From IMG/VR virus record IMGVR_UViG_3300025141_000022, positions 64,001-128,000 of that record: a DNA stretch of 64,000 nucleotides, one strand, 5' to 3'. Below are positions 1 through 64,000 of the stretch, in pieces (the first letter of the stretch is position 1; every line of letters begins with the position of its first letter). The notes beneath the pieces are model-generated. The model was not told the origin of the DNA. It worked only from the letters and a program-made list of their open reading frames with translations, and ran no database searches. Position numbers and translations under genes: made by a program. Source of the DNA: a virus.

Positions 1-544
1 ACCGGCATATAAAACACTATTTGAATATTGTTTTCCAATGGATAGGTTTTTGTCCCTTACAACAATCTATAATGCTCACAGCACGATTCCATCTATTGGG
101 CAGCACGGAGAAGGCGCCGACGCTTCCAGCGGCTTTGACACCCGCACAGATGGCGAAGCTGATGCCGAAACCGACGAAAATTGGGCTGGAATAGATTTTC
201 CACTAAATGCAATTTTTGGAGATGTTGGCCCCGGTGGAATATTTGGATTCCGAGGGTGGGACCAAGATGTTATGGATGAGACTCGACGCCGCTGTAAGCG
301 AATTTTCCGTAGTTATTATAACAACGATGACGAAGGGTATGAAGATGAGGATGACGCCGATGAGGGCGGTCCTATGGGTCGCCTAAGAGATAGGATGCAG
401 CCGGCCAACTTAAGTAGAAAAGGTCTGAGATGGTGGCAAAAACGGTGGTTTAAGAAACAGCATGGCCGAGGATGGGAGTACAAACCAGATGCCCTTCTTA
501 TCGGAACCGATACATGCCCCGAAGAAGAGGAAGAGGACCTTTAA
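1..544 (+). CDS. 3' end of a gene truncated by the window start; acidic C-terminus, probable virion/baseplate-associated protein
   Basis: The frame of ORF 38..544 stays open back to position 2 (PAYKTLFEYCFP-MDRF...), so the ATG at 38 is probably internal. It lies directly upstream of the gp25-like gene. Confidence 0.55.
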   Translation, partial: PAYKTLFEYCFPMDRFLSLTTIYNAHSTIPSIGQHGEGADASSGFDTRTDGEADAETDENWAGIDFPLNAIFGDVGPGGIFGFRGWDQDVMDETRRRCKRIFRSYYNNDDEGYEDEDDADEGGPMGRLRDRMQPANLSRKGLRWWQKRWFKKQHGRGWEYKPDALLIGTDTCPEEEEEDL

Positions 545-584
545 TTGTCAGCAAAGAAAACTTGTATATAATTACAAGAAAACA

Positions 585-593
585 ACTATTTAT
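585..593 (+). promoter_or_regulatory. Putative late promoter motif ACTATTTAT
   Basis: Instance of the ACTAnTTA motif recurring upstream of structural gene starts; 28 nt before the ATG at 621. Confidence 0.55.
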
Positions 594-620
594 ATTTTAG
601 AGGAGCGATAAGACTAAGAA

Positions 621-1013
621 ATGGCCACAGGAAGATCCCCACGATTACCGCTATCCACTTCAGATGAAGATGGGTTCACAATGAACAAAACCATTTTACA
701 GGTCTGTCACCAGAACCTGAAAATGTTATTGCTCACGAATCCAGGCGAGCGTGTAATGGATGCGAAATATGGAGTAGGGCTAAAAACATTCTTATTTGAG
801 CAAAATGTAGCAGGCTCTCATACCAAAATTGATATGAGAATTAGAGAACAAGTTAGTAAATATATGCCCTATATAAGAATTGATAAGATTGGATATAATC
901 AAACACTTGACACATGGGAAAGAGACGCTTTTCCAAATGTGCTATTCATAAAGATTACTTATACCGTATTATCTACTGCCCAAACCGCCACTATGGAACT
1001 TCCAGTAAGCTAA
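621..1013 (+). CDS. Baseplate wedge protein, T4 gp25/GPW-like
   Basis: 130 aa with QNLKMLLLTNPGERVMDAKYGVGLKTFLFE, the characteristic gp25 family motif; followed by a gp6-like gene; AGGAG RBS. Confidence 0.9.
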   Translation: MATGRSPRLPLSTSDEDGFTMNKTILQVCHQNLKMLLLTNPGERVMDAKYGVGLKTFLFEQNVAGSHTKIDMRIREQVSKYMPYIRIDKIGYNQTLDTWERDAFPNVLFIKITYTVLSTAQTATMELPVS

Positions 1014-1046
1014 CGTCACAGAGACTAAAAAGGAGCCAATTTAAAA

Positions 1047-2864
1047 ATGCCACGCCGAGCAGCACCACAGATTGATTACACCGCAAGAGATTTCGTTACA
1101 ATTAAGAACGAATTGATGGAATACGCCAAAAGGTATTATTCTGACTCCTTTAAAGATTTTAGTGATTCTTCTTTCGGCGCTTTAATGCTAGATACGGTAG
1201 CATATGTGGGAGATAACCTATCATATTACATTGATTATCAGGCAAATGAGACATTTTTAGATTCTGCCCAAGAACGACGAAATATTATTCGAATAGGCCA
1301 ACAACGTGGCTATAAGTTCAGAGATACATATACGTCATACGGAACCTTATCGTTCTACATAATAGTCCCAACTAAAACTACTGGATTGGGTCCAGATATG
1401 GAATACGCACCAACATTAAGAGTGGGATCACTATTCGGAACCAATAGCGGCGGATATTTTCAATTAACTCAGGAAATAGACTTTTCCGAATCATCTAACG
1501 AAATTGTTGCGGCTAGAATGAACGACAGTACCGGCATTCCGACGCATTATGCCATAAAGGCTTTTGGAGCCGTCATGTCGGGCTACCCTAATCAGTTTAG
1601 CGTCAATATGGGAGCTTACATGAGATTTCCAAAAGTTTATTTAGACGTGCGCGATCAGATAGCTGAGATATTATCTGTCACAGATTCTTTTGGAAATATA
1701 TATTACGAGGTTCCCTACCTGTCACAAAACACTGTTTACCGTGTTAGATATAATGGTTCTAAAGAGGCGACCGATACAGCCGCTGCCCTAATGATGCCAC
1801 AAAGGGTTCCAAGGAGATTTACATTTAATTTTGATCCGCACAAGAGTCAGCATTATCTCCAGTTTGGTGCAGCAAACCCAGATCAAGAAACTATAAATGC
1901 TGCAAATGTTTCCGATCCAAGCAACGTTGTTATGGATTTGCACAACAGAGATTACACAAACGACACAGACTTTGATCCAGCAAGACTTTTAAGTACGGAG
2001 AAGATGGGGATTGCTCCTGCGAATACGACTCTGAGAATAATTTATAGAGCGCACAGATCTACGACTGCTAATGCAGCTGCCGGCGCAGTCACCAAAGTAA
2101 AAAATGCAAAATTAAGATTTAAAGTTCCTGGCTCATTAACAATGTCAAAGAAGCAGGCTGTTATTAAATCTTTAGAGTGTTATAACGAAGAGTCGATAAT
2201 TGGCTCTGTCAATGCTGCTTCGAATGATGAGATGAAGATGAGAATAAAAGATAATTATACAACCCAAAATAGAGCAGTGACACAATCTGATTATGTTTCT
2301 TCAGTATATAATATGCCAGCTAAATTTGGCCAAATTCATCGTTGTATGATTTTTAGAGATGATGATTCGTTTAAAAGAAATTTAAATTTATATGTAATCA
2401 ACAAAGGTGCGAATGGAAAGCTTAGAACTACACCATCACAACTTAAGCAGAACTTAAAGATTCATCTTGCTTCTGTTAAAATGATTAACGATACTATTGA
2501 TATAATGGATGCTAAGATAATTAACCTAGGAATAAATTTTACCGTGCAAGGGCTACCAAACATACCCACAGCACAAGTGTATCAACAATGCGTTAATATA
2601 TTAAAAAACTCCTTTGCTGCTGCCGATTACTATATTGGTGAGTCAGTTGGCATAGCCGAACTATATAAAAGACTCAATGCCGCAACATTAGTGCAGGATG
2701 TAAAAGACATATCGATTGTGAGAGCAAAGGGGCCAAGATATTCAGATATCAAATTCAACCCCAAAAAGCATATGTCCGCAGACGGCCGATGGCTCCTGTG
2801 TCCAAAGAACTGTATTTTTGAATTTAAGTTTCCGAATCGAGACTTCACAGGAACCGTTGAATAA
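1047..2864 (+). CDS. Baseplate wedge protein, T4 gp6 / baseplate J-like
   Basis: N-terminal IDYTARDFVTIKNEL...DFSDSSFGALMLDTVAYVGDNLSYYIDYQANETFLDSAQERRNI and the QNRAVTQSDY motif typical of gp6. Confidence 0.9.
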   Translation: MPRRAAPQIDYTARDFVTIKNELMEYAKRYYSDSFKDFSDSSFGALMLDTVAYVGDNLSYYIDYQANETFLDSAQERRNIIRIGQQRGYKFRDTYTSYGTLSFYIIVPTKTTGLGPDMEYAPTLRVGSLFGTNSGGYFQLTQEIDFSESSNEIVAARMNDSTGIPTHYAIKAFGAVMSGYPNQFSVNMGAYMRFPKVYLDVRDQIAEILSVTDSFGNIYYEVPYLSQNTVYRVRYNGSKEATDTAAALMMPQRVPRRFTFNFDPHKSQHYLQFGAANPDQETINAANVSDPSNVVMDLHNRDYTNDTDFDPARLLSTEKMGIAPANTTLRIIYRAHRSTTANAAAGAVTKVKNAKLRFKVPGSLTMSKKQAVIKSLECYNEESIIGSVNAASNDEMKMRIKDNYTTQNRAVTQSDYVSSVYNMPAKFGQIHRCMIFRDDDSFKRNLNLYVINKGANGKLRTTPSQLKQNLKIHLASVKMINDTIDIMDAKIINLGINFTVQGLPNIPTAQVYQQCVNILKNSFAAADYYIGESVGIAELYKRLNAATLVQDVKDISIVRAKGPRYSDIKFNPKKHMSADGRWLLCPKNCIFEFKFPNRDFTGTVE

Positions 2865-4354
2865 TGGCTATTAAGAGATATACTGCAGATGCAGACAATG
2901 TAATTACAAACGCTTATGAAGAAAATCTTTCTACCAGGGCTACCGGCTCTAATATGGGCTTGTCTGATGTTTTAGAAGTCTTCTCGGTATACGCTCAGGC
3001 TGACGCGACCTCTACTGAATATGCGAGATCGTTGGTAAAGTTCCCCATCTCCTCTATTTCCACAGATAGAACTGCAGGAACTATTCCGGCTACAGGGAGC
3101 GTTAGTTTTTATTTGAGAATGTTTAACGCCGAACACTCCGAGACATTGCCAAAAAACTTTAAACTAGTCGTAGAGGCAATCTCGTCTTCATGGGACGAGG
3201 GCCATGGCCTAGATATGGACACATATACACACTCAGGCACGTCAAACTGGATATCAGCTTCTAGCACTGCGGCCTGGACTTCTGCCGGCGGCGATTTTCA
3301 TTCAGAGCCATATTATACTGCTAGTTTCGATGACGGCACCGAGGATTTGGAATTAGATATTACAGCACTTGTTGAGCAATGGATAGCTGGAACCAAAAGT
3401 AATTATGGTCTTGGCGTCAAGTTGACCTCTAGTCATGAATCTGAAACCCGGTCATATTACACCAAAAAGTTTTTTGCACGAGGTTCGCAGTATCTCTTTA
3501 AGAGGCCAATCATCGAGGCACGCTGGAATTCAGCTAAGAAAGATGATCGAACAACGTTTTATTATAGTAGCTCGTTAGCCCCTGCAGCAGACAATTTAAA
3601 TACTCTTTATTTGTACAATTATGTTCGTGGTCGTCTGCGTAATATCCCTGGCGTTGGGACGGGAAATGTTTATGTAAGTTTATATTCTGGTTCTTCAAAC
3701 AACGTGTTGCCAGATGGAGATCCACTAACTTTGGTTGCCGATGGAACTTATGTTAGATCTGGTATTACTACCGTGGCCACAGGTGGATATGTAGAAACAG
3801 GAATTTATTCCGCTTCTTTAGCAATTACATCAGCAGCTACCCCGTTAACAAAAGTGTTTGATGTTTGGTTTAGTGGTGGAGATAGTATTAGCGGTGGAGG
3901 CGTCGGGGGTGGAACATTGTATCATACAGGCTCTATTGTACCAACTGTACTTACAGCTTCCGTGAACAATCCAAGCACAGATTATGTAACATCGATAACA
4001 AATCTTAAGCCAATTTATAAAGATAGTGAAACAGCAAGAATAAGAGTTTATACTCGTACAAAAGACTGGAATCCCAACATTTACAGTAAAGCCGTCGCGA
4101 CCGCCGAATCAAGAACTATAGAGAGTGGTTCATATCAGGTCTATAGACTTTCTGATGGAATGGTGGTGGTGCCATATGGAACAGGAAGTCTATTGCATAC
4201 ACAAATGTCTTATGATGTATCGGGTAATTATTTTGATTTTGATATGTCAATGCTACAGCAAGGGTACGCATACGCATTTCAGTTTGCCTATTACAATGGT
4301 GCAGTTGGAGACTGGCTGGAGCAGCCAGAATTTTTTAAATTTAGGGTCGAGTGA
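2864..4354 (+). CDS. Putative baseplate/virion structural protein (beta-rich, Ser/Thr/Gly-rich)
   Basis: 496 aa, translationally coupled to the gp6-like gene (TAATG overlap). The N-terminal half resembles DNRLRE-type beta-sandwich domains (LELDITALVEQWIAGTKSNYGLGVK). Confidence 0.6.
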   Translation: MAIKRYTADADNVITNAYEENLSTRATGSNMGLSDVLEVFSVYAQADATSTEYARSLVKFPISSISTDRTAGTIPATGSVSFYLRMFNAEHSETLPKNFKLVVEAISSSWDEGHGLDMDTYTHSGTSNWISASSTAAWTSAGGDFHSEPYYTASFDDGTEDLELDITALVEQWIAGTKSNYGLGVKLTSSHESETRSYYTKKFFARGSQYLFKRPIIEARWNSAKKDDRTTFYYSSSLAPAADNLNTLYLYNYVRGRLRNIPGVGTGNVYVSLYSGSSNNVLPDGDPLTLVADGTYVRSGITTVATGGYVETGIYSASLAITSAATPLTKVFDVWFSGGDSISGGGVGGGTLYHTGSIVPTVLTASVNNPSTDYVTSITNLKPIYKDSETARIRVYTRTKDWNPNIYSKAVATAESRTIESGSYQVYRLSDGMVVVPYGTGSLLHTQMSYDVSGNYFDFDMSMLQQGYAYAFQFAYYNGAVGDWLEQPEFFKFRVE

Positions 4355-4361
4355 GTAACAA

Positions 4362-7300
4362 ATGAGTGTTAAAGATTTATTTGAAAAACAAAAATTAAAA
4401 GTTATAGCTAATCAATCTCCTGACAGCCAAGCTTCCGATGTTGAGTCGGCCGATTGGGTTGCCTCAAAGATGGCCAGTGATAAAACTGTTTATCCAAGAA
4501 TTGATTTTACAACCGCATCAAACTTTGCTCGTTGGGGCTCTGCAGAACAGTATTATAAAGACGCCTGGACTAGAATTGCAGATCAGTATCCTTATGATGG
4601 CTCTAAAACTGAAAAGCAACAGTGGATCCAAAACTCGTCACAATTTGATTTATTCATATTCGACACAGAATATCCCAGGACCACTGGATATGTTACCCTA
4701 TCGTATAACGGCGGTTCAGGATGGGGAAATACATCTTCTTCTGGAATTAGTGCCGCACCATCTGGCGGTTATGGATTCCCTTCTGATGTAGAGTATATTG
4801 AAATCTTAGGTGGACCGCATACCTCCTCTGGTGGAATGGTAGGCAAATCCCTACATTCAGTCTTTACTAGTTCCAATAAGTTTCATGACGATCTGACAGC
4901 TTCATATGATTTTAGATATGGAACAAGAGAATCAAACTTAAAATATGATCTTAATTATGTCAGTGGCGGTGTAACTTTAGAATTTTGGTTCAAAAAAGAA
5001 TCTTTCGATGCTACCAAGACACGAAAAGAAATTATATTTGACTTATGGAATGGCAAGGCATCATCGAGCACAGACTATGGTCGCCTCACGGTTGAGTTAA
5101 CTTCATCACATGAAGCAGGGACGCCGTTTAGATTAACCTGTATGTCGGGCACAACTGGTGTCAACTTCGGATTGTTGGGCTCGGATGTTACAACTGGTTC
5201 ACTAGAAAGTTGGCAACACTACGCTATTTCTGTAGGTAACACCGGAAATGGCCATCTACAAGCAAAATTGTATATTTCTGGTACACTTAATGACGAAAGA
5301 GTATTCAACAATCAAGCATTCACGACTCCAGTTACAGGAGCACTAAACGCTTATATCGGAGCACTGAGGACAGCCCCATCAGGCGCTACAGATGTTTCTT
5401 TAACTAGTTCATGGAAAGGTGCTGGTAAATTATCAGCTTCTATGGATGAGTTTAGATACTGGAAAGGACTTCGTACAGCTAAAGATATAGGAAGAAACTG
5501 GTGGACACAATATGCCGGCGGCTCCAATACAGATCTTTCTAATACATCACTGGGTGTGTATTATAAATTTAATGAAGGCGTTTGCGAAATTGAAAAGCAT
5601 GATACTGTGCTTTTGGACTATTCTGGACGAATTACAAATGGATCTTGGGTTGGATACACACTGGGCGCAAGAAATACAGGATCTGCAATTGTTTCCTCTA
5701 GTTATACATCGGCCTCAGCCGAATTTCATGATCCAATTATCTATAGAAACCATCCTACAGTAGCTGCTACATGTGATAGACTTTTAGTGTCTGGCTCCGA
5801 GTGGGATTTATACAACAACGCAACGATTTTTGGAAGTATACCAGAATGGATTACAACTGACGACGATCCAAGCACCGGCACAGGCGCAAATCAATTATTG
5901 CAGCTAACACAGATAATGGGTAGCTATTTTGATACAGTGCATGCACAAATTGATTTCTTAAATCAGATCAAAGATCCAGCATATATGAGTGGCAGTACTT
6001 TAAGTTCTAGAGCTTTTGAGCATTCTAAAAGGCTTCTTGAAGATCAAGGATTGCTAGTGCCAGAGCTGTTTATAGATGCAGACATTATAAGTCAAATTGA
6101 TCAAAGAGACGAAACGCGTGAATACGAGATGGATCTTGTTGATGTCAAAAACATGATTTATCAAAACATATATAATAATTTGACTTACATGTTTAAGTCC
6201 AAAGGTACAGAAAAGAGCCTTAGAAACATGCTCCGATGTTTTGGTGTGGATGACGAACTTATTAAGATTAATCTGTACGCCGATTCAGTTAAATACAAAT
6301 TTCTAGATAACTATCGCACTATCTCAGTAAGAAAGAACTATGCTGATTTTAATGATCCAGATCGATTCGACTCATCTGTGTATCAACAGACTGCTAGTAA
6401 TAATGCAGATAGCGTATCATTTATTTCGGGTTCTGGAGATGACGCCAAAGAGCCATCATTGGGGATGACCACGACATGTGAAGTTTATTTCCCAAATAAA
6501 TTGCCAGAAGATCATGAAGCATATTTTGATACACCATTTACAACGGCTTCCGTTTGGGGTATGCATACAGCAGATGGAGATAATCCAACTGACTTTGCCT
6601 ATACAACAGCCACCAACTACGCTAATTTCCATGTATATGCGATCAGGGATGAATTAGAATCACCACACGTTTCTTTCATGCTTTCTTCTTCGGCGCCCTA
6701 TTATATGCCAACGCTGACGAGTAGTTTGTTTTACGATGTATATGATGGGGATAGATGGCACCTATCGGTAAGGGTCAAGCCTCAGCCGGTTGACTTAGTG
6801 GCAAGTGGAAGTAGTGGTAGTTATGATGTAGAGTTCCATGGCGTGCAGATGATAATGGGAACTGCACTCAATGAGTTTTTAGCTACAGGTTCGATGACAA
6901 ACGCACAAGGTAAAGCATTCCTGAAATCAGGAAAGAGGCTCTATGCCGGCGCCCAAAGAACAAATGTTACAAGCTCTGCCGTAGTGAAATATAGTGATGT
7001 AAGACTCTCTTCTGTGAGATATTGGGCCGATTATCTTGAATTAGATGCCTTACATGCCCATGCAAAAGATTCTAAAAATGTTGGCGTACTGTATCCTGAT
7101 AGGAGCATTAGTGCAGCCAACACAACATTAAACAATAGAAAAATTCACAAAGCAAACACATTGGCTCTTCATTGGAGCTTCAATAATCTTTCTAGCTCCG
7201 ATGATGGTGGAGATGCAGTTGGCACCGCTGGCTCCAGTGATGCAGGGTTTTGGATAGAGGATGATACATCTGGCTCTGTTACACTTAAAAGTAGAGATGG

Positions 7301-10300
7301 CTGGATGGGCGGAATCACGGGCCCACAACACACCGCCCGAGGCAGCTACTACATGGCTAGTGATACAGGCAGTATTTCACAGCAGCACATTTCTACGATG
7401 AAGCAAAACATACCTGAAGCTATGAGTATGACCGATCAGATTGAGATTCGTTCACAAGATGATTTGACGTTCACAAAGGATTCGCGGCCAATAAACATGT
7501 TCTATGCAATCGAGAAGAGTATGTATCAGACGATCTCTGAAGAAATGCTCAACATGTTTGCTACAATTGTTGAATTTAATAATCTTATTGGCGAGCCAGT
7601 ACATAGATATCGACAAGAATATAAAGATTTGTCTGTACTGCGACAAATGTTTTTTGAAAAGGTAAAAAATACACCAGATTTAGATAAGTATATTCAATTT
7701 TATAAGTGGCTTGATAGTGCATTGTCAATATTACTAATGCAACTAATGCCAGCTTCAGCAAATTCATCTAATGGTATTAGAACACTAGTAGAAAGCCACG
7801 TCTTAGAAAGAAACAAATATTGGAATAAATTTCCAACATTAGAAATGAAAGTGGATGATCCTGAATCCGGCGCCGAAGGTATCAATAAGCACCTGTATAA
7901 TTGGAGATTTGGGCACGCTCCAATAAGCAAAAGTGAAAGAGATAATGTTTTTTGGTGGAACCAAAGAGCGGAAAGGGATGAGGATATTTCTACCCTTGCT
8001 GGTGCAGCCATTTCATCTTCTGTTGCCGATGTCAACACAGACAGAGCAAGGATGTTATCGTCAAGTGTACAGGTATTGACTAGAAAATACACCACACCAT
8101 TTAGATTTGCCGTAGATGAATCAAAAGAATATCGTGGTGGAGTTAATGCAGAGAAGAACAAGAAGCGCGATCTGGTTTACACCATGACCACTCCAGCCGG
8201 CCATATTAATGTTCCAACAGAGATTCCAAAGAATATTATGATTGTTGATGATATTGATGTTGGTACAATGGATCGCGGCCCAACTCGGCCTGGCAATAAT
8301 GATTTGGACATTCTTGAGCCAAACAGAAAATACAAGTACAATTTTAAGCTTCGCACATTTAAAGACGATCAGGATCCCAAAGACTCATACGTTTCAATAA
8401 TGAAGGGTTCCTTTGCGGTACCATTCGTCATTGTCAGTTCTTCAGTTACCTCTGGATATAACGCAGACTTTATTGATAAATTTATGTCTGGAGCACAAAT
8501 TACTAACTTACATCATGACGCGTATGGACCGGATTACGAAGTGCCGATGCAAGGCCCGTTCACTAACAAATATGTTGGAGGACATCAGAGCCGTCATATT
8601 GAATTGAATTCATATGCTTCCCGCGCAGCAGGTTCTGCATCAGCACATGCCGGCTTAGATAGTCATCTGACACGTCCTGAAGCTTGGAAATTGCTCTTTG
8701 GACCGACAGTATGGGAAGCTGCAGCGCATGATACTGTAGCGCTCGTCTCTGCCTCTATGTTGGGTTTTGTGGGTGCAGACTATCCTCACCCTGTCGGAAA
8801 CCCCGGCGAGCCCTCATACCCCGTTACAGCGGCTTTAAAGGCAACTCGATATAGAGAAGAGCACGCTAAGCGCCCGGTAAATATTCGGAATATCATGCTT
8901 ACAACCGGCTCTTACACTTTAGGTGCCGGCCACGAATTGTTGCGACACGCGGCTCAAACAAAGGCCCCTACGGTTCTTGGCAACTATAGAAAGCCTTACA
9001 ATTATGTGCATACTGCTGGACGGATAACACAGAGAAGGTATCTAAGAGACTTTTCAGGCTCTTCTGTCTTGCCGGAAATTTTAACTGGCTCTGGCCTACA
9101 TGCAACGACTAACCCGCATGCCTTGATTGGAATTTATAATCCCAGATATGGTGGAGTTGGTGTTGTGTTTGGCAGGGATCAATCACAACTATTTAGGAAT
9201 AGAAAGTCCGACGATTCAGCATACGAGGATGGCCGAAGTGTCTTTGAAATGCCGAGAAGGCAAAAACAAGAAGTTGTATTTGTAAATAGATTTTCCGCTC
9301 CTGGCTCTTGGGAAACCAGTCACGGGTTCTTAGATGTACACTCTGGAGAATACTCAGTATATAATAGCTTAAACTATAGAAATATGTTTGTCCGTGGTTC
9401 CTCGTCAGGCGAGGGTAATGCATCAATTTATAGAGTTTCAAACCATATGACTAGAGACATGTCTCACCTTACAAGAGAAACTAGAGATGGTCTTGCGGCA
9501 TTATTACAGCGTCCTGCTGGTCGATTCGGAATTGACTCTGTATATGGTGCCGTAACGGCTGAAGATTATGATGCCTCAGCATCATTCCACAAAGTTCCTA
9601 GAAATCTTCTTAGAAGGCTAGAGTTTAATAAGACTGGCTCATATGATCTCTCATCGGAAGGTGGCCCATCGGTTGGAGCAAGCCTTAATAGTGAAACGTT
9701 CACAACGGCTTCGAAGTACGATAACTTCTACATTCAGCACCCTATTCCAAGATCAGATTTCCAATATAAGTGGATTCATGATTCTGCAGGTCGCTCTATG
9801 AGAACGGGTAGCCATTGGAGTAAAAAGTGGCAGCAAGGCGACTTATGGTTTGGGTATGCTCCGGTTGACGGACTACTCTCAGGTTCTGATCCCGATAGTC
9901 CTGAAATGTGGGCCTCGGCTTTCACATGGCCGACCAGCAGTGATTACGGATTTGTTACTGCATTATCAGGTGGTGGAGTAGCAGAAGGTAAATTAATAAA
10001 CTCTGCTAGTTACGCCGGCCATGCTAACAGCGGATCCGCCAAGTTCCTTTTTGCTCTTAATGAAAGAATACATACCGGGTCCGACAAGGGATACAACAAC
10101 AAAGCAGACACAAACCTCAACACCGACGCGCTTGGCCGCCAAGCATATAGAAGCTATAGATTCAATTGGGCAATGAAAAACTTCCCAATTGTAGATCCAG
10201 TTGTGGCAGAGTCTAACTCACTGGGCCATTTTGCTTCAGGAGCACACTCGCCCCCAGGAATCAGTGTAGGTATTAATAGTGACGGCGGTGCGATTGATCC

Positions 10301-13300
10301 CGACCTTCGCACGACCCCGGAGAAACGCGAAGGAAGAGCCGGTATTGGTATTTATCCAATAGATGGCGCCACTGACGTGTTCGATAGTTACAGGTGGATT
10401 ACAGCTTCTTATTGGGCCGGCCAAGGTGGTGATGAAACCCTCGGCCGCAATCCGCATGTGGCCTTTGAGGCCATGGTGATAGCCGCTGATGGACCCAAAG
10501 AGTTTGGAGGAGTGTGGAACAACGTCAAGACCGGTTCTGGTGATGATAAATGGCATCGCTGGATAACTCTTGCCGATGATAATGATATGGAAGAACATTT
10601 CGCTCCCCCTGATGGTGCAGCCATTTCTCACCGCGATTTGGTTACAAATGTTGAATTGACAAACGCTTTGATTCTACAAAGAAACCGTGGACCCCATGGG
10701 TGGCCATCATGGAAACAAATTAGAGGCTCAGAGCATCCAGTTGTGATAGCTCAAAGAAAAACAAATACGATTTCTGTACTAGATGAGCCAGTTACTATAA
10801 CGTTGCCAATGACAGCTAGCAGTACAACACTGTCCTTGAGCCCGTATGTTAAATCATGGCGAGGCCACAGGTTTACAAATTATGTGGAACCCGTTGTATC
10901 AAGAAACCACCCAATGGTCACAATTGTTGGAGATGCAGCGGTAACACACACATACAACAATAATCTAGAAATGTTTTCAAACCCTGTACTAAACGAGAGG
11001 TTAGGCACATTTAGCTCTAATGAAGAAGGCAATCAGATGTATGATTCTCTATTGCCGACATACGCGACAGCCACAGGTATTACTCGTGTAGGAGGCTTAC
11101 AGCGACCTTCATTCGGCCTCAAGTACACCGAAACAGTTTTCCCACGCAAAGAGAATGCCTATCAGCGCAAGTCTTATTATAGAGAAAACTGGAATACAAT
11201 GTATTGGAAGAATAAGAGATGGGAAAGAATGGAAGGTCGCGGTGCGCTATTTGGAATCCCCTTCGGCTTGCCAATTAGTCACTCCAATCATCCTTCTGCC
11301 GGCGGCTTTGTTGAAGGCCGACATGGGCTGTCCCAGTCATATTGGCCATTTGCTGCCACCAATCATGGCGTTGTACAGGACGCTTCGAATACGCCGGGGC
11401 TTGCATTTGTAAGAGTTGCCTCCGCTAGCGTTTGGCCCCTGGACGCAAGGCAAAACTTTGCTTATGCCCCAATTGCACCGGTCCTTGGATGGGATTATAC
11501 GAGCAGCGTTGACTACGGATATGGCACAACGAATGATGGAAACCCCTTCGGAAATGGGATTAACCCAGAACAATTAGGAGAGGATTTTCAACTGCATGCA
11601 ACAGGTACTTTTCGAACTCTAAGTTCTGATGGTGGCCTTCGTGCAGCTATTGCCGGGCACCCGACAATGAGCTATTTCGGTTACAGCCCCGGCTCACGAA
11701 TACCAGATCCTGCGATTAATGGTTCTAACTCTTCATGGTTTTATGTTCGTGGAGCCCCTTGTGGCATTCTGCAAAATAGTTTTACACAATTTTCCTGTTC
11801 GTGGAATGAAGAACTTGAGCGCCAATGGGAACAGTCCACTGGATTAAGTGCCGCCGAGATAAGCACTCAACGCCAATACGTTTTAGGCAAAGGGCCAAAA
11901 AGCCGGCCAATGTTTATGGCAGGTCCGATTTATGCGAGAAGGCATACACTTCCGACAGCATCTTCGCTATATTCTCCTTCTCATGGCTTTGCCTCCATCG
12001 AAATCATGGCCGACACGACCGCAACCCCTGGAGGTACAAACCATTGGAGACTGTCTGGCTCAAATACCATAAATACAGATCAAATGTTTGGAGGCGACAC
12101 TCTGTGGGAAGCCGGCGATCAGGCCGCAGCCCAGGGTTCTTGCTCCTTGGATGCCCCGTTCTATGAATCTTATGAGGATTATGCTAAAGATCTAAAATCA
12201 AGAGGAAAAGGGTACGGCCTGATCCCAGAGTTTAGGATTTCCGATCATATGGAAGATTATATTGTCAATCATGACGGTAATTTCATGACAGAAAACTTAG
12301 ATTACTTTAATGTTACTGGGGCTTCTGGAGTTTCAGGGTCTAGTGAAGACGACTTCTTTAAAATATACAGCAATACAGACTTTATGAAGCACTTTGAAAA
12401 GATTAATAATGATCATGATTTTACTGGCGGCCCAGCGTCTATCTCGTTAAAAATGAAGGCGATAAAGAAATTCGTTCCATATAGTAGTTTTTATCCTGCT
12501 CTTCACACTGTGGAAATGTCAAAATTGTTTGCTAAGTGTTATGGCGAGTATGTTATAAATCCTGCCCGACCCGCAGATAACGAAGCCGGGGATACCTTTA
12601 AGTGGGGTGCTATGAACAATGAACAAGCGGCATTTTGTAAACCCTTCTTTGGCCCTGGAGTGTTGTTTAATGCGATAAAATCAGGAATTGCAGTAGACTA
12701 CCCATTTACTACTGGTTCTACCACAACATTTGCGGCTCATGAAGCTGTCGCAGCACCGTATTGGCCTGTCCTTGCTGGCTGGTCCGGTCTTCCCGTGTCG
12801 GCTTCTACGCTGGCCGGCGGCGCAGGACACAACTGGGGCGCGATCCCTTGGCTAGTAGAAGATAAAACTGGACATACAGCCAATAGCTCACTGAGTATGA
12901 GTTATGACTATTCCTCTCAAAAGATGCTGGGCGTCAAACATGGAAACGCAGATGGTCCAGGCTATCGCGGCTTTCTGGAATCCACCGCCGAGTTGTTGGC
13001 ATTTTGTGCTCAAAATAACAATATGTTAAATTGGAGCAGCTATTCAAGCAACGTAGATCATGGATCAGCCCGTCTGCTATATACCGCTGAAAGTACTGTT
13101 TATAATCCGCAGGCGTCTTATTACAAACGCTTGCCATTTGAGGCTCTAGTGGAGCCAGAAAAATATGTTAAGGATCAGTGGATCACATGGGATGAGCCAC
13201 ATCCATCGTGCTCGTTTACAAGAAGCTACGCCGGCGGAGGCCACATGCCTGAAGACGGAACATGGTCAGCGACCTTTACGCCCTCTATGGGTACTGCCTC

Positions 13301-15518
13301 ATGGAATGGCGACGGGGATATGCGATATAAACTGGCTATGAACAACTTCTTAGCAGAGGTGCCCACATTCTTCTTAAAGGGTGCAGGGATGTCAACTATG
13401 GTATCGCGCCCAGAATCCGATCCGCAATTCGGTGTTGCTGAGCGAGGCAAAGTATATGCTGCTATGGTTAAACTTAGAAAAAGTCGCTCAAAGACCGGGC
13501 AAGGCCGCACCGTGTATGATGTATCTGGTACTTTACAACAGGATGGTTTAGGTTATGAGCGCCCATCTGAGCCATATCCAGAAACAATTACAATGTACAG
13601 CAGACCTTCAGCTTTTGGACCACCAACTTATTATTCTTTCATGGGTTTTTATCCACAGTATACGCCTCCTTATTATGATGGAGAGGCTTGGGCCATCTTA
13701 AGGTTTACCGGCTCGGATGAAGGAATTACGCCCAACGGCTTTGGGGGTCAGTTCAATAAATTTACCCTAGATGAGATTTTACAACACACTCAGGTGGAAT
13801 ATGTTAGGGTATCACACACTGGATCTGTCTGGGCTGTAGTGCCGCATCAGTCGGGATCGGGACTAGCTTATCGGGATGGGCTGTGTTTACACGAAAAAGT
13901 TAACGATCAGGCAATGCAAGTGTCCGCATCATTAAATCTTTTCCAGAAAGCAGAAATTAAATCTGTTGAATATGATGCAATTACCGGTCTACCATTATCA
14001 GTCACTGATGATCCAACAGCGAACTATCAAGTTTGGGCAATTCAGCCTAAATGGGAAACGCCAATTCTTAACTTTAAGGGCGTTGATGTCACTATGCCAA
14101 AATACGGCTCAGGTTCGTGCGCCCGAGGGATGTGGCATCAATATGGAAGAACTCCGACAGGCTCCGAGGGAATTTATATGGAAATTGTAGATGTGCCAGA
14201 ATCATATATTCTTAATGGGCCCACTGGCCTAGGTCAATTTGATACTCACAACGGCCATGCACCAATTCACCATATTGATAGTAGACAATATGTTGATTAT
14301 TATACTGGTACCGACTCGTCGGTTTCGGGCATCGGTGCGCTTATATATGGAAACGCCCCCGCCACCGCCGTCAGTGATACACAAGCCGCCCGAGAAGCTG
14401 GTTTAAACAAGACTGGCTCTTTGGCAGATTTAGTAGGATTCAGTCAGCAGCCAGTCAAGTTGGGCCAGACCGCACAGTCAAAGACGGTTTCTGAAGCAGT
14501 CATCGCCGTACCATTTATGGAGAGAAATGGCGAACGAGTGCTGTTCAACATTAGCAGAGACACGATCAATGAAGCACAATACAAGCTCATTGGTGGAGCC
14601 CGCCGCGAATTGGGACTCTCTTCGGACGGGTATGATATAAATCCAGGCGATACTATTATGTCAATGGTTGAAAAAATGGGAAGATATGTATTCCCACCAA
14701 AGATGGACTTTATTACAAATGAAGATGTTGAGCCGTATGCGATGTATATATTTGAATTTCAACACACCTTCGATCAAACAGATTTGATAAATATGTGGCA
14801 AAACTTGCCGCCAAAATCCGCCACAAAGGTGGAGACACAAACAGTAACTATTACGCATGAATTATTAGCCTCAGAATTGCTTGGCTTGCAGCAACAAGAG
14901 AGCGGCAAGAAGCTTCCAAATGAGCTTCAATGGATGGTGTTTAAGGTGAAGCAAAAGGCAAATAAAGATTATTTCAGTAAAATCTTTGGCTCAAACTCTA
15001 AACAAGATACAGCGAATCGGACAGCATTCTCAGCAGTGAACACAAATACGTTTAGATTTAATTTTGGCGAGTTGACCAATGATACTGTTTCGAGTCAAGA
15101 GCAGGCGCCAGATTATAGTTATAACTGGCCGTATGACTACTTCTCACTTGTAGAGTTGGCTCAGCTGGATGTATCTGTGACATGGGGAGATGTGCCATTA
15201 CCGGGAACTACCGCGATATCAGTACCACAATATTCAGCAGCAGGAACAAATATGCAAGCATCTAGACTGCAAGTTGGCCAAGAACCTCTCATCGCGGCCC
15301 CAGGACTTGTAACTCAATTGGACTTTTCGAATCCCCGCACCGGTGGCACCCGCGCTACGGCATCTCCCGTCACGACAGCTAATGCAGATATTTTAGCCTC
15401 AGCAGTAGAATTTTCAGCTACTGCATCACCAGTCGCAGCTGCAGCCACTGCAGTAACTTCTACAATTACGGCCACTGCTGGTAGTGCTAAGTTGGATGCT
15501 ATTGTGAAGAAAATATAA
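4362..15518 (+). CDS. Giant (3,718 aa) baseplate wedge/fibre protein with LamG-like domains and gp7/P2 gpI-like motif
   Basis: Uninterrupted 11.2-kb ORF. LamG/ConA-like segments (VTLEFWFK...WQHYAISV...KLYISG...MDEFRYW; and WHLSVRV...SSVRYW). YMFKSKGTEKSLRNMLRCFG resembles the KGT motif of gp7/P2 gpI wedge proteins. Position in the baseplate cluster. Confidence 0.7.
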   Translation: MSVKDLFEKQKLKVIANQSPDSQASDVESADWVASKMASDKTVYPRIDFTTASNFARWGSAEQYYKDAWTRIADQYPYDGSKTEKQQWIQNSSQFDLFIFDTEYPRTTGYVTLSYNGGSGWGNTSSSGISAAPSGGYGFPSDVEYIEILGGPHTSSGGMVGKSLHSVFTSSNKFHDDLTASYDFRYGTRESNLKYDLNYVSGGVTLEFWFKKESFDATKTRKEIIFDLWNGKASSSTDYGRLTVELTSSHEAGTPFRLTCMSGTTGVNFGLLGSDVTTGSLESWQHYAISVGNTGNGHLQAKLYISGTLNDERVFNNQAFTTPVTGALNAYIGALRTAPSGATDVSLTSSWKGAGKLSASMDEFRYWKGLRTAKDIGRNWWTQYAGGSNTDLSNTSLGVYYKFNEGVCEIEKHDTVLLDYSGRITNGSWVGYTLGARNTGSAIVSSSYTSASAEFHDPIIYRNHPTVAATCDRLLVSGSEWDLYNNATIFGSIPEWITTDDDPSTGTGANQLLQLTQIMGSYFDTVHAQIDFLNQIKDPAYMSGSTLSSRAFEHSKRLLEDQGLLVPELFIDADIISQIDQRDETREYEMDLVDVKNMIYQNIYNNLTYMFKSKGTEKSLRNMLRCFGVDDELIKINLYADSVKYKFLDNYRTISVRKNYADFNDPDRFDSSVYQQTASNNADSVSFISGSGDDAKEPSLGMTTTCEVYFPNKLPEDHEAYFDTPFTTASVWGMHTADGDNPTDFAYTTATNYANFHVYAIRDELESPHVSFMLSSSAPYYMPTLTSSLFYDVYDGDRWHLSVRVKPQPVDLVASGSSGSYDVEFHGVQMIMGTALNEFLATGSMTNAQGKAFLKSGKRLYAGAQRTNVTSSAVVKYSDVRLSSVRYWADYLELDALHAHAKDSKNVGVLYPDRSISAANTTLNNRKIHKANTLALHWSFNNLSSSDDGGDAVGTAGSSDAGFWIEDDTSGSVTLKSRDGWMGGITGPQHTARGSYYMASDTGSISQQHISTMKQNIPEAMSMTDQIEIRSQDDLTFTKDSRPINMFYAIEKSMYQTISEEMLNMFATIVEFNNLIGEPVHRYRQEYKDLSVLRQMFFEKVKNTPDLDKYIQFYKWLDSALSILLMQLMPASANSSNGIRTLVESHVLERNKYWNKFPTLEMKVDDPESGAEGINKHLYNWRFGHAPISKSERDNVFWWNQRAERDEDISTLAGAAISSSVADVNTDRARMLSSSVQVLTRKYTTPFRFAVDESKEYRGGVNAEKNKKRDLVYTMTTPAGHINVPTEIPKNIMIVDDIDVGTMDRGPTRPGNNDLDILEPNRKYKYNFKLRTFKDDQDPKDSYVSIMKGSFAVPFVIVSSSVTSGYNADFIDKFMSGAQITNLHHDAYGPDYEVPMQGPFTNKYVGGHQSRHIELNSYASRAAGSASAHAGLDSHLTRPEAWKLLFGPTVWEAAAHDTVALVSASMLGFVGADYPHPVGNPGEPSYPVTAALKATRYREEHAKRPVNIRNIMLTTGSYTLGAGHELLRHAAQTKAPTVLGNYRKPYNYVHTAGRITQRRYLRDFSGSSVLPEILTGSGLHATTNPHALIGIYNPRYGGVGVVFGRDQSQLFRNRKSDDSAYEDGRSVFEMPRRQKQEVVFVNRFSAPGSWETSHGFLDVHSGEYSVYNSLNYRNMFVRGSSSGEGNASIYRVSNHMTRDMSHLTRETRDGLAALLQRPAGRFGIDSVYGAVTAEDYDASASFHKVPRNLLRRLEFNKTGSYDLSSEGGPSVGASLNSETFTTASKYDNFYIQHPIPRSDFQYKWIHDSAGRSMRTGSHWSKKWQQGDLWFGYAPVDGLLSGSDPDSPEMWASAFTWPTSSDYGFVTALSGGGVAEGKLINSASYAGHANSGSAKFLFALNERIHTGSDKGYNNKADTNLNTDALGRQAYRSYRFNWAMKNFPIVDPVVAESNSLGHFASGAHSPPGISVGINSDGGAIDPDLRTTPEKREGRAGIGIYPIDGATDVFDSYRWITASYWAGQGGDETLGRNPHVAFEAMVIAADGPKEFGGVWNNVKTGSGDDKWHRWITLADDNDMEEHFAPPDGAAISHRDLVTNVELTNALILQRNRGPHGWPSWKQIRGSEHPVVIAQRKTNTISVLDEPVTITLPMTASSTTLSLSPYVKSWRGHRFTNYVEPVVSRNHPMVTIVGDAAVTHTYNNNLEMFSNPVLNERLGTFSSNEEGNQMYDSLLPTYATATGITRVGGLQRPSFGLKYTETVFPRKENAYQRKSYYRENWNTMYWKNKRWERMEGRGALFGIPFGLPISHSNHPSAGGFVEGRHGLSQSYWPFAATNHGVVQDASNTPGLAFVRVASASVWPLDARQNFAYAPIAPVLGWDYTSSVDYGYGTTNDGNPFGNGINPEQLGEDFQLHATGTFRTLSSDGGLRAAIAGHPTMSYFGYSPGSRIPDPAINGSNSSWFYVRGAPCGILQNSFTQFSCSWNEELERQWEQSTGLSAAEISTQRQYVLGKGPKSRPMFMAGPIYARRHTLPTASSLYSPSHGFASIEIMADTTATPGGTNHWRLSGSNTINTDQMFGGDTLWEAGDQAAAQGSCSLDAPFYESYEDYAKDLKSRGKGYGLIPEFRISDHMEDYIVNHDGNFMTENLDYFNVTGASGVSGSSEDDFFKIYSNTDFMKHFEKINNDHDFTGGPASISLKMKAIKKFVPYSSFYPALHTVEMSKLFAKCYGEYVINPARPADNEAGDTFKWGAMNNEQAAFCKPFFGPGVLFNAIKSGIAVDYPFTTGSTTTFAAHEAVAAPYWPVLAGWSGLPVSASTLAGGAGHNWGAIPWLVEDKTGHTANSSLSMSYDYSSQKMLGVKHGNADGPGYRGFLESTAELLAFCAQNNNMLNWSSYSSNVDHGSARLLYTAESTVYNPQASYYKRLPFEALVEPEKYVKDQWITWDEPHPSCSFTRSYAGGGHMPEDGTWSATFTPSMGTASWNGDGDMRYKLAMNNFLAEVPTFFLKGAGMSTMVSRPESDPQFGVAERGKVYAAMVKLRKSRSKTGQGRTVYDVSGTLQQDGLGYERPSEPYPETITMYSRPSAFGPPTYYSFMGFYPQYTPPYYDGEAWAILRFTGSDEGITPNGFGGQFNKFTLDEILQHTQVEYVRVSHTGSVWAVVPHQSGSGLAYRDGLCLHEKVNDQAMQVSASLNLFQKAEIKSVEYDAITGLPLSVTDDPTANYQVWAIQPKWETPILNFKGVDVTMPKYGSGSCARGMWHQYGRTPTGSEGIYMEIVDVPESYILNGPTGLGQFDTHNGHAPIHHIDSRQYVDYYTGTDSSVSGIGALIYGNAPATAVSDTQAAREAGLNKTGSLADLVGFSQQPVKLGQTAQSKTVSEAVIAVPFMERNGERVLFNISRDTINEAQYKLIGGARRELGLSSDGYDINPGDTIMSMVEKMGRYVFPPKMDFITNEDVEPYAMYIFEFQHTFDQTDLINMWQNLPPKSATKVETQTVTITHELLASELLGLQQQESGKKLPNELQWMVFKVKQKANKDYFSKIFGSNSKQDTANRTAFSAVNTNTFRFNFGELTNDTVSSQEQAPDYSYNWPYDYFSLVELAQLDVSVTWGDVPLPGTTAISVPQYSAAGTNMQASRLQVGQEPLIAAPGLVTQLDFSNPRTGGTRATASPVTTANADILASAVEFSATASPVAAAATAVTSTITATAGSAKLDAIVKKI

Positions 15519-15537
15519 GGAATACTAGTTAGTAACG

Positions 15538-16677
15538 ATGACATTTTTTAATAAAAAAGAAGAAGTAATTGACATACAGCTAACCCAGTATGGCAAGTAC
15601 TTATTGTCTAAGGGCAAATTTAGACCTCACATGTATGCGTTTTATGACGATAATGTCCTATATGACAATGAATACTCTGGCTTGCCTTCCGGCTCTCAAA
15701 ACGATATCGAGGGCAGAATTCAAGAAGACACCCCTTCCTTAAAAACACAGCATGTATTTTCCGGTATCGAAACCAATATTACAAGAATAAATGAATTGGT
15801 CCGATCAGGAAAGGAACACATAGGCTCAGAAAATATTCTACCAGTAGGAGAAAAACATTTTTCACTAGCCCTTCCCCTTGGGACTACCAAGTTAGGTTCA
15901 GAGTATGCTCCTTCTATAAATGTTAATTTTTTAAATAATGAGATTACTAGTTCGATCTCGTATATGACAGGTGCTCACCCTACAATGCTAATACCACAGA
16001 TCGAGTCGCGGGCAACATATGAAACCAGTATTGGTGATACAAATAACGGAGAAGAAGCCGGCGGCTACTATTCAAAGTCATTCGATGATGGAACTTTCAT
16101 TCAGGTTGATGATGATTACTTACTGTTAGAGTTATATGAAAATGAATCTTTTTATGGAACAGAAAATTTTGACATTGAGGTATTCTTGGTAGAAGAGGAT
16201 GATGTATCTGGTTCAATATATACACCGGGATTAGATTCTGAAAAGCAATATAAGCAAGAAAAACTTATACCGCTACACTTTAGAAGACCACCAGTAGAGA
16301 TGAAAGATGGATTCCTGATGGACGACAAAAGTAGTTTTTCCCAAGAGGCGATTGAACTTACTCCAGCCTTTGTTGGATACTGGTTTGATGTTCTCGTTGA
16401 TTATGAAATAGATACAGATGTTCTTTGTGCGGCATTCCAAAGCAACGAAGTTAAATCTCTAATAGGAGATCCACAATTCTATTGCCCAGAGGCATCTCTA
16501 GATGATGCTTCTCAGGTCACATCAATTAAAGACACAACATCGCTGTACGATTCAAACACAGTTTACGAAGATCCAGAATGCCGTATTGAAGAGATATCAG
16601 ACTCCACTACATCATGGTATTGGAAAGCACCTAAATCGGGCGTCAGCGCCAATGAAGATGAGGATTCAGAGACATAA
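15538..16677 (+). CDS. Putative baseplate/tail-collar-related virion protein
   Basis: N-terminus IDIQLTQYGKYLLSKGKFRPHMYAFYDD is paralogous to the N-terminus of 22900..23805 and resembles the N-half of tail-collar-fibre domains; acidic. Confidence 0.55.
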   Translation: MTFFNKKEEVIDIQLTQYGKYLLSKGKFRPHMYAFYDDNVLYDNEYSGLPSGSQNDIEGRIQEDTPSLKTQHVFSGIETNITRINELVRSGKEHIGSENILPVGEKHFSLALPLGTTKLGSEYAPSINVNFLNNEITSSISYMTGAHPTMLIPQIESRATYETSIGDTNNGEEAGGYYSKSFDDGTFIQVDDDYLLLELYENESFYGTENFDIEVFLVEEDDVSGSIYTPGLDSEKQYKQEKLIPLHFRRPPVEMKDGFLMDDKSSFSQEAIELTPAFVGYWFDVLVDYEIDTDVLCAAFQSNEVKSLIGDPQFYCPEASLDDASQVTSIKDTTSLYDSNTVYEDPECRIEEISDSTTSWYWKAPKSGVSANEDEDSET

Positions 16678-19600
16678 TGGCTTTAATTAATCAAGAAAAT
16701 CTAATTGGCGATCAGTTACCGAATGTCTTCATAAGTTTTATTACGCTAGAAGTATCTGGTGGAGATACCATTGTACAACGTAACCCTCATATTGAAACTG
16801 GAGTTGCCCCGTTCAGAGGAAGGGATCGTACCGGCAAGACCGTTACAATATCTTCATCACCTTTGTATAGTAGCAAGACTACATCAACCAGCACCTTGTT
16901 AGTTAAAGTGCAATTGCTGTTGAAAGAAAAATATGATAGCGATCAAAAGGGTGCATGGACTACAGATGAAGAGTTTTTAAAATATTTGAAAATACGAGTG
17001 ACACAAAGTAGGGATAAAAGATTAACACAATCATTTGAAAATGGAGAATTCACCATTGATCCTGAAAGTTATGCCTCTTCTTCTATGGCTTCATACGCTG
17101 ATACCGTATCGTTGGCTCTAAAAGATTATCTTAAAGAGATTACTGAGTACACATATACGATTGATTCGGCCGGAAATAAAATCTATGATGTTCCGTTTGA
17201 AACGACATTCGCGCACAGCGACACAAATCCAACACATTTGTCTTATTTCGCTGCAGTGTATTTTGATACACAACAGATGATAGATGATTACACTTTAAAC
17301 TTGCCTAGCGAACTGAAAAAGAATGTTTTTGGTAAAATAGTTGGTGAAAAGGTCATCGCCAGATCGGCCAAGGTTGAAAATGCTACGGCGCTTTTCTTGC
17401 CAGATAAAACTGTATATGCAGGACCAACGCACAAGGACTCTCGCGGCCGACTGCGCAAAGGAGCCCAAGCGGTCACTTCTCACAATTCAGGTCACCATCA
17501 CGAATATGTTATGTATATACAAAATTCTGGTCTTGCCATGGCAGTCGTTTCTGGAGGTCACACACATAGTATCGTAAATGGAGTTGTCCAGCCCGGCGGT
17601 GGCGCCGCAAATCTACATACGCATACTTTGCCACCACCACTTAGTAAGAAGACAGTCCCTAACAGCACAGTTAAAGATCTGAGGGACGCCCAAGAAACCG
17701 AAAGGGTACAAATAGATTTTTCTTTGATTGAAGAGGCAATATTAGGAATCCAATCGACTATTGGTAAAGTATCAGTTACGGATAAACTATATGTGCCAAA
17801 TATGTACGCCGATGAAACCTATTTTTCGGATTCGTATATGTCTCGCGACAAAGACGGTAACTGCAGGTTTCTATTCACACTTGACTTTTATAAAGCTCTC
17901 CGAGAAAAAACTCATTATGGAGCACTGCTTTCCACTACCGACGATAGAGTAAAAGATGAATTATTAAATTCCTGTATTATCAAAGAGGTAAAAGTATTCA
18001 GAAGGCGAGTTAAAAGTGTCCAAAAAATGAATCGATTAGGTTCAATAGTTACTGCCCGTGAACCGTACTCCACCATAAGCGAACCAGAACTTATAGGTAT
18101 AAATAGTAGGGCCACTGCCGGCACCTTTGATTCTAAAACTTTATATAGAAACGAATATGGAGGATTTACTGTTAATTCATCTGCAGAGACTTCTATAATT
18201 GGCGTTCTTGGAGAAGTAGAATTAGCTTCTGTAAACTCGCAACTTGGCCTACGCCATTTTATGGTTATGGACGATTCAATGTCAGAAGTCACTGATGGAC
18301 TCTATCAGTATGGAGTTGAATTCACTATTCAAGACTCTACTAAAGAATATCTTAAGAAGCAGTTAGACTCTTTATCTAAAGTTCGCGATTCAATGTTGGC
18401 ATATTATGCAGAAGCTAGCGATCCTAAATATTTTGATGTAAAGACAAATCGGTTTACACAAAAATTTATAGAATTAAAAGATAGGCAATATCCAATACTA
18501 AGATCGCGTTCTGAAGGGGTCGTCACGGCTATTAAAAATCAGACACTCTCGCCTAAAACTGAAGTAATGGTTAGAAACTCAAATAGGCAAAATATTGAAC
18601 ATGCGCCTTACATAAGAGCAACATCGGAATATTTAAAAGTGCTAAATACTATGACAATGAATGCACAATATGGAAGAATCAAAAGCTTTACTAGGGCACT
18701 GTATTCAATGTGTTCTCCAAAGTTGGGCACGCCAGATGGAATATTAACCTTTTTGCAATTAATTGAGAATTTGATGTTGCAAGTACAAAGGACAATTGGC
18801 GAAAACAATACACAAGATAGATCTAGAAGCAAAGCATATACTGGCAAAGCTCTACCAAAGTTTACTGTTACAAGATATTTCGATGAAACATTTGATAGTA
18901 ACGTGTTGAAAGAGACTGGTTATGATTATCTATCTGGACAAGACCAGAATAACCTGGGCCTCCGAGTTGTCAATGGGCAAGAATATATTCAACGAGCCAC
19001 CTCAGAAACAGAACAGTATTTTACCACAACGGATTTAACTCTTAATCTAGGCTCTTATCTTCCAGCAGCTTCAACAAATGACACTGAACTTACATTTTTA
19101 ACACCAGCGTCTGTACAAGTTGGTGGAGTCACTTTAGACATAATAGACCAGGGTTCCTCAGCACTGGTAGCGGAAAGTTACCAAGCAATGGAGTCTCTAA
19201 TAACAATGTATAACTCTTCAGATTCTGGAGCCCCTGCACCGCTAACTACCGCTTTGGACACAACAATTAACTATACACCAGTTGTGGCAGATACAGGCAC
19301 GACTATGACCACGCTTCAGGGCCTTACAGACGCCGTGAATAGAATTAGTGCTGAAGAAGAAATGGTTGTGTATTCTGATATTAGGCCATACTTAGGAGAA
19401 GGTTCAAATCAGGTCAGTGCCTCGCTAGATTCTTCTATACTCTCAAAGTTTGGCTCTAGTACGTTGGCCAGTATAATTTTTCCATCATCAGCACCGTCGC
19501 TATTAACAAGTGTTTTGGCTAGTTCTAAAATAACAGGATACGGGGTTAACAGAACAACTACTACGACCTCTAATATTGGCACATTGGCTGCAGTGCCAAC

Positions 19601-20423
19601 TAATACGAGCACAACAATTCCTACAATACAGACATACAATCTGTCAGCAGTAACAAATGGATTAGAATTGATGCGCAATTCTCCAATTGATAAATCATCG
19701 GTAGCCGCTTTGCCAAACCAAGTCTTATCACTGTTCGCTGCCAGTCTGGGAAGTACAAAAGTTGCAACAAATGTATTCAGTGCAAGCACTGATATTGCTG
19801 CCGACCCAGACACTGAAGGATACTTTAGGTTCAACTATTCAATGATTAATCAGGTTGAATGTTTTATTGGATATGGAGAGTCAACTGGCGGAGACATTGA
19901 AACAAAAGAGTCTGTATGGGTGCCACTTGATTATAGTATTCTTAATGGAAACGTTGGCGGAAATATCCTGTGTAGAATTCGTGAATATGAAAATCCCGCA
20001 TTAGATATATACTGTTCTAATGGATTGGAACTTCCCACTTACGATGAGCATTTTATTTTAAAACCAACTGAAGAGGTTCAGCGTCAAGGTTCTACATATT
20101 ATAATCCTTTTGGCAGCACTGCGGTCCTAAGAACTACATCGCTTTTGAACAGTGCCTCTCCCGCAGACATGACTAAAACTAATTTAACTTCGCCTATATC
20201 GATTACAAGTGACTGGGCACCCATTGTGGTAAGAGATTTGGGATTGACGGCTACAAAATCAGAAGAAATTAAAATTCCTACTGAATATATATCTACAATG
20301 CATATCAAGCCATCCACAAGCTTGGTCGAAACAATGGCGGTAGCCACAGCAGAATCAACGCTCGATGCGGACGTAATAGCCGCAGGCATGGGTAGCGCTC
20401 AAACACCAGGGAGTCGATACTAA
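16677..20423 (+). CDS. Large hypothetical virion protein (1,248 aa) with His-rich insert
   Basis: Long ORF coupled to the previous gene, in the baseplate cluster; GHHHEY/GHTHSI/LHTHTL segment. Confidence 0.55.
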   Translation: MALINQENLIGDQLPNVFISFITLEVSGGDTIVQRNPHIETGVAPFRGRDRTGKTVTISSSPLYSSKTTSTSTLLVKVQLLLKEKYDSDQKGAWTTDEEFLKYLKIRVTQSRDKRLTQSFENGEFTIDPESYASSSMASYADTVSLALKDYLKEITEYTYTIDSAGNKIYDVPFETTFAHSDTNPTHLSYFAAVYFDTQQMIDDYTLNLPSELKKNVFGKIVGEKVIARSAKVENATALFLPDKTVYAGPTHKDSRGRLRKGAQAVTSHNSGHHHEYVMYIQNSGLAMAVVSGGHTHSIVNGVVQPGGGAANLHTHTLPPPLSKKTVPNSTVKDLRDAQETERVQIDFSLIEEAILGIQSTIGKVSVTDKLYVPNMYADETYFSDSYMSRDKDGNCRFLFTLDFYKALREKTHYGALLSTTDDRVKDELLNSCIIKEVKVFRRRVKSVQKMNRLGSIVTAREPYSTISEPELIGINSRATAGTFDSKTLYRNEYGGFTVNSSAETSIIGVLGEVELASVNSQLGLRHFMVMDDSMSEVTDGLYQYGVEFTIQDSTKEYLKKQLDSLSKVRDSMLAYYAEASDPKYFDVKTNRFTQKFIELKDRQYPILRSRSEGVVTAIKNQTLSPKTEVMVRNSNRQNIEHAPYIRATSEYLKVLNTMTMNAQYGRIKSFTRALYSMCSPKLGTPDGILTFLQLIENLMLQVQRTIGENNTQDRSRSKAYTGKALPKFTVTRYFDETFDSNVLKETGYDYLSGQDQNNLGLRVVNGQEYIQRATSETEQYFTTTDLTLNLGSYLPAASTNDTELTFLTPASVQVGGVTLDIIDQGSSALVAESYQAMESLITMYNSSDSGAPAPLTTALDTTINYTPVVADTGTTMTTLQGLTDAVNRISAEEEMVVYSDIRPYLGEGSNQVSASLDSSILSKFGSSTLASIIFPSSAPSLLTSVLASSKITGYGVNRTTTTTSNIGTLAAVPTNTSTTIPTIQTYNLSAVTNGLELMRNSPIDKSSVAALPNQVLSLFAASLGSTKVATNVFSASTDIAADPDTEGYFRFNYSMINQVECFIGYGESTGGDIETKESVWVPLDYSILNGNVGGNILCRIREYENPALDIYCSNGLELPTYDEHFILKPTEEVQRQGSTYYNPFGSTAVLRTTSLLNSASPADMTKTNLTSPISITSDWAPIVVRDLGLTATKSEEIKIPTEYISTMHIKPSTSLVETMAVATAESTLDADVIAAGMGSAQTPGSRY

Positions 20424-20424
20424 A

Positions 20425-22818
20425 ATGGCAGTTAGTAAAACAAGATATTTTATTGGTTCCGCGCATGCCGATGGCTCAACAGATCCTTTAAGAGAAGGTC
20501 AGGGCAAATATTGGGTAACGCCAGGAAACGCCCGCGCTTCCGCACCCGAGGATTTGTTATCACAGCCGGAAATGGAATACTCTGGAGAAGACGCGTCTTG
20601 GAGCGATAACGTAAGTTTTCATATGTCTGTTGGAGATGCAGAATATGATTCTGAAACAATGTTTTATAAAATAAAACATAAAATAAAATTAATGGGAAGA
20701 TCAGATGCTTTCGCAGATAATGATAATTGGGCTTCCTATGTTACAGGCACTATAGTAAACACTACAGATGTGTTCGAAGATTGTGTATTTGATTTAGAAT
20801 CTCCATTTTCTAAACAAGAGTTAGAATCATTTGCCGAAATTGGAAACCCTCTTCAGGCCGATATTGAGCCGTCTTATAATTTTTACATTGAATCTTATGA
20901 AAACAAGCTAAACACTAGAAGAGTTCCAGAGCAATTGCTACCAAATTTATATGCATTCATGTTCGAAAAGGAAGGAGTAAACCTAGATTCAGAAAACACA
21001 GCTTTTAACCAGCTTATTACATTAAACGGTAATATACCAGATGTTTATGTTGATGTAACCAATCAAAAGGGTGAAAAGATTGGAGAAAAAGATGAAGGTG
21101 AGTATTATCAAAAATATGCATATTATTATGATCAAGCATCTAGCGGAAGTTCCTTGACCGAGTTAAAAGATAAATATTCACGCATTGGCATACCAATAAG
21201 CGATGTAGGCAAAATAAATGAGTATAATCAGAAAGCAGAGTTGTTTCCGATGTATTCAAATATTGTATTTTCTACAGACAAGTTAACAACTTTTGCACAA
21301 ATTTTATCTGACGCTAAATTAAGCACAGCACTAATAAGAGAGTTATTAGAGAGTAAATTATCTAGTTCTGGCACAATGAGCTTTAAAGAAGCGGTTGAGG
21401 TACTACATCAGCATACTCTAGAAACAGGAGAAACGAAGGTTACTAGAACGGTATCTACCGAAATTGGGCAACGAAAAGTTTACGATTTATTATCGTGGTG
21501 GTCAAACTATAACTCCGTAACTCCCACTGCAATGTCTGATGAGGTAGTTATGCTAACGAATGACGACAATCAAGTGAGAGCCCATAGTGAAACAGAATAC
21601 TCCTTTGAAAAAAATATGGGTCTGCTTATATTTGCCGGAAAGCTAAGAACCTTTATCAAAAACAGTCTCAGGACTTATGGTGATATTACTGCCGGCACAA
21701 AGGCTCACTCTGAAACAGTGATGTATAGAATAGAAAAGCGTCTAGGGCATGCATCTGGGCCTGTATTACAAAACTTTTTTATTCCAAATTCAAATGATAT
21801 TGACATTTTTACATATATCGACACACAGGTAGGGTATGCTAGACGATATACATATAACATTTATGCATACCAATTAGTTGTAGGTTCGCAGTACCGGTAC
21901 TCAAATGTTAATATTACTGAAATAGCGGAGAGTAGAGGCCGAGGCGGAGACATAGAAGATCCTTTAGACATTGAATATACGGCAAACCTTGAGGTTGAAG
22001 TGACGCCCACGTTAAAATTAGTTGAAACTCCGTACTTCACTGAATCAGAAGTTATAATGGACGATCCGCCTCTTGCTCCTGATATTCAATTAATACCGTA
22101 TAAGGGTATTAATAATCGCATTCTGCTTACATTTAATAATAATGTAGGAGAATATTACTTCCATCCTATTATGCTAGATCAGCATGAAGAGCAAATAATC
22201 AACACTGTTAGACAGGCTCAAAAGATTCCCGATACAGGAAAGCCAATCAGGTACAAAGGTGATGATCACGCACAGTACTTTGAAGTACTCAGGTTGAGGC
22301 AGAAGCCAAAGAAGTGGGCAGATTTTTTGCACTCCAACAGAAGACTGGTGGCCACTGATATTTCTAAGAAAACCAAACTCAAAGCTGGCTCAGCAGCTAT
22401 GATAGATAAAATTTTGCCAAATCAAAAATATTATTATATATTTAGAACTTGGGACATTCATAACAAAATTTCTAATCCATCACCTATTTATGAATTAGAG
22501 ATAGTAGATGATGGCGGAGTAATCTTTCCTGTAGTTAAGGTCGTAGAATTTGCCGAGCCCATTCCAAAGATGCCTGCCAAGACAATGAAAAGGTATGTGA
22601 TGATACAGCCAAAAATAGCACACGCAATAATTAATGAGTCGAAATCTAATGTTCAGAACTCGACAACTGCATTAGATTCTAACGGTGAGGTTTACCTGGG
22701 CACCAAAGACGAGGATATTTGGGATAAAAAATTCAAGATTAGATTTACTTCGAAAGACACAGGTAAGAAGTATGATGTAAATGTTCAATTTAACTATGAA
22801 CATGTTGCGAAAGAATGA
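20425..22818 (+). CDS. Hypothetical virion protein (797 aa), FN3-like beta-sandwich segments
   Basis: Long ORF in the structural cluster. GYARRYTYNIYAY and QKYYYIFRTWDIHNKISNPSPIY are reminiscent of FN3 strands. Confidence 0.5.
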   Translation: MAVSKTRYFIGSAHADGSTDPLREGQGKYWVTPGNARASAPEDLLSQPEMEYSGEDASWSDNVSFHMSVGDAEYDSETMFYKIKHKIKLMGRSDAFADNDNWASYVTGTIVNTTDVFEDCVFDLESPFSKQELESFAEIGNPLQADIEPSYNFYIESYENKLNTRRVPEQLLPNLYAFMFEKEGVNLDSENTAFNQLITLNGNIPDVYVDVTNQKGEKIGEKDEGEYYQKYAYYYDQASSGSSLTELKDKYSRIGIPISDVGKINEYNQKAELFPMYSNIVFSTDKLTTFAQILSDAKLSTALIRELLESKLSSSGTMSFKEAVEVLHQHTLETGETKVTRTVSTEIGQRKVYDLLSWWSNYNSVTPTAMSDEVVMLTNDDNQVRAHSETEYSFEKNMGLLIFAGKLRTFIKNSLRTYGDITAGTKAHSETVMYRIEKRLGHASGPVLQNFFIPNSNDIDIFTYIDTQVGYARRYTYNIYAYQLVVGSQYRYSNVNITEIAESRGRGGDIEDPLDIEYTANLEVEVTPTLKLVETPYFTESEVIMDDPPLAPDIQLIPYKGINNRILLTFNNNVGEYYFHPIMLDQHEEQIINTVRQAQKIPDTGKPIRYKGDDHAQYFEVLRLRQKPKKWADFLHSNRRLVATDISKKTKLKAGSAAMIDKILPNQKYYYIFRTWDIHNKISNPSPIYELEIVDDGGVIFPVVKVVEFAEPIPKMPAKTMKRYVMIQPKIAHAIINESKSNVQNSTTALDSNGEVYLGTKDEDIWDKKFKIRFTSKDTGKKYDVNVQFNYEHVAKE

Positions 22819-22870
22819 TATAATAACAATTAAGAGAGATAATAAAAAAAGGTGAATTCTAGATTCAAAT

Positions 22871-22879
22871 ACTAATTAT
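22871..22879 (+). promoter_or_regulatory. Putative late promoter motif ACTAATTAT
   Basis: Intergenic ACTAnTTA instance 21 nt before the ATG at 22900, with a GAGG RBS between. Confidence 0.55.
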
Positions 22880-22899
22880 TTTACTATGAGGAACACAAT

Positions 22900-23805
22900 A
22901 TGGCATTTTTAGATAATTCTGGTGATATTATTTTAGATGCTGTCCTAACTGACACCGGTCGAATGAGATTGGCAAAGGGCGACGGCAGCTTTAAGATAAC
23001 AAAATTCGCACTCGGTGATGACGAGATCAACTACTCGCTTTACGATAAAAACCACACAAGCGGAAGCGCGTATTACGACTTAGAGATTTTACAAACACCA
23101 GTACTAGAGGCTTTTACCAATAATACGTCTACTATGAAAACAAAGCTGGTTTCAATCCCAAGGACAAACCTGTTATATATGCCAGTCGTACAATTGAATG
23201 AATTGAAAGACGGTGCGGCTAGACACTCCAGTGGCTCGTTCATGGTCGCTGTTGACAGCGATACAGAGACTAGATGGGGCACAGTAGCTGGTATCATGTA
23301 CGGTGAAAACCCAAATGACGGAGGCTCTTATGTCCGATGTGATCAGGGCCTCGACACTACGGAGATTTCTCCAACTTTTACAATTGATGCAGATTTGGTT
23401 GAAACACAATATATTGTAGAAATAGATAATCGATTTGGAAGCATTGTTAGTGCCAAAGATGGTTCACAGGCATCTGTTTCGTTCATTGATGACGATAATG
23501 TCGCTACCTATTTTTTCTCGCTAGGAACAGATTTGCAATATGTGTCTGAAAATACAAATCGAAAAGCCTCCGCAGCACAAGAAACAATTAGCGGCCCAAG
23601 AGGAACAATATTCCAGTTTAAGATTTTGTCCTCCTTGGATCTTAATACAAGCACTCACTTATTTACATTGTTGGGATCCACAGCGGCCATGCCGGATTCG
23701 GGCTCTACAGTGACTTCATATAAGTATATTGACACCAACGTAAGAGTCCAAGGGGCAACAACAGGGTATAGAATGGATATTCCTGTTAGATTTATTAAGC
23801 TATAA
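22900..23805 (+). CDS. Baseplate/tail-collar-related protein (N-half of tail-collar-fibre-like fold)
   Basis: ILDAVLTDTGRMRLAKGDGSFKITKFALGDDEINY resembles the ILTxxG...AVGDG N-terminus of P2 gpH/DUF3751-type collar domains. Confidence 0.6.
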   Translation: MAFLDNSGDIILDAVLTDTGRMRLAKGDGSFKITKFALGDDEINYSLYDKNHTSGSAYYDLEILQTPVLEAFTNNTSTMKTKLVSIPRTNLLYMPVVQLNELKDGAARHSSGSFMVAVDSDTETRWGTVAGIMYGENPNDGGSYVRCDQGLDTTEISPTFTIDADLVETQYIVEIDNRFGSIVSAKDGSQASVSFIDDDNVATYFFSLGTDLQYVSENTNRKASAAQETISGPRGTIFQFKILSSLDLNTSTHLFTLLGSTAAMPDSGSTVTSYKYIDTNVRVQGATTGYRMDIPVRFIKL

Positions 23806-23823
23806 TAAAAAAGGATAACAAGA

Positions 23824-24927
23824 ATGGCAACAACCTATAAAACATTTTTAAGTAATGATGTAGTCTCAACGAGGACTTTATTGCACGAAGCGATCCCGGT
23901 AACGGGCACAATCGTTTCTGGAGTTTACGGAGATTTCCAATCAGAGGCGAACGTTAAGAACTATTCACATGGAATGTTCCAATCAGTATATGATTATCCT
24001 TATTTGAGTTCTTCAGCAAACCATATCTTCGATTTAGGTGTGTGCTATTCGGCCAACTCGTCATTCTCAGGCGCCTCAAATACACAAAATTCAAAGAAGA
24101 TTAATGTGTATAATCAGTTGACCCAGGTTCTGATGGGCTATGATGCCACTGGTTCAATTTTAGAGTTTGATGAAGATGGAGACATCCTCGCCGGCGGAAC
24201 AAAGCTTAGAGAGTGTTTTTATATGAACTTTGCAAGACTCTTGAATAAGGATGAAATTAAAAAGGGAACATTTGCGCTGACTTTGGGCGTACACAGCAAC
24301 TTTGACAATCCTCATTCCGGTACTATCAAGATTAGTGATGCTGGGGCCACAACTGATTACAGGGTAAACTCGCCTGCAGGAGAGTATGCTATTCTTTACG
24401 CAAACGGCCTCTCTGGTTCTCACATAACCTCGCAGACGGCATGTGGGCTACTGTTTTACCAAGCAGGCATTGCGATTGTTACAGGTTCTGTTTTTACAGA
24501 TGCGACACTTGGCGGCAAGCTGACAGATGCATATGGCCATGCTGAGATGTCTCCGACCATGGGGGGCACCGCAGCTTCAAGCGCAAGCTTCGATCATGTG
24601 TTAACTGGTTCATCTATCTCGGCTTCTTGCGATTATCTTCGCCACAGAATTAAGAATGTTGAGTTCAACAACACAACAGAACTTAATTCAACAATCTACT
24701 TTGCTCGTATCAATCACAACGACTACAACTACAGTGCTAATCCAACATACTTGTCCGCAAGCAAGATCAGAGTAAAAAACAGCACAACTGATTCCCCAGT
24801 ATCGTACATCACCACTGTTGGATTATATTCCGCAGACAATGAATTACTTGCTGTAGCAAAACTAAGTGAGCCGCTTAAAAAGGATCCAACAACTGAATTC
24901 ACATTAAGAGTTCGCCTGGATTACTAA
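23824..24927 (+). CDS. Baseplate/tail-collar-related protein (C-half of tail-collar-fibre-like fold)
   Basis: C-terminal YITTVGLYSADNELLAVAKLSEPLKKDPTTEFTLRVRLDY resembles the IREIGLYD..G.LIAVAN.P..YKP motif. Confidence 0.6.
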   Translation: MATTYKTFLSNDVVSTRTLLHEAIPVTGTIVSGVYGDFQSEANVKNYSHGMFQSVYDYPYLSSSANHIFDLGVCYSANSSFSGASNTQNSKKINVYNQLTQVLMGYDATGSILEFDEDGDILAGGTKLRECFYMNFARLLNKDEIKKGTFALTLGVHSNFDNPHSGTIKISDAGATTDYRVNSPAGEYAILYANGLSGSHITSQTACGLLFYQAGIAIVTGSVFTDATLGGKLTDAYGHAEMSPTMGGTAASSASFDHVLTGSSISASCDYLRHRIKNVEFNNTTELNSTIYFARINHNDYNYSANPTYLSASKIRVKNSTTDSPVSYITTVGLYSADNELLAVAKLSEPLKKDPTTEFTLRVRLDY

Positions 24928-24942
24928 ATTAAAAAAGTGGCG

Positions 24943-24951
24943 ACTAATTAA
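24943..24951 (+). promoter_or_regulatory. Putative late promoter motif ACTAATTAA
   Basis: Intergenic ACTAnTTA instance just before the ATG at 24958. Confidence 0.45.
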
Positions 24952-24957
24952 ATTAGC

Positions 24958-26196
24958 ATGCCATATTACGAATTCGATAAAAACGATTTATTCTATAATA
25001 CGATTGAGGCTCATCCTAAATTTGAGTTCTTGGTGTATGATGGAAAGACCTACTACAACAGAAGGCCAGAAGTTGCTGGGCAATTTACAGGCAGCACACC
25101 AAATGCGCCTGTAGGGCACATTAACTTATATGAACTTAATGTAGATAGAGTATCAGCCTCAACGGGACTTATCTACCCTTTTGTGACAAAGGCCGGAAGT
25201 CTCACATCGTTCAAAACTACCAGTACCAGCAATTTCAATAATGATTTTGCCTATGGCGATAAGATGACTGGCAGCTATCCTTTGACAGCATCTTTGCATA
25301 GGCATTATTATTCTGAAGGCGGCACTGCATCTACAAGGCTCTCTTGTAGTGCGCTTCTGAACACGCTTAATTATTATAAATATTTATCCCCACATTATGC
25401 TTATTCTTCATCTACAGCAGTAGGTGATGGCTGGGACAAAGTATCACAAGAAATGTCCGTAATAAGTATACCATCAATTTTTTATGGCTCTTATATTAAA
25501 AAGGGAACCCTAGACTTAAAATTTTACATAACAGGTACACTAGTTGGGCACCTTAACGATATCCACAAGAACGGAGAATTGATTCAGGTTGGTCCTACGG
25601 GGAGTCAAGGTTCTGGCTCTGTAGCCGGCGTTGTTTTGTATAATGAGGGCTTTCTTTTTCTAACAGGAAGTTGGGATTTAACAAGTCCGTCTTTAGACAT
25701 AGATTATCTTAATGACACGACAAATCTGCAAAAATCGAAATGGATCTTTTGGGGCGTAGGCATGGGAGGCTATGAAACCGCAGCAGGCACATCAATAGGC
25801 TCCTCAGATACTGGAGGTTCAAACAGTACCAGAGCCTCAGCTAGTTTTGAAATGTCATATAAGGGAACTACTAATATTCAAACGGTTACAATGTTGGCCC
25901 ATGCACGAAGGGCACAGCTAAACTATTCTAATAATCCAACATACGTTCAGTATGGACAGCCTCGAAACCCTGTTACCAACTCAATGCAATATATTGAGCC
26001 AACAAATCTAAAAATTAAAAACACAGTAACATCAATATACGCGGAACCTTCAGCTAGTTTTGAAAAACACACTTACATAACTAAGATTGGTGTATACGAT
26101 GAAAATAGAAATTTAATTGCTATAGCCAATTTGGCTACACCAGTTAAGAAGACAGAAGATAGAGAATTGACTTTTAAATTAAAGTTAGATATATAA
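24958..26196 (+). CDS. Paralog of the preceding gene; baseplate/tail-collar-related protein
   Basis: C-terminal YITKIGVYDENRNLIAIANLATPVKKTEDRELTFKLKLDI. Shares IKKGT, GxLxD and NYSxNPTY motifs with 23824..24927. Confidence 0.6.
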   Translation: MPYYEFDKNDLFYNTIEAHPKFEFLVYDGKTYYNRRPEVAGQFTGSTPNAPVGHINLYELNVDRVSASTGLIYPFVTKAGSLTSFKTTSTSNFNNDFAYGDKMTGSYPLTASLHRHYYSEGGTASTRLSCSALLNTLNYYKYLSPHYAYSSSTAVGDGWDKVSQEMSVISIPSIFYGSYIKKGTLDLKFYITGTLVGHLNDIHKNGELIQVGPTGSQGSGSVAGVVLYNEGFLFLTGSWDLTSPSLDIDYLNDTTNLQKSKWIFWGVGMGGYETAAGTSIGSSDTGGSNSTRASASFEMSYKGTTNIQTVTMLAHARRAQLNYSNNPTYVQYGQPRNPVTNSMQYIEPTNLKIKNTVTSIYAEPSASFEKHTYITKIGVYDENRNLIAIANLATPVKKTEDRELTFKLKLDI

Positions 26197-26197
26197 T

Positions 26198-26719
26198 ATG
26201 TACATTTTGGGACTTGATATAAGTTCCTCCAAGATCGGAATCGCACTCTTAAAAGACGACAACATTGTTATAAGTGAGTCGATTAAGTTTAAGAGCGGAT
26301 TGTCTTTGGAGGAACGTGCAATTAATTTTGAAAAACGCATGCGCGAGATAGATCGTAAGTATGTTGTCTTTTCTACATACGTTGAACAGCCAGCTATGAT
26401 GTTTAAGGGTGGCAAGACCACAGCATTCACAATGGCTACCTTGCAGCGATTTAACGGTATGTGCTCGTACATCGTAAGAAAAGTATTTGATGACGATCCG
26501 ATTCTTATAAATCCCAGATCTGCCAGAGCCAAGCTTGGCATAAAGACGCCCCGAGGACGCCCAAGTAGAGAAGTCAAAAGGTGTATAATTGAACATGTCG
26601 AAAAAAGGTTTGAGGGTCAATTCAAATACAATCTCACGCACAAGGGAAATCCACAACCGGGAACGGATGACCGGGCCGATGCATTAGTGATCGCTTTAGC
26701 TGGCCCTTTACTTAAGTGA
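26198..26719 (+). CDS. ruvC: Holliday junction resolvase, RuvC-like
   Basis: ILGLDISSSKIGIALL (catalytic D), YVEQP (catalytic E), and C-terminal DDRADALVIA (catalytic Ds); 173 aa. Confidence 0.85.
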   Translation: MYILGLDISSSKIGIALLKDDNIVISESIKFKSGLSLEERAINFEKRMREIDRKYVVFSTYVEQPAMMFKGGKTTAFTMATLQRFNGMCSYIVRKVFDDDPILINPRSARAKLGIKTPRGRPSREVKRCIIEHVEKRFEGQFKYNLTHKGNPQPGTDDRADALVIALAGPLLK

Positions 26720-26721
26720 TA

Positions 26722-26730
26722 ACTATTTAT
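26722..26730 (+). promoter_or_regulatory. Putative late promoter motif ACTATTTAT
   Basis: Intergenic instance directly before the ENWR-leader gene cluster. Confidence 0.5.
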
Positions 26731-26737
26731 TAGTACT

Positions 26738-27739
26738 ATGCGATCACACAAGCTTATTTTAGAGAATTGGCGAAAGTTTTTAAAAGAAGTAGACGCGGGC
26801 CCAACGGCTGCGATGCCTGCTCATTTAGATCCTAAAGTAAAGACACAGGCCGACTATGATACCCTGGACCAGATGGGCTATCAAGTTCTTAAGGAGCTTG
26901 GTCGTGGGCTATTTGGTATAGTATACCAAGTGGAAAATAAGCAAAGCGGAAAAAGGTTAGCCGCCAAGGTTGTTAAAGCAGACAATCGAGAGGCAGAAAA
27001 TTACCAGTTCGCCATGGACAACAAAGCCTCCATGCCAGAAGAGTTTGGTAAATACCTACCAGAAGTATATGAGGTGGCCCCCGGCCACGATGGTTATAAT
27101 ATTATCCTCATGGAAGAGTTAGTACCTTTGGATCCCCAAGTTGCTCAAGAATTGTTTGCAGTGGAAACAGATGATGCAAATCAGGAAACTCCCGATTCTA
27201 AGAAACATGAAAAGATCTTCAGAGATCCAGAAGCTCTAGCTGAATTGGTTGGTGAATCTGTATACGCAAACAGAATATTACATCAATTAAATCTTGGTTT
27301 TAAGGAGATGAGAAGGCTTAGAATGGTAGCAAGAAAAGCAGTTACCAAAAAAGTTCACAACGATCTTGACTCCCTTGTGATGACCGTGTATGGTACTATA
27401 GTAAGAGAGATAGATGATCAGAGCGCAGCAATATATAAAGCTTTCGAAAAAGACTTGAAAGAAACTATGTCATATTATCTCAACAAGCAAATTGTACCAG
27501 TCCACCAGCCAGAGCCAGATGAGGAGTATTTGGAAACATGGACCTCTGGAGGTCTTGAAGGGACAAGAGCTTTGTTTCCAGAAGCTAAAGGTTTAGCACG
27601 AGCTATGAAATATTTTATGCAAGATAAGAATTGGCGACCAAAAGACGTGCATTGGAAAAATGTAATGGCAAGACCATCAACTAAAGATATGGTTATTGTT
27701 GATTTAGGATTATTTGAAAAAGGAATATTTGTATTATGA
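26738..27739 (+). CDS. Protein kinase-like protein with N-terminal ENWR leader
   Basis: Gly-loop LGRGLFGIVY, AAK lysine, hinge IILMEEL, catalytic loop KDVHWKNV, DLG (DFG-equivalent). Leader MRSHKLILENWRKFLKE. Confidence 0.85.
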   Translation: MRSHKLILENWRKFLKEVDAGPTAAMPAHLDPKVKTQADYDTLDQMGYQVLKELGRGLFGIVYQVENKQSGKRLAAKVVKADNREAENYQFAMDNKASMPEEFGKYLPEVYEVAPGHDGYNIILMEELVPLDPQVAQELFAVETDDANQETPDSKKHEKIFRDPEALAELVGESVYANRILHQLNLGFKEMRRLRMVARKAVTKKVHNDLDSLVMTVYGTIVREIDDQSAAIYKAFEKDLKETMSYYLNKQIVPVHQPEPDEEYLETWTSGGLEGTRALFPEAKGLARAMKYFMQDKNWRPKDVHWKNVMARPSTKDMVIVDLGLFEKGIFVL

Positions 27740-28350
27740 AAATTATAATTGAAAATTGGAGAAGATATTTAAAAGAAGAGGTTGATCTTCAGGCTGCACA
27801 ACAGCTTATTGATGCGAACCCATATTTAAAAGGTAAATTAATGGCAACACCAGAGAGTATTATTGAAGGAGAGGGTTATGTTCTTGCCGTATCGGAAGAA
27901 TCACTGGGGCATATTAAAGATCGCCATATGGACGCTAGCGCCCCAGGCTCGCTGTTTCTTCCCGAAGTTGATTTAGGAGAGGTGATGAGAAGCTTGTTGT
28001 CTATGCCCCCAAGCGAAGAGTCAGGAGGCAGAGTGAAGTGGTTAGGCGTGGACGCCGGCATGCCAGTTGGAAAAATGGGCGTTAAACTTGGCGATCCAGA
28101 GGAAGTGGCAAAAATGCAAGATTATAAAATGCCCGGCGGAAGAAACGAAATGGTTAAATTAACTTCTGGTGAACGAGAGCCAACAAATGAAATTAGTCTA
28201 ATCACTGCGGAGCTTGGCGATCTGGGTGGTAAGAAATTATTATCTTTGATCACTGCCTTCCCCGGCGGCATAGAGGTTAATGGAAAAGAGATGCCCATGG
28301 ATAGAAACGATTTTGCTGCACAGGGTTTTTACTTTGTTGTATCACAATGA
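27736..28350 (+). CDS. ENWR-leader protein with toxin-like (RNase-like) domain
   Basis: Leader MKIIIENWRRYLKEE. HIKDRH...GSLF...VG...LITAFP pattern reminiscent of Rhs/CdiA C-terminal nuclease toxins. Confidence 0.5.
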   Translation: MKIIIENWRRYLKEEVDLQAAQQLIDANPYLKGKLMATPESIIEGEGYVLAVSEESLGHIKDRHMDASAPGSLFLPEVDLGEVMRSLLSMPPSEESGGRVKWLGVDAGMPVGKMGVKLGDPEEVAKMQDYKMPGGRNEMVKLTSGEREPTNEISLITAELGDLGGKKLLSLITAFPGGIEVNGKEMPMDRNDFAAQGFYFVVSQ

Positions 28351-29138
28351 AACTCCTACTTGAAAATTGGCGACTGTATTTGAACGAGATTACAACCCTT
28401 GATTCTGAACTAAAGCAGGGTTTTGCCGAAGCAATAGAAGATTCGCAATTCTGGACGCTACCCAATGCCGAAGATGATGTTGACATTGGCAACCACCCTG
28501 ACGAGATGGAAACCCCAGCCAGCGAGGCATTGAGAATTGCGCTAAACGAAAAAGCACAAGAGCTTGACACTGATTTATATTTTATTGTAACTGTTTCAAA
28601 TGTACATGTGTTATCTAAAGATGATCCGCATGGAGGGTATCCAAGTAATTGGATGTCGCATGGTATGTATCAGGGCCCTCAATCCGGCCATCATGTGATA
28701 TGGATAGAGCTTCGACCATTGGGAGATGATTATGAAATTTCTGAACTGAATCCTTCTGAATTGATAAAGAAGATCTCAAGAACCATTAACCATGAAATGG
28801 TACATTACAAACAACTAAAAAAGCAAGCTGAATCAAAGGGGATTAGTGAAGAAGACGCATGGCAGCAAATGATAGATGACCCGGCCCAACTACCACAAAC
28901 CAGCGATAGAACAGACTATCTGTCAAGGCATCCAGAAGTTGACGCTTACGCTCATGAAGCCGCCGAAGAATTAATAGATAAATATGGCGGTCGAAGGGCT
29001 CTACAACTAATTAAACAAAGAGACTCTGATGTTGTTGGAGTTTTGGCAGACTACAGAGAAGTTTTCAAAGACGACCGAGAAACAATGAAAAAGTTTTTAA
29101 AAAAGCTGTATTCACAAATTATGAGCAAGGAACAATAG
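28347..29138 (+). CDS. ENWR-leader protein with zincin-like HExxH metallopeptidase motif
   Basis: Leader MKLLLENWRLYLNE. TINHEMVHYKQ followed by YLSRHPEVDAYAHE (downstream Glu ligand). Confidence 0.65.
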   Translation: MKLLLENWRLYLNEITTLDSELKQGFAEAIEDSQFWTLPNAEDDVDIGNHPDEMETPASEALRIALNEKAQELDTDLYFIVTVSNVHVLSKDDPHGGYPSNWMSHGMYQGPQSGHHVIWIELRPLGDDYEISELNPSELIKKISRTINHEMVHYKQLKKQAESKGISEEDAWQQMIDDPAQLPQTSDRTDYLSRHPEVDAYAHEAAEELIDKYGGRRALQLIKQRDSDVVGVLADYREVFKDDRETMKKFLKKLYSQIMSKEQ

Positions 29139-29139
29139 A

Positions 29140-29703
29140 ATGAAACACGAATTGATAATGGAAAATTGGCGACAGTTCTTAAATGAAGAAGATGAAGAGC
29201 AGCTTGAAGAAGGCTGGAAAGAAAAAGTAGCCGGCTTAGCAGCAGTCGGGTCCATAGGGCTTGGGGCGCCTAATATGGCACACGCTGGACCTGGAGATAA
29301 TATAAGAGATAAATATCAATCAACTTTGCAAATGGCAAAAGAAAAAGGACAACAAGTTATCGATAAATTACCGGCGCCAATTGATCGCACATCTGGTGCA
29401 GGAGCTGAAGCAGAAAGTGGAACGTCTACTTCTGATGGCTATCAACAAAATGCTGATGGAACTCACGAATTTAGAGTTAAATTGCCTATTGAGAAATATG
29501 AAACACACGGCGGCAAGACTTTTGGCGAGATGAAGGCTCGAAACGGCCTTATGCAGGCGTTGCAGCAGTCGGGGATTGTAACCGGTGATACGATATCCGG
29601 TATATCGCTGTCTTATGATCGAGCTAATGGTCAAGTAGTTGCTAATTGGAGCCCAACATCATCGGCGACGGCTTCTGCTATTTATAAAGCTATGGGCAAC
29701 TGA
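29140..29703 (+). CDS. ENWR-leader protein with cryptic signal-peptide-like segment
   Basis: Leader MKHELIMENWRQFLNEE, then LEE-GWKEKVAGLAAVGSIGLGAPNMAHA. Confidence 0.7.
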   Translation: MKHELIMENWRQFLNEEDEEQLEEGWKEKVAGLAAVGSIGLGAPNMAHAGPGDNIRDKYQSTLQMAKEKGQQVIDKLPAPIDRTSGAGAEAESGTSTSDGYQQNADGTHEFRVKLPIEKYETHGGKTFGEMKARNGLMQALQQSGIVTGDTISGISLSYDRANGQVVANWSPTSSATASAIYKAMGN

Positions 29704-29711
29704 AAATACTT

Positions 29712-30548
29712 ATGAAGCTCTTAATGGAAAACTGGCGGTATTACTTAACCGAAGAACAACAACTATCGGATGAGTTTTTAGAGTTTCTGTTTTCCGACAG
29801 AATAAGTGCTTTTATGAGCGATTCCACACTAAATGAGGTGGAGAGTTTAGAAACCAAAGCTAAAAGGCTAGCCAAGAAATATGGCGTCCCGTTTGCTATA
29901 GCTATGGGCATACTTACTGGTGCAGCAGGAAGCAAAGTAGTTGGAGACATGCAAAGTCCCGCTAACGACCCAGAAATTGTACAACAGATAGAGAAGCCCT
30001 CTCCGCGCTCCTCATTGCCGCCAGGGTATTCTGATCTGACTAATCTGCAGGCTATGGAAAAAGCATGGGAGACTATTGATGGTAAGCAACATCAAGCCGC
30101 CCCCGTTTCTGGCGGATATCCAACAGCGCAAGGTATGATGCCATTTACATATGTGCCTGCTGTAGAGTTATCTGGTGGCGACATTCTACCTATGTCACTA
30201 ATGACCGCCGATGAGTACAGGGCATTCATACTGGATAAACTAGAGAGTGGAAACCCACAGGAGGTTATTTACCTTAAGAATATGGTTTATGGGGATACCG
30301 CAAAATGGCTTTCAGGAACGGGAGAGTCAGACTTCAGGGTCACTAATGGGCTACCAGTTTTGCCACCAGAGTGGTCGATTGCACATGATGTATTCGCTAG
30401 CGAAGTAGAAGAACGAATAAATAAAGTAGTAGAATATTTGCAGGAAAATCCAGATCATAGAGAAGCCGTTGCTGTGGAGCTTAATCTTGCTAGCGTAGAT
30501 GATTTAGAACCTTTCATAAACAGTCAGTATGCAAAATTGGCTAGATGA
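29712..30548 (+). CDS. ENWR-leader protein with basic-hydrophobic (membrane anchor-like) segment
   Basis: Leader MKLLMENWRYYLTEE; KAKRLAKKYGVPFAIAMGILTGAAG. Confidence 0.7.
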   Translation: MKLLMENWRYYLTEEQQLSDEFLEFLFSDRISAFMSDSTLNEVESLETKAKRLAKKYGVPFAIAMGILTGAAGSKVVGDMQSPANDPEIVQQIEKPSPRSSLPPGYSDLTNLQAMEKAWETIDGKQHQAAPVSGGYPTAQGMMPFTYVPAVELSGGDILPMSLMTADEYRAFILDKLESGNPQEVIYLKNMVYGDTAKWLSGTGESDFRVTNGLPVLPPEWSIAHDVFASEVEERINKVVEYLQENPDHREAVAVELNLASVDDLEPFINSQYAKLAR

Positions 30549-30558
30549 TTAAAAACGC

Positions 30559-30587
30559 TTGACGCCATAGATCAACTGTGTTATATT
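30559..30587 (+). promoter_or_regulatory. Sigma70-type promoter (TTGACG-17 bp-TATATT, extended -10 TG)
   Basis: TTGACG at 30559-64, TG at 30579-80, TATATT at 30582-87; intergenic; followed by an AGGAGG RBS. Confidence 0.75.
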
Positions 30588-30603
30588 ATATGCAGGAGGA
30601 AAT

Positions 30604-30762
30604 ATGAAAACTTTTAGAGCGTTTGTTGCTGGAGTTATTTTCGCATTTGTTATTGCTGGGACCGTTGTGGCGGTATGTGGCACCGAAACAAACTATATTG
30701 ATCAGGTCATGTACGAGGATGAAGAAATAGAAAGACTCATCCTACTTGATGTTTCAGAATAA
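30604..30762 (+). CDS. Small membrane protein (52 aa), not in supplied ORF track
   Basis: MKTFRAFVAGVIFAFVIAGTVVAVCGTETNYIDQVMYEDEEIERLILLDVSE; strong AGGAGG RBS; single N-terminal hydrophobic helix plus acidic tail. Confidence 0.75.
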   Translation: MKTFRAFVAGVIFAFVIAGTVVAVCGTETNYIDQVMYEDEEIERLILLDVSE

Positions 30763-30773
30763 GAAGTTATAAT

Positions 30774-31709
30774 ATGACTTCAAAATATAAAATTATTTCA
30801 GATATTCTGGGCGATAGTTATCAGGTCAGCGGTGAGCGCCTGTTTCATTGCCCGTACTGCAAACACCATAAAAGAAAATTATCAATTAATATTGATAAGA
30901 ATGTATACAAATGCTGGATTTGTGATACGAATGGTCGTAATTTAAGACGCATTGTCCGCCGCTTTGGGACGTTTAAGCACCTTCAAGAGTGGGACACTAT
31001 CTCAGGTCGAATTGATATCAACGACTTTGATAATCTGTTTCGTGAAGAAGAGAAATCAACAGAGATAGAGCAGATAATAAAACTACCCGAAGATTTTATA
31101 TCCTTGGCCAACAACGATTTGCCTAAATCATCCAGATGGCCACTGAGGTATCTAAAGCATAGGGGTGTTACCAAGAAAGATGTACTAAAATGGAAGATAG
31201 GCTATTGTGATTCTGGGCCCTATGCGGGTAGAATTATTATACCATCGTTTAATATGGACGGGCATGTAAATTATTATATCGCTAGAACGTATGATAATTC
31301 TTGGCCAAGATACAAAAATCCGCCAGCATCAAGAAATGTTGCATTTAACGAACTCTATATTGATTGGAATAAAGATTTAGTAATTGTAGAGGGTGTTTTT
31401 GATGCTATTATAGCCGGAAACAGTGTGCCTATTTTGGGCTCAACTCTTCGACCAAGTTCTCAACTAGTACGAAAAATTATCTACAATGATACGCCGGTTT
31501 ATTTAGCTCTTGACCAAGATGCCCAGCAAAAAGAAAACAAGATTATCAAAACACTTTTGCAATATGACATCGAGCTTTACAAAATTGATGTGTCTGGTTA
31601 TGAAGATGTCGGAGAGATGAGTAAAGAAGAGTTTTCTAAACGTAAGGAAAATGCGTACTTTATCTCTCAAGAAGACTATTTATTGACAGCGGCTATAAAT
31701 ACTATCTAA
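30774..31709 (+). CDS. DNA primase (zinc finger + TOPRIM), T4 gp61/DnaG-like
   Basis: HCPYC...KCWICD zinc finger, RIIIPSF..G..NYYIAR, LVIVEGVFDAI and LALDQDA TOPRIM motifs. Confidence 0.9.
   Translation: MTSKYKIISDILGDSYQVSGERLFHCPYCKHHKRKLSINIDKNVYKCWICDTNGRNLRRIVRRFGTFKHLQEWDTISGRIDINDFDNLFREEEKSTEIEQIIKLPEDFISLANNDLPKSSRWPLRYLKHRGVTKKDVLKWKIGYCDSGPYAGRIIIPSFNMDGHVNYYIARTYDNSWPRYKNPPASRNVAFNELYIDWNKDLVIVEGVFDAIIAGNSVPILGSTLRPSSQLVRKIIYNDTPVYLALDQDAQQKENKIIKTLLQYDIELYKIDVSGYEDVGEMSKEEFSKRKENAYFISQEDYLLTAAINTI
31675..31683 (+). promoter_or_regulatory. Putative late promoter motif ACTATTTAT (in primase 3' end)
   Basis: About 40 nt upstream of the MKI-leader gene cluster starting at 31724. 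Confidence 0.4.
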
Positions 31710-31723
31710 ATGAGGAGCTTTTT

Positions 31724-31912
31724 GTGGACGAAAGAGAACAAAAGATAAGATATGCCATTCAAAAGGCTATCAAAGAAATGAACTCTAAGCCAAGCGAAGA
31801 GTCAGTAGATTTGTTTGAAAAGGTTACTACGCTAATAAAAGAGCAGAAACTCAATCATGAACAACAGGCCGTTTTAATTGGAAAATTACTCGACTGGGAC
31901 TTAAACAAATGA
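31724..31912 (+). CDS. Small hypothetical protein, degenerate helix-leader (IRYAIQKAIKE)
   Basis: 62 aa, GTG start with GAGGAG RBS. Confidence 0.6.
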   Translation: MDEREQKIRYAIQKAIKEMNSKPSEESVDLFEKVTTLIKEQKLNHEQQAVLIGKLLDWDLNK

Positions 31913-32172
31913 AGATTGACATGAAAACATTAAGAGAGGTAGTTAAGCAAGAGCTTACAGAGGTGTGTGGAGCAGAAGCCGAAAACGCTCAGCAAGCTGT
32001 TGCGGGCGCACAAAGTGTTTCTTTAAGCAAGTTGCCTTTTGAGCAGTGGGCAGATCAGGTAGTTCAGATGTCGGGTAGAATGTCAGTTAATGAATTGCCA
32101 AAATATATTAATTATTATGATGCCTGGATGGCTGGTGTGGCTCCAGAATCTATCATTGATACAATAAAATAA
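31909..32172 (+). CDS. MKI-leader small protein
   Basis: MKIDMKTLREVVKQELTE; coupled to the previous gene. Confidence 0.7.
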   Translation: MKIDMKTLREVVKQELTEVCGAEAENAQQAVAGAQSVSLSKLPFEQWADQVVQMSGRMSVNELPKYINYYDAWMAGVAPESIIDTIK

Positions 32173-32186
32173 AAAGGAATAATATT

Positions 32187-32513
32187 ATGAAAATTACAAA
32201 AGCACAACTTAAGCGAATAATTTTAGAAGAACTTAAAGCCGTGACAGAACTTGACAAACTTGATGATCAGGATCCGACTGCAGAAAGGCCCCCGGAGTCC
32301 ACCATGGATACATCAAAGATTGATCGAACTGGTGCCAAAGCTGGTGAAGAGATGCGTGACGTACAACTGGCAACAAAGTATTTGAAGAAAATCGACAACC
32401 ATAAAGAATTCGGACAACTACTCGCAGCCGTTCTAAAGCATGCCGAACAAGATCCACAGATGCAGGCTGTTCTTAAAAGAATGTTTCAACGCCGTCGAGA
32501 TGTGGGAGTATAG
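32187..32513 (+). CDS. MKI-leader small protein
   Basis: MKITKAQLKRIILEELKAVTE; AAGGA RBS. Confidence 0.75.
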   Translation: MKITKAQLKRIILEELKAVTELDKLDDQDPTAERPPESTMDTSKIDRTGAKAGEEMRDVQLATKYLKKIDNHKEFGQLLAAVLKHAEQDPQMQAVLKRMFQRRRDVGV

Positions 32514-32523
32514 GGAGAACACA

Positions 32524-32994
32524 GTGGCTAAAAGAAAAAATGTAAAGAGAATTGACCCGAGATACTTTTTGGATGAAACAGTGCATAGAGGGCTGGATGA
32601 AGGTGTCGTAAAAAAGCCCTTTGGAGACACCATGATCACGCACGACGATTATGAGCAGTCTGACGAGCCTCCTCGCGATGACACTGGTGAGCCGCCCCTC
32701 ACACAACGCTCGCAACGTAAACTTAGCCACGATCATATGCTGGCAAGAATTAACGATGCAAAGCTATACCTCCAACAACAAGAGGACCCAGTTGCGTCAG
32801 AACTCTCGCAGGAGCTTGATGGCGTAATACACACTATGGAGTTGCTAAATGATTATTTTATGGGTGATATGCCCGCAGACGCGAATCCATTGAGCCGAAG
32901 ACCTCCCGGTGGAGGACTCGGTGGTCCGGGTAAAGGCCCCAGGCATATGCGCGGAGACTCGGGAGGCGGCTACCCAGAAGAGGAGATGTCGTGA
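32524..32994 (+). CDS. DPRYFLxE-leader protein (true start probably GTG 32524)
   Basis: GGAG RBS at 32514-17 before an in-frame GTG; this removes the overlap with the previous gene. Begins (M)AKRKNVKRIDPRYFLDE. Confidence 0.7.
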   Translation: MAKRKNVKRIDPRYFLDETVHRGLDEGVVKKPFGDTMITHDDYEQSDEPPRDDTGEPPLTQRSQRKLSHDHMLARINDAKLYLQQQEDPVASELSQELDGVIHTMELLNDYFMGDMPADANPLSRRPPGGGLGGPGKGPRHMRGDSGGGYPEEEMS

Positions 32995-33704
32995 AAATCA
33001 CAAAAGCAAAATTAAAAGAAATCATTATGGAAGAGATCGTTAAAGAGTCTCTAGATGATTATCATTTCGGTTTTGACCCAACACACAATCAGCCAAAAAT
33101 TAGTTCTGCTCAGGCAGCAGAAGAGGCGCTGTGGCACTGGTATGAAGAAGCGTTTATGAATAATGCGATGCCTCTTCTATTAGAATCATACCCCGAGGTT
33201 GCAGGTTATAGTCCATCTAATCCATCAGAGCTTCTTGATGTGCTATCAGATCTTAATCGACAATTTAAAGAAAATACAGTGGGCAGACACTCTCAGGAAG
33301 ACGATCCTATGATGAATGCACCAATGATGGAGAACAAAATGAAGATTACAAAAAAAGAATTTAGACAGATTGTCTTGGAAGAGTTGAGAGAGTGCATGTG
33401 TGATTCTGCACCTATTGTTGAGTACGAGACAGAAGAAGGCGAGATCGAAAGAATAGTAAACAAGTTACGTCAAGCTATGATGCACAAGTCAGAGCAAGAG
33501 GTAGGCCCGGCAGTTCAGGCCCTCAGAATGTTTATTGATTCTCTTGAAATGGCACAATCCGAGGAAGAGCTTGACCAGTTGGTACAAGACCTATCTGGCT
33601 CATCAGTACCAGAGTTTGAGGCGTCCCCAATAGTCGAAAGTACGATGCCGCTTGCGATGCTAAAAGAGGTCTTAAAGAGGCATTTTAGCACGCTTTTGAA
33701 ATAA
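32991..33704 (+). CDS. MKI-leader protein with second internal MKI leader
   Basis: MKITKAKLKEIIMEEIVKE at the start; MKITKKEFRQIVLEELRE from an internal ATG at 33339 preceded by GGAGAACAAA. Confidence 0.75.
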   Translation: MKITKAKLKEIIMEEIVKESLDDYHFGFDPTHNQPKISSAQAAEEALWHWYEEAFMNNAMPLLLESYPEVAGYSPSNPSELLDVLSDLNRQFKENTVGRHSQEDDPMMNAPMMENKMKITKKEFRQIVLEELRECMCDSAPIVEYETEEGEIERIVNKLRQAMMHKSEQEVGPAVQALRMFIDSLEMAQSEEELDQLVQDLSGSSVPEFEASPIVESTMPLAMLKEVLKRHFSTLLK

Positions 33705-33709
33705 AAATA

Positions 33710-33738
33710 TTGACATTATAACGTAACTGTGTTAATAT
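33710..33738 (+). promoter_or_regulatory. Sigma70-type promoter (TTGACA-17 bp-TAATAT, extended -10 TG)
   Basis: Perfect TTGACA at 33710-15, TG at 33730-31, TAATAT at 33733-38. Shares AACTGTGTTA with the promoter at 30559. Confidence 0.75.
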
Positions 33739-33762
33739 TTAGTTGTGAATTGCATCGAGGCC

Positions 33763-33855
33763 ATGCCGGCCAGCGCCCTGCTGGCTATTATTTGTAGTTA
33801 CCTAGCTATGTTTGCGCTAGGGTGGCTTATTGGCGTGTCCACTAAGGAGAGTTAA
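33763..33855 (+). CDS. Hydrophobic micro-ORF (30 aa; possibly 36 aa from GTG 33745)
   Basis: MPASALLAIICSYLAMFALGWLIGVSTKES. Fills the gap between the promoter and the Mre11-Rad50 gene, ending 1 nt before its start; RBS weak. Confidence 0.45.
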   Translation: MPASALLAIICSYLAMFALGWLIGVSTKES

Positions 33856-33856
33856 A

Positions 33857-36800
33857 TTGAAGTTCGCACACATTGCTGATACGCATATTAAAAATTTAAA
33901 ATATCATTATGAGTATAAGGTTGTTTTTGAACAACTCTATAAAAGACTAAAAGAAGAAAAAGTTGATTGCATCGTCCACTGTGGTGATATTGCACACACA
34001 AAGACACAGATTTCACCAGAGTTTGTGGAGTTGTGCTCTGACTTTTTTCGAAACCTTGAGTCAATCGCACCCACATATATTATTTTGGGAAACCACGATG
34101 GCAATCTAAAGAATAGTAGTCGCCAAGACGCACTTACGCCTATTGTGGAGGCTCTTGAATTGCCAAATCTTCATTTGCTGAAGAATTCTGGCGAGACACA
34201 TATCAACAATGATGTCTGCTTGAATGTTCTATCAGTATTTGACGAAGACAATTGGATGGCACCTACGGAGTCTGATAAAATTAATATTGCCCTTTACCAT
34301 GGTTCTATTTCTGGCGTAAAAACAGATATTGGATGGGTCATGGAACACGGAGAGCACGACATATCCATTTTCGATAAATTTGATTTTGCTTTTCTGGGAG
34401 ATATCCATAAAACAAATCAAGCCATAGATCGAGAAGGGAGGATACGCTATCCCGGTAGTACAATTCAGCAAAACCATGGAGAAACAAATGATAAGGGTAT
34501 TCTTATTTGGGACATCCACAACAAGCAAGACTGGGATGTATACCATATCGCATTTGAAAATCCAAAGCCGTTTGTCACAATTGAATTAACGCCAAAAGGA
34601 AGACTTAGAAAAAACAAAAAGATCCCCACCGGCGCACGTCTAAGACTAGTATCTAATAATAACCTGCCTTTAGATAAAATGAAGAAGGCCGTTGAAGTTG
34701 CAAAGCATAGATACAATCCAGAATCTATTACTTTTTTAAATCGCGCCGCAGGCTCAAGGGGAAATGTTGATGATTTGACTGGCAATATGATGAAGACCAA
34801 TCTTCGTGATATGGCTGTACAAGAAAAGTTTATTCGCGAATATCTGAAAGATTATGAACTTGAGGAAGGTGCCATACAAAAGGTGTTCGATCTGAACAAG
34901 AAGTATAATAAGCTTGTCGAAGACGGAGAAGAAGTTTCCAGAAATATTAATTGGAAATTGCAGTCGTTAGAGTGGGACAATCTATTTAACTACGGAAAGG
35001 GGAACCGAATTGGGTTTGATAAGTTAAATGGAATTGTTGGTATCTTTGGCAAAAATTATTCTGGTAAATCTTCTATCATTGATAGTGTATTGTATACCTT
35101 ATTCAATTCTACCTCAAAGAATGAACGTAAGAATCTTAATATTATTAACCAAAATTGCGATGTGGGGCGAGGAAGATTACGAATTAAAATCGGAGACGAA
35201 GAATACCAAATCGAGAGAACATCTGAAAAGTACATTAGAAAGCTTAAAGGAGAGACAACGCAGGAGGCAAAAACGGACCTAGAGTTTACAAGCACGAATA
35301 GAATTCTTGGCGAAGACAAGGTTCACAACGGCTTGACAAGAAACGAAACAGACAAGAATATTCGCAAAATGTTTGGAACACTAGATGACTTCTTGCTGAC
35401 TTCGATGGCCAGTCAAAATGAGTCCTTGGCCTTTATTAAAGAGGGTTCAACTCGACGCAAGGAAATTCTTGCTAAATTTTTAGATCTTGAAATATTTGAT
35501 AAGAAGTTCAAGATGGCCAAGGAGGACGTTGCAGATCTTCGCGGAGCTATCCGCCGCCTTCAAGGTCGCGATTTTGATGAAGACATCGATGTTGCATCGC
35601 AAGAACTGCTCATGGCCGAAGAAGAGATCGAGGTCCACAAGAAAGAGTGCCAAGACTGTGAGGTTACGATTGAGCAGCTAAAAGAAACGCTAAAGCTGGT
35701 TGAAGAAAAGATTTCTTCTATCCCGCAAGAAGTTATCGATATCGTTCAGGTAAAAGATGATTTTAATGCCAAACAAGAACAAACCACCTCGTTGAAGTCT
35801 AAAATTGAGGTACTATACGCTGATCGAAAGATCAAGCAAGAACTGTTCTCTAAAATTAATGATTTCACCAGCAAATATGATATCGATGAACTGAAAGATA
35901 AAAAGCAAAAAATTGATGAGATAGAGGAGTCGATAGAAAATGTCTTGGTCAGCTTACATCGAGAACAGCAAGAGCAGAGCCGTAATAAGAAAAAGGAACA
36001 GCTACTGAAAGAGCATGAATATGATCCCGACTGTACATATTGTTGTGAAAATAAGTTTGTCAAAGAGGCTCATGTTGCTGTAGCCAACATTGTGCTTAAT
36101 GAAAGGAAAATAAAGTCTTTCACGTTGAGTGTTGATTCTTACCGCGATGACCTTGAGGCAATGAAGCCGCAACAAGTTAGTGACCGAATTGACAAATATA
36201 ATCATATACTAGAAAGTAGAGCAGAGTTATCAAACGAAATAGCAAATTTGAATATTTCAATTGAGAGAAACAAGCTAGCTGCAGAAAGGACACAAAGGGA
36301 ATCAGCCGAACTACAAGAAAAGTTGGATTTATACGAAAAAAATAAAGAAGCCATCGAAAGTATGCAAAAGTTGATCAAACTCAGACAGGGCACGATGAAG
36401 AAGATAGATATTAATGCAGCTTCTTTAAAGGTTTGCCAAGAAGAATTGGCAGATTTGTATATGGCGCAAGGCTCGTGTGAGCAGAAGCTACAACACTTAG
36501 AGGATCTGAAGGAAGAGTTTGAGAACTTGCAAGAAGAGTATTCTGCCTATGACTTGTTCATGCGCAGCATGCACACTAGCGGAATTTCTTATGATATTAT
36601 CAAAAAGAAGTTGCCCGCAATTAATAATGAGATTGCTAAAGTATTAGCCAATGTTGTAAATTTTGAAGTCTTTTTTGAAGACGATGGCAAAAGACTCAAC
36701 ATCTTTATTAAACATCCACAATATGAGCCGCGCCCATTAGAGATGGGATCAGGTGCAGAAAAGTCTATCGCAGCTATGGCAATTCGACTGTCTTTACTTT

Positions 36801-37018
36801 CTGTGTCTAATTTACCAAAGGGCGATCTATTTATATTAGATGAACCCGGCACTGCCTTAGATGCCGACAACATGGAAGGATTTGTTAGAATTTTAGATAT
36901 GGTTAAGAATTACTACAAGACAGTGTTGTTGATTTCGCACATGGATACGCTAAAGGACGTGGCAGATGTTGTAATTGCAATAGAAAAGAAAGACGGATTT
37001 GCCAATGTCAACGTCTAA
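33857..37018 (+). CDS. Fused Mre11/SbcD (gp47) nuclease - Rad50/SbcC (gp46) SMC ATPase
   Basis: HIADTH, HCGDI, GNHD, LGDIH phosphoesterase motifs; Walker A GKNYSGKSS; coiled coil with CTYC hook; MGSGAE signature; Walker B FILDEPG; ISH H-loop. Start probably TTG 33857 (AAGGAG RBS). Confidence 0.92.
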   Translation: MKFAHIADTHIKNLKYHYEYKVVFEQLYKRLKEEKVDCIVHCGDIAHTKTQISPEFVELCSDFFRNLESIAPTYIILGNHDGNLKNSSRQDALTPIVEALELPNLHLLKNSGETHINNDVCLNVLSVFDEDNWMAPTESDKINIALYHGSISGVKTDIGWVMEHGEHDISIFDKFDFAFLGDIHKTNQAIDREGRIRYPGSTIQQNHGETNDKGILIWDIHNKQDWDVYHIAFENPKPFVTIELTPKGRLRKNKKIPTGARLRLVSNNNLPLDKMKKAVEVAKHRYNPESITFLNRAAGSRGNVDDLTGNMMKTNLRDMAVQEKFIREYLKDYELEEGAIQKVFDLNKKYNKLVEDGEEVSRNINWKLQSLEWDNLFNYGKGNRIGFDKLNGIVGIFGKNYSGKSSIIDSVLYTLFNSTSKNERKNLNIINQNCDVGRGRLRIKIGDEEYQIERTSEKYIRKLKGETTQEAKTDLEFTSTNRILGEDKVHNGLTRNETDKNIRKMFGTLDDFLLTSMASQNESLAFIKEGSTRRKEILAKFLDLEIFDKKFKMAKEDVADLRGAIRRLQGRDFDEDIDVASQELLMAEEEIEVHKKECQDCEVTIEQLKETLKLVEEKISSIPQEVIDIVQVKDDFNAKQEQTTSLKSKIEVLYADRKIKQELFSKINDFTSKYDIDELKDKKQKIDEIEESIENVLVSLHREQQEQSRNKKKEQLLKEHEYDPDCTYCCENKFVKEAHVAVANIVLNERKIKSFTLSVDSYRDDLEAMKPQQVSDRIDKYNHILESRAELSNEIANLNISIERNKLAAERTQRESAELQEKLDLYEKNKEAIESMQKLIKLRQGTMKKIDINAASLKVCQEELADLYMAQGSCEQKLQHLEDLKEEFENLQEEYSAYDLFMRSMHTSGISYDIIKKKLPAINNEIAKVLANVVNFEVFFEDDGKRLNIFIKHPQYEPRPLEMGSGAEKSIAAMAIRLSLLSVSNLPKGDLFILDEPGTALDADNMEGFVRILDMVKNYYKTVLLISHMDTLKDVADVVIAIEKKDGFANVNV

Positions 37019-37256
37019 GAAGTATATTATCTTACCGTATGATGGAAATGAACAGAGATTAAGCTTAGAAAACGTTGAAACAAAATTAACAACTCACGTT
37101 AAGATGGATGACATCCATAAATTTTTAAGATATGTCCACTCGCTTGAGGATCTTGCGTTCGCTGTAAAAGATTTAGAATACGAAAAATATAAAAAATACT
37201 TCAATAAAATCGAGAATGTTAATTTTTGTTATGCAATACCCGCCGAGAAGGACTAA
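36999..37256 (+). CDS. Hypothetical protein (85 aa)
   Basis: ORF overlapping the end of the Mre11-Rad50 gene and filling the gap; no recognisable motif. Confidence 0.5.
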   Translation: MPMSTSKKYIILPYDGNEQRLSLENVETKLTTHVKMDDIHKFLRYVHSLEDLAFAVKDLEYEKYKKYFNKIENVNFCYAIPAEKD

Positions 37257-37260
37257 TTAT
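37252..37260 (+). promoter_or_regulatory. Putative late promoter motif ACTAATTAT
   Basis: Instance about 20 nt before the membrane-protein trio starting at 37281. Confidence 0.5.
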
Positions 37261-37280
37261 AGTATACTTTTGGAGGTATA

Positions 37281-37472
37281 GTGATGAAAAAAGGATATTT
37301 AGATAAAATAATGGAGAGAGTAATCTCTCGTAAATTATTCACATTCTTAACCGCAACTGGACTTATGTTGTGGTCTGATTTGGCATCAGAAACCTGGGGT
37401 ATGATTGCGATGGTGTACATCGGAACTCAGGGTGCGATTGACGCTATGAAGGCGTATAGGCACGGAGAATAG
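37281..37472 (+). CDS. Small membrane protein, holin-like
   Basis: 63 aa, two short hydrophobic helices (ISRKLFTFLTATGLMLW; TWGMIAMVYIGTQGAID); GGAGG RBS. Confidence 0.5.
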   Translation: MMKKGYLDKIMERVISRKLFTFLTATGLMLWSDLASETWGMIAMVYIGTQGAIDAMKAYRHGE

Positions 37473-37473
37473 A

Positions 37474-37878
37474 ATGACTTGGCTAGCATTTACAGTTGCT
37501 ATGAAAAAGGCATGGGTTTGGTGCAAGCACCATTGGAAGATTGTAGCCATTGGTATTTGGACCTTGGTTGTGTATTTGATTGCGCGTGGAAACGTGCGTA
37601 ATTATAAAAAAGTTCTTGAGCAAACGATTAAAAGCTATGAGGCTGAGCGGGATGCAGTAGACAAAACATATCAAGAAGAACTTGATAGAAGAAATCAGGC
37701 GCTTAAAAAACACAATGAGGCGCTGAGACTTTTAGAAGAAAAATACAGCAACGCTGAGGAAGAGCTATCTTATGAAAAAAGAGCGAGGTTTACAGAATTG
37801 ATGAAAATGCACGATGAAGATCCGCAAACAATTAATGAATTGCTTCAGAGGGAGTTTGGGTTTACTTATGTGGAATAA
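37474..37878 (+). CDS. Membrane-anchored coiled-coil protein (i-spanin-like)
   Basis: N-terminal TM (WKIVAIGIWTLVVYLIA) followed by a long charged coiled coil. Confidence 0.45.
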   Translation: MTWLAFTVAMKKAWVWCKHHWKIVAIGIWTLVVYLIARGNVRNYKKVLEQTIKSYEAERDAVDKTYQEELDRRNQALKKHNEALRLLEEKYSNAEEELSYEKRARFTELMKMHDEDPQTINELLQREFGFTYVE

Positions 37879-38314
37879 ATTTTTAGCAATATTTCTAAGC
37901 TTTAATCTTGCAGTACCGATGACAGCGTTTGCAGAAGATCCTCAATTTACCAATTTGGAAATAGGAGAGGCGGCGCCTTTTGCTGGAACTTTGTTCAACC
38001 CAGCGGCTGTATCTGAGTTGATAGTTGATAGTCAATTTTCTATGGATGAGTGTGATTTACGCATACAATTTGAAAAAGATCGGATCGCAGCACAATACCA
38101 ACTGCAGTTGGACATTTTACAAGCTAGTTATGATGGTTTACAAGAAAGGCACACTCTTTTGATGGACATCAAGCAAGAAGAAATTGATACTTATAGGGAT
38201 ATGGCCCTAGAGAGGCCAAATCGGAACAACCATTGGTGGCTAGCCGGTGGCGTCCTATCGGGTATTGGATTAACAATAGGAGTCCTTTGGGCCACACAGG
38301 AGATACAACAATGA
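37868..38314 (+). CDS. Exported protein with signal peptide, coiled coil and C-terminal TM helix (start probably ATG 37868)
   Basis: MWNKFLAIFLSFNLAVPMTAFA signal peptide; C-terminal WWLAGGVLSGIGLTIGVLWA. Confidence 0.55.
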   Translation: MWNKFLAIFLSFNLAVPMTAFAEDPQFTNLEIGEAAPFAGTLFNPAAVSELIVDSQFSMDECDLRIQFEKDRIAAQYQLQLDILQASYDGLQERHTLLMDIKQEEIDTYRDMALERPNRNNHWWLAGGVLSGIGLTIGVLWATQEIQQ

Positions 38315-38631
38315 AAATATCAAAAGGTAGATTAAAGCAACTTATCATGGAAGAGATGAGCTATATAGAAGAGGGCGGAGAAGCCGGCCACTTAGAGCCC
38401 GTGCGCTCATTTGATAGACTCTTTGAAAAAGGCGCCGCTGGTGACGTTTTTGCAGAAGCTGTAGCAAATGAGTTAATGCTAGATGAAGAAGAAGATTTTC
38501 TGGCTATGCGAGGTAGCATTCAACGTGCGTTGGTAGATTGGTATAGACGCCATCAAAGTCAGAGATATCCAACCGGCGCCACCCCTGGTGCCCCGATGCA
38601 AGAAACTAACAAGAAAAAGCGTGGGAAATGA
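38311..38631 (+). CDS. MKI-leader protein (true start ATG 38311)
   Basis: AGGAG RBS before ATG 38311; MKISKGRLKQLIMEEMSYIEE. Confidence 0.75.
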   Translation: MKISKGRLKQLIMEEMSYIEEGGEAGHLEPVRSFDRLFEKGAAGDVFAEAVANELMLDEEEDFLAMRGSIQRALVDWYRRHQSQRYPTGATPGAPMQETNKKKRGK

Positions 38632-39023
38632 AAAAGAAGGATGGTCGTTACATAGCTAATATGGAAAAAGCCATTGCAAAAAAATATGGCATGGAAGCAA
38701 CTATCAATCCTAAGTTTTATTGGAATTCGGACAAAGAAAAAGACTATCTGGAGCAGCTAAAGGAGGCGGTCGAACTCGACCGTGAACAGGAGCACAAAAC
38801 AGAAAAGGTCGAAATAAACGGTGTTTTAATTTCTAAAAAACTACTTAATAAAGAGACAGAACGCAAGTGTCCTGTTTGCAGTATCTATTCATTTGATGTT
38901 AGAGATGATGTTTATATGAGTAAATACGATTGTTGCTGGAAGTGCTACATACAACATGTAGAAGACAGAGAGGAACGATGGCAATCAGGATGGCGCCCAG
39001 AGTCAACAAAAAAGGAAGTTTAA
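38628..39023 (+). CDS. Hypothetical protein with Cys zinc-finger-like motif
   Basis: CPVC...CCWKC; 131 aa; coupled to the previous gene. Confidence 0.65.
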   Translation: MKKKDGRYIANMEKAIAKKYGMEATINPKFYWNSDKEKDYLEQLKEAVELDREQEHKTEKVEINGVLISKKLLNKETERKCPVCSIYSFDVRDDVYMSKYDCCWKCYIQHVEDREERWQSGWRPESTKKEV

Positions 39024-39026
39024 ATA

Positions 39027-39581
39027 ATGGCGGATACATTAGAAATCATAAGAGCAATTTCACAAGCCCAAGCAGCTTCATATGACGGTGCCCATGATGA
39101 AAGATATTCATGGGACGGTGAAGCACATAAGGTTGGCCTAAGAAGGGAAGAAGGAGACATCATCCTAGATTCCAGAGTCAATGACGGTTATGCAATTAAA
39201 TATCATGGAGATCGACTTTGTATCCACTACCATGCAGAACCCCCGCTAAAAGAAGTACATGGAAGCCAATTTGAAGCAGATGTTGAAAGTACCATCTCTT
39301 CAATCGCCTCCTTCTTAAAAAAGGAATATAAGGCTGCAACCGGAAATTCATTGTCCTTAACAGCCGAAGGAGAAGTTGATATACTAGTACAAAATACCTC
39401 TAGAGTTCGTACAATTGTGCAGGCTCATAGGTATTATAAAATCGGAGGCTTAAGTGATGTCGAGTCAGTCCCAACAGTCGAAAGACCTGATGAGAGAAAA
39501 ATTGACAAAGCCTTTAAAGATTGGTTGGCGCTAGGGGACGGCCCAAAGCCTAAAAATGTAACAAGAAAGGGGAAACAATAG
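39027..39581 (+). CDS. Hypothetical protein (184 aa)
   Basis: Tightly packed ORF upstream of the terminase; no motif recognised. Confidence 0.6.
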   Translation: MADTLEIIRAISQAQAASYDGAHDERYSWDGEAHKVGLRREEGDIILDSRVNDGYAIKYHGDRLCIHYHAEPPLKEVHGSQFEADVESTISSIASFLKKEYKAATGNSLSLTAEGEVDILVQNTSRVRTIVQAHRYYKIGGLSDVESVPTVERPDERKIDKAFKDWLALGDGPKPKNVTRKGKQ

Positions 39582-39779
39582 ATGGTCTTAGAAGAGTTGC
39601 AAGAAATTATCAATGCTCTCTCAAAAGCCGCCGGTGATGCAGATAAGTTTGACAATAAGAACAATGCATCTGCAGGCCGCCGCGTTCGAAAAGCCGCAAT
39701 GGAAGCAATTAAAGATTTGCGAGCATTAAGAAAGAGTGTTATTGAGGAATTAAACGAAAGAAAAGAAGACAAAGAATAG
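39582..39779 (+). CDS. Histone H1-like protein, Hc1 family
   Basis: DADKFDNKNNASAGRRVRKAAMEAIKDLRALRKSV matches the Hc1-family pattern D..KF..K.N..AG.R.RK......K...+R. Confidence 0.75.
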   Translation: MVLEELQEIINALSKAAGDADKFDNKNNASAGRRVRKAAMEAIKDLRALRKSVIEELNERKEDKE

Positions 39780-39789
39780 TTAGTGTACA

Positions 39790-41379
39790 ATGTCTTTTGA
39801 ACTTTCAAAAAAAGAAATATTATCTGAAATCGTTAAAGCCGGCAAAAGTCCGAAGTACTTCTTAAACAGTTATGCTAAGATATCCCATCCTATGCATGGG
39901 CTTATTAGTTTTAAGACTTACGATTTTCAAGATCAGTTATTAGAAGATTTCAATGATTATAGATTCAATGTAATCTTGAAAGCTCGCCAGCTTGGCATAT
40001 CCACGATTACAGCAGGGTACATTGCGTGGATGATGATGTTTCATCGCGATAAGAACATCCTTGTAATTGCTACAAAGTTTACAACCGCCGCGAATTTGGT
40101 TAAAAAGGTAAAGGCAATAATTAAGTATTTGCCAGAATGGATGCAAATCGCAAATATAAGTATAGATAATAGAACATCATTTGAGCTTTCAAACGGCTCA
40201 CAGATTAAAGCCTCTTCGACATCGGGTGATGCTGGTCGTTCAGAGGCTCTTTCTTTGTTGGTAGTTGATGAGGCCGCTCACGTTGAAGGATTAGAAGAGT
40301 TGTGGACTGGCCTGTATCCTACACTATCAACTGGTGGCCGCTGTATCGCACTATCGACTCCCAATGGGGTGGGTAACTGGTTTCACAAAACGTATATTGA
40401 GGCAGAAGAAGGCTCAAATGACTTTCATTGTTCTCTTTTGCGATGGGATGTTCATCCTGATCGTGGTATGGGCTGGTTTGAAAAAGAAACTAGAAACATG
40501 TCCCGAAGAGAAATTGCACAGGAGTTAGAGTGCAACTTTAATACATCTGGCGAAACCGTAATACACCCCGAAGATATACAAAGATTAATGGAGGCAACAT
40601 ATGAGCCAAAACACAGAACAGGGTTTGACAGGAATTATTGGATCTGGGAAGAATATGATCCAGAATTTAGTTACTTATTGGTGGCAGATGTTGCCCGAGG
40701 AGACGGCGCAGATTACTCTGTGTTTCATGTACTTAAATTGGAGACAATGGAGTTTATAGCAGAATACCAAGGAAAGCCAAATCTTGATATGTATGCCAAT
40801 ATTCTCAATCAGGTAGGTCGAGAATACGGAAACTGCTTACTGGTTGTCGAAAATAACAGTCTAGGAATCTCAATTTTAGAAAAGCTCAAAGATTTAGAAT
40901 ATCCAAATATCTATTTTTCGATTAAGTCTACTCATGAATATGTGGAGCAATATCAAGCCGAGGGTATGAGCAATTCTGTGCCGGGATTTACTACGTCATC
41001 GAAGACTAGACCATTAATAATTGCAAAATTAGAGGAATTCATTCGAAATAAACTAATTACTATATATTCTTCCAGAACTCTGAATGAAATGACCACTTTT
41101 ATTTGGAACAATGGAAAGCCACAATCTATGAGAGGTTATAATGATGATCTGATAATTGCGTTGGCTATTGCTTGTTGGGTTAAAGATACAGCTTTAGAAG
41201 TTAACCAAAAAGATGTACAATATAAGAAAGCATTTTTAGGCTCTCTTTCTAAGGCAAATTCGCAGCTTAACACCACTATACCCGGCATGCACGGATATAA
41301 AGGCAAATCCGCTACCGACAGGGCAAGAAAGCAGCACGAAAAAATAGTTCACCAATTTCCATGGATATTCAAAGGTTAA
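39790..41379 (+). CDS. terL: Terminase large subunit (T4 gp17-like)
   Basis: ILKARQLGIST Walker A, LLVVDEAAH Walker B, LSTPNG coupling motif, ADVARGDGADYS nuclease motif, NDDLIIALAIA. Confidence 0.95.
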   Translation: MSFELSKKEILSEIVKAGKSPKYFLNSYAKISHPMHGLISFKTYDFQDQLLEDFNDYRFNVILKARQLGISTITAGYIAWMMMFHRDKNILVIATKFTTAANLVKKVKAIIKYLPEWMQIANISIDNRTSFELSNGSQIKASSTSGDAGRSEALSLLVVDEAAHVEGLEELWTGLYPTLSTGGRCIALSTPNGVGNWFHKTYIEAEEGSNDFHCSLLRWDVHPDRGMGWFEKETRNMSRREIAQELECNFNTSGETVIHPEDIQRLMEATYEPKHRTGFDRNYWIWEEYDPEFSYLLVADVARGDGADYSVFHVLKLETMEFIAEYQGKPNLDMYANILNQVGREYGNCLLVVENNSLGISILEKLKDLEYPNIYFSIKSTHEYVEQYQAEGMSNSVPGFTTSSKTRPLIIAKLEEFIRNKLITIYSSRTLNEMTTFIWNNGKPQSMRGYNDDLIIALAIACWVKDTALEVNQKDVQYKKAFLGSLSKANSQLNTTIPGMHGYKGKSATDRARKQHEKIVHQFPWIFKG

Positions 41380-41387
41380 AATAAAAA

Positions 41388-43376
41388 ATGGCAGATAGAA
41401 GAAGAAACCCAAGAAACCCGAGTTCAGAATTATTCGGCAGACTCACTAGACTATTTTCTGGTCCGCTGGTTAATTATCGGGCACAAGACATCAGAAGGTA
41501 CAGGCGCCGCCACCTAGATAAATTTAATTTTAAGTCTAGCAGCGGCCAAGAATTTAGAAAATCATCTTATAATCCATATGCTTCCTTGCAAACGGAGCTT
41601 ATGGTTAACCAAGATCGTGCGCTAAGATATGTTGATTTTGATCAGATGGAGTATACTCCAGAAATTGCTTCTGCGCTAGATATATACGCTGACGAAATGA
41701 CAACATACTCTGATTTGCAGAGAATGTTGTCTATCGATTGTCCAAACGAAGAGATCAAGGTTGTTCTTGATAGTTTATATCAGAGCGTAATGAACCTAGA
41801 GTTTAATTTGTTCGGCTGGTGTCGGACCATGTGTAAGTACGGAGACTTTTTTCTTTATCTCGATATCGATGAGGGAATGGGCGTCCGCGCCACAATTGGA
41901 TTGCCAGCTAACGAAGTAGAAAGGTTAGAGGGAGAAGACAAAACAAATCCAAATTATGTACAATATCAGTGGAACTCTGGCGGGCTAACATTCGAGAACT
42001 GGCAGATTGCCCACTTTAGGATTCTTGGAAATGATAAATATGCTCCATATGGAACATCTGTTCTAGAACCGGCACGAAGAATTTGGAGACAACTTACATT
42101 ACTAGAAGACGCCATGATGGCATATCGAATTGTTCGTTCTCCTGAGAGAAGGGTGTTTTACATTGATGTTGGCAACATTTCTCCACAAGATGTCGAAACT
42201 TATATGCAGAAAGCCATTACTCAGCTAAAGAGAAATCAAGTGGTTGATACAGAATCCGGCCGCGTTGACTTACGTTATAATCCAATGAGTATCGAAGAGG
42301 ATTATTTTATCCCCGTCAGGGGCCAAACAAGTTCGCGAATTGAAAATCTTCCAGGCGGGACATATACGGGTGATATTGAGGACGTTAAGTATTTGCGCGA
42401 AAAGCTGTTCTCGGCACTGAAGATCCCAATGTCATATTTGGCTCAGGGCGAGGGTGCCGCAGAGGATAAAACAACATTAGCACAAAAGGATATTCGATTT
42501 GCTAGAACTATTCAGAGGCTTCAGCGTGTTATAATTAGCGAATTGGAAAAAATTGGTATCGTCCACCTTTATACCCTAGGGTATCGTGGTGATGACTTGA
42601 TTTCTTTCAAACTTCGCCTAAATAACCCTTCTAAGATTGCTGAATTACAAGAATTGGAACACTGGAGGACAAAGTTCGAAGTTGCCGGCGGAGCCACAGA
42701 AGGATTCTTTTCTCGTCGCTGGGTCGCTAAAAAGTTATTCAATATGACTGACGAAGAATTCATCAGAAACCAGAGAGAAATGTTCTTTGATAGAAGATTT
42801 GATGCTCAACTTGAAGCTGAGTCTGAAGCTGTTGCGGCAGAAGCTACAGCCGCCGCCGGCGGTGGTGAAGACCTTGGCCTAGGCGATGAGGAGGGCGGAG
42901 ACGAAGATCTCGGCCTAGGCGGCGAAGAGGATCTTGGCGGCGAAGAGGATCTTGGCGGCGAAGAAGAAGGTGGAGAAGAAGATGTCCTATTGGCCGAGCC
43001 TGCTAAGAGAAAAGATGATATCGATGGTGATATTGTTAGGACCAGAACTGGCAGAAAAGCATATAAGCCAAAGGGTTCTAACAAGGTGTACACACGCGGC
43101 TCCAAAGGCAAAGGGTATGTGCCCGAGACATCTCCAGACTACGCCGGGAGTGCTCGCCAGCGCAGTATTCAAGGCCAATATGGCAGAGAGGTGGCGAGAG
43201 CCACCCTAAGAAACACTCATAAGGGCGCTCAAGACATGTTTAGTCTTGGAAAAGGGATTTACGAAGGATATGAAACTAATTATAGTTCGGAAGAAGAGAA
43301 GATATTTGAAGCCAGTAAAACGGTGAAAGATCTAATCATAGAATTGGAGCTTAAACAGAATGAAGACAAAACATAA
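41388..43376 (+). CDS. Portal protein (T4 gp20-like) with acidic/Gly-rich C-terminal extension
   Basis: IASALDIYADE, LLEDAMMAYRIVRSPERRVFYIDVGN, EEDYFIPVRG, IEDVKYLREKLFSALKIP, DIRFARTIQRLQ. Confidence 0.95.
   Translation: MADRRRNPRNPSSELFGRLTRLFSGPLVNYRAQDIRRYRRRHLDKFNFKSSSGQEFRKSSYNPYASLQTELMVNQDRALRYVDFDQMEYTPEIASALDIYADEMTTYSDLQRMLSIDCPNEEIKVVLDSLYQSVMNLEFNLFGWCRTMCKYGDFFLYLDIDEGMGVRATIGLPANEVERLEGEDKTNPNYVQYQWNSGGLTFENWQIAHFRILGNDKYAPYGTSVLEPARRIWRQLTLLEDAMMAYRIVRSPERRVFYIDVGNISPQDVETYMQKAITQLKRNQVVDTESGRVDLRYNPMSIEEDYFIPVRGQTSSRIENLPGGTYTGDIEDVKYLREKLFSALKIPMSYLAQGEGAAEDKTTLAQKDIRFARTIQRLQRVIISELEKIGIVHLYTLGYRGDDLISFKLRLNNPSKIAELQELEHWRTKFEVAGGATEGFFSRRWVAKKLFNMTDEEFIRNQREMFFDRRFDAQLEAESEAVAAEATAAAGGGEDLGLGDEEGGDEDLGLGGEEDLGGEEDLGGEEEGGEEDVLLAEPAKRKDDIDGDIVRTRTGRKAYKPKGSNKVYTRGSKGKGYVPETSPDYAGSARQRSIQGQYGREVARATLRNTHKGAQDMFSLGKGIYEGYETNYSSEEEKIFEASKTVKDLIIELELKQNEDKT
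42918..42964 (+). repeat. 18-bp tandem repeat (GGCGGCGAAGAGGATCTT x~2.6) encoding GGEEDL
   Basis: Two exact copies plus a partial copy, within the portal C-terminal acidic tract. Confidence 0.85.
43275..43283 (+). promoter_or_regulatory. Putative late promoter motif ACTAATTAT (in portal 3' end)
   Basis: About 80 nt upstream of the gene at 43360. Confidence 0.35.
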
Positions 43377-44184
43377 CAAGAAACGTAATACAGCTTTTTT
43401 ATATGAAGCATTGGTAAAAGAGTTGACCAAAACGTTCATTTCTAATGAATTGGATAGGAGAGATAAGGTGTTGGACATCCTTAAGGAGCACTTTAGAAAG
43501 GGTTCGGTCCTACACAAAGAGTTAGAACTGTATAAAGCACTAACCGATTCTCACAATCTGAGTCCCAGAGTTGCGGAAAGGATGCTCTCTGAGGTGAAAA
43601 AAGTATATTTTTCATTTAGTAAAGAAGAGATCTTTGATGAGCAAACAGAAGTTATAAATAAAACAAACAAGACGCTTGGGAAAAATGTCTTTTCTAATTT
43701 TGTTCCAAATTATAAGAGTCTAGCAACAATATCTCAGATATTCAGCGATGCAGTTCCTGTGAAAAAGCGCGTAGTTCTAGAGGAAGGCTTGATTCAGAAC
43801 ATAACGGCACCCAAGCGTGTTAAGAAAAAGGAAAATTTAGTGCCTATAGACAACCTAGTTTATAAAACTTTTGTTGATAAATTTAACAAAGAATATACTG
43901 GTGTTTTGCACGAAGAACAGAAGACTTTATTGAATAATTATATTGTATCTTTTAAAGATAATAGTTTAGAATTAAAAGTTTATCTCAACGAGGAACTTGG
44001 AAGACTGAAAGAAGAAGTGACAAAGTGCGCCTTAGCACCAGAAGTTAAATCAGATAATTCTATGGCCAACTCCGTGTCTTCTGTTCTTGAAATGATTGAG
44101 GAATTCCGCACTCAGCCAGTAAATGATAAAATGGTGGAAAGAATTTTAAAGATTCAACAACTGGTTCGTGAGGTACAAAGCTAA
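43360..44184 (+). CDS. Putative prohead core/head assembly protein
   Basis: 274 aa helical protein directly after the portal (position of T4 gp67/gp68); KHNKKRNTAFLYEAL start. Confidence 0.5.
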   Translation: MKTKHNKKRNTAFLYEALVKELTKTFISNELDRRDKVLDILKEHFRKGSVLHKELELYKALTDSHNLSPRVAERMLSEVKKVYFSFSKEEIFDEQTEVINKTNKTLGKNVFSNFVPNYKSLATISQIFSDAVPVKKRVVLEEGLIQNITAPKRVKKKENLVPIDNLVYKTFVDKFNKEYTGVLHEEQKTLLNNYIVSFKDNSLELKVYLNEELGRLKEEVTKCALAPEVKSDNSMANSVSSVLEMIEEFRTQPVNDKMVERILKIQQLVREVQS

Positions 44185-44753
44185 TGGCAGTTACAATTAA
44201 AGTCGGAGCCGAAGCGAACGCTCCCGAAGCCGCCGCAGCAGAAGCTCTCCCAGTGCAGGCCACAATGGAGTTGAATATGCGTAAGTCACTTAATGGTGAT
44301 GTTATGATATTCGATCATCCAGATATAGATATTGTAATTTTGACAGAAAAAAGAAAAGTGTTGGCCTTAGCAAAAGATTTGATGTCTGATACTGTATACG
44401 AAACACAAGATCATCTTTTTAAGTATCTGTATAAAAAGGGCATAGTTGTTATAGATAGCGTCAAAGGCGGTAACGTATATGGTTCGATTGAAGGAATCAT
44501 CCAAGAATCAATACAAGAAGGAGTTGACGCAGTTCAGAGCGCTATTTTTACAATTGGTAAATTCATAGAAGAAGAGCGCCCATACTTCGAATATGAACAG
44601 AAATACAAGCAGCAAGAAGATGAATATCTTGTAGATCCAGATGCTGAACACTCTACAGAGCTTGGTGAGATTCCGCATTCTGATAAGAAGGGATCGATTA
44701 GGCCAGGATGGGTACGAGGCCCATATGGAATGTACGATCTGTATAGGGCGTAA
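44184..44753 (+). CDS. Hypothetical head-module protein (189 aa)
   Basis: Coupled to the previous gene; acidic C-terminus. Confidence 0.55.
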   Translation: MAVTIKVGAEANAPEAAAAEALPVQATMELNMRKSLNGDVMIFDHPDIDIVILTEKRKVLALAKDLMSDTVYETQDHLFKYLYKKGIVVIDSVKGGNVYGSIEGIIQESIQEGVDAVQSAIFTIGKFIEEERPYFEYEQKYKQQEDEYLVDPDAEHSTELGEIPHSDKKGSIRPGWVRGPYGMYDLYRA

Positions 44754-44763
44754 CGGAGTGTAG

Positions 44764-45078
44764 ATGGAATTAATTTGGTTTGTCCTCGCGGCATACGGAC
44801 TAACTCAAATATTGATTTATGGCTCTATATTCGACAAGATTAGACCAACAACTGGAAGGCTTGGCGAGCTATTTAGCTGTCCTATGTGCCTAGGCTTTTG
44901 GGTTGGTGCATTTTTGTTTGGCATTAATGGATATACAGAACTATTTACGTTTGAGTATACTATTGCTAATTTATTTATTTTAGGCTGGCTTTCTTCGGGT
45001 ACCTCATATACCCTCAATATGCTCATCGGAGATCAAGGATTTAGACATGAAAAGACAAACGTGGACAGGAGGATTTAG
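44764..45078 (+). CDS. Small membrane protein, DUF1360-like
   Basis: Three hydrophobic segments and the LFSCPMCLGFWVG (CxxCxGxW) motif. Confidence 0.65.
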   Translation: MELIWFVLAAYGLTQILIYGSIFDKIRPTTGRLGELFSCPMCLGFWVGAFLFGINGYTELFTFEYTIANLFILGWLSSGTSYTLNMLIGDQGFRHEKTNVDRRI

Positions 45079-45102
45079 ACATGAAAAGACAAACGTGGAC
45101 AG
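45036..45102 (+). repeat. Direct tandem duplication, 33-bp exact unit, period 34
   Basis: AGGATTTAGACATGAAAAGACAAACGTGGACAG at 45036-45068 and 45070-45102. Confidence 0.9.
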
Positions 45103-45206
45103 CGAAGTGGATGCTTCAACCAGTTAGACACTGTTGCAAAGGCAAGATAATCACGCGGGTAGCGCCCGCACATTTTTTTAATAAACGGAGATACAGTAAT
45201 GAGTAG
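45081..45206 (+). CDS. Possible micro-ORF (41 aa) MKRQTWTAKWMLQPVRHCCKG...
   Basis: ATG in the second repeat copy preceded by GGAGG; not in the ORF track; short. Confidence 0.35.
   Translation: MKRQTWTAKWMLQPVRHCCKGKIITRVAPAHFFNKRRYSNE
45155..45180 (+). terminator. Possible intrinsic terminator
   Basis: GCGGG-TAGCG-CCCGC stem followed by ACA and a T7 run; the stem is short. Confidence 0.35.
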
Positions 45207-45747
45207 ATGGGGAAAACCAACCAAAAATAACAAGAGAAGAGATCCAAGATACTTCTTGAACGAACAAGAGGAAAAGGAAGCACAGCGCGATCCATCAGGT
45301 GGCGCCCCAGCTGCCCAATTGGATGAAAAAGAAGTTCTACCACTAATCCAAAGCTTCTATAAGGCTATGCGCGCAGCCCGCGATGGGGTGCAATCTTCCC
45401 GTAAAGCTTTAGGCGATGACTGGGTTAAAAAACAAGCCCAAAAATATTCCCAAAGAGCCGGCGATCAAGAACAAAATCTTAAGATGTGGTTTCAAACCAC
45501 GGTGGGCGACGGCATGTGGCGCGCCGCTCGTGCCATGGCTCCTGTTTATGCTGACATTAGAAAAGGCGCCCGAGGATCTGCTAACTCGATAGATATCATC
45601 GCACACCATGCTGGCGACATGGCAGAGAAATTTTTGCAACAAACAAAGGGCATGAAAGCCAAAATGGCATTTCTAGAACAATTTGACGAGTTAACCAAAG
45701 AGTATTTTGAAAACACTGAGAGATTTGGAAAGGGACACATACTGTGA
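45199..45747 (+). CDS. DPRYFLxE-leader protein
   Basis: MSRWGKPTKNNKRRDPRYFLNE; GGAG RBS; immediately upstream of the prohead protease. Confidence 0.75.
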   Translation: MSRWGKPTKNNKRRDPRYFLNEQEEKEAQRDPSGGAPAAQLDEKEVLPLIQSFYKAMRAARDGVQSSRKALGDDWVKKQAQKYSQRAGDQEQNLKMWFQTTVGDGMWRAARAMAPVYADIRKGARGSANSIDIIAHHAGDMAEKFLQQTKGMKAKMAFLEQFDELTKEYFENTERFGKGHIL

Positions 45748-46352
45748 AAGTACTTTTACGAGAATACTATGAATTATGTGAAGGCGGTGTTTGCCAAGAT
45801 CTTTTAACTGAAGATGAAAAGAGATATGTGGCAAACGGCGGCTTAATTTTGACTGGAAAACTACAAGAAGCAGATGTGCAAAACGGGAACGGCCGTGTGT
45901 ATCCGCAAAGAGTATTACAGAGAGAAATGCAAAATTACCAAAAACTTGTAAAAGAAAGAAGAGCCCTTGGAGAGTTAGATCATCCTGAAGATTCAGTTAT
46001 TAACCTTAAGAACGCATCTCATATGGTTACAGAGGTGTGGTGGGATGGTTCTGCGGTTATGGGTAAAGTTAAAGTTTTAAATACGCCATCTGGCAAAATA
46101 TTACAAGAATTAGTGAGTGATGGTGTTAAGCTGGGAATTTCGTCCCGTGGCTTGGGATCTGTTAGCGAATCACAAGGGAGAACAATTGTCGAAGACGATT
46201 TCACATTAATCTGTTTTGACTTCGTATCAGAACCATCAACGCCAAATGCATTTATGCTTAAAGAAAATAAGAATGCGCCAAATATTTTTACCAAAGCAGA
46301 CAAAATCAATCGCGCATTAAACGACATATTGGGAGATTATGACAATGAGTAA
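45744..46352 (+). CDS. Prohead maturation protease (T4 gp21-like)
   Basis: LQEADVQNGNGRVYP, ALGELDHP, SHMVT (catalytic His), LNTPSGK, LGISSRGLGS (catalytic Ser). Confidence 0.93.
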   Translation: MKVLLREYYELCEGGVCQDLLTEDEKRYVANGGLILTGKLQEADVQNGNGRVYPQRVLQREMQNYQKLVKERRALGELDHPEDSVINLKNASHMVTEVWWDGSAVMGKVKVLNTPSGKILQELVSDGVKLGISSRGLGSVSESQGRTIVEDDFTLICFDFVSEPSTPNAFMLKENKNAPNIFTKADKINRALNDILGDYDNE

Positions 46353-47361
46353 AAAGAACTTTTCTTCATATGATGATATTCATAGGCTACATGAAGGATT
46401 TAGAAAATGGATAGGTGAGGAACGTGGACCCCCCTCCCCGCTTGGATCCGAAGAAGATGATTCGGGGATTGCTGCCGATGTTGAGCAGGCATATAAATCC
46501 GGCCCAGCATCCGTCCGCGCTTTCATGAACACACCAGAAGGTTCAGATCCGAAAGTTAGACAATTCTTGCATCGAGCACAAGCTGAATATGACGGTTCGG
46601 CATCGGACGACGATATTTCAATCTCGCAGGATGGTGCTAAATCTTTGATGGATATGGTTCCGACTCAAAAATATATTGACCTTATGCAGTCGGTATCCTT
46701 TCCTTTGGGAAGTGTCGGCACTCTTAAAAAGGCAATCGAATCTAAGAAGGGTTTTGGCCCAATTTCGGTTTCGGACCAGTACGTCCTAGATGGACACCAT
46801 CGTTGGTCGGGCCAGTTTGCAATTACGCCAGACGGAACGATCTCGGCTACTAACATCTCGCTCCCTGGAGATGCCCAGCAAAAATTAGCTTCGCTGCAGC
46901 TAGCAATTGCAGCTATTGATCCAAATGCGAAAGATCCGCACCCATCTAAAGGCGGCAGCGCTGCAACGAATATATTAGGAAAAGGCGCCAAAGAGATTTA
47001 CAAAAAGATTTTGGCCAACGTTAACAACCAGACTGATAAAAAGGCCCCCGGCCCACTCCTGAATGATGCCATGATTTCTGAAATTGCACAGTCTCAGGAT
47101 CCAGTTATTTTACAATGGGCGGGCTTGAAGCCTGGACAGGCGACTGAGCCCCAGCAGATCAGAGACGCAATTGCTCAAAGGGTAGCTAATAATCTAGCAC
47201 AGCTTCCCAATTTTGCTGCCGGTGCCCCTGATCGCCCCGACATGCCTCAGCTAGATCATGATTCGATTGGTGGTGCAAAAGGATACCAAAAGATTAAAAG
47301 CCGCCTCGCAACAGGCGATCTAAATGTTGTACCTCCGTTTGATAAAGGAAAGACAGGATAG
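46339..47361 (+). CDS. ParB/sulfiredoxin-fold domain protein with degenerate ENWR-like leader
   Basis: MVPTQKYID and VLDGHHRWS ParB-N motifs; N-terminal RLHEGFRKWIGEE; start may be ATG 46345. Confidence 0.7.
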   Translation: MTMSKKNFSSYDDIHRLHEGFRKWIGEERGPPSPLGSEEDDSGIAADVEQAYKSGPASVRAFMNTPEGSDPKVRQFLHRAQAEYDGSASDDDISISQDGAKSLMDMVPTQKYIDLMQSVSFPLGSVGTLKKAIESKKGFGPISVSDQYVLDGHHRWSGQFAITPDGTISATNISLPGDAQQKLASLQLAIAAIDPNAKDPHPSKGGSAATNILGKGAKEIYKKILANVNNQTDKKAPGPLLNDAMISEIAQSQDPVILQWAGLKPGQATEPQQIRDAIAQRVANNLAQLPNFAAGAPDRPDMPQLDHDSIGGAKGYQKIKSRLATGDLNVVPPFDKGKTG

Positions 47362-47363
47362 TT

Positions 47364-47795
47364 ATGAACAAGACAGAATTAAAGAAGATGTTGAAGCCAC
47401 TAATTAAAGAGTGCATAAAAGAAGCAATATTTGAAGAAGGTGTTCTATCTGGCATTATAACAGAAGTTACGCAAGGACTAGGCTCGACTCAGCAAGTGGT
47501 TACAGCCTCTCCACCCGCACAAGAGCCAGTTGTGGATGAAGCACTTCTAGAAGCCGAGAGGTCAAGAAAGGCCAAACAACAAGAAACAAGAAAAAAGATG
47601 CTAGCCGCCATTGGAAAAAGCACAATGATGGACTCTGGCATGGACTTGTTTGAGGGCACCGAGCCACTACGCGAAGGTGGGGTGCCAAACGCTACTCCAT
47701 CTAAAGGGCCTTTGTCTGGCACCGCACCATCGGATGCAGGAGTTGATATTTCATCTTTGTTTAATAGCAATTGGAAGAAGTTGGCCCAAGGATAA
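47364..47795 (+). CDS. Protein with MKI-like helix leader
   Basis: MNKTELKKMLKPLIKECIKEAIFEE. Confidence 0.65.
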   Translation: MNKTELKKMLKPLIKECIKEAIFEEGVLSGIITEVTQGLGSTQQVVTASPPAQEPVVDEALLEAERSRKAKQQETRKKMLAAIGKSTMMDSGMDLFEGTEPLREGGVPNATPSKGPLSGTAPSDAGVDISSLFNSNWKKLAQG

Positions 47796-47799
47796 TCAC

Positions 47800-48075
47800 A
47801 TGAAGAAGCACCACAATTTAAAAGTAACGCCCCGCAGAAACGAATCCCAAGAAAGGATGATCCGCCGGTTTACCAAAAAGGTTAAAAAAGCTGGAATTAT
47901 TGAAGAGGTAAGGGAACGCAGATTTTACAAGAAGCCTTCGCAGCGCAAGAGAGAAGAGGCTGAACGCCGCAGAAGAGTTCTTGAAAAAGCACAGAGAAAA
48001 GCGCGAGAAAAAGAGAAAAGAGCAACTAATTATAAGCACAGCCGTAAAAATAATAATAGAGGAAGGAGAAGATAA
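47800..48075 (+). CDS. rpsU: 30S ribosomal protein bS21 (phage-encoded; true start ATG 47800)
   Basis: VTPRRNESQERMIRRFTKKVKKAGIIEEVRERRFYKKPSQRKR matches bS21 (E..LRRFK+....G...E.R.R..Y.KPS..R); AAGGA RBS. Confidence 0.85.
   Translation: MKKHHNLKVTPRRNESQERMIRRFTKKVKKAGIIEEVRERRFYKKPSQRKREEAERRRRVLEKAQRKAREKEKRATNYKHSRKNNNRGRRR
48025..48033 (+). promoter_or_regulatory. Putative late promoter motif ACTAATTAT (in bS21 3' end)
   Basis: About 43 nt upstream of the gene at 48076. Confidence 0.4.
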
Positions 48076-48501
48076 ATGGCATTCAATCGTCACGCAAAAA
48101 ATATGGTCGGAAATGTGTATGGGCCAGGAATTAGCCATGTTGGCTCTTATCAGGTTTCATGTCGCCCCTATATAACCGGCTCATCAGGTCTTGCCGCTGG
48201 ACAAGAAGCACAACACAAGTTTCCAGCAGTTTCAAGAAGTATTACAGTGATAAATCACGCAAATACCGCTCTTAGAGTACATTTTAATAATACGGGTTCC
48301 GGCCGCGTAGTTGATGGACTACACTATATAGAACTAGATAGCGATGAGGACTCTATCACAATGAATGTCCGCGCCAAAGAAATTTGGATTTCCTCTGCAG
48401 ACGACGGCGGCAGCAACAGAGTCTATAGAGTCGTCGCAGAACTAACTACAATTAGAACAGAAGAAATGTACGCCATGACTGGTTCAGGCTTAACAGATTA
48501 A
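48076..48501 (+). CDS. Putative virion structural protein (141 aa, beta-rich)
   Basis: GGAAGGAG RBS; first gene of the fibre cluster. Confidence 0.6.
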   Translation: MAFNRHAKNMVGNVYGPGISHVGSYQVSCRPYITGSSGLAAGQEAQHKFPAVSRSITVINHANTALRVHFNNTGSGRVVDGLHYIELDSDEDSITMNVRAKEIWISSADDGGSNRVYRVVAELTTIRTEEMYAMTGSGLTD

Positions 48502-48516
48502 AAGGAGATTTAGATA

Positions 48517-49233
48517 ATGGGATTTGGAAGCGGAGGCGGCTTTAAGGGCGGCGGAACAAACTTATCAGACTTAGATGTAGATTCTGGTACTATAAGCGTA
48601 GATACAGACAATAACAGGGTGGGCATTGGAACAACATCTCCGAGCCATACACTTGTTGTGGACTCCAATAGCGGCGAAGAAGGATTGCAGGTCAATGGAG
48701 CGCGGAATCAATATGCCGCAAGCATCCGTTCAAGCACGCGGACTGGAGAGGGCTACGGCCCCTACTTTCGCGGTGGAACCAACTCGTCTGATGCGGCATT
48801 GACAATCGATAGTGCAGACGGCACATCCAACTACCTGAAGATTCGCGGTGATGGCAACGTAGGGATTGGAACGGCAAGTCCTGACTGCACACTTCATGTC
48901 GCAGGAGCAGCAGCGTTCTCTGGACCAAGTGAGACGTTTGCCACGTTCAGTGCATCAGACACCACTCCATCAGTTTCGTCTGCTAACTTATTCAAGACGC
49001 ACGCTAGCACGCAGACTTTAACAATGTTTGATGATGGCATCACCGGCCAAACAATCACGATCATTTCAACAGCCGCTGTTACATATGATGTGACAAGCAC
49101 CAACTTAAAAGGCGGCTCGACAAACATAACAACTGCTAATGGTGATGTCACTCAATGGATTTTTGACGGAACGAACTGGTATCTATTATCTTGGATGGAC
49201 GTTAGTGCAAATTTATCTAGCGGCGGATTTTAA
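48517..49233 (+). CDS. Tail fibre-like protein
   Basis: NRVGIGTTSPSHTLVV and GNVGIGTASPDCTLHVAG fibre repeats; C-terminal FDGTNWY module. Confidence 0.7.
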   Translation: MGFGSGGGFKGGGTNLSDLDVDSGTISVDTDNNRVGIGTTSPSHTLVVDSNSGEEGLQVNGARNQYAASIRSSTRTGEGYGPYFRGGTNSSDAALTIDSADGTSNYLKIRGDGNVGIGTASPDCTLHVAGAAAFSGPSETFATFSASDTTPSVSSANLFKTHASTQTLTMFDDGITGQTITIISTAAVTYDVTSTNLKGGSTNITTANGDVTQWIFDGTNWYLLSWMDVSANLSSGGF

Positions 49234-49251
49234 TAGATTAAGGAGTAACCA

Positions 49252-52200
49252 ATGTCGAAATATGGATGGGCGTATATATCACTTGATACACTGCAATCTA
49301 ACGGTTCCCCGACCGGCTCATTGCAGTTTTATGTTAACAAGACTACAACTTCAGGAAGCCAAAAGCTGCTATGGCTTACGGCATCAAACACTTTTGTTGT
49401 TGGTGCTCCCCATACATATGATATTGGCGCAACTAACCCAAGTGGTCCAGGCTGCGCTATGCAGGTTATTGGTGATGTTCATGTCACCGGAGCAATTAGA
49501 GCAACAGAATATTACGTTCAAACAGTATCTTCTAGCGTAACATATGCGGCCGGCTCACATAAATTTGGTGATGATTCCAACGATATACATCAAGTTACTG
49601 GTAGTTTAAGATTAGCAGCGGCTAGTGCGCTCATGGTCAGTGGGAGCACCACTTTGGGCGATGCCGCATCCGATGTTACCACCTTAACCGGCCAAGTTAC
49701 TGCCTCTGCCGGCGTTCTTCTTAATAGTACTTTAGATGTTGCCGGAAACACAACTTTGGGCAACGCGAATACTGATGTAGTAACATCGACGGCGCAACTA
49801 ACAGCATCTTCAGGATTAGTTGTGCTTGGGTCTGACGGATTGGTTGTTGCCAATGCGATCCCGGCACAATTCTTAGGAAACACAACCTTGGGGAACGCTG
49901 CCTCCGACGTTATTACTATGACAGGCCAACTGACGGCCTCAGCACCAGTTCTTCTTTCTGGTGAAGAAATTAAACTTGGAAATGCTGCCGCCGATGTTGT
50001 TACGCTGGTTGGTCAGATGACCGCATCGGCCGGAACTCAATTTGTCGGTCCTGCAGAATTTCAAGGCAACGTATCTCTCGGTAATGCTGCAGCCGATAAA
50101 ATCACGTTAACAGGCCAGATGACCGCATCGGCCGGAACTCAATTTGGCGGACCTGCAGATTTTCAAGGTAATGTAACCCTAGGTAACGCTGTTTCTGATG
50201 TTATCACTGTAACAGGTCAAGTCACTTCTTCACATGAAGCTTTGTGGAGTTCAAACTTTATAATGAACGACGACAAAAAGCTTTATTTTGGAATCGGAAA
50301 AGATGCCCACATTGAATATGACGAAGACGGCGCAGACATCTTAAGAATCTCTGGACCAACCGTGGGAACCGCAATTAGCGGCTCAGTGGCTCTAAATGCT
50401 AGCCAGTACTTAAACTTTGGAGCCCTATTCGGAACAAATGGATATGGAATCAGAGATAACAGTGGTGTAATTGAATTTAAGAGTTCTGGCGGAACTTGGG
50501 AGACAATCGCTGATACGGACAATTCAGGCTCTGCCTTGGTTCACTCTACTGCACTCATGGTGACTGAGGGAGACTTAAGAGTTTCTGGTTCAGCCACTCT
50601 TGGTAACGCCGCCGCAGATGTTATTACGATGGTGGGTCAACTAACTGCCTCCAATGGAGTTTCTTTCACCGGGCCAGATATTAATTTTGGAAATGCGGCC
50701 TCAGATGTTATTACACTAACAGGCCAAATGACAGCCTCTAATGGAGTTCAATTCACGGGCCCTGTAGATTTTCAAGGTAATGCAACTCTTGGCAATGCTG
50801 CTTCAGATGTTGTTACAATAACTAGTCAGGTCACGGCATCAAATGGAGTTCAGTTTTCCGGGCCTACAGATTTCCAGGGCAATGTGACTCTTGGTAATGC
50901 TGTTTCTGATATCGTCACATTGACAAGCCAACTCACTGCATCTACCGGGATTCGTTTAAACGATGATGTAAGACTAGCTCTTGGTACAGATTCCGACGCC
51001 GACTTGAGGCATAATGGGACCAATCTTGTTTTTGATAACTCCACTGGACACTTTATTGTTGATAACAGAGCAGTTGATAAAGATATTAGACTTATTCTGG
51101 GTACCGATACCGCCGATACTAAGTTTGCAGTTAGGGATAATAGCGGCAACAACCTATTTGCTGTCGGCGGCAATGGCAATCATACTATCGGCAACACAGC
51201 AGCCGACGTTATTACTATAACGGGCCAAGTTACTGCTTCTAACGGTGTTCTCCTTAATAGCACTTTAGATGTTGCTGGCAATACAACCTTGGGTAATGCC
51301 GCATCCGATGTTATCACTCTAACGGGCCAAGTTACCTCTTCAGCAGGGATGTTGTTAAATTCCCACATCTCAGCCAGCTTTGTTACAGCGTCATACTTTA
51401 AGGGAGATGGTTCCCAGCTTACAAATGTTAGTGCTGTTGGTACTTCTGGCTCTGCTTTATTGCATTCTACTACTCATATGGTGACTGAAGGTGCCCTAGG
51501 CGTATCTGGTTCTTCTGTTCTTATGGGGTCAGTGGGGATTGGGACGGACAGCCCTTCTCACACTTTACAAGTTGATTCGAATTCTGGGGTAGAGGGCCTG
51601 CAAGTTAATGGCGCCCAGAACCAATATGTTGCCAGTTTTAGGGCGAATACAACCACAGGAAAATCCTATGGCCCTTATGTGCGCGGAGGTACGAACTCTT
51701 CCGATGCTGCATTGATAGTAGAAAATGCCACTGGAACAACATCATTCCTCAAAATAACTGGTGAGGGCAAACTCGGTATCGGTGTTTCAGATCCAGATCA
51801 ACAGCTTGAAGTAGGGGGGAACATACATCTTTCCAGCGAAGTGACTGCTCCATCTGCTCCCTCCGCCGGCGATGGTGGTATTCTATATGTTAAGGCAAAC
51901 GGAAAACTGTATTGGATCTCTGATGATGTAGCGGAGACAGATCTCACGGCCGGCGGAGGAGGCTCAGCCTCTGGGTCCGCCGAAGTTCATTCTACCACAT
52001 TTATGGTGACCCAAGGGGCCTTGAGGTGTTCAGGTTCAGCCACATTGGGTGACGCTGCCTCAGACGTTGTTACACTAACCGGTCAAGTTACCGCTTCTGC
52101 AGGAACGTTCTTAAATGGTCATCAGATCATCAAAAGAGTCGCAAAAACATCAAATTATAGCGCCGGCGCCACTGATTATTTGATTGGAGTTAATTCCGCC

Positions 52201-52422
52201 GGCGGCACTGTGGATATTACAATCCCTTCTGCTGGTAGTACTGCTGCAGGACGAACTCTTGTAATTAAAGATGAGGGCGGATCGTCAGCATCCAATAGAA
52301 TTCGAATTACAGGCTCTAATGACGGAGACTTGATTGACGGCTCTCAGTATGTTGATTTAGAATCCGCATATGCGGCCTTGACGCTGTACTGTGACGGTTC
52401 TAATAAGTGGTATATTCTCTAA
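49252..52422 (+). CDS. Long tail fibre-like protein with about 29-33 aa (L/F)GNAASDVITLTGQxTASxG repeats
   Basis: More than a dozen imperfect repeats; FKGDGSQLTN; VGIGT..P fibre motifs; C-terminal ITIP...LVIKDEGG...IDG...Y...DG..W module. Confidence 0.75.
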   Translation: MSKYGWAYISLDTLQSNGSPTGSLQFYVNKTTTSGSQKLLWLTASNTFVVGAPHTYDIGATNPSGPGCAMQVIGDVHVTGAIRATEYYVQTVSSSVTYAAGSHKFGDDSNDIHQVTGSLRLAAASALMVSGSTTLGDAASDVTTLTGQVTASAGVLLNSTLDVAGNTTLGNANTDVVTSTAQLTASSGLVVLGSDGLVVANAIPAQFLGNTTLGNAASDVITMTGQLTASAPVLLSGEEIKLGNAAADVVTLVGQMTASAGTQFVGPAEFQGNVSLGNAAADKITLTGQMTASAGTQFGGPADFQGNVTLGNAVSDVITVTGQVTSSHEALWSSNFIMNDDKKLYFGIGKDAHIEYDEDGADILRISGPTVGTAISGSVALNASQYLNFGALFGTNGYGIRDNSGVIEFKSSGGTWETIADTDNSGSALVHSTALMVTEGDLRVSGSATLGNAAADVITMVGQLTASNGVSFTGPDINFGNAASDVITLTGQMTASNGVQFTGPVDFQGNATLGNAASDVVTITSQVTASNGVQFSGPTDFQGNVTLGNAVSDIVTLTSQLTASTGIRLNDDVRLALGTDSDADLRHNGTNLVFDNSTGHFIVDNRAVDKDIRLILGTDTADTKFAVRDNSGNNLFAVGGNGNHTIGNTAADVITITGQVTASNGVLLNSTLDVAGNTTLGNAASDVITLTGQVTSSAGMLLNSHISASFVTASYFKGDGSQLTNVSAVGTSGSALLHSTTHMVTEGALGVSGSSVLMGSVGIGTDSPSHTLQVDSNSGVEGLQVNGAQNQYVASFRANTTTGKSYGPYVRGGTNSSDAALIVENATGTTSFLKITGEGKLGIGVSDPDQQLEVGGNIHLSSEVTAPSAPSAGDGGILYVKANGKLYWISDDVAETDLTAGGGGSASGSAEVHSTTFMVTQGALRCSGSATLGDAASDVVTLTGQVTASAGTFLNGHQIIKRVAKTSNYSAGATDYLIGVNSAGGTVDITIPSAGSTAAGRTLVIKDEGGSSASNRIRITGSNDGDLIDGSQYVDLESAYAALTLYCDGSNKWYIL

Positions 52423-52526
52423 AAAATATTTTATTCAATTAATCGCTATATAGTGGCGACTCTTGGAATCTTTTTAAATTGTGTAAAAAAAGCTGAAAAG
52501 TAGATCGGATATTTCATAGAGATGCG

Positions 52527-52535
52527 ACTAAATAT
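52527..52535 (+). promoter_or_regulatory. Variant late promoter motif ACTAAATAT
   Basis: Intergenic, followed by a structured leader and a GGAGG RBS. Confidence 0.35.
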
Positions 52536-52617
52536 AAGTGAAGAGAGTGGGGGTGCTTTCGCGAGTGCCGCTCGTTCATTCGGGTTTTTTATTTAAATAA
52601 TGGAGGGAAACAAATAA

Positions 52618-53997
52618 ATGGCTTATAAAGTAAATATAGGATCATTTGACAGTGTTGGGCAAATAACAGCTTCCGCTGGCATAATGATCGCAGACGATCA
52701 AAAGATTGTTCTCGGAGCAAACGAGGACTCTACGATTGAGTATGATGAAAATGGGGCTAATGCGGTTCGTTGGACTATTCCAACAGCCGGATTATGGCTT
52801 TCGGGGAATGTTAGTTTTGCAGATGGATCATTTGACGTTGATATTGCGTCTCACGATACTAGCAATGGTCTTAAGCTTGGCGGCGTGCTCGTCTCAGCGA
52901 CCGCTGCTGAACTAAACAAGCTTGACGGCTACAGTGGAACAACTGGCGAGCTTAACTATGTGGACACCGGTGTGTCTGTTGGTACTGTTGCTGCTTCTAA
53001 AGCAGTCGTAGTGGACGCCAACAAAGAAATTACTGGCTTCACAGCTATTACTGCATCGTTCTTTAAGGGCGACGGTTCTCAGCTTACAAATCTGCCTGCT
53101 GGCGGTGGTTCTGGTTCTGCCAATATTCACGCAGACGACTTCATGGTATCTGAAGGGGTTTTGAGATGTTCAGGATCGGCTATTTTTGGTAATGCCGCTG
53201 CTGATGTTGTTTCAGTGGTCGGACAGATGACAGCTTCTGCTGGCGTGTTGTTCACAGGCCCAGACATCAAGTTTGGTAATGCTGCTGCTGATGTTGTTTC
53301 AGTGGTCGGACAGATGACAGCTTCTGCTGGCGTGTTGTTCACAGGCCCAGACATCAAGTTTGGTAATGCTGCTGCTGATGTTGTTACGTTAACTGCACAG
53401 GTAACTGCTTCTGCTGGTGTCAAGTGTTCATCAACTTTTGAAGTTGCTGGAGCCGCAGAATTTGATGGTGATGTCGAACTAGGTAATGCTGGAGCAGACA
53501 CAATTGACATCAAGGGACAGGCATCAGCTTCTGCTGGTCTTTCTATCAAAGACGACATCAAGCTTGGGTTTGGTAGCAACGATGATGGTCAGATCTGGTA
53601 TGATGAAACCGGCGCAAACATTATGCGTTTTGCTATTCCAGCAGGCGGACTTGCTATGAGTGGTACCGTTGATATGGTTGAGAGTGCAATTATCTCTCAG
53701 GCAAAATTGCGTGGTGCTTCGGTTTCTGGCGATACAACAATTGCTGATAACAACTACTACACAATCTGGGTAGTCAACACATCTGGTGGATCACACACCA
53801 TCACTTTGCCAACTGCGGCTGATAACCTAGGTCGTGTTATTATCGTTAAAGATGGTAGTGGCCACGCCGCTAGCAACGCTCTGACAGTTGATGGAGAAAG
53901 TTCCGAAACCATCGATGGTCAAGCTAGCATCACTATTGATTCAGCCTATGGTGCTGTATCATTATGGTGTAATGGCTCTGCATGGCTTATCTGGTAA
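52618..53997 (+). CDS. Tail fibre-like protein, paralog of 49252..52422
   Basis: Same FGNAAADVV..VGQMTASAG repeats, FKGDGSQLTN and C-terminal ITLP...IVKDG...IDG...YG...W module. Confidence 0.75.
   Translation: MAYKVNIGSFDSVGQITASAGIMIADDQKIVLGANEDSTIEYDENGANAVRWTIPTAGLWLSGNVSFADGSFDVDIASHDTSNGLKLGGVLVSATAAELNKLDGYSGTTGELNYVDTGVSVGTVAASKAVVVDANKEITGFTAITASFFKGDGSQLTNLPAGGGSGSANIHADDFMVSEGVLRCSGSAIFGNAAADVVSVVGQMTASAGVLFTGPDIKFGNAAADVVSVVGQMTASAGVLFTGPDIKFGNAAADVVTLTAQVTASAGVKCSSTFEVAGAAEFDGDVELGNAGADTIDIKGQASASAGLSIKDDIKLGFGSNDDGQIWYDETGANIMRFAIPAGGLAMSGTVDMVESAIISQAKLRGASVSGDTTIADNNYYTIWVVNTSGGSHTITLPTAADNLGRVIIVKDGSGHAASNALTVDGESSETIDGQASITIDSAYGAVSLWCNGSAWLIW
53185..53385 (+). repeat. Near-perfect 87-bp (29-codon) tandem repeat, about 2.3 copies
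   Basis: GGTAATGC.GCTGCTGATGTTGTT recurs at 53188, 53275 and 53362 with essentially identical intervening sequence. Confidence 0.9.
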
Positions 53998-54018
53998 ATC
54001 AAAGATAGATACACTTCT

Positions 54019-54049
54019 GAGGGCACCTTCTATGGGTGCCCTCTTTTTT
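54019..54049 (+). terminator. Intrinsic terminator after fibre genes
   Basis: GAGGGCACC-ttctatg-GGTGCCCTC followed by TTTTTT. Confidence 0.85.
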
Positions 54050-54080
54050 ACATCAAAAACGGCTTTAAAAGATTTAAGTT

Positions 54081-54089
54081 ACTATTTAT
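54081..54089 (+). promoter_or_regulatory. Putative late promoter motif ACTATTTAT
   Basis: Intergenic, right after the terminator and upstream of the scaffold/capsid genes. Confidence 0.6.
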
Positions 54090-54150
54090 TTTTGACAGAA
54101 AACCATTTTTTTGAGTAATAGTGTTTTTTTTTATTTTTAGGAGATTATAG

Positions 54151-55254
54151 ATGTCATCAATGTTACAGCAGGCTATTATAGACGCATCGGCCTTAAGAGA
54201 GGCCGCCGTTAAAAACGCAGAAGCCGCTATTATTGAAAAGTACACACACGAAATTAAGAATGCCGTAGATTCCCTTTTGGAACAAGAGGAAGAATTAGGG
54301 CTAGAAGAAGATCCTTTGGCTATGGAAGAGCCTGGAGCCGAAGAAGCTCCTGCCGCAGTTCCCGAAGCCCCAGCGGCGCACACCGAGGGAGAAAATCTTT
54401 GCCCCTGCCCAGAAGATGAGGAGGAAGTGGAGATTGTTTTTGATGAGTTGGCAAGCCAATTTGCTGCAGAACAGGATGTTGGCAAGTCTCATGAAGAGTT
54501 AGCCGGCGGCATTCCACAAGCCGCGCCCCCTACACCTCTAGGAGAGGGCAATAAGAAGGAAGAAGAAGTTGTCGAAGAAGAATTAGTCGAAGAAGGCGAC
54601 GAAAATGTCGAAATCTCAGAGGAGCTATTAAAAAGTGTTATTTTTGAACTCACTGAAGACGAAAATGTTGAACTAGATGACGACAAGGTTAAAGAAATAG
54701 CAGAAAAGCTAGCTGTAGATATTAAAGTTGTGCCAAATGCACCAAATGCAGCCGCTCAGTTTACACCATCTGGCGAACAAGAGCATGCAGCCGACTTAGA
54801 ATTGGCCGCTCAGCAAGATGACGAGTTAGCTGAAGAAAACGACGAACTCAAGAAAGCTGTAAAAGAACTTGAGGAAAATATTAAAGATTTAAAAACTGAA
54901 AACAAGAGATATAAAGATACTGTTTTGCAATTAAAGGATAAATTTGACGAAGTGAATCTTTCAAATGCAAAACTACTATATACGAACCGAGTATTGGAAA
55001 GCACCTCCTTGAATGAGCGACAAAAAGAACAAATTGTCGAAACTCTTTCAAATGCCAGTTCGATTAGCGAGGCGAAGGTTATTTTTGAAACACTTCAAAG
55101 CACAGTGGGAGCTTCTACTAAGAAAACTCCACAATCACTGAGCGAAGCTGTGACAAGAGGAGCCTCAACCATGCTGCCTAGAAGGCAAAAAAGACAAAAT
55201 GTTAACGATCCAACAACGACTAGATGGAGACAACTAGCCGGGATCGAAAAATAA
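54151..55254 (+). CDS. Prohead scaffold/core protein (T4 gp22-like)
   Basis: Very acidic, coiled-coil, many L/I-x-E sites, directly upstream of the major capsid gene; LNEVNLSNAKLLY-type segment; AGGAG RBS. Confidence 0.75.
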   Translation: MSSMLQQAIIDASALREAAVKNAEAAIIEKYTHEIKNAVDSLLEQEEELGLEEDPLAMEEPGAEEAPAAVPEAPAAHTEGENLCPCPEDEEEVEIVFDELASQFAAEQDVGKSHEELAGGIPQAAPPTPLGEGNKKEEEVVEEELVEEGDENVEISEELLKSVIFELTEDENVELDDDKVKEIAEKLAVDIKVVPNAPNAAAQFTPSGEQEHAADLELAAQQDDELAEENDELKKAVKELEENIKDLKTENKRYKDTVLQLKDKFDEVNLSNAKLLYTNRVLESTSLNERQKEQIVETLSNASSISEAKVIFETLQSTVGASTKKTPQSLSEAVTRGASTMLPRRQKRQNVNDPTTTRWRQLAGIEK

Positions 55255-55271
55255 AAAGGAGAAAACAAAAT

Positions 55272-57131
55272 ATGTCTGTATTAGAACGTTTGACAGAAGG
55301 TATCGTTGAACGCAATCTTGGCCAGGAAGGTGCTGCTCTACTTAAGAAGTGGGAAAGAACCGGACTGCTTGAGGGTGTTCGTAACGATCATGAAAAACAA
55401 ACAATGGCTCGCTTGCTTGAAAATCAAGCTAGAGAGCTTCTACGCGAATCTTCTACCATGGCCGCTGGCGATGTTGAAGGTTTTGCAGCCGTTGCATTTC
55501 CGATTGTTCGGCGTGTATTCGGTGGCTTGATTGCTAACGATCTCGTTAGTGTTCAGCCAATGAGCCTCCCATCGGGACTTATCTTCTTCCTAGATTTTAA
55601 GTATTCCCCAGATGCTGGTGGCAACGCCAGTGGTGGTGATTTCCCCCGTGTCGGTGTCAATGAGGATACATCACTTTATGGTGGTGGCCGAGTTGGTGCT
55701 CAGATCACAGGTGGTGTTGATCTAACTCCATCTGGTTCAACAGTTGCAGGTGCTGGCGCTTCACGCGATCACAGTTTCTACAACTTAGGTTCAGGTTACT
55801 CTAGCCCAACGGCTTCGGTTGACTTGACCATCACTTGTATCGCATCCGGTACTCTCGGAGCAGTTACTTCTAGTAACATGGTGTCCTTGACACATGCTTC
55901 TATTGGTGCTAGCACCGTTACAACCTCTCTTGAGGAGCTTTGCCGATACGATCCAGATCTTTCTGGTTCCGTCGTCACAGTTTGTACAGCACCCGGTGTT
56001 GCTGGCTTAAGCCAGATGAACCGCCTCAACTTAATCGCAATGCAACCCGCTCAGGGTGATGAGATTGATGTTGGTAAGGCTAAGTTGGTTCGTCGTCTGA
56101 CTCACCTTCGTGGTAAGTCTGCTGCTGCAGCTACAACTTCACCTGAAGGTCTGTCTCTAATCAACGCAACCGACACATCTCTTGTGTTCGTTTTCGAAGG
56201 TGGAACAGGTCTGAACGAGGGCGCAGTTGCTGGTGAGACAACTGGTACCATGACGGTCGATTTCCCAATTGATGATGACTTCATTGCAGGTCCATCCGTT
56301 GGTTCGGTTGTTGGTGATGCTACATGGGGACTGGAAGCCAATCCAGACATCCCAGAGATTGACATCGACGTTAGTTCGGTGGCTATCACTGCGATGACCA
56401 AGAAGCTCAAGGCTAAGTGGTCACCAGAGTTGGGGCAGGATCTTAACGCCTACCACAACTTGGATGCAGAGGTTGAGCTAACTGGTATTCTTTCTGAGCA
56501 AGTTGCTCTTGAAATTGATCGTGAGATTCTCAACGATCTTGTTCAGGGTGCTGCTGCCGGAACTTATTACTGGTCACGCCGCCCCGGTCGATTCACCGAC
56601 CGTGTTACTGGTAGACACATTAATGTCCTAGGTGAAGGTACTTCAGCTACGGATGTCGGTGGACCTGAGTTCACTGGTAATGTGTCTGAGTGGTATGAGA
56701 CACTTGTTGAGACAATCAACGATGTTTCCGCTCAAATTCATCGTAAGACTCTACGCGGTGGAGCTAACTTCTTGGTGGTTTCCCCAGAAGTTGCTAACAT
56801 CCTTGAGTTCACAAGTGGATTCCGCGCTAGCGTAACCCATGATGATGATAAGGGCTCTGTTGGAGCAGTTAAGGCTGGCTCTATTTCTAAGAAGTGGGAC
56901 GTTTGGGTTGACCCATACTTCCCCCGCAATGTGATCCTTGTTGGTCGTCGCGGAAGCAGCTTCCTAGAAAGCGGCTATGTTTACGCTCCATATGTACCAC
57001 TACAGATGACTCCCACCATCTTTGGACCAGAGGACTTCGTGCCCCGTAAGGGCGTGATGACTCGCTATGCCAAGAAGATGGTACGTCCAGATATGTATGG
57101 TGTAGTCGTTGTCCAGAACTTGTTAGGCTAG
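55272..57131 (+). CDS. Major capsid protein (T4 gp23-like; true start ATG 55272)
   Basis: FPIVRRVFGGLIANDLVSVQPMSLPSGLIFFLDF, TKKLKAKWSPELGQDLNAYHNLDAEVELT..LSEQVALEIDREIL, GYVYAPYVPL, PRKGVMTRY; AGGAG RBS; biased codon usage. Confidence 0.97.
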   Translation: MSVLERLTEGIVERNLGQEGAALLKKWERTGLLEGVRNDHEKQTMARLLENQARELLRESSTMAAGDVEGFAAVAFPIVRRVFGGLIANDLVSVQPMSLPSGLIFFLDFKYSPDAGGNASGGDFPRVGVNEDTSLYGGGRVGAQITGGVDLTPSGSTVAGAGASRDHSFYNLGSGYSSPTASVDLTITCIASGTLGAVTSSNMVSLTHASIGASTVTTSLEELCRYDPDLSGSVVTVCTAPGVAGLSQMNRLNLIAMQPAQGDEIDVGKAKLVRRLTHLRGKSAAAATTSPEGLSLINATDTSLVFVFEGGTGLNEGAVAGETTGTMTVDFPIDDDFIAGPSVGSVVGDATWGLEANPDIPEIDIDVSSVAITAMTKKLKAKWSPELGQDLNAYHNLDAEVELTGILSEQVALEIDREILNDLVQGAAAGTYYWSRRPGRFTDRVTGRHINVLGEGTSATDVGGPEFTGNVSEWYETLVETINDVSAQIHRKTLRGGANFLVVSPEVANILEFTSGFRASVTHDDDKGSVGAVKAGSISKKWDVWVDPYFPRNVILVGRRGSSFLESGYVYAPYVPLQMTPTIFGPEDFVPRKGVMTRYAKKMVRPDMYGVVVVQNLLG

Positions 57132-57162
57132 TCCGAAACACGATTTGAACAGCAAATCATTT

Positions 57163-57200
57163 AAGCCCCCACATTAGTTTTAATGTGGGGGCTTTCTGTT
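57163..57200 (+). terminator. Intrinsic terminator after major capsid gene
   Basis: Perfect 14-bp stem AAGCCCCCACATTA-GTTT-TAATGTGGGGGCTT followed by TCTGTTT. Confidence 0.85.
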
Positions 57201-57207
57201 TATTGAA

Positions 57208-57216
57208 ACTACTTAA
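57208..57216 (+). promoter_or_regulatory. Putative late promoter motif ACTACTTAA
   Basis: Immediately after the terminator and 20 nt before the neck gene start. Confidence 0.55.
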
Positions 57217-57235
57217 TGTAGGAGATTCTATATAA

Positions 57236-58522
57236 ATGCCAACAACCCTAAGCCCCTCAAGTGACACTAATACCATTGTTTTGCCCATTACGGGCTCTGT
57301 AACGGAAGTTGCTTCTGCTTGTCCGTTTGGAATCTACACAGGTTCTGCTGATTTTCTATCCGGTGCAACGGATCAGATTGCATACACATACAAGAAATTA
57401 GGCGGAGATGTATTAGATATAGAGTTGTCTTCTTCACAAGTTTATGCGGCATATGAAGAGGCCGTATTAGAATATTCATACATCGTAAACATACACCAGA
57501 CCAAAAACACTCTTTCCACTTATTTAGGCCACACAACAGGTACATTTAATCATAATGGAGAGCTTAAATCAGGAACTTTGTCTTCTAGCTTAAGTGGAAC
57601 CCACGCTGCACTTAAATATCCAAAATACGAGATATCGTATGCAAGAAGAGTTTCTGACGCATTCTCAGGAGAGGCCGCCGTTGGTGGAAGTCAGACAATG
57701 TATTCTGCCTCGTTCAGTATTACGGCCAGTCGTCAGGATTATGATCTACAGAATATCATTTCTGGCGCTGCTGAGTCCAATTATGACGATGGAACTGGCA
57801 AAACAGTGCCATACGCAGGAAAAGTGGGTTCCAAAAAGGTTAAAATTCACAAAGTCTATTATAAAACTCCAAATGTTATGTGGAGATTCTTCGGGTATTA
57901 TGGCGGCGTTAACACGGTTGGAAATCTTGGTAATTATGGTATGTTTTCGGACGACTCAACGTTCCAGATTATTCCGTCTTGGCAGAACAAGATGCAGGCG
58001 ATAACATATGAGGATAATATCTTCACTAGGGTGTCGCACTATTCGTATGAGATTGTCAATAACAAATTAAGGTTGTTTCCAACGCCCCAGGGGCCCACTG
58101 CTGATACATTTTGGGTGACGTTTACGATCCCCGAAGATCCTTTCGTAGATGATTCTGATGTAGATCATGGTATTAGCGGAATCAACAATATGAACACTAT
58201 GCCATTTGAAAATATACCTTATGGGAATATCAACTCAATCGGAAAGCAATGGATTAGGCGATTTGCTCTATCATTAACAAAGGAAATGTTAGGTCAAGTT
58301 AGAGGAAAATTTGCAACTATCCCCATACCCGGCGAATCCGTCACTCTCAATGCAGCAGAATTGTTATCTCAAGCAAAAGAGGAGCAAGAAAAGCTCCGAG
58401 AAGAGCTTAAGACAGTATTGGATGAACTTACTTATGCAAAGATTATGGAAACAGATGCCCAAATGATGGATTCTGCTGGAAAGATACAGGAAAAAGTGCC
58501 ATTGGCGATCTTTGTAGGATAG
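57236..58522 (+). CDS. Neck/head-tail adaptor protein (T4 gp13-like)
   Basis: DIELSSSQVYAAYEEAVLEY near the N-terminus and KQWIRRFALSLTKEMLGQVRGKF..IPIPG..VTLNA.ELL C-terminal motif; position after the capsid gene. Confidence 0.75.
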   Translation: MPTTLSPSSDTNTIVLPITGSVTEVASACPFGIYTGSADFLSGATDQIAYTYKKLGGDVLDIELSSSQVYAAYEEAVLEYSYIVNIHQTKNTLSTYLGHTTGTFNHNGELKSGTLSSSLSGTHAALKYPKYEISYARRVSDAFSGEAAVGGSQTMYSASFSITASRQDYDLQNIISGAAESNYDDGTGKTVPYAGKVGSKKVKIHKVYYKTPNVMWRFFGYYGGVNTVGNLGNYGMFSDDSTFQIIPSWQNKMQAITYEDNIFTRVSHYSYEIVNNKLRLFPTPQGPTADTFWVTFTIPEDPFVDDSDVDHGISGINNMNTMPFENIPYGNINSIGKQWIRRFALSLTKEMLGQVRGKFATIPIPGESVTLNAAELLSQAKEEQEKLREELKTVLDELTYAKIMETDAQMMDSAGKIQEKVPLAIFVG

Positions 58523-58535
58523 GGAGGGATAGAGC

Positions 58536-59036
58536 ATGTCACAAGACGACAATAATAAATGGTCCCAGCCCGCAGCGCCGCCGCCACCAATGTTTGTTGG
58601 CAAAAAAGAGCGTGATTTAGTAAAACAGGTCAATGATGAGCTAATAGAAAGAGTGATTGGCCAGCAGGTAATTTACTATCCTATTGATATGGGCAGCACC
58701 AACTTTCACTCAGTTTATGGTGAAGCTATTAATAAGAGCTTTTTGCCACCAGTTAGAGTATACGCCTTGATTGAATTTGATGGCATTAGCACCAAATACA
58801 GTAATAAGATAGGTTTGGACAAGGAAATGTCAATTACAGTGCATTTTCACAAGAGAAGATTAACCGAAGATCAAGATTTATTTGTCCGCGAGGGTGATTT
58901 TGTTCTTTACGGAGATACATATTATGAGATAGTAACATTAGCTGAACCAAAACAGATGTTCGGTCAAATAGACCACAGAATGGAAATATCGGCTAAGTGT
59001 ATTAGAGCTAGAGAGGGTCTTTTCAATGCCGGCTAA
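58536..59036 (+). CDS. Neck/head closure protein (T4 gp14-like)
   Basis: NDELIERVIGQQVIYYPID...YGEA..K.F..PVRV...REGDFVLYGDTYYEI; synteny. Confidence 0.7.
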   Translation: MSQDDNNKWSQPAAPPPPMFVGKKERDLVKQVNDELIERVIGQQVIYYPIDMGSTNFHSVYGEAINKSFLPPVRVYALIEFDGISTKYSNKIGLDKEMSITVHFHKRRLTEDQDLFVREGDFVLYGDTYYEIVTLAEPKQMFGQIDHRMEISAKCIRAREGLFNAG

Positions 59037-59850
59037 AGAAATAGAACTTCAACCATCCTCGTTGCAAACGATTGATGAAGCTTTATTTGAACTAATTGAT
59101 GAGACAATGCGTATTTTCTCAACTACTAACGATGGATGGAAAAAAGTCCCTGTTTTATGGGCTTCAGCCGAGCGTGCATATCAAATTAAGCACAACAAAG
59201 AGCTTAGAGACTCCAAAGGGGTATTAAAGTTGCCTTTAATAACTGTTGAAAGAACAGCAGTTTCTAAAAGCTTAACCAGAAAGGGTGCCCTGTATGCGAA
59301 TGTGCCAGAATATGGCCCAGAGGGCGGCGCGATTACAATAGGTAGGAGAATAAAGCAGGACAAGACTGCTAATTTCCAAAATGCCGACGCAAAATATAAA
59401 AGAGGACAAATTAACTTTCCTAGAAAAAGCAAAAAGGTTGTATATGAGACATTATCAATACCATTGCCGAAATATATTGATTTGACGTATGAAGTCACGA
59501 TCCAGACTGAATATCAACAACAAATGAATGAGGTCTTAACACCATTTCTGACCAGAACAGGTTCAATTAATTATTTCACTCTTAGGAAGAACGGGCACCT
59601 TTATGAAGGGTTTATTGACGAGGATATCTCTCAAGACAACAACACATCGGATCTTGGTGAAGAAGAAAGGACTTACAAGTCAACGATTACTATCAAAGTT
59701 TTGGGCCATATTATTGGAGACGAAAACAACCAAGAGAAGCCAAAAATTGTTGTCAGAGAGAACGCAGTCCACGTTAGAATCCCCAGAGAACATGTACTTT
59801 TAGAGGACGAACACCCAGATGATTGGAAAGGCGGCTTTTATCGAGAGTAA
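59026..59850 (+). CDS. Tail terminator/sheath stabiliser (T4 gp15-like)
   Basis: VPVLWASAERAY, LKLPLITVERT, PKYIDLTYEVTI; position before the sheath gene. Confidence 0.7.
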   Translation: MPAKEIELQPSSLQTIDEALFELIDETMRIFSTTNDGWKKVPVLWASAERAYQIKHNKELRDSKGVLKLPLITVERTAVSKSLTRKGALYANVPEYGPEGGAITIGRRIKQDKTANFQNADAKYKRGQINFPRKSKKVVYETLSIPLPKYIDLTYEVTIQTEYQQQMNEVLTPFLTRTGSINYFTLRKNGHLYEGFIDEDISQDNNTSDLGEEERTYKSTITIKVLGHIIGDENNQEKPKIVVRENAVHVRIPREHVLLEDEHPDDWKGGFYRE

Positions 59851-59883
59851 AAATAGTAATTTTGGATTTTTGACTTTCTATAG

Positions 59884-59892
59884 ACTATTTAC
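59884..59892 (+). promoter_or_regulatory. Putative late promoter motif ACTATTTAC
   Basis: Intergenic, upstream of the sheath gene. Confidence 0.5.
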
Positions 59893-59971
59893 TATCGAAC
59901 AATATGTAAGTGTGTTTGCTAAAAAAACATATTATTTTTAGTTACTAGTATCAACGAGGAGAATACAAATA

Positions 59972-62878
59972 ATGTCAGTAAAGAAATTTCGCTTTGTATC
60001 ACCAGGAATTTTTATTAACGAAGTTGATAATTCCCAATTACCAGCGCCCGAAAGAGCTTTTGGACCGGTGATTATCGGAAGAACAACGAGAGGCCCAGGA
60101 ATGAGGCCAGTTAAAGTCAATTCCTTTTCGGAATTTGTGGAAACTTTTGGGACACCAGTCGGTGGCAAGGCCGGCGGTGATGTGTGGCGAGATGGAAACA
60201 GAGTTGGGCCCACATATGCTGCATACGCGGCTCAAGCGTGGCTTAGAGCCAATACAGGACCAGTTACCATGGTTCGTCTTCTTGGAACCGAAAATGCCGA
60301 TAAAACAAATAGTGGCCGTGCTGGCTGGGAAACTAGCGCCGGCGTTTCGCCAGATCAATCTGCTGGTGGAGCCTATGGACTCTGGGTTGTTAACTCTGGT
60401 TCGACCACAAACGGAGTTACTGGCTCTCTAGCTGCTGTTTGGTACTTAGATCAGGGCTCTATTGAACTTACAGGGACAATTCGCGGCCAAGCCGCAGGCC
60501 ATGGCTCCTCGACAATGGGTGGCACTAGCGTTCAAGGCACCGGTGTTCTAATCGAATCAATTGGGACTTCTAAAGAATTCAAGGCCATTATTAAGAATTC
60601 ATCCGGCGCAGTTGTACACACAACAGCGTTCAACTTCGACCCTGATTCTGACAAATACGTTCGTAAAAGATTCAATACAAATCCGCAACTTTGCAACTCT
60701 AGTATTGCTACAGATCAGAAGACTTATTGGCTTGGTGAAACTTTTGAAAGACACCTTGACGAATATGTTACTGGATCCGCCGCCGGCGAAAACTACGGTG
60801 TACTTCTCGGCCTCGAAAGCGGAAGTTATGAATGGAAGGACAACAGAGGTCCGTTTCAGAATGCAAGAACAGGCTATTTTATTAGTCAGGACATTACCAC
60901 AAATAGTGGCAGCTATAGCCCCGAAGCTATGCAGAAGCTGTTCTACTTTGTCGGACTTGATCATGGAGCATGGTTGCAAGACAACCTTAAAGTGTCGATT
61001 GAGGATATTAAAGCTTCTAGCAACTCCTCAACGCAATATGGCTCATTTTCAGTTGTACTTCGTAGAGTAAATGACCACGACGGCGCCGTCCAAATCGTAG
61101 AAAGATTTTCAAGCTGCAACTTAAACCCTAATTCGATTGATTATGTTGCAAGAAAGATCGGTGATCAGTATGCATCTTGGAGCGATACCGAGAATAGGTA
61201 TATCTGGCATGGAATTTACCAGAACCGCTCTAGATTCCTCAGAATCGTCATGAACCAAGATGTTGATAATGGAACAACGGACGCAACATACCTCCCATAT
61301 GGTATTTATGGCCCAGTTCGACCCACAGGATTCACGGTCCTCAGTGGCTCAGACAGCCTGTCTACTTATGGAAGCGACACAGCTAGTACAGCGTTAGGAA
61401 ACCATTGGGTCAGAGGTTCAGACGATATCGTGAACTCCCTAGGTGCCACAGAGACAGGAAGTATAGCTTCAGATGTGTTTGTGAACGTTGGCGGAGTAGG
61501 AACGGCCGCTGCACCAAGATTGTCCTTCACGGGCTCTTTTAGGTGGCCAGAGATTCCATTGCGCCAGACCGCTTCAGCTACAACTGAGTACTTTGGTGCC
61601 GATACAACCAAATACGGTGCAACCGTATCCCGACACGAAGAGAGTGTTTCAGATGTCGTCCGCCCGTTGCCAGTTAGTTTGGGAGAAACTTACAGCTTTA
61701 CTCCAGATAACTTGGCGACCGAGTACTCTTGGGTATTCTCTCTAGATGACGTTATTATTTCGGGAAGTCAGGCGCATTATAGCTCTGGATCCCGTGTTGC
61801 TGGAACATCAGCTACCGCTGTCAGTGGAACATATCAAGAAATTATTGATAATGATTATAACAGATTTACTTCTGTCTTCTTCGGCGGCTTCGACGGCTTG
61901 AACATTAAGGAAGCAGAACCTTTCGCCAACCGAGTGCTAGATGCATCTGAAAGTCAAGTTGACAACTATGCATTTCACACTTTGCGCCGCGCAATTTACG
62001 CAGTCGCAGATCCAGAGGTGATAGAGTGTAACTTAATGGCCATGCCCGGTGTTACAAATGAAACCATGACCAAGCATCTGCTTGACACATGTGAAGACCG
62101 GGCCGACGCATTGGCAGTTATCGACTTGAAGGGTGATTATAAACCTTTCACCGAAAACAGCAATTCTGAAGCTTCTAGAGTTGGAAATGTGACCACCACG
62201 ATTCTAAATCTTAAGCAGCGTGGAATTAACAGCAGCTACGGTTGTTCCTACTATCCATGGGTACAAATCAGAGACACTGAGAGCAGCAAGCTATTGTTCT
62301 GTCCTCCATCTGTAGTAGCTCTTGGTACTTTTGGTAGCTCTCAGAGAAGAAGCGAGATTTGGTTCGCACCAGCAGGCTTCAATCGCGGAGGGTTGACTGA
62401 AGGTTCAGCCGGCATCCCAGTTGTGGGTGTGCGTGAAAGGCTAACTTCGAAGCAGAGAGATGATCTATACGAAGCGAATATTAACCCAATTGCTACATTC
62501 CCAGCAGAAGGAATTGTTATCTTTGGTCAGAAGACTCTACAAGTGACTCCTTCCGCTCTAGATAGAGTTAATGTGCGCCGATTGATGATCTACTTGAAGA
62601 AGCAAATTTCAAGATTCGCGGCTGAGATCCTGTTCGATCAGAACGTCCAAACTACATGGGATAGATTTACCGGAAAGGTGAACCCATTCTTGGATAGTGT
62701 CAAGTCTAGACTAGGACTAACCGAATACAAGGTGGTGCTTGATAGTACAACGACAACGCCAGACTTGATTGACAGAAACGTTCTATATGCCAAGATTTTC
62801 TTGAAGCCAGCTAGAGCAATTGAATTTATCGCGATTGACTTTGTTATCACGAATACCGGAGCTTCTTTCGAAGATTAA
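59972..62878 (+). CDS. Contractile tail sheath protein (T4 gp18-like)
   Basis: FVSPGIFINEVDNS N-terminus; YYPWVQI, PPSVVA, WFAPAGFNRG, LYEANINPIA, GQKTLQ..SALDRVNVRRL, IEFIAIDF. Confidence 0.96.
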   Translation: MSVKKFRFVSPGIFINEVDNSQLPAPERAFGPVIIGRTTRGPGMRPVKVNSFSEFVETFGTPVGGKAGGDVWRDGNRVGPTYAAYAAQAWLRANTGPVTMVRLLGTENADKTNSGRAGWETSAGVSPDQSAGGAYGLWVVNSGSTTNGVTGSLAAVWYLDQGSIELTGTIRGQAAGHGSSTMGGTSVQGTGVLIESIGTSKEFKAIIKNSSGAVVHTTAFNFDPDSDKYVRKRFNTNPQLCNSSIATDQKTYWLGETFERHLDEYVTGSAAGENYGVLLGLESGSYEWKDNRGPFQNARTGYFISQDITTNSGSYSPEAMQKLFYFVGLDHGAWLQDNLKVSIEDIKASSNSSTQYGSFSVVLRRVNDHDGAVQIVERFSSCNLNPNSIDYVARKIGDQYASWSDTENRYIWHGIYQNRSRFLRIVMNQDVDNGTTDATYLPYGIYGPVRPTGFTVLSGSDSLSTYGSDTASTALGNHWVRGSDDIVNSLGATETGSIASDVFVNVGGVGTAAAPRLSFTGSFRWPEIPLRQTASATTEYFGADTTKYGATVSRHEESVSDVVRPLPVSLGETYSFTPDNLATEYSWVFSLDDVIISGSQAHYSSGSRVAGTSATAVSGTYQEIIDNDYNRFTSVFFGGFDGLNIKEAEPFANRVLDASESQVDNYAFHTLRRAIYAVADPEVIECNLMAMPGVTNETMTKHLLDTCEDRADALAVIDLKGDYKPFTENSNSEASRVGNVTTTILNLKQRGINSSYGCSYYPWVQIRDTESSKLLFCPPSVVALGTFGSSQRRSEIWFAPAGFNRGGLTEGSAGIPVVGVRERLTSKQRDDLYEANINPIATFPAEGIVIFGQKTLQVTPSALDRVNVRRLMIYLKKQISRFAAEILFDQNVQTTWDRFTGKVNPFLDSVKSRLGLTEYKVVLDSTTTTPDLIDRNVLYAKIFLKPARAIEFIAIDFVITNTGASFED

Positions 62879-62901
62879 TAGATGATTTTTGAAACTAAGA
62901 C

Positions 62902-62910
62902 ACTAATTAA
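62902..62910 (+). promoter_or_regulatory. Putative late promoter motif ACTAATTAA
   Basis: Intergenic between sheath and tube genes, 25 nt before the ATG. Confidence 0.55.
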
Positions 62911-62934
62911 GATTAAGAGGAGAACAACAAACTA

Positions 62935-63486
62935 ATGTCAGCAAACTTTTGGGGCAACCCTGAACTAGAACCAAAAAGAGCGTATAGATACACTCTAGAA
63001 ATCCCCGAATTGGATGGTGCCAAATGGATTGTAAAAAAGGTCAAGAAGCCTTCTTTTACGGTTACTGAAGCAGAGCATTCTTTCATTAATCATAAATTTT
63101 ACTATCCTGGCCGCGTTGAGTGGGACAAGATCTCACTTACAATTGTAGATCCCATCTCTCCTGACGCAACTCAGAATTTGATGTCAATCCTCTCAGCAGC
63201 TGGCTATGTGTTTCCAGAAACAGAAGCTGATGCACTCTCAACCACGATTACCAAAAATGAAGCTTATCAAGCTCTCGGTGGTCAGGTTATTATTAGACAA
63301 ATTAGTGGCGGAGAAGTCGGAAATCCTCAGTCAACAGTAATTGAAAAGTGGACTTTAAAGAATTGTTTCATTACAAGTGTTGATTTTGGAGAATTAGATT
63401 ATGATTCTGATGATTTGGTTAACATTGAGATAGAAATAAGGTATGATTGGGCTGTATTTGAAAAGCCTGAAGGGGAAAGTCCCTGA
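62935..63486 (+). CDS. Tail tube protein (T4 gp19-like)
   Basis: EPKRAYRYTL, KFYYPGRVEWDKISLTIVDP, EKWTLKNCFITSVDFGELDY, IRYDWA. Confidence 0.92.
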   Translation: MSANFWGNPELEPKRAYRYTLEIPELDGAKWIVKKVKKPSFTVTEAEHSFINHKFYYPGRVEWDKISLTIVDPISPDATQNLMSILSAAGYVFPETEADALSTTITKNEAYQALGGQVIIRQISGGEVGNPQSTVIEKWTLKNCFITSVDFGELDYDSDDLVNIEIEIRYDWAVFEKPEGESP

Positions 63487-63536
63487 TAATTTGGGCACCC
63501 TTTAAATATATAACAAATAAAACACAAGAGGTATAA

Positions 63537-64000
63537 ATGCCAAGAAATAATAGATCACGCACCGGATTACCGGATGAAATGCCTGATCGCAAGCAACCAG
63601 AAGGCTCCGCACCTACAGCCTCTGGACTAGACTTTGTTGCACCTACAGAGTTTGTAGAGCTTCCCAGTGGAGGTAGATTTTACGGAGAAGGGCATCCACT
63701 ACACGGGCAAGACACTATTGAAATTAAATATATGACAACAAAGCAAGAAGATATTCTTACTTCACAAACGTTGTTAAAAAAAGGCGTTGCGATCAACCGA
63801 ATGTTGCAGTCTCTTTTGGTCACTCCAGAACTTGACGTTAAAGATCTGTTAATTGGAGATAAGAACGCCCTAACCGTAGCAGCCAGAATTAGTGGTTACG
63901 GGCCTGATTATAAAGTTCAATTGACGTGCCCTAGCTGTAATCATGTTGGCGAAGCGGCTGTAGACTTACAGCAAAGCATCACTGTAGTGGATGGTACCGA
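63537..64000 (+). CDS. Baseplate hub assembly/tail chaperone, T4 gp26-like (truncated by window end; not in ORF track)
   Basis: Open to the window end: ...FVELPSGGRFY...IEIKYMTTKQEDILTS...LLIGDKNALTVAARISGYGPDYKVQLTCPSC; GAGG RBS. Confidence 0.75.
   Translation, partial: MPRNNRSRTGLPDEMPDRKQPEGSAPTASGLDFVAPTEFVELPSGGRFYGEGHPLHGQDTIEIKYMTTKQEDILTSQTLLKKGVAINRMLQSLLVTPELDVKDLLIGDKNALTVAARISGYGPDYKVQLTCPSCNHVGEAAVDLQQSITVVDGT

Follow-up and report, generated by a model that had tools for sequence, protein, structure and literature searches.

The stretch of DNA analysed in this study (the window, 64 kb) belongs to a 184.9-kb uncultured marine T4-like myovirus with a gp21-type prohead protease, and the sequencing runs that hold this DNA are marine or seawater metagenomes, with no RNA run among those listed. 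Between a RuvC-like resolvase and a primase, the window carries five adjacent genes on the + strand (26738-30548), packed tightly or with 4-base overlaps, each of which is headed by a 14-residue leader, M-K-(L/I)-(L/I)-x-E-N-W-R-x-(Y/F)-L-x-E. The proteins start, from P1 to P5 in order, with MRSHKLILENWRKFLKE, MKIIIENWRRYLKEE, MKLLLENWRLYLNE, MKHELIMENWRQFLNEE and MKLLMENWRYYLTEE, and past the leader they have no mutual similarity (blastp 1e-5). ENWR was found exactly five times in a six-frame scan of the window, each time at most 9 residues from an array start codon, where about 0.2 matches would be expected by chance (our own estimate from residue frequencies). An earlier note on this DNA had described five ENWR genes with unrelated remainders, which the ORF list, the six-frame scan and blastp confirm; its statement that every leader of the array ends in L-x-E holds for 5/5 leaders in the window. 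The features of the array, and the genes with other leaders that lie within 31909..33704, are as follows:

26722..26730, + strand: promoter-like motif ACTATTTAT, 15 nt 5' of the first array ATG
26738..27739, + strand: P1, 333 aa; leader 26738-26788, ending in FLKE; weakly kinase-like payload
27736..28350, + strand: P2, 204 aa; leader 27736-27777, ending in YLKE; invariant H59 and H64
28347..29138, + strand: P3, 263 aa; leader 28347-28388, ending in YLNE; HExxH payload
29140..29703, + strand: P4, 187 aa; leader 29140-29187, ending in FLNE; acidic linker and a Gly/Ala-rich, mildly hydrophobic stretch
29678..29685, + strand: second CTATTTAT copy, inside the end of P4 and 34 nt 5' of P5
29712..30548, + strand: P5, 278 aa; leader 29712-29753, ending in YLTE; one moderately hydrophobic segment
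31909-32172, 32187-32513 and 32991-33704, + strand: genes with another leader, type B (MKITKAQLKRIILEEL-like)
32440-32994, + strand: gene with another leader, type C-like (contains DPRYFLDE)

The labels formerly given to the payloads held up unequally. The HExxH motif of P3 is present and is invariant across its family, whereas P1 is kinase-like only weakly, by matches to Pkinase (E 6e-6, 26.2 bits, under the curated cut-off of 31.7) and to phrog_18305 'kinase' (E 1.5e-5). The term 'toxin-like' for P2 is unsupported because its payload has neither a family match nor a fold match, and 'membrane/export-type' is a weak description of P4 and P5, since each has a single mildly hydrophobic stretch (Kyte-Doolittle 19-residue maxima 1.09 and 1.53). 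The AF2 models of P2 (pLDDT 91.5; residues 1-3 and 6-12 below 50) and P3 (pLDDT 93.5; helical leader at residues 2-12, coil at 13-19, domain from 20 onwards) show the leader as a helix of low confidence that lies apart from the folded domain, and a Foldseek search of the PDB with both models, together with a wide VIA-align search for P3, gave no convincing match. GenBank phages gave no match to positions 26000-31000 (blastn) or to P2, P3 or a tagged HAD payload (tblastn), so no cultured relative was found there whose virion proteome could be consulted. No description of the ENWR leader was found in full-text literature searches.

The late-type motif that had been claimed to precede the array is indeed present as ACTATTTAT, and the motif also lies at most 120 nt 5' of the tail sheath gene in 5/5 genomes and of the scaffold-like gene in 4/5; because it precedes sheath and scaffold genes, a late-type signal at the array is plausible. 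It stands upstream of baseplate wedge, tail tube and fibre genes as well. There are 16 copies of CTATTTAT on the + strand of the genome and 2 on the - strand, and ACTATTTA was observed 8 times in the window versus 3.5 expected. By eye, the motif is also seen in front of certain non-structural genes, a PhoH-like gene among them. A sigma-70 promoter and terminator scan of 25800-31200 gave nothing exceeding shuffles.

Beyond the window, a pattern scan of IMG/VR found at least 176 ORFs in at least 120 contigs that begin with the ENWR leader. The 152 payloads among the matches listed (147 non-redundant and the five of the window) form about 100 families by blastp, and the Pfam domains among the tagged payloads listed include HAD, GNAT, M23, Amidase_2, SET, NUDIX, RNase_T and others. 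At positions that the pattern leaves free, the 152 unique leaders listed hold Y/F at position 11 (86%), L/I/V at 12 (83%) and E at 14 (75%), the E being absent from position 14 in one quarter of them; [LIVM]xE occupies positions 12-14 in 110/152 and lies anywhere in 10-19 in 135/152. In these leaders conservation collapses immediately after the E of L-x-E, which is the T4 gp21 cut motif: position 14 holds 2.65 bits and the next positions 0.9, 0.5 and 0.35 bits. A leader profile searched against 5 whole genomes gave about 45 matches beyond the best decoy, 5-11 per genome, nearly all of them at residue 1 or else at an internal Met, where translation likely begins in reality. The occurrence of the leader is restricted to one clade of T4-like phages, 180-203 kb in size, that have the protease, and among the matches listed 7/7 near-complete (>=90%) tag-bearing genomes encode the phrog_207 protease. 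Prokaryote genomes (596 Gb) yielded 122 pattern matches, where we estimate a chance level of about 70, with the full leader in only 4; two of these four, which share an 11-kb contig of an archaeal MAG, are taken to be mis-binned phage DNA. A 'Phage_portal' Pfam match among the pattern ORFs is probably L062, which is unrelated and has a chance ENWR without (Y/F)-L-x-E; this assignment is our own, and the search output names no member.

Selection acts on the peptide, since leader codons vary freely at synonymous sites between genomes with the residues preserved, and there is no relation between the DNA stretches upstream. The same observations argue against conservation at the level of nucleic acid, that is, a translation-initiation or recombination cassette whose peptide is functionless, and so does the finding that leader types of different DNA hold the same L-x-E junction; we give this explanation hardly any chance of being correct. 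What speaks for it is that leader DNA is near-identical among many leaders of one genome and that leader remnants mark junctions, in the form of LFENWRGFLKED-stop just 5' of a tagged gene and of 11-codon ORFs, for example MKLLLENWRGI-stop. From these near-identical copies and scars we conclude that leader DNA serves as a recombination site. The earlier proposal of a modular, exchangeable N-terminal tag that is not part of a single fold is upheld by the roughly 100 families listed and by the presence of payloads behind other leaders. At least two further leader types co-exist with ENWR and swap on the same payloads, and the P2 and P3 payload families are also found behind MENFNKFLAE, MKITRKKLRRLLKE, MNNFDLKKYLAEG and others. 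Within the P3 family, [LIVMF]-x-E stands immediately before the payload start in 55/89 members and one residue off in 8 more.

The window also contains the genes of the head operon that bear on the function of the leader:

45199..45747, + strand: x182, head-operon gene immediately 5' of the protease; second leader type MSRWGKP..KRRDPRYFLNE
45744..46352, + strand: gp21-type prohead protease (phrog_207, E 1.9e-54)
46339..47361, + strand: x340, between the protease and x143; degenerate ENWR-like start ..HEGFRKWIGEE
47364..47795, + strand: x143, conserved head-module protein adjoining the protease, in 5/5 genomes
54151..55254, + strand: scaffold-like acidic helical protein directly 5' of the major capsid protein, with ACTATTTAT at 54081
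55272..57131, + strand: major capsid protein (MCP; phrog_138, E 5.4e-67)

Against T4 gp21 the protease has 34% identity, and its GELDHP/GISSRGLGS align with GELNHP/GVSSRGLGS. The MCP likely starts at its second Met, and its pro-domain is predicted to be cut after ..ELLRE (55446-55448), where ELLRE|S aligns with FLTE|A of T4 gp23 (..SFLTE|AEIGG). The scaffold-like protein has no family match; its position and composition suggest a gp22-like role. The earlier note had put forward that the leader resembles the MCP pro-domain (ARLLENQARELLRE); we have dropped this likeness as evidence because it was not above decoys in profile scoring. Indeed, neither the strict nor the softened leader profile placed the MCP pro-domain, scaffold, protease, portal or other head proteins above reversed-sequence decoys, so that there is no statistical link of the leader to known head proteins. 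By eye, the start of x143 resembles leader type B.

The placement of tagged genes provides fresh support for a role in the head. Among the matches listed, 15 ENWR genes follow x189 (9 with x104 on their other side, 6 at a contig end), and the slot from the protease to x143 holds 2 more; of 109 type-C genes, 47 occupy the interval from x104 to the protease, including 11 at a contig end right after x104. In the head operon of L077 a P2 homologue directly follows x189. One payload family is found now in the x189 slot, now in the RuvC|primase slot occupied by the array of the window, and x340 is homologous (E 1.3e-14) to a 322-aa protein of L044 that is ENWR-tagged and sits in the same slot, with an alignment that extends into the leader. 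These slot frequencies are biased, because the loci were found by way of the leader itself.

On balance we lean towards the view that the ENWR leader is an analogue of the T4 capsid-targeting sequence (CTS), which would load cargo into the prohead and then be trimmed off. According to prediction, the leader folds into an amphipathic helix at the N-terminus whose L4, L5, W8, Y/F11 and L12 share one face, and by this helix the new protein may dock onto the scaffolding core during prohead assembly; the gp21-type protease would then cut after the terminal (Y/F)-L-x-E and free the payload within the capsid, from where it would probably enter the host together with the DNA. If so, the cargo of the window would consist of a kinase-like protein, an HExxH protein and three of unknown type. 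The tag-and-cargo interpretation of the earlier note thus retains its modular tag, its L-x-E end, the protease and the motif, and has lost the MCP likeness and the 'toxin-like' P2. Against this reading, L-x-E is short and frequent by chance, HAD, NUDIX and GNAT payloads resemble ordinary cytoplasmic enzymes for which packaging is not required, and the neighbours of the array are a resolvase and a primase, with most tagged genes outside head-marker loci (160/194 among those listed are in loci without a head marker).

That the majority of tagged genes lie outside the head operon, that resolvase and primase flank the array, and that HAD, NUDIX, exonuclease and 5'-nucleotidase-like payloads handle nucleotides or phosphate would also suit a docking helix that stays on the protein and serves a different phage assembly, either a replication/nucleotide-metabolism complex or a tail/baseplate hub. 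We regard this as unlikely, because it leaves unexplained the abrupt end of conservation at L-x-E, the L-x-E junction under many different leaders, the head-operon slots and the peptidoglycan hydrolase payloads (M23, Amidase_2). Quite unlikely, in our judgement, is that the leader does target proteins to the prohead core, yet the payloads have their role within the prohead alone, or are broken down and expelled, and so are not injected as effectors. The x340 protein and the type-C x182 do sit where T4 has its core proteins gp67, gp68 and gp22, and T4 core proteins are cut to fragments that mostly leave the head (PMC9026906). P2 and P3, on the other side, are compact, well-folded domains of 185-245 residues that would be too large to exit a closed shell, and there is no obvious substrate for enzyme payloads within the prohead. 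It is highly improbable that the leader governs folding or stability, as a tag recognized by the phage's own chaperonin or as a degron that times protein lifetime: the genome does encode Cpn60 (E 2.4e-64) and Cpn10, and the tag is an exposed amphipathic helix, but such a role predicts neither the L-x-E boundary nor placement in the head operon, and we know of no chaperonin or degron system with an N-terminal tag of this kind.

Among known systems, the capsid-targeting reading has its closest parallel in T4, where gp21 cuts after L/I-X-E and a 10-residue CTS is enough for packaging (PMC9026906), and where the T-even internal proteins share a conserved CTS only and have diverse payloads (PMC3012670, PMC9026906). 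The tag-plus-payload idea is therefore less new than the earlier note implied. Like the CTS of IPI, IPII and IPIII and the Alt propeptide, which are removed by gp21, the ENWR leader is a short N-terminal peptide on unrelated proteins that ends in L/I-x-E, in a phage that encodes a gp21-type protease. It differs in having 14 residues rather than 10, and by eye it shares nothing with MKTYQEFIAE beyond the initial MK and the terminal L-x-E, so that it is best described as a putative analogue, not a demonstrable homologue. The ENWR phages have 5-11 tagged genes per genome and about 100 families listed, many of them enzymes, in contrast to three small internal proteins and Alt in T4, and their co-existing, swapping leader types set them further apart.

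Short terminal peptides also suffice to address unrelated proteins into the HK97-fold shell of encapsulins, but these, unlike the tag proposed for ENWR, usually stand at the C-terminus, stay uncleaved, attach directly to the shell protein and do not lead to delivery to another cell. Polymorphic toxins resemble the ENWR set in combining a tag with a variable payload and in exchanging cassettes by recombination at the conserved part (the leader scars); they have no capsid link, and the ENWR set shows no immunity genes, most of its payloads being unrecognisable as toxins. To our knowledge, the propeptides of giant phages are long and have no common short tag, unlike the one 14-residue leader that recurs almost unchanged in ENWR phages. 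In the giant phages phiKZ, 201phi2-1 and SPN3US, head and ejection proteins lose their propeptides to gp21-like proteases, which cut behind a short motif with a final E. A distant gp21 homologue processes many of the proteins inside the head, with Glu before the cut (PMC9026906).

A broader reading for the 180-203-kb clade of widespread, uncultured marine phages, which we offer tentatively and as somewhat less than an even chance, is that interchangeable address peptides (ENWR, KLTKxxLKxIIKEEL and RRKNxKRIDPRYFLNE) load a hypervariable set of at least 100 enzyme families into the capsid, that the protease frees payloads at L-x-E, including junctions within fused multi-domain proteins, and that leader DNA is the site of recombination by which cargo cassettes move from the head operon to other hot spots and back. 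In T4, only a handful of proteins are known to be co-delivered with DNA. If the capsid-targeting reading is true, phages that are abundant in the ocean would bring numerous ready-made enzymes into their hosts along with DNA, among them kinase-like and metalloprotease-like proteins, cell-wall hydrolases, acetyltransferases and a SET-domain protein. A simple rule at the sequence level would then be enough to pick out candidate injected effectors from metagenomes, and it would single out dozens of uncharacterised protein families as likely factors of host takeover or counter-defence; the leaders, in turn, would be new short peptides with which foreign proteins could be loaded into phage capsids. 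The different leaders swapped on one payload are a natural experiment on what makes the tag work.

The leader shared by the five consecutive genes at 26738-30548 (P1 to P5) is a real, widespread and modular tag. As the earlier note had proposed, the five have a common ENWR leader and unrelated bodies: in the ORF listing every one of them starts with a form of M-K-(L/I)-(L/I)-x-E-N-W-R-x-(Y/F)-L-x-E, ENWR turns up exactly five times when all six frames of the window are scanned, each time at the start of an array gene, and beyond the leader blastp detects no similarity among the proteins. It is also correct that every leader ends in L-x-E, since (Y/F)-L-x-E terminates all five in the window. 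The genes are tightly packed and have a RuvC-like resolvase and a DNA primase as neighbours.

26722-26738 region, + strand: ACTATTTAT motif, 15 nt before the array (sequence scan)
26738-27739, + strand: P1
27736-28350, + strand: P2
28347-29138, + strand: P3
29140-29703, + strand: P4
29712-30548, + strand: P5

The description of P2 as toxin-like is unsupported, as P2 has no toxin, other family or fold match. For the P3 fold, a structure search found no clear solved relative. P4 and P5, previously called membrane/export-type, do contain hydrophobic stretches, but these are weak.

The earlier note's caveat that the motif might be a structural domain tied to a single fold does not apply: its conservation, its place in predicted structures and the exchange of N-termini all set the leader apart from the payload. 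At positions left free by the search, conservation reaches 86% for Y/F (position 11), 83% for L/I/V (12) and 75% for E (14), and information content falls abruptly beyond position 14. AlphaFold2 places the leader of P2 and P3 (pLDDT 91.5 and 93.5) outside the domain, as a short low-confidence helix followed by coil and then a confident globular domain from about residue 18-20. In other metagenomic phages, P2 and P3 homologues carry very different N-termini on the same domain (MENFNKFLAE, MKITRKKLRRLLKE, MNNFDLKKYLAEG and MTNLIRKYVRHLLNE; the shortest is MRLLE). The leader itself varies at synonymous sites, and the DNA upstream of it is unrelated.

A degenerate DNA pattern for M-K-x-(hydrophobic)-(hydrophobic)-E-N-W-R matched at least 120 IMG/VR contigs, and among the matches listed 176 ORFs start with the ENWR leader. 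When a profile of the leader was scanned over whole genomes, matches were almost exclusively N-terminal. Blastp sorted the payloads among the listed pattern matches (n = 152, non-redundant payloads plus the five of the window) into about 100 families. Pfam recognises only about 20 of these, including HAD, GNAT, Peptidase_M23, Amidase_2, SET, NUDIX, RNase_T, DUF192 and PGDYG. Four complete relatives have 5-10 canonical copies per genome, mostly in arrays. Shortened variants (MNKKWKNFINE, MNDKWKKYLSE and the like) occur in the phage's own genome as well, and the payloads behind them are orthologous to fully tagged proteins in other genomes. Across 596 Gb of prokaryote genomes, pattern matches were at about chance level and the full leader occurred in only four. 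An 11-kb contig assigned to a 'Woesearchaeota' MAG (L337) has two full ENWR-tagged genes; it most likely derives from a phage and was binned wrongly.

With own head genes mapped onto the fetched loci, 15 ENWR genes lie directly after the head-operon gene x189 (nine between x189 and x104, six at a contig end), two between the protease and x143, and five at the RuvC/primase junction, the slot used by the window array. One payload family is found in both kinds of slot, and a P2 homologue occupies the x189 slot in one locus (L077). The slots of the tagged head-operon genes are the places of T4 core genes 67, 68 and 22. Own x340 (46339-47361, between protease and x143) matches ENWR-tagged proteins of the same slot (E 1.3e-14) and retains a degenerate leader.

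It is documented that T4 gp21 cleaves after L/I-X-E, that residues 1-10 of IPIII are sufficient for packaging, and that among them residues 4 and 7 matter for targeting and 8 and 10 for processing (PMC9026906). The T4 record sequences read ..GSFLTE/AEIGG in gp23, MAKINELLRE/S in gp24 and ..RNFLIE/GEE in gp67 (slash, cut position from the literature), and BLASTP aligns ..ELLRE/S of the own MCP with the gp23 cut site. Between gp21 and the protease of this phage, identity is 34%, and the blocks GELDHP and GISSRGLGS of the latter align with T4 GELNHP and GVSSRGLGS; these blocks hold the catalytic His and Ser. All seven tag-bearing genomes with a completeness of 90% or more (180-203 kb) encode the protease. 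Of 89 members of the P3 family, 55 have [LIVMF]-x-E immediately in front of the payload and eight more have it shifted by one residue, independently of leader kind and also where the domain is internal to a longer protein. The suggested resemblance between leader and MCP pro-domain did not survive profile scoring, being no better than that of decoys.

By analogy with T4, the most economical mechanism, and the one towards which we lean, is that the leader would direct the tagged protein into the prohead in the manner of the T4 capsid targeting sequence, and that the gp21-type protease would then trim it. That payloads are injected into the host we infer only as a further step beyond targeting and trimming. 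The principle of a conserved tag is already known from T-even internal proteins (PMC3012670); what is new relative to these is the tag sequence, the scale, the enzyme-rich cargo and the co-existence of swappable leader types. We found no earlier description of the ENWR leader in the searchable literature.

Two other leader types were found. In 104 IMG/VR loci, small proteins that differ in their bodies start with the type C leader (MARRKNVKRIDPRYFLNE or MSRWGKP..DPRYFLNE); their genes lie most commonly between x104 and the prohead protease (47 of 109 genes, 11 of these at the end of a contig, right behind x104).

45199-45747: type C gene x182, between x104 and the protease (related loci L168-L267)
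32440-32994: type C-like gene (same related loci)

Type B (MKLTKSKLKQIIKEEL-like) heads three window genes just after the primase, within 31909-33704, up to eight genes per related genome (arrays in G014 and G029) and, in another genome, a gene between the protease and x143. On homologues of P2 and P3 it takes the place of ENWR. Judged by eye, it is similar to the N-terminus of x143, a conserved head protein. It seems from the sequences that cassettes are exchanged by recombination within leader DNA. Leader scars occur upstream of G014 74952, where LFENWRGFLKED-stop immediately precedes a tagged gene, and as 11-codon ORFs such as MKLLLENWRGI-stop (L076, L080, L095). Leaders are also found in tandem or internally (L178, L186, P0049, P0050, P0065, P0070, P0131): one protein has a type B and then a type C leader, and in several long proteins two domains are separated by a leader-like stretch that ends in L-x-E. 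This arrangement suggests polyproteins whose parts could be separated by the head protease.

The late-type motif reported before the array lies at most 120 nt upstream of the sheath gene in five of five genomes and of the scaffold-like gene in four of five, and also upstream of baseplate wedge, tube and fibre genes and several tagged arrays. Across the genome CTATTTAT favours one strand (16 copies on +, 2 on -). A late expression signal is plausible but unproven, because the motif differs from the T4 late promoter (TATAAATA) and also precedes some non-structural genes. Copies of ACTATTTAT are often just 7-35 nt before the start codon, leaving little or no space for a ribosome-binding site, so that late mRNAs may possibly be short-leader or leaderless.

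The source record (184,913 bp, IMG/VR; window, bases 64001-128000) encodes large terminase, portal, sheath, tube, baseplate wedge, a gp21-type prohead protease (phrog_207, E 1.9e-54) and a T4-type MCP (phrog_138, E 5.4e-67). Even the closest isolates (Microcystis phage Mel-JY01, Flavobacterium phage immuto and Rhodothermus phage RM378) are only distantly related, with an MCP identity of 37-45%. Neither blastn of 26000-31000 nor tblastn of P2, P3 and a tagged HAD payload against GenBank phages gave a match; no cultured relative and no virion proteome was found. Near-identical DNA is present in marine metagenomes; no RNA datasets were found among the sequencing runs checked for it. The longest form of the MCP ORF (55224-57131) starts 16 codons too early, the start in four orthologues being the Met of MSVL(Q/D)KLTEG, equivalent to 55272. 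Outside the window, the genome has its own chaperonin pair (154358-154663 and 167511-169079; Cpn60 E 2.4e-64, Cpn10 E 3e-4, at the Pfam cut-off). The baseplate/fibre region contains a 3718-aa ORF (4362-15518), and its 4831-aa counterpart in one relative has the ACTATTTAT-type upstream motif before it. Finally, in a single 1062-aa ORF with a TTG start (33830-37018), residues 10-290 fit SbcD-like profiles and residues 220-1060 SbcC-like ones; the two nuclease subunits appear to be joined in one protein.
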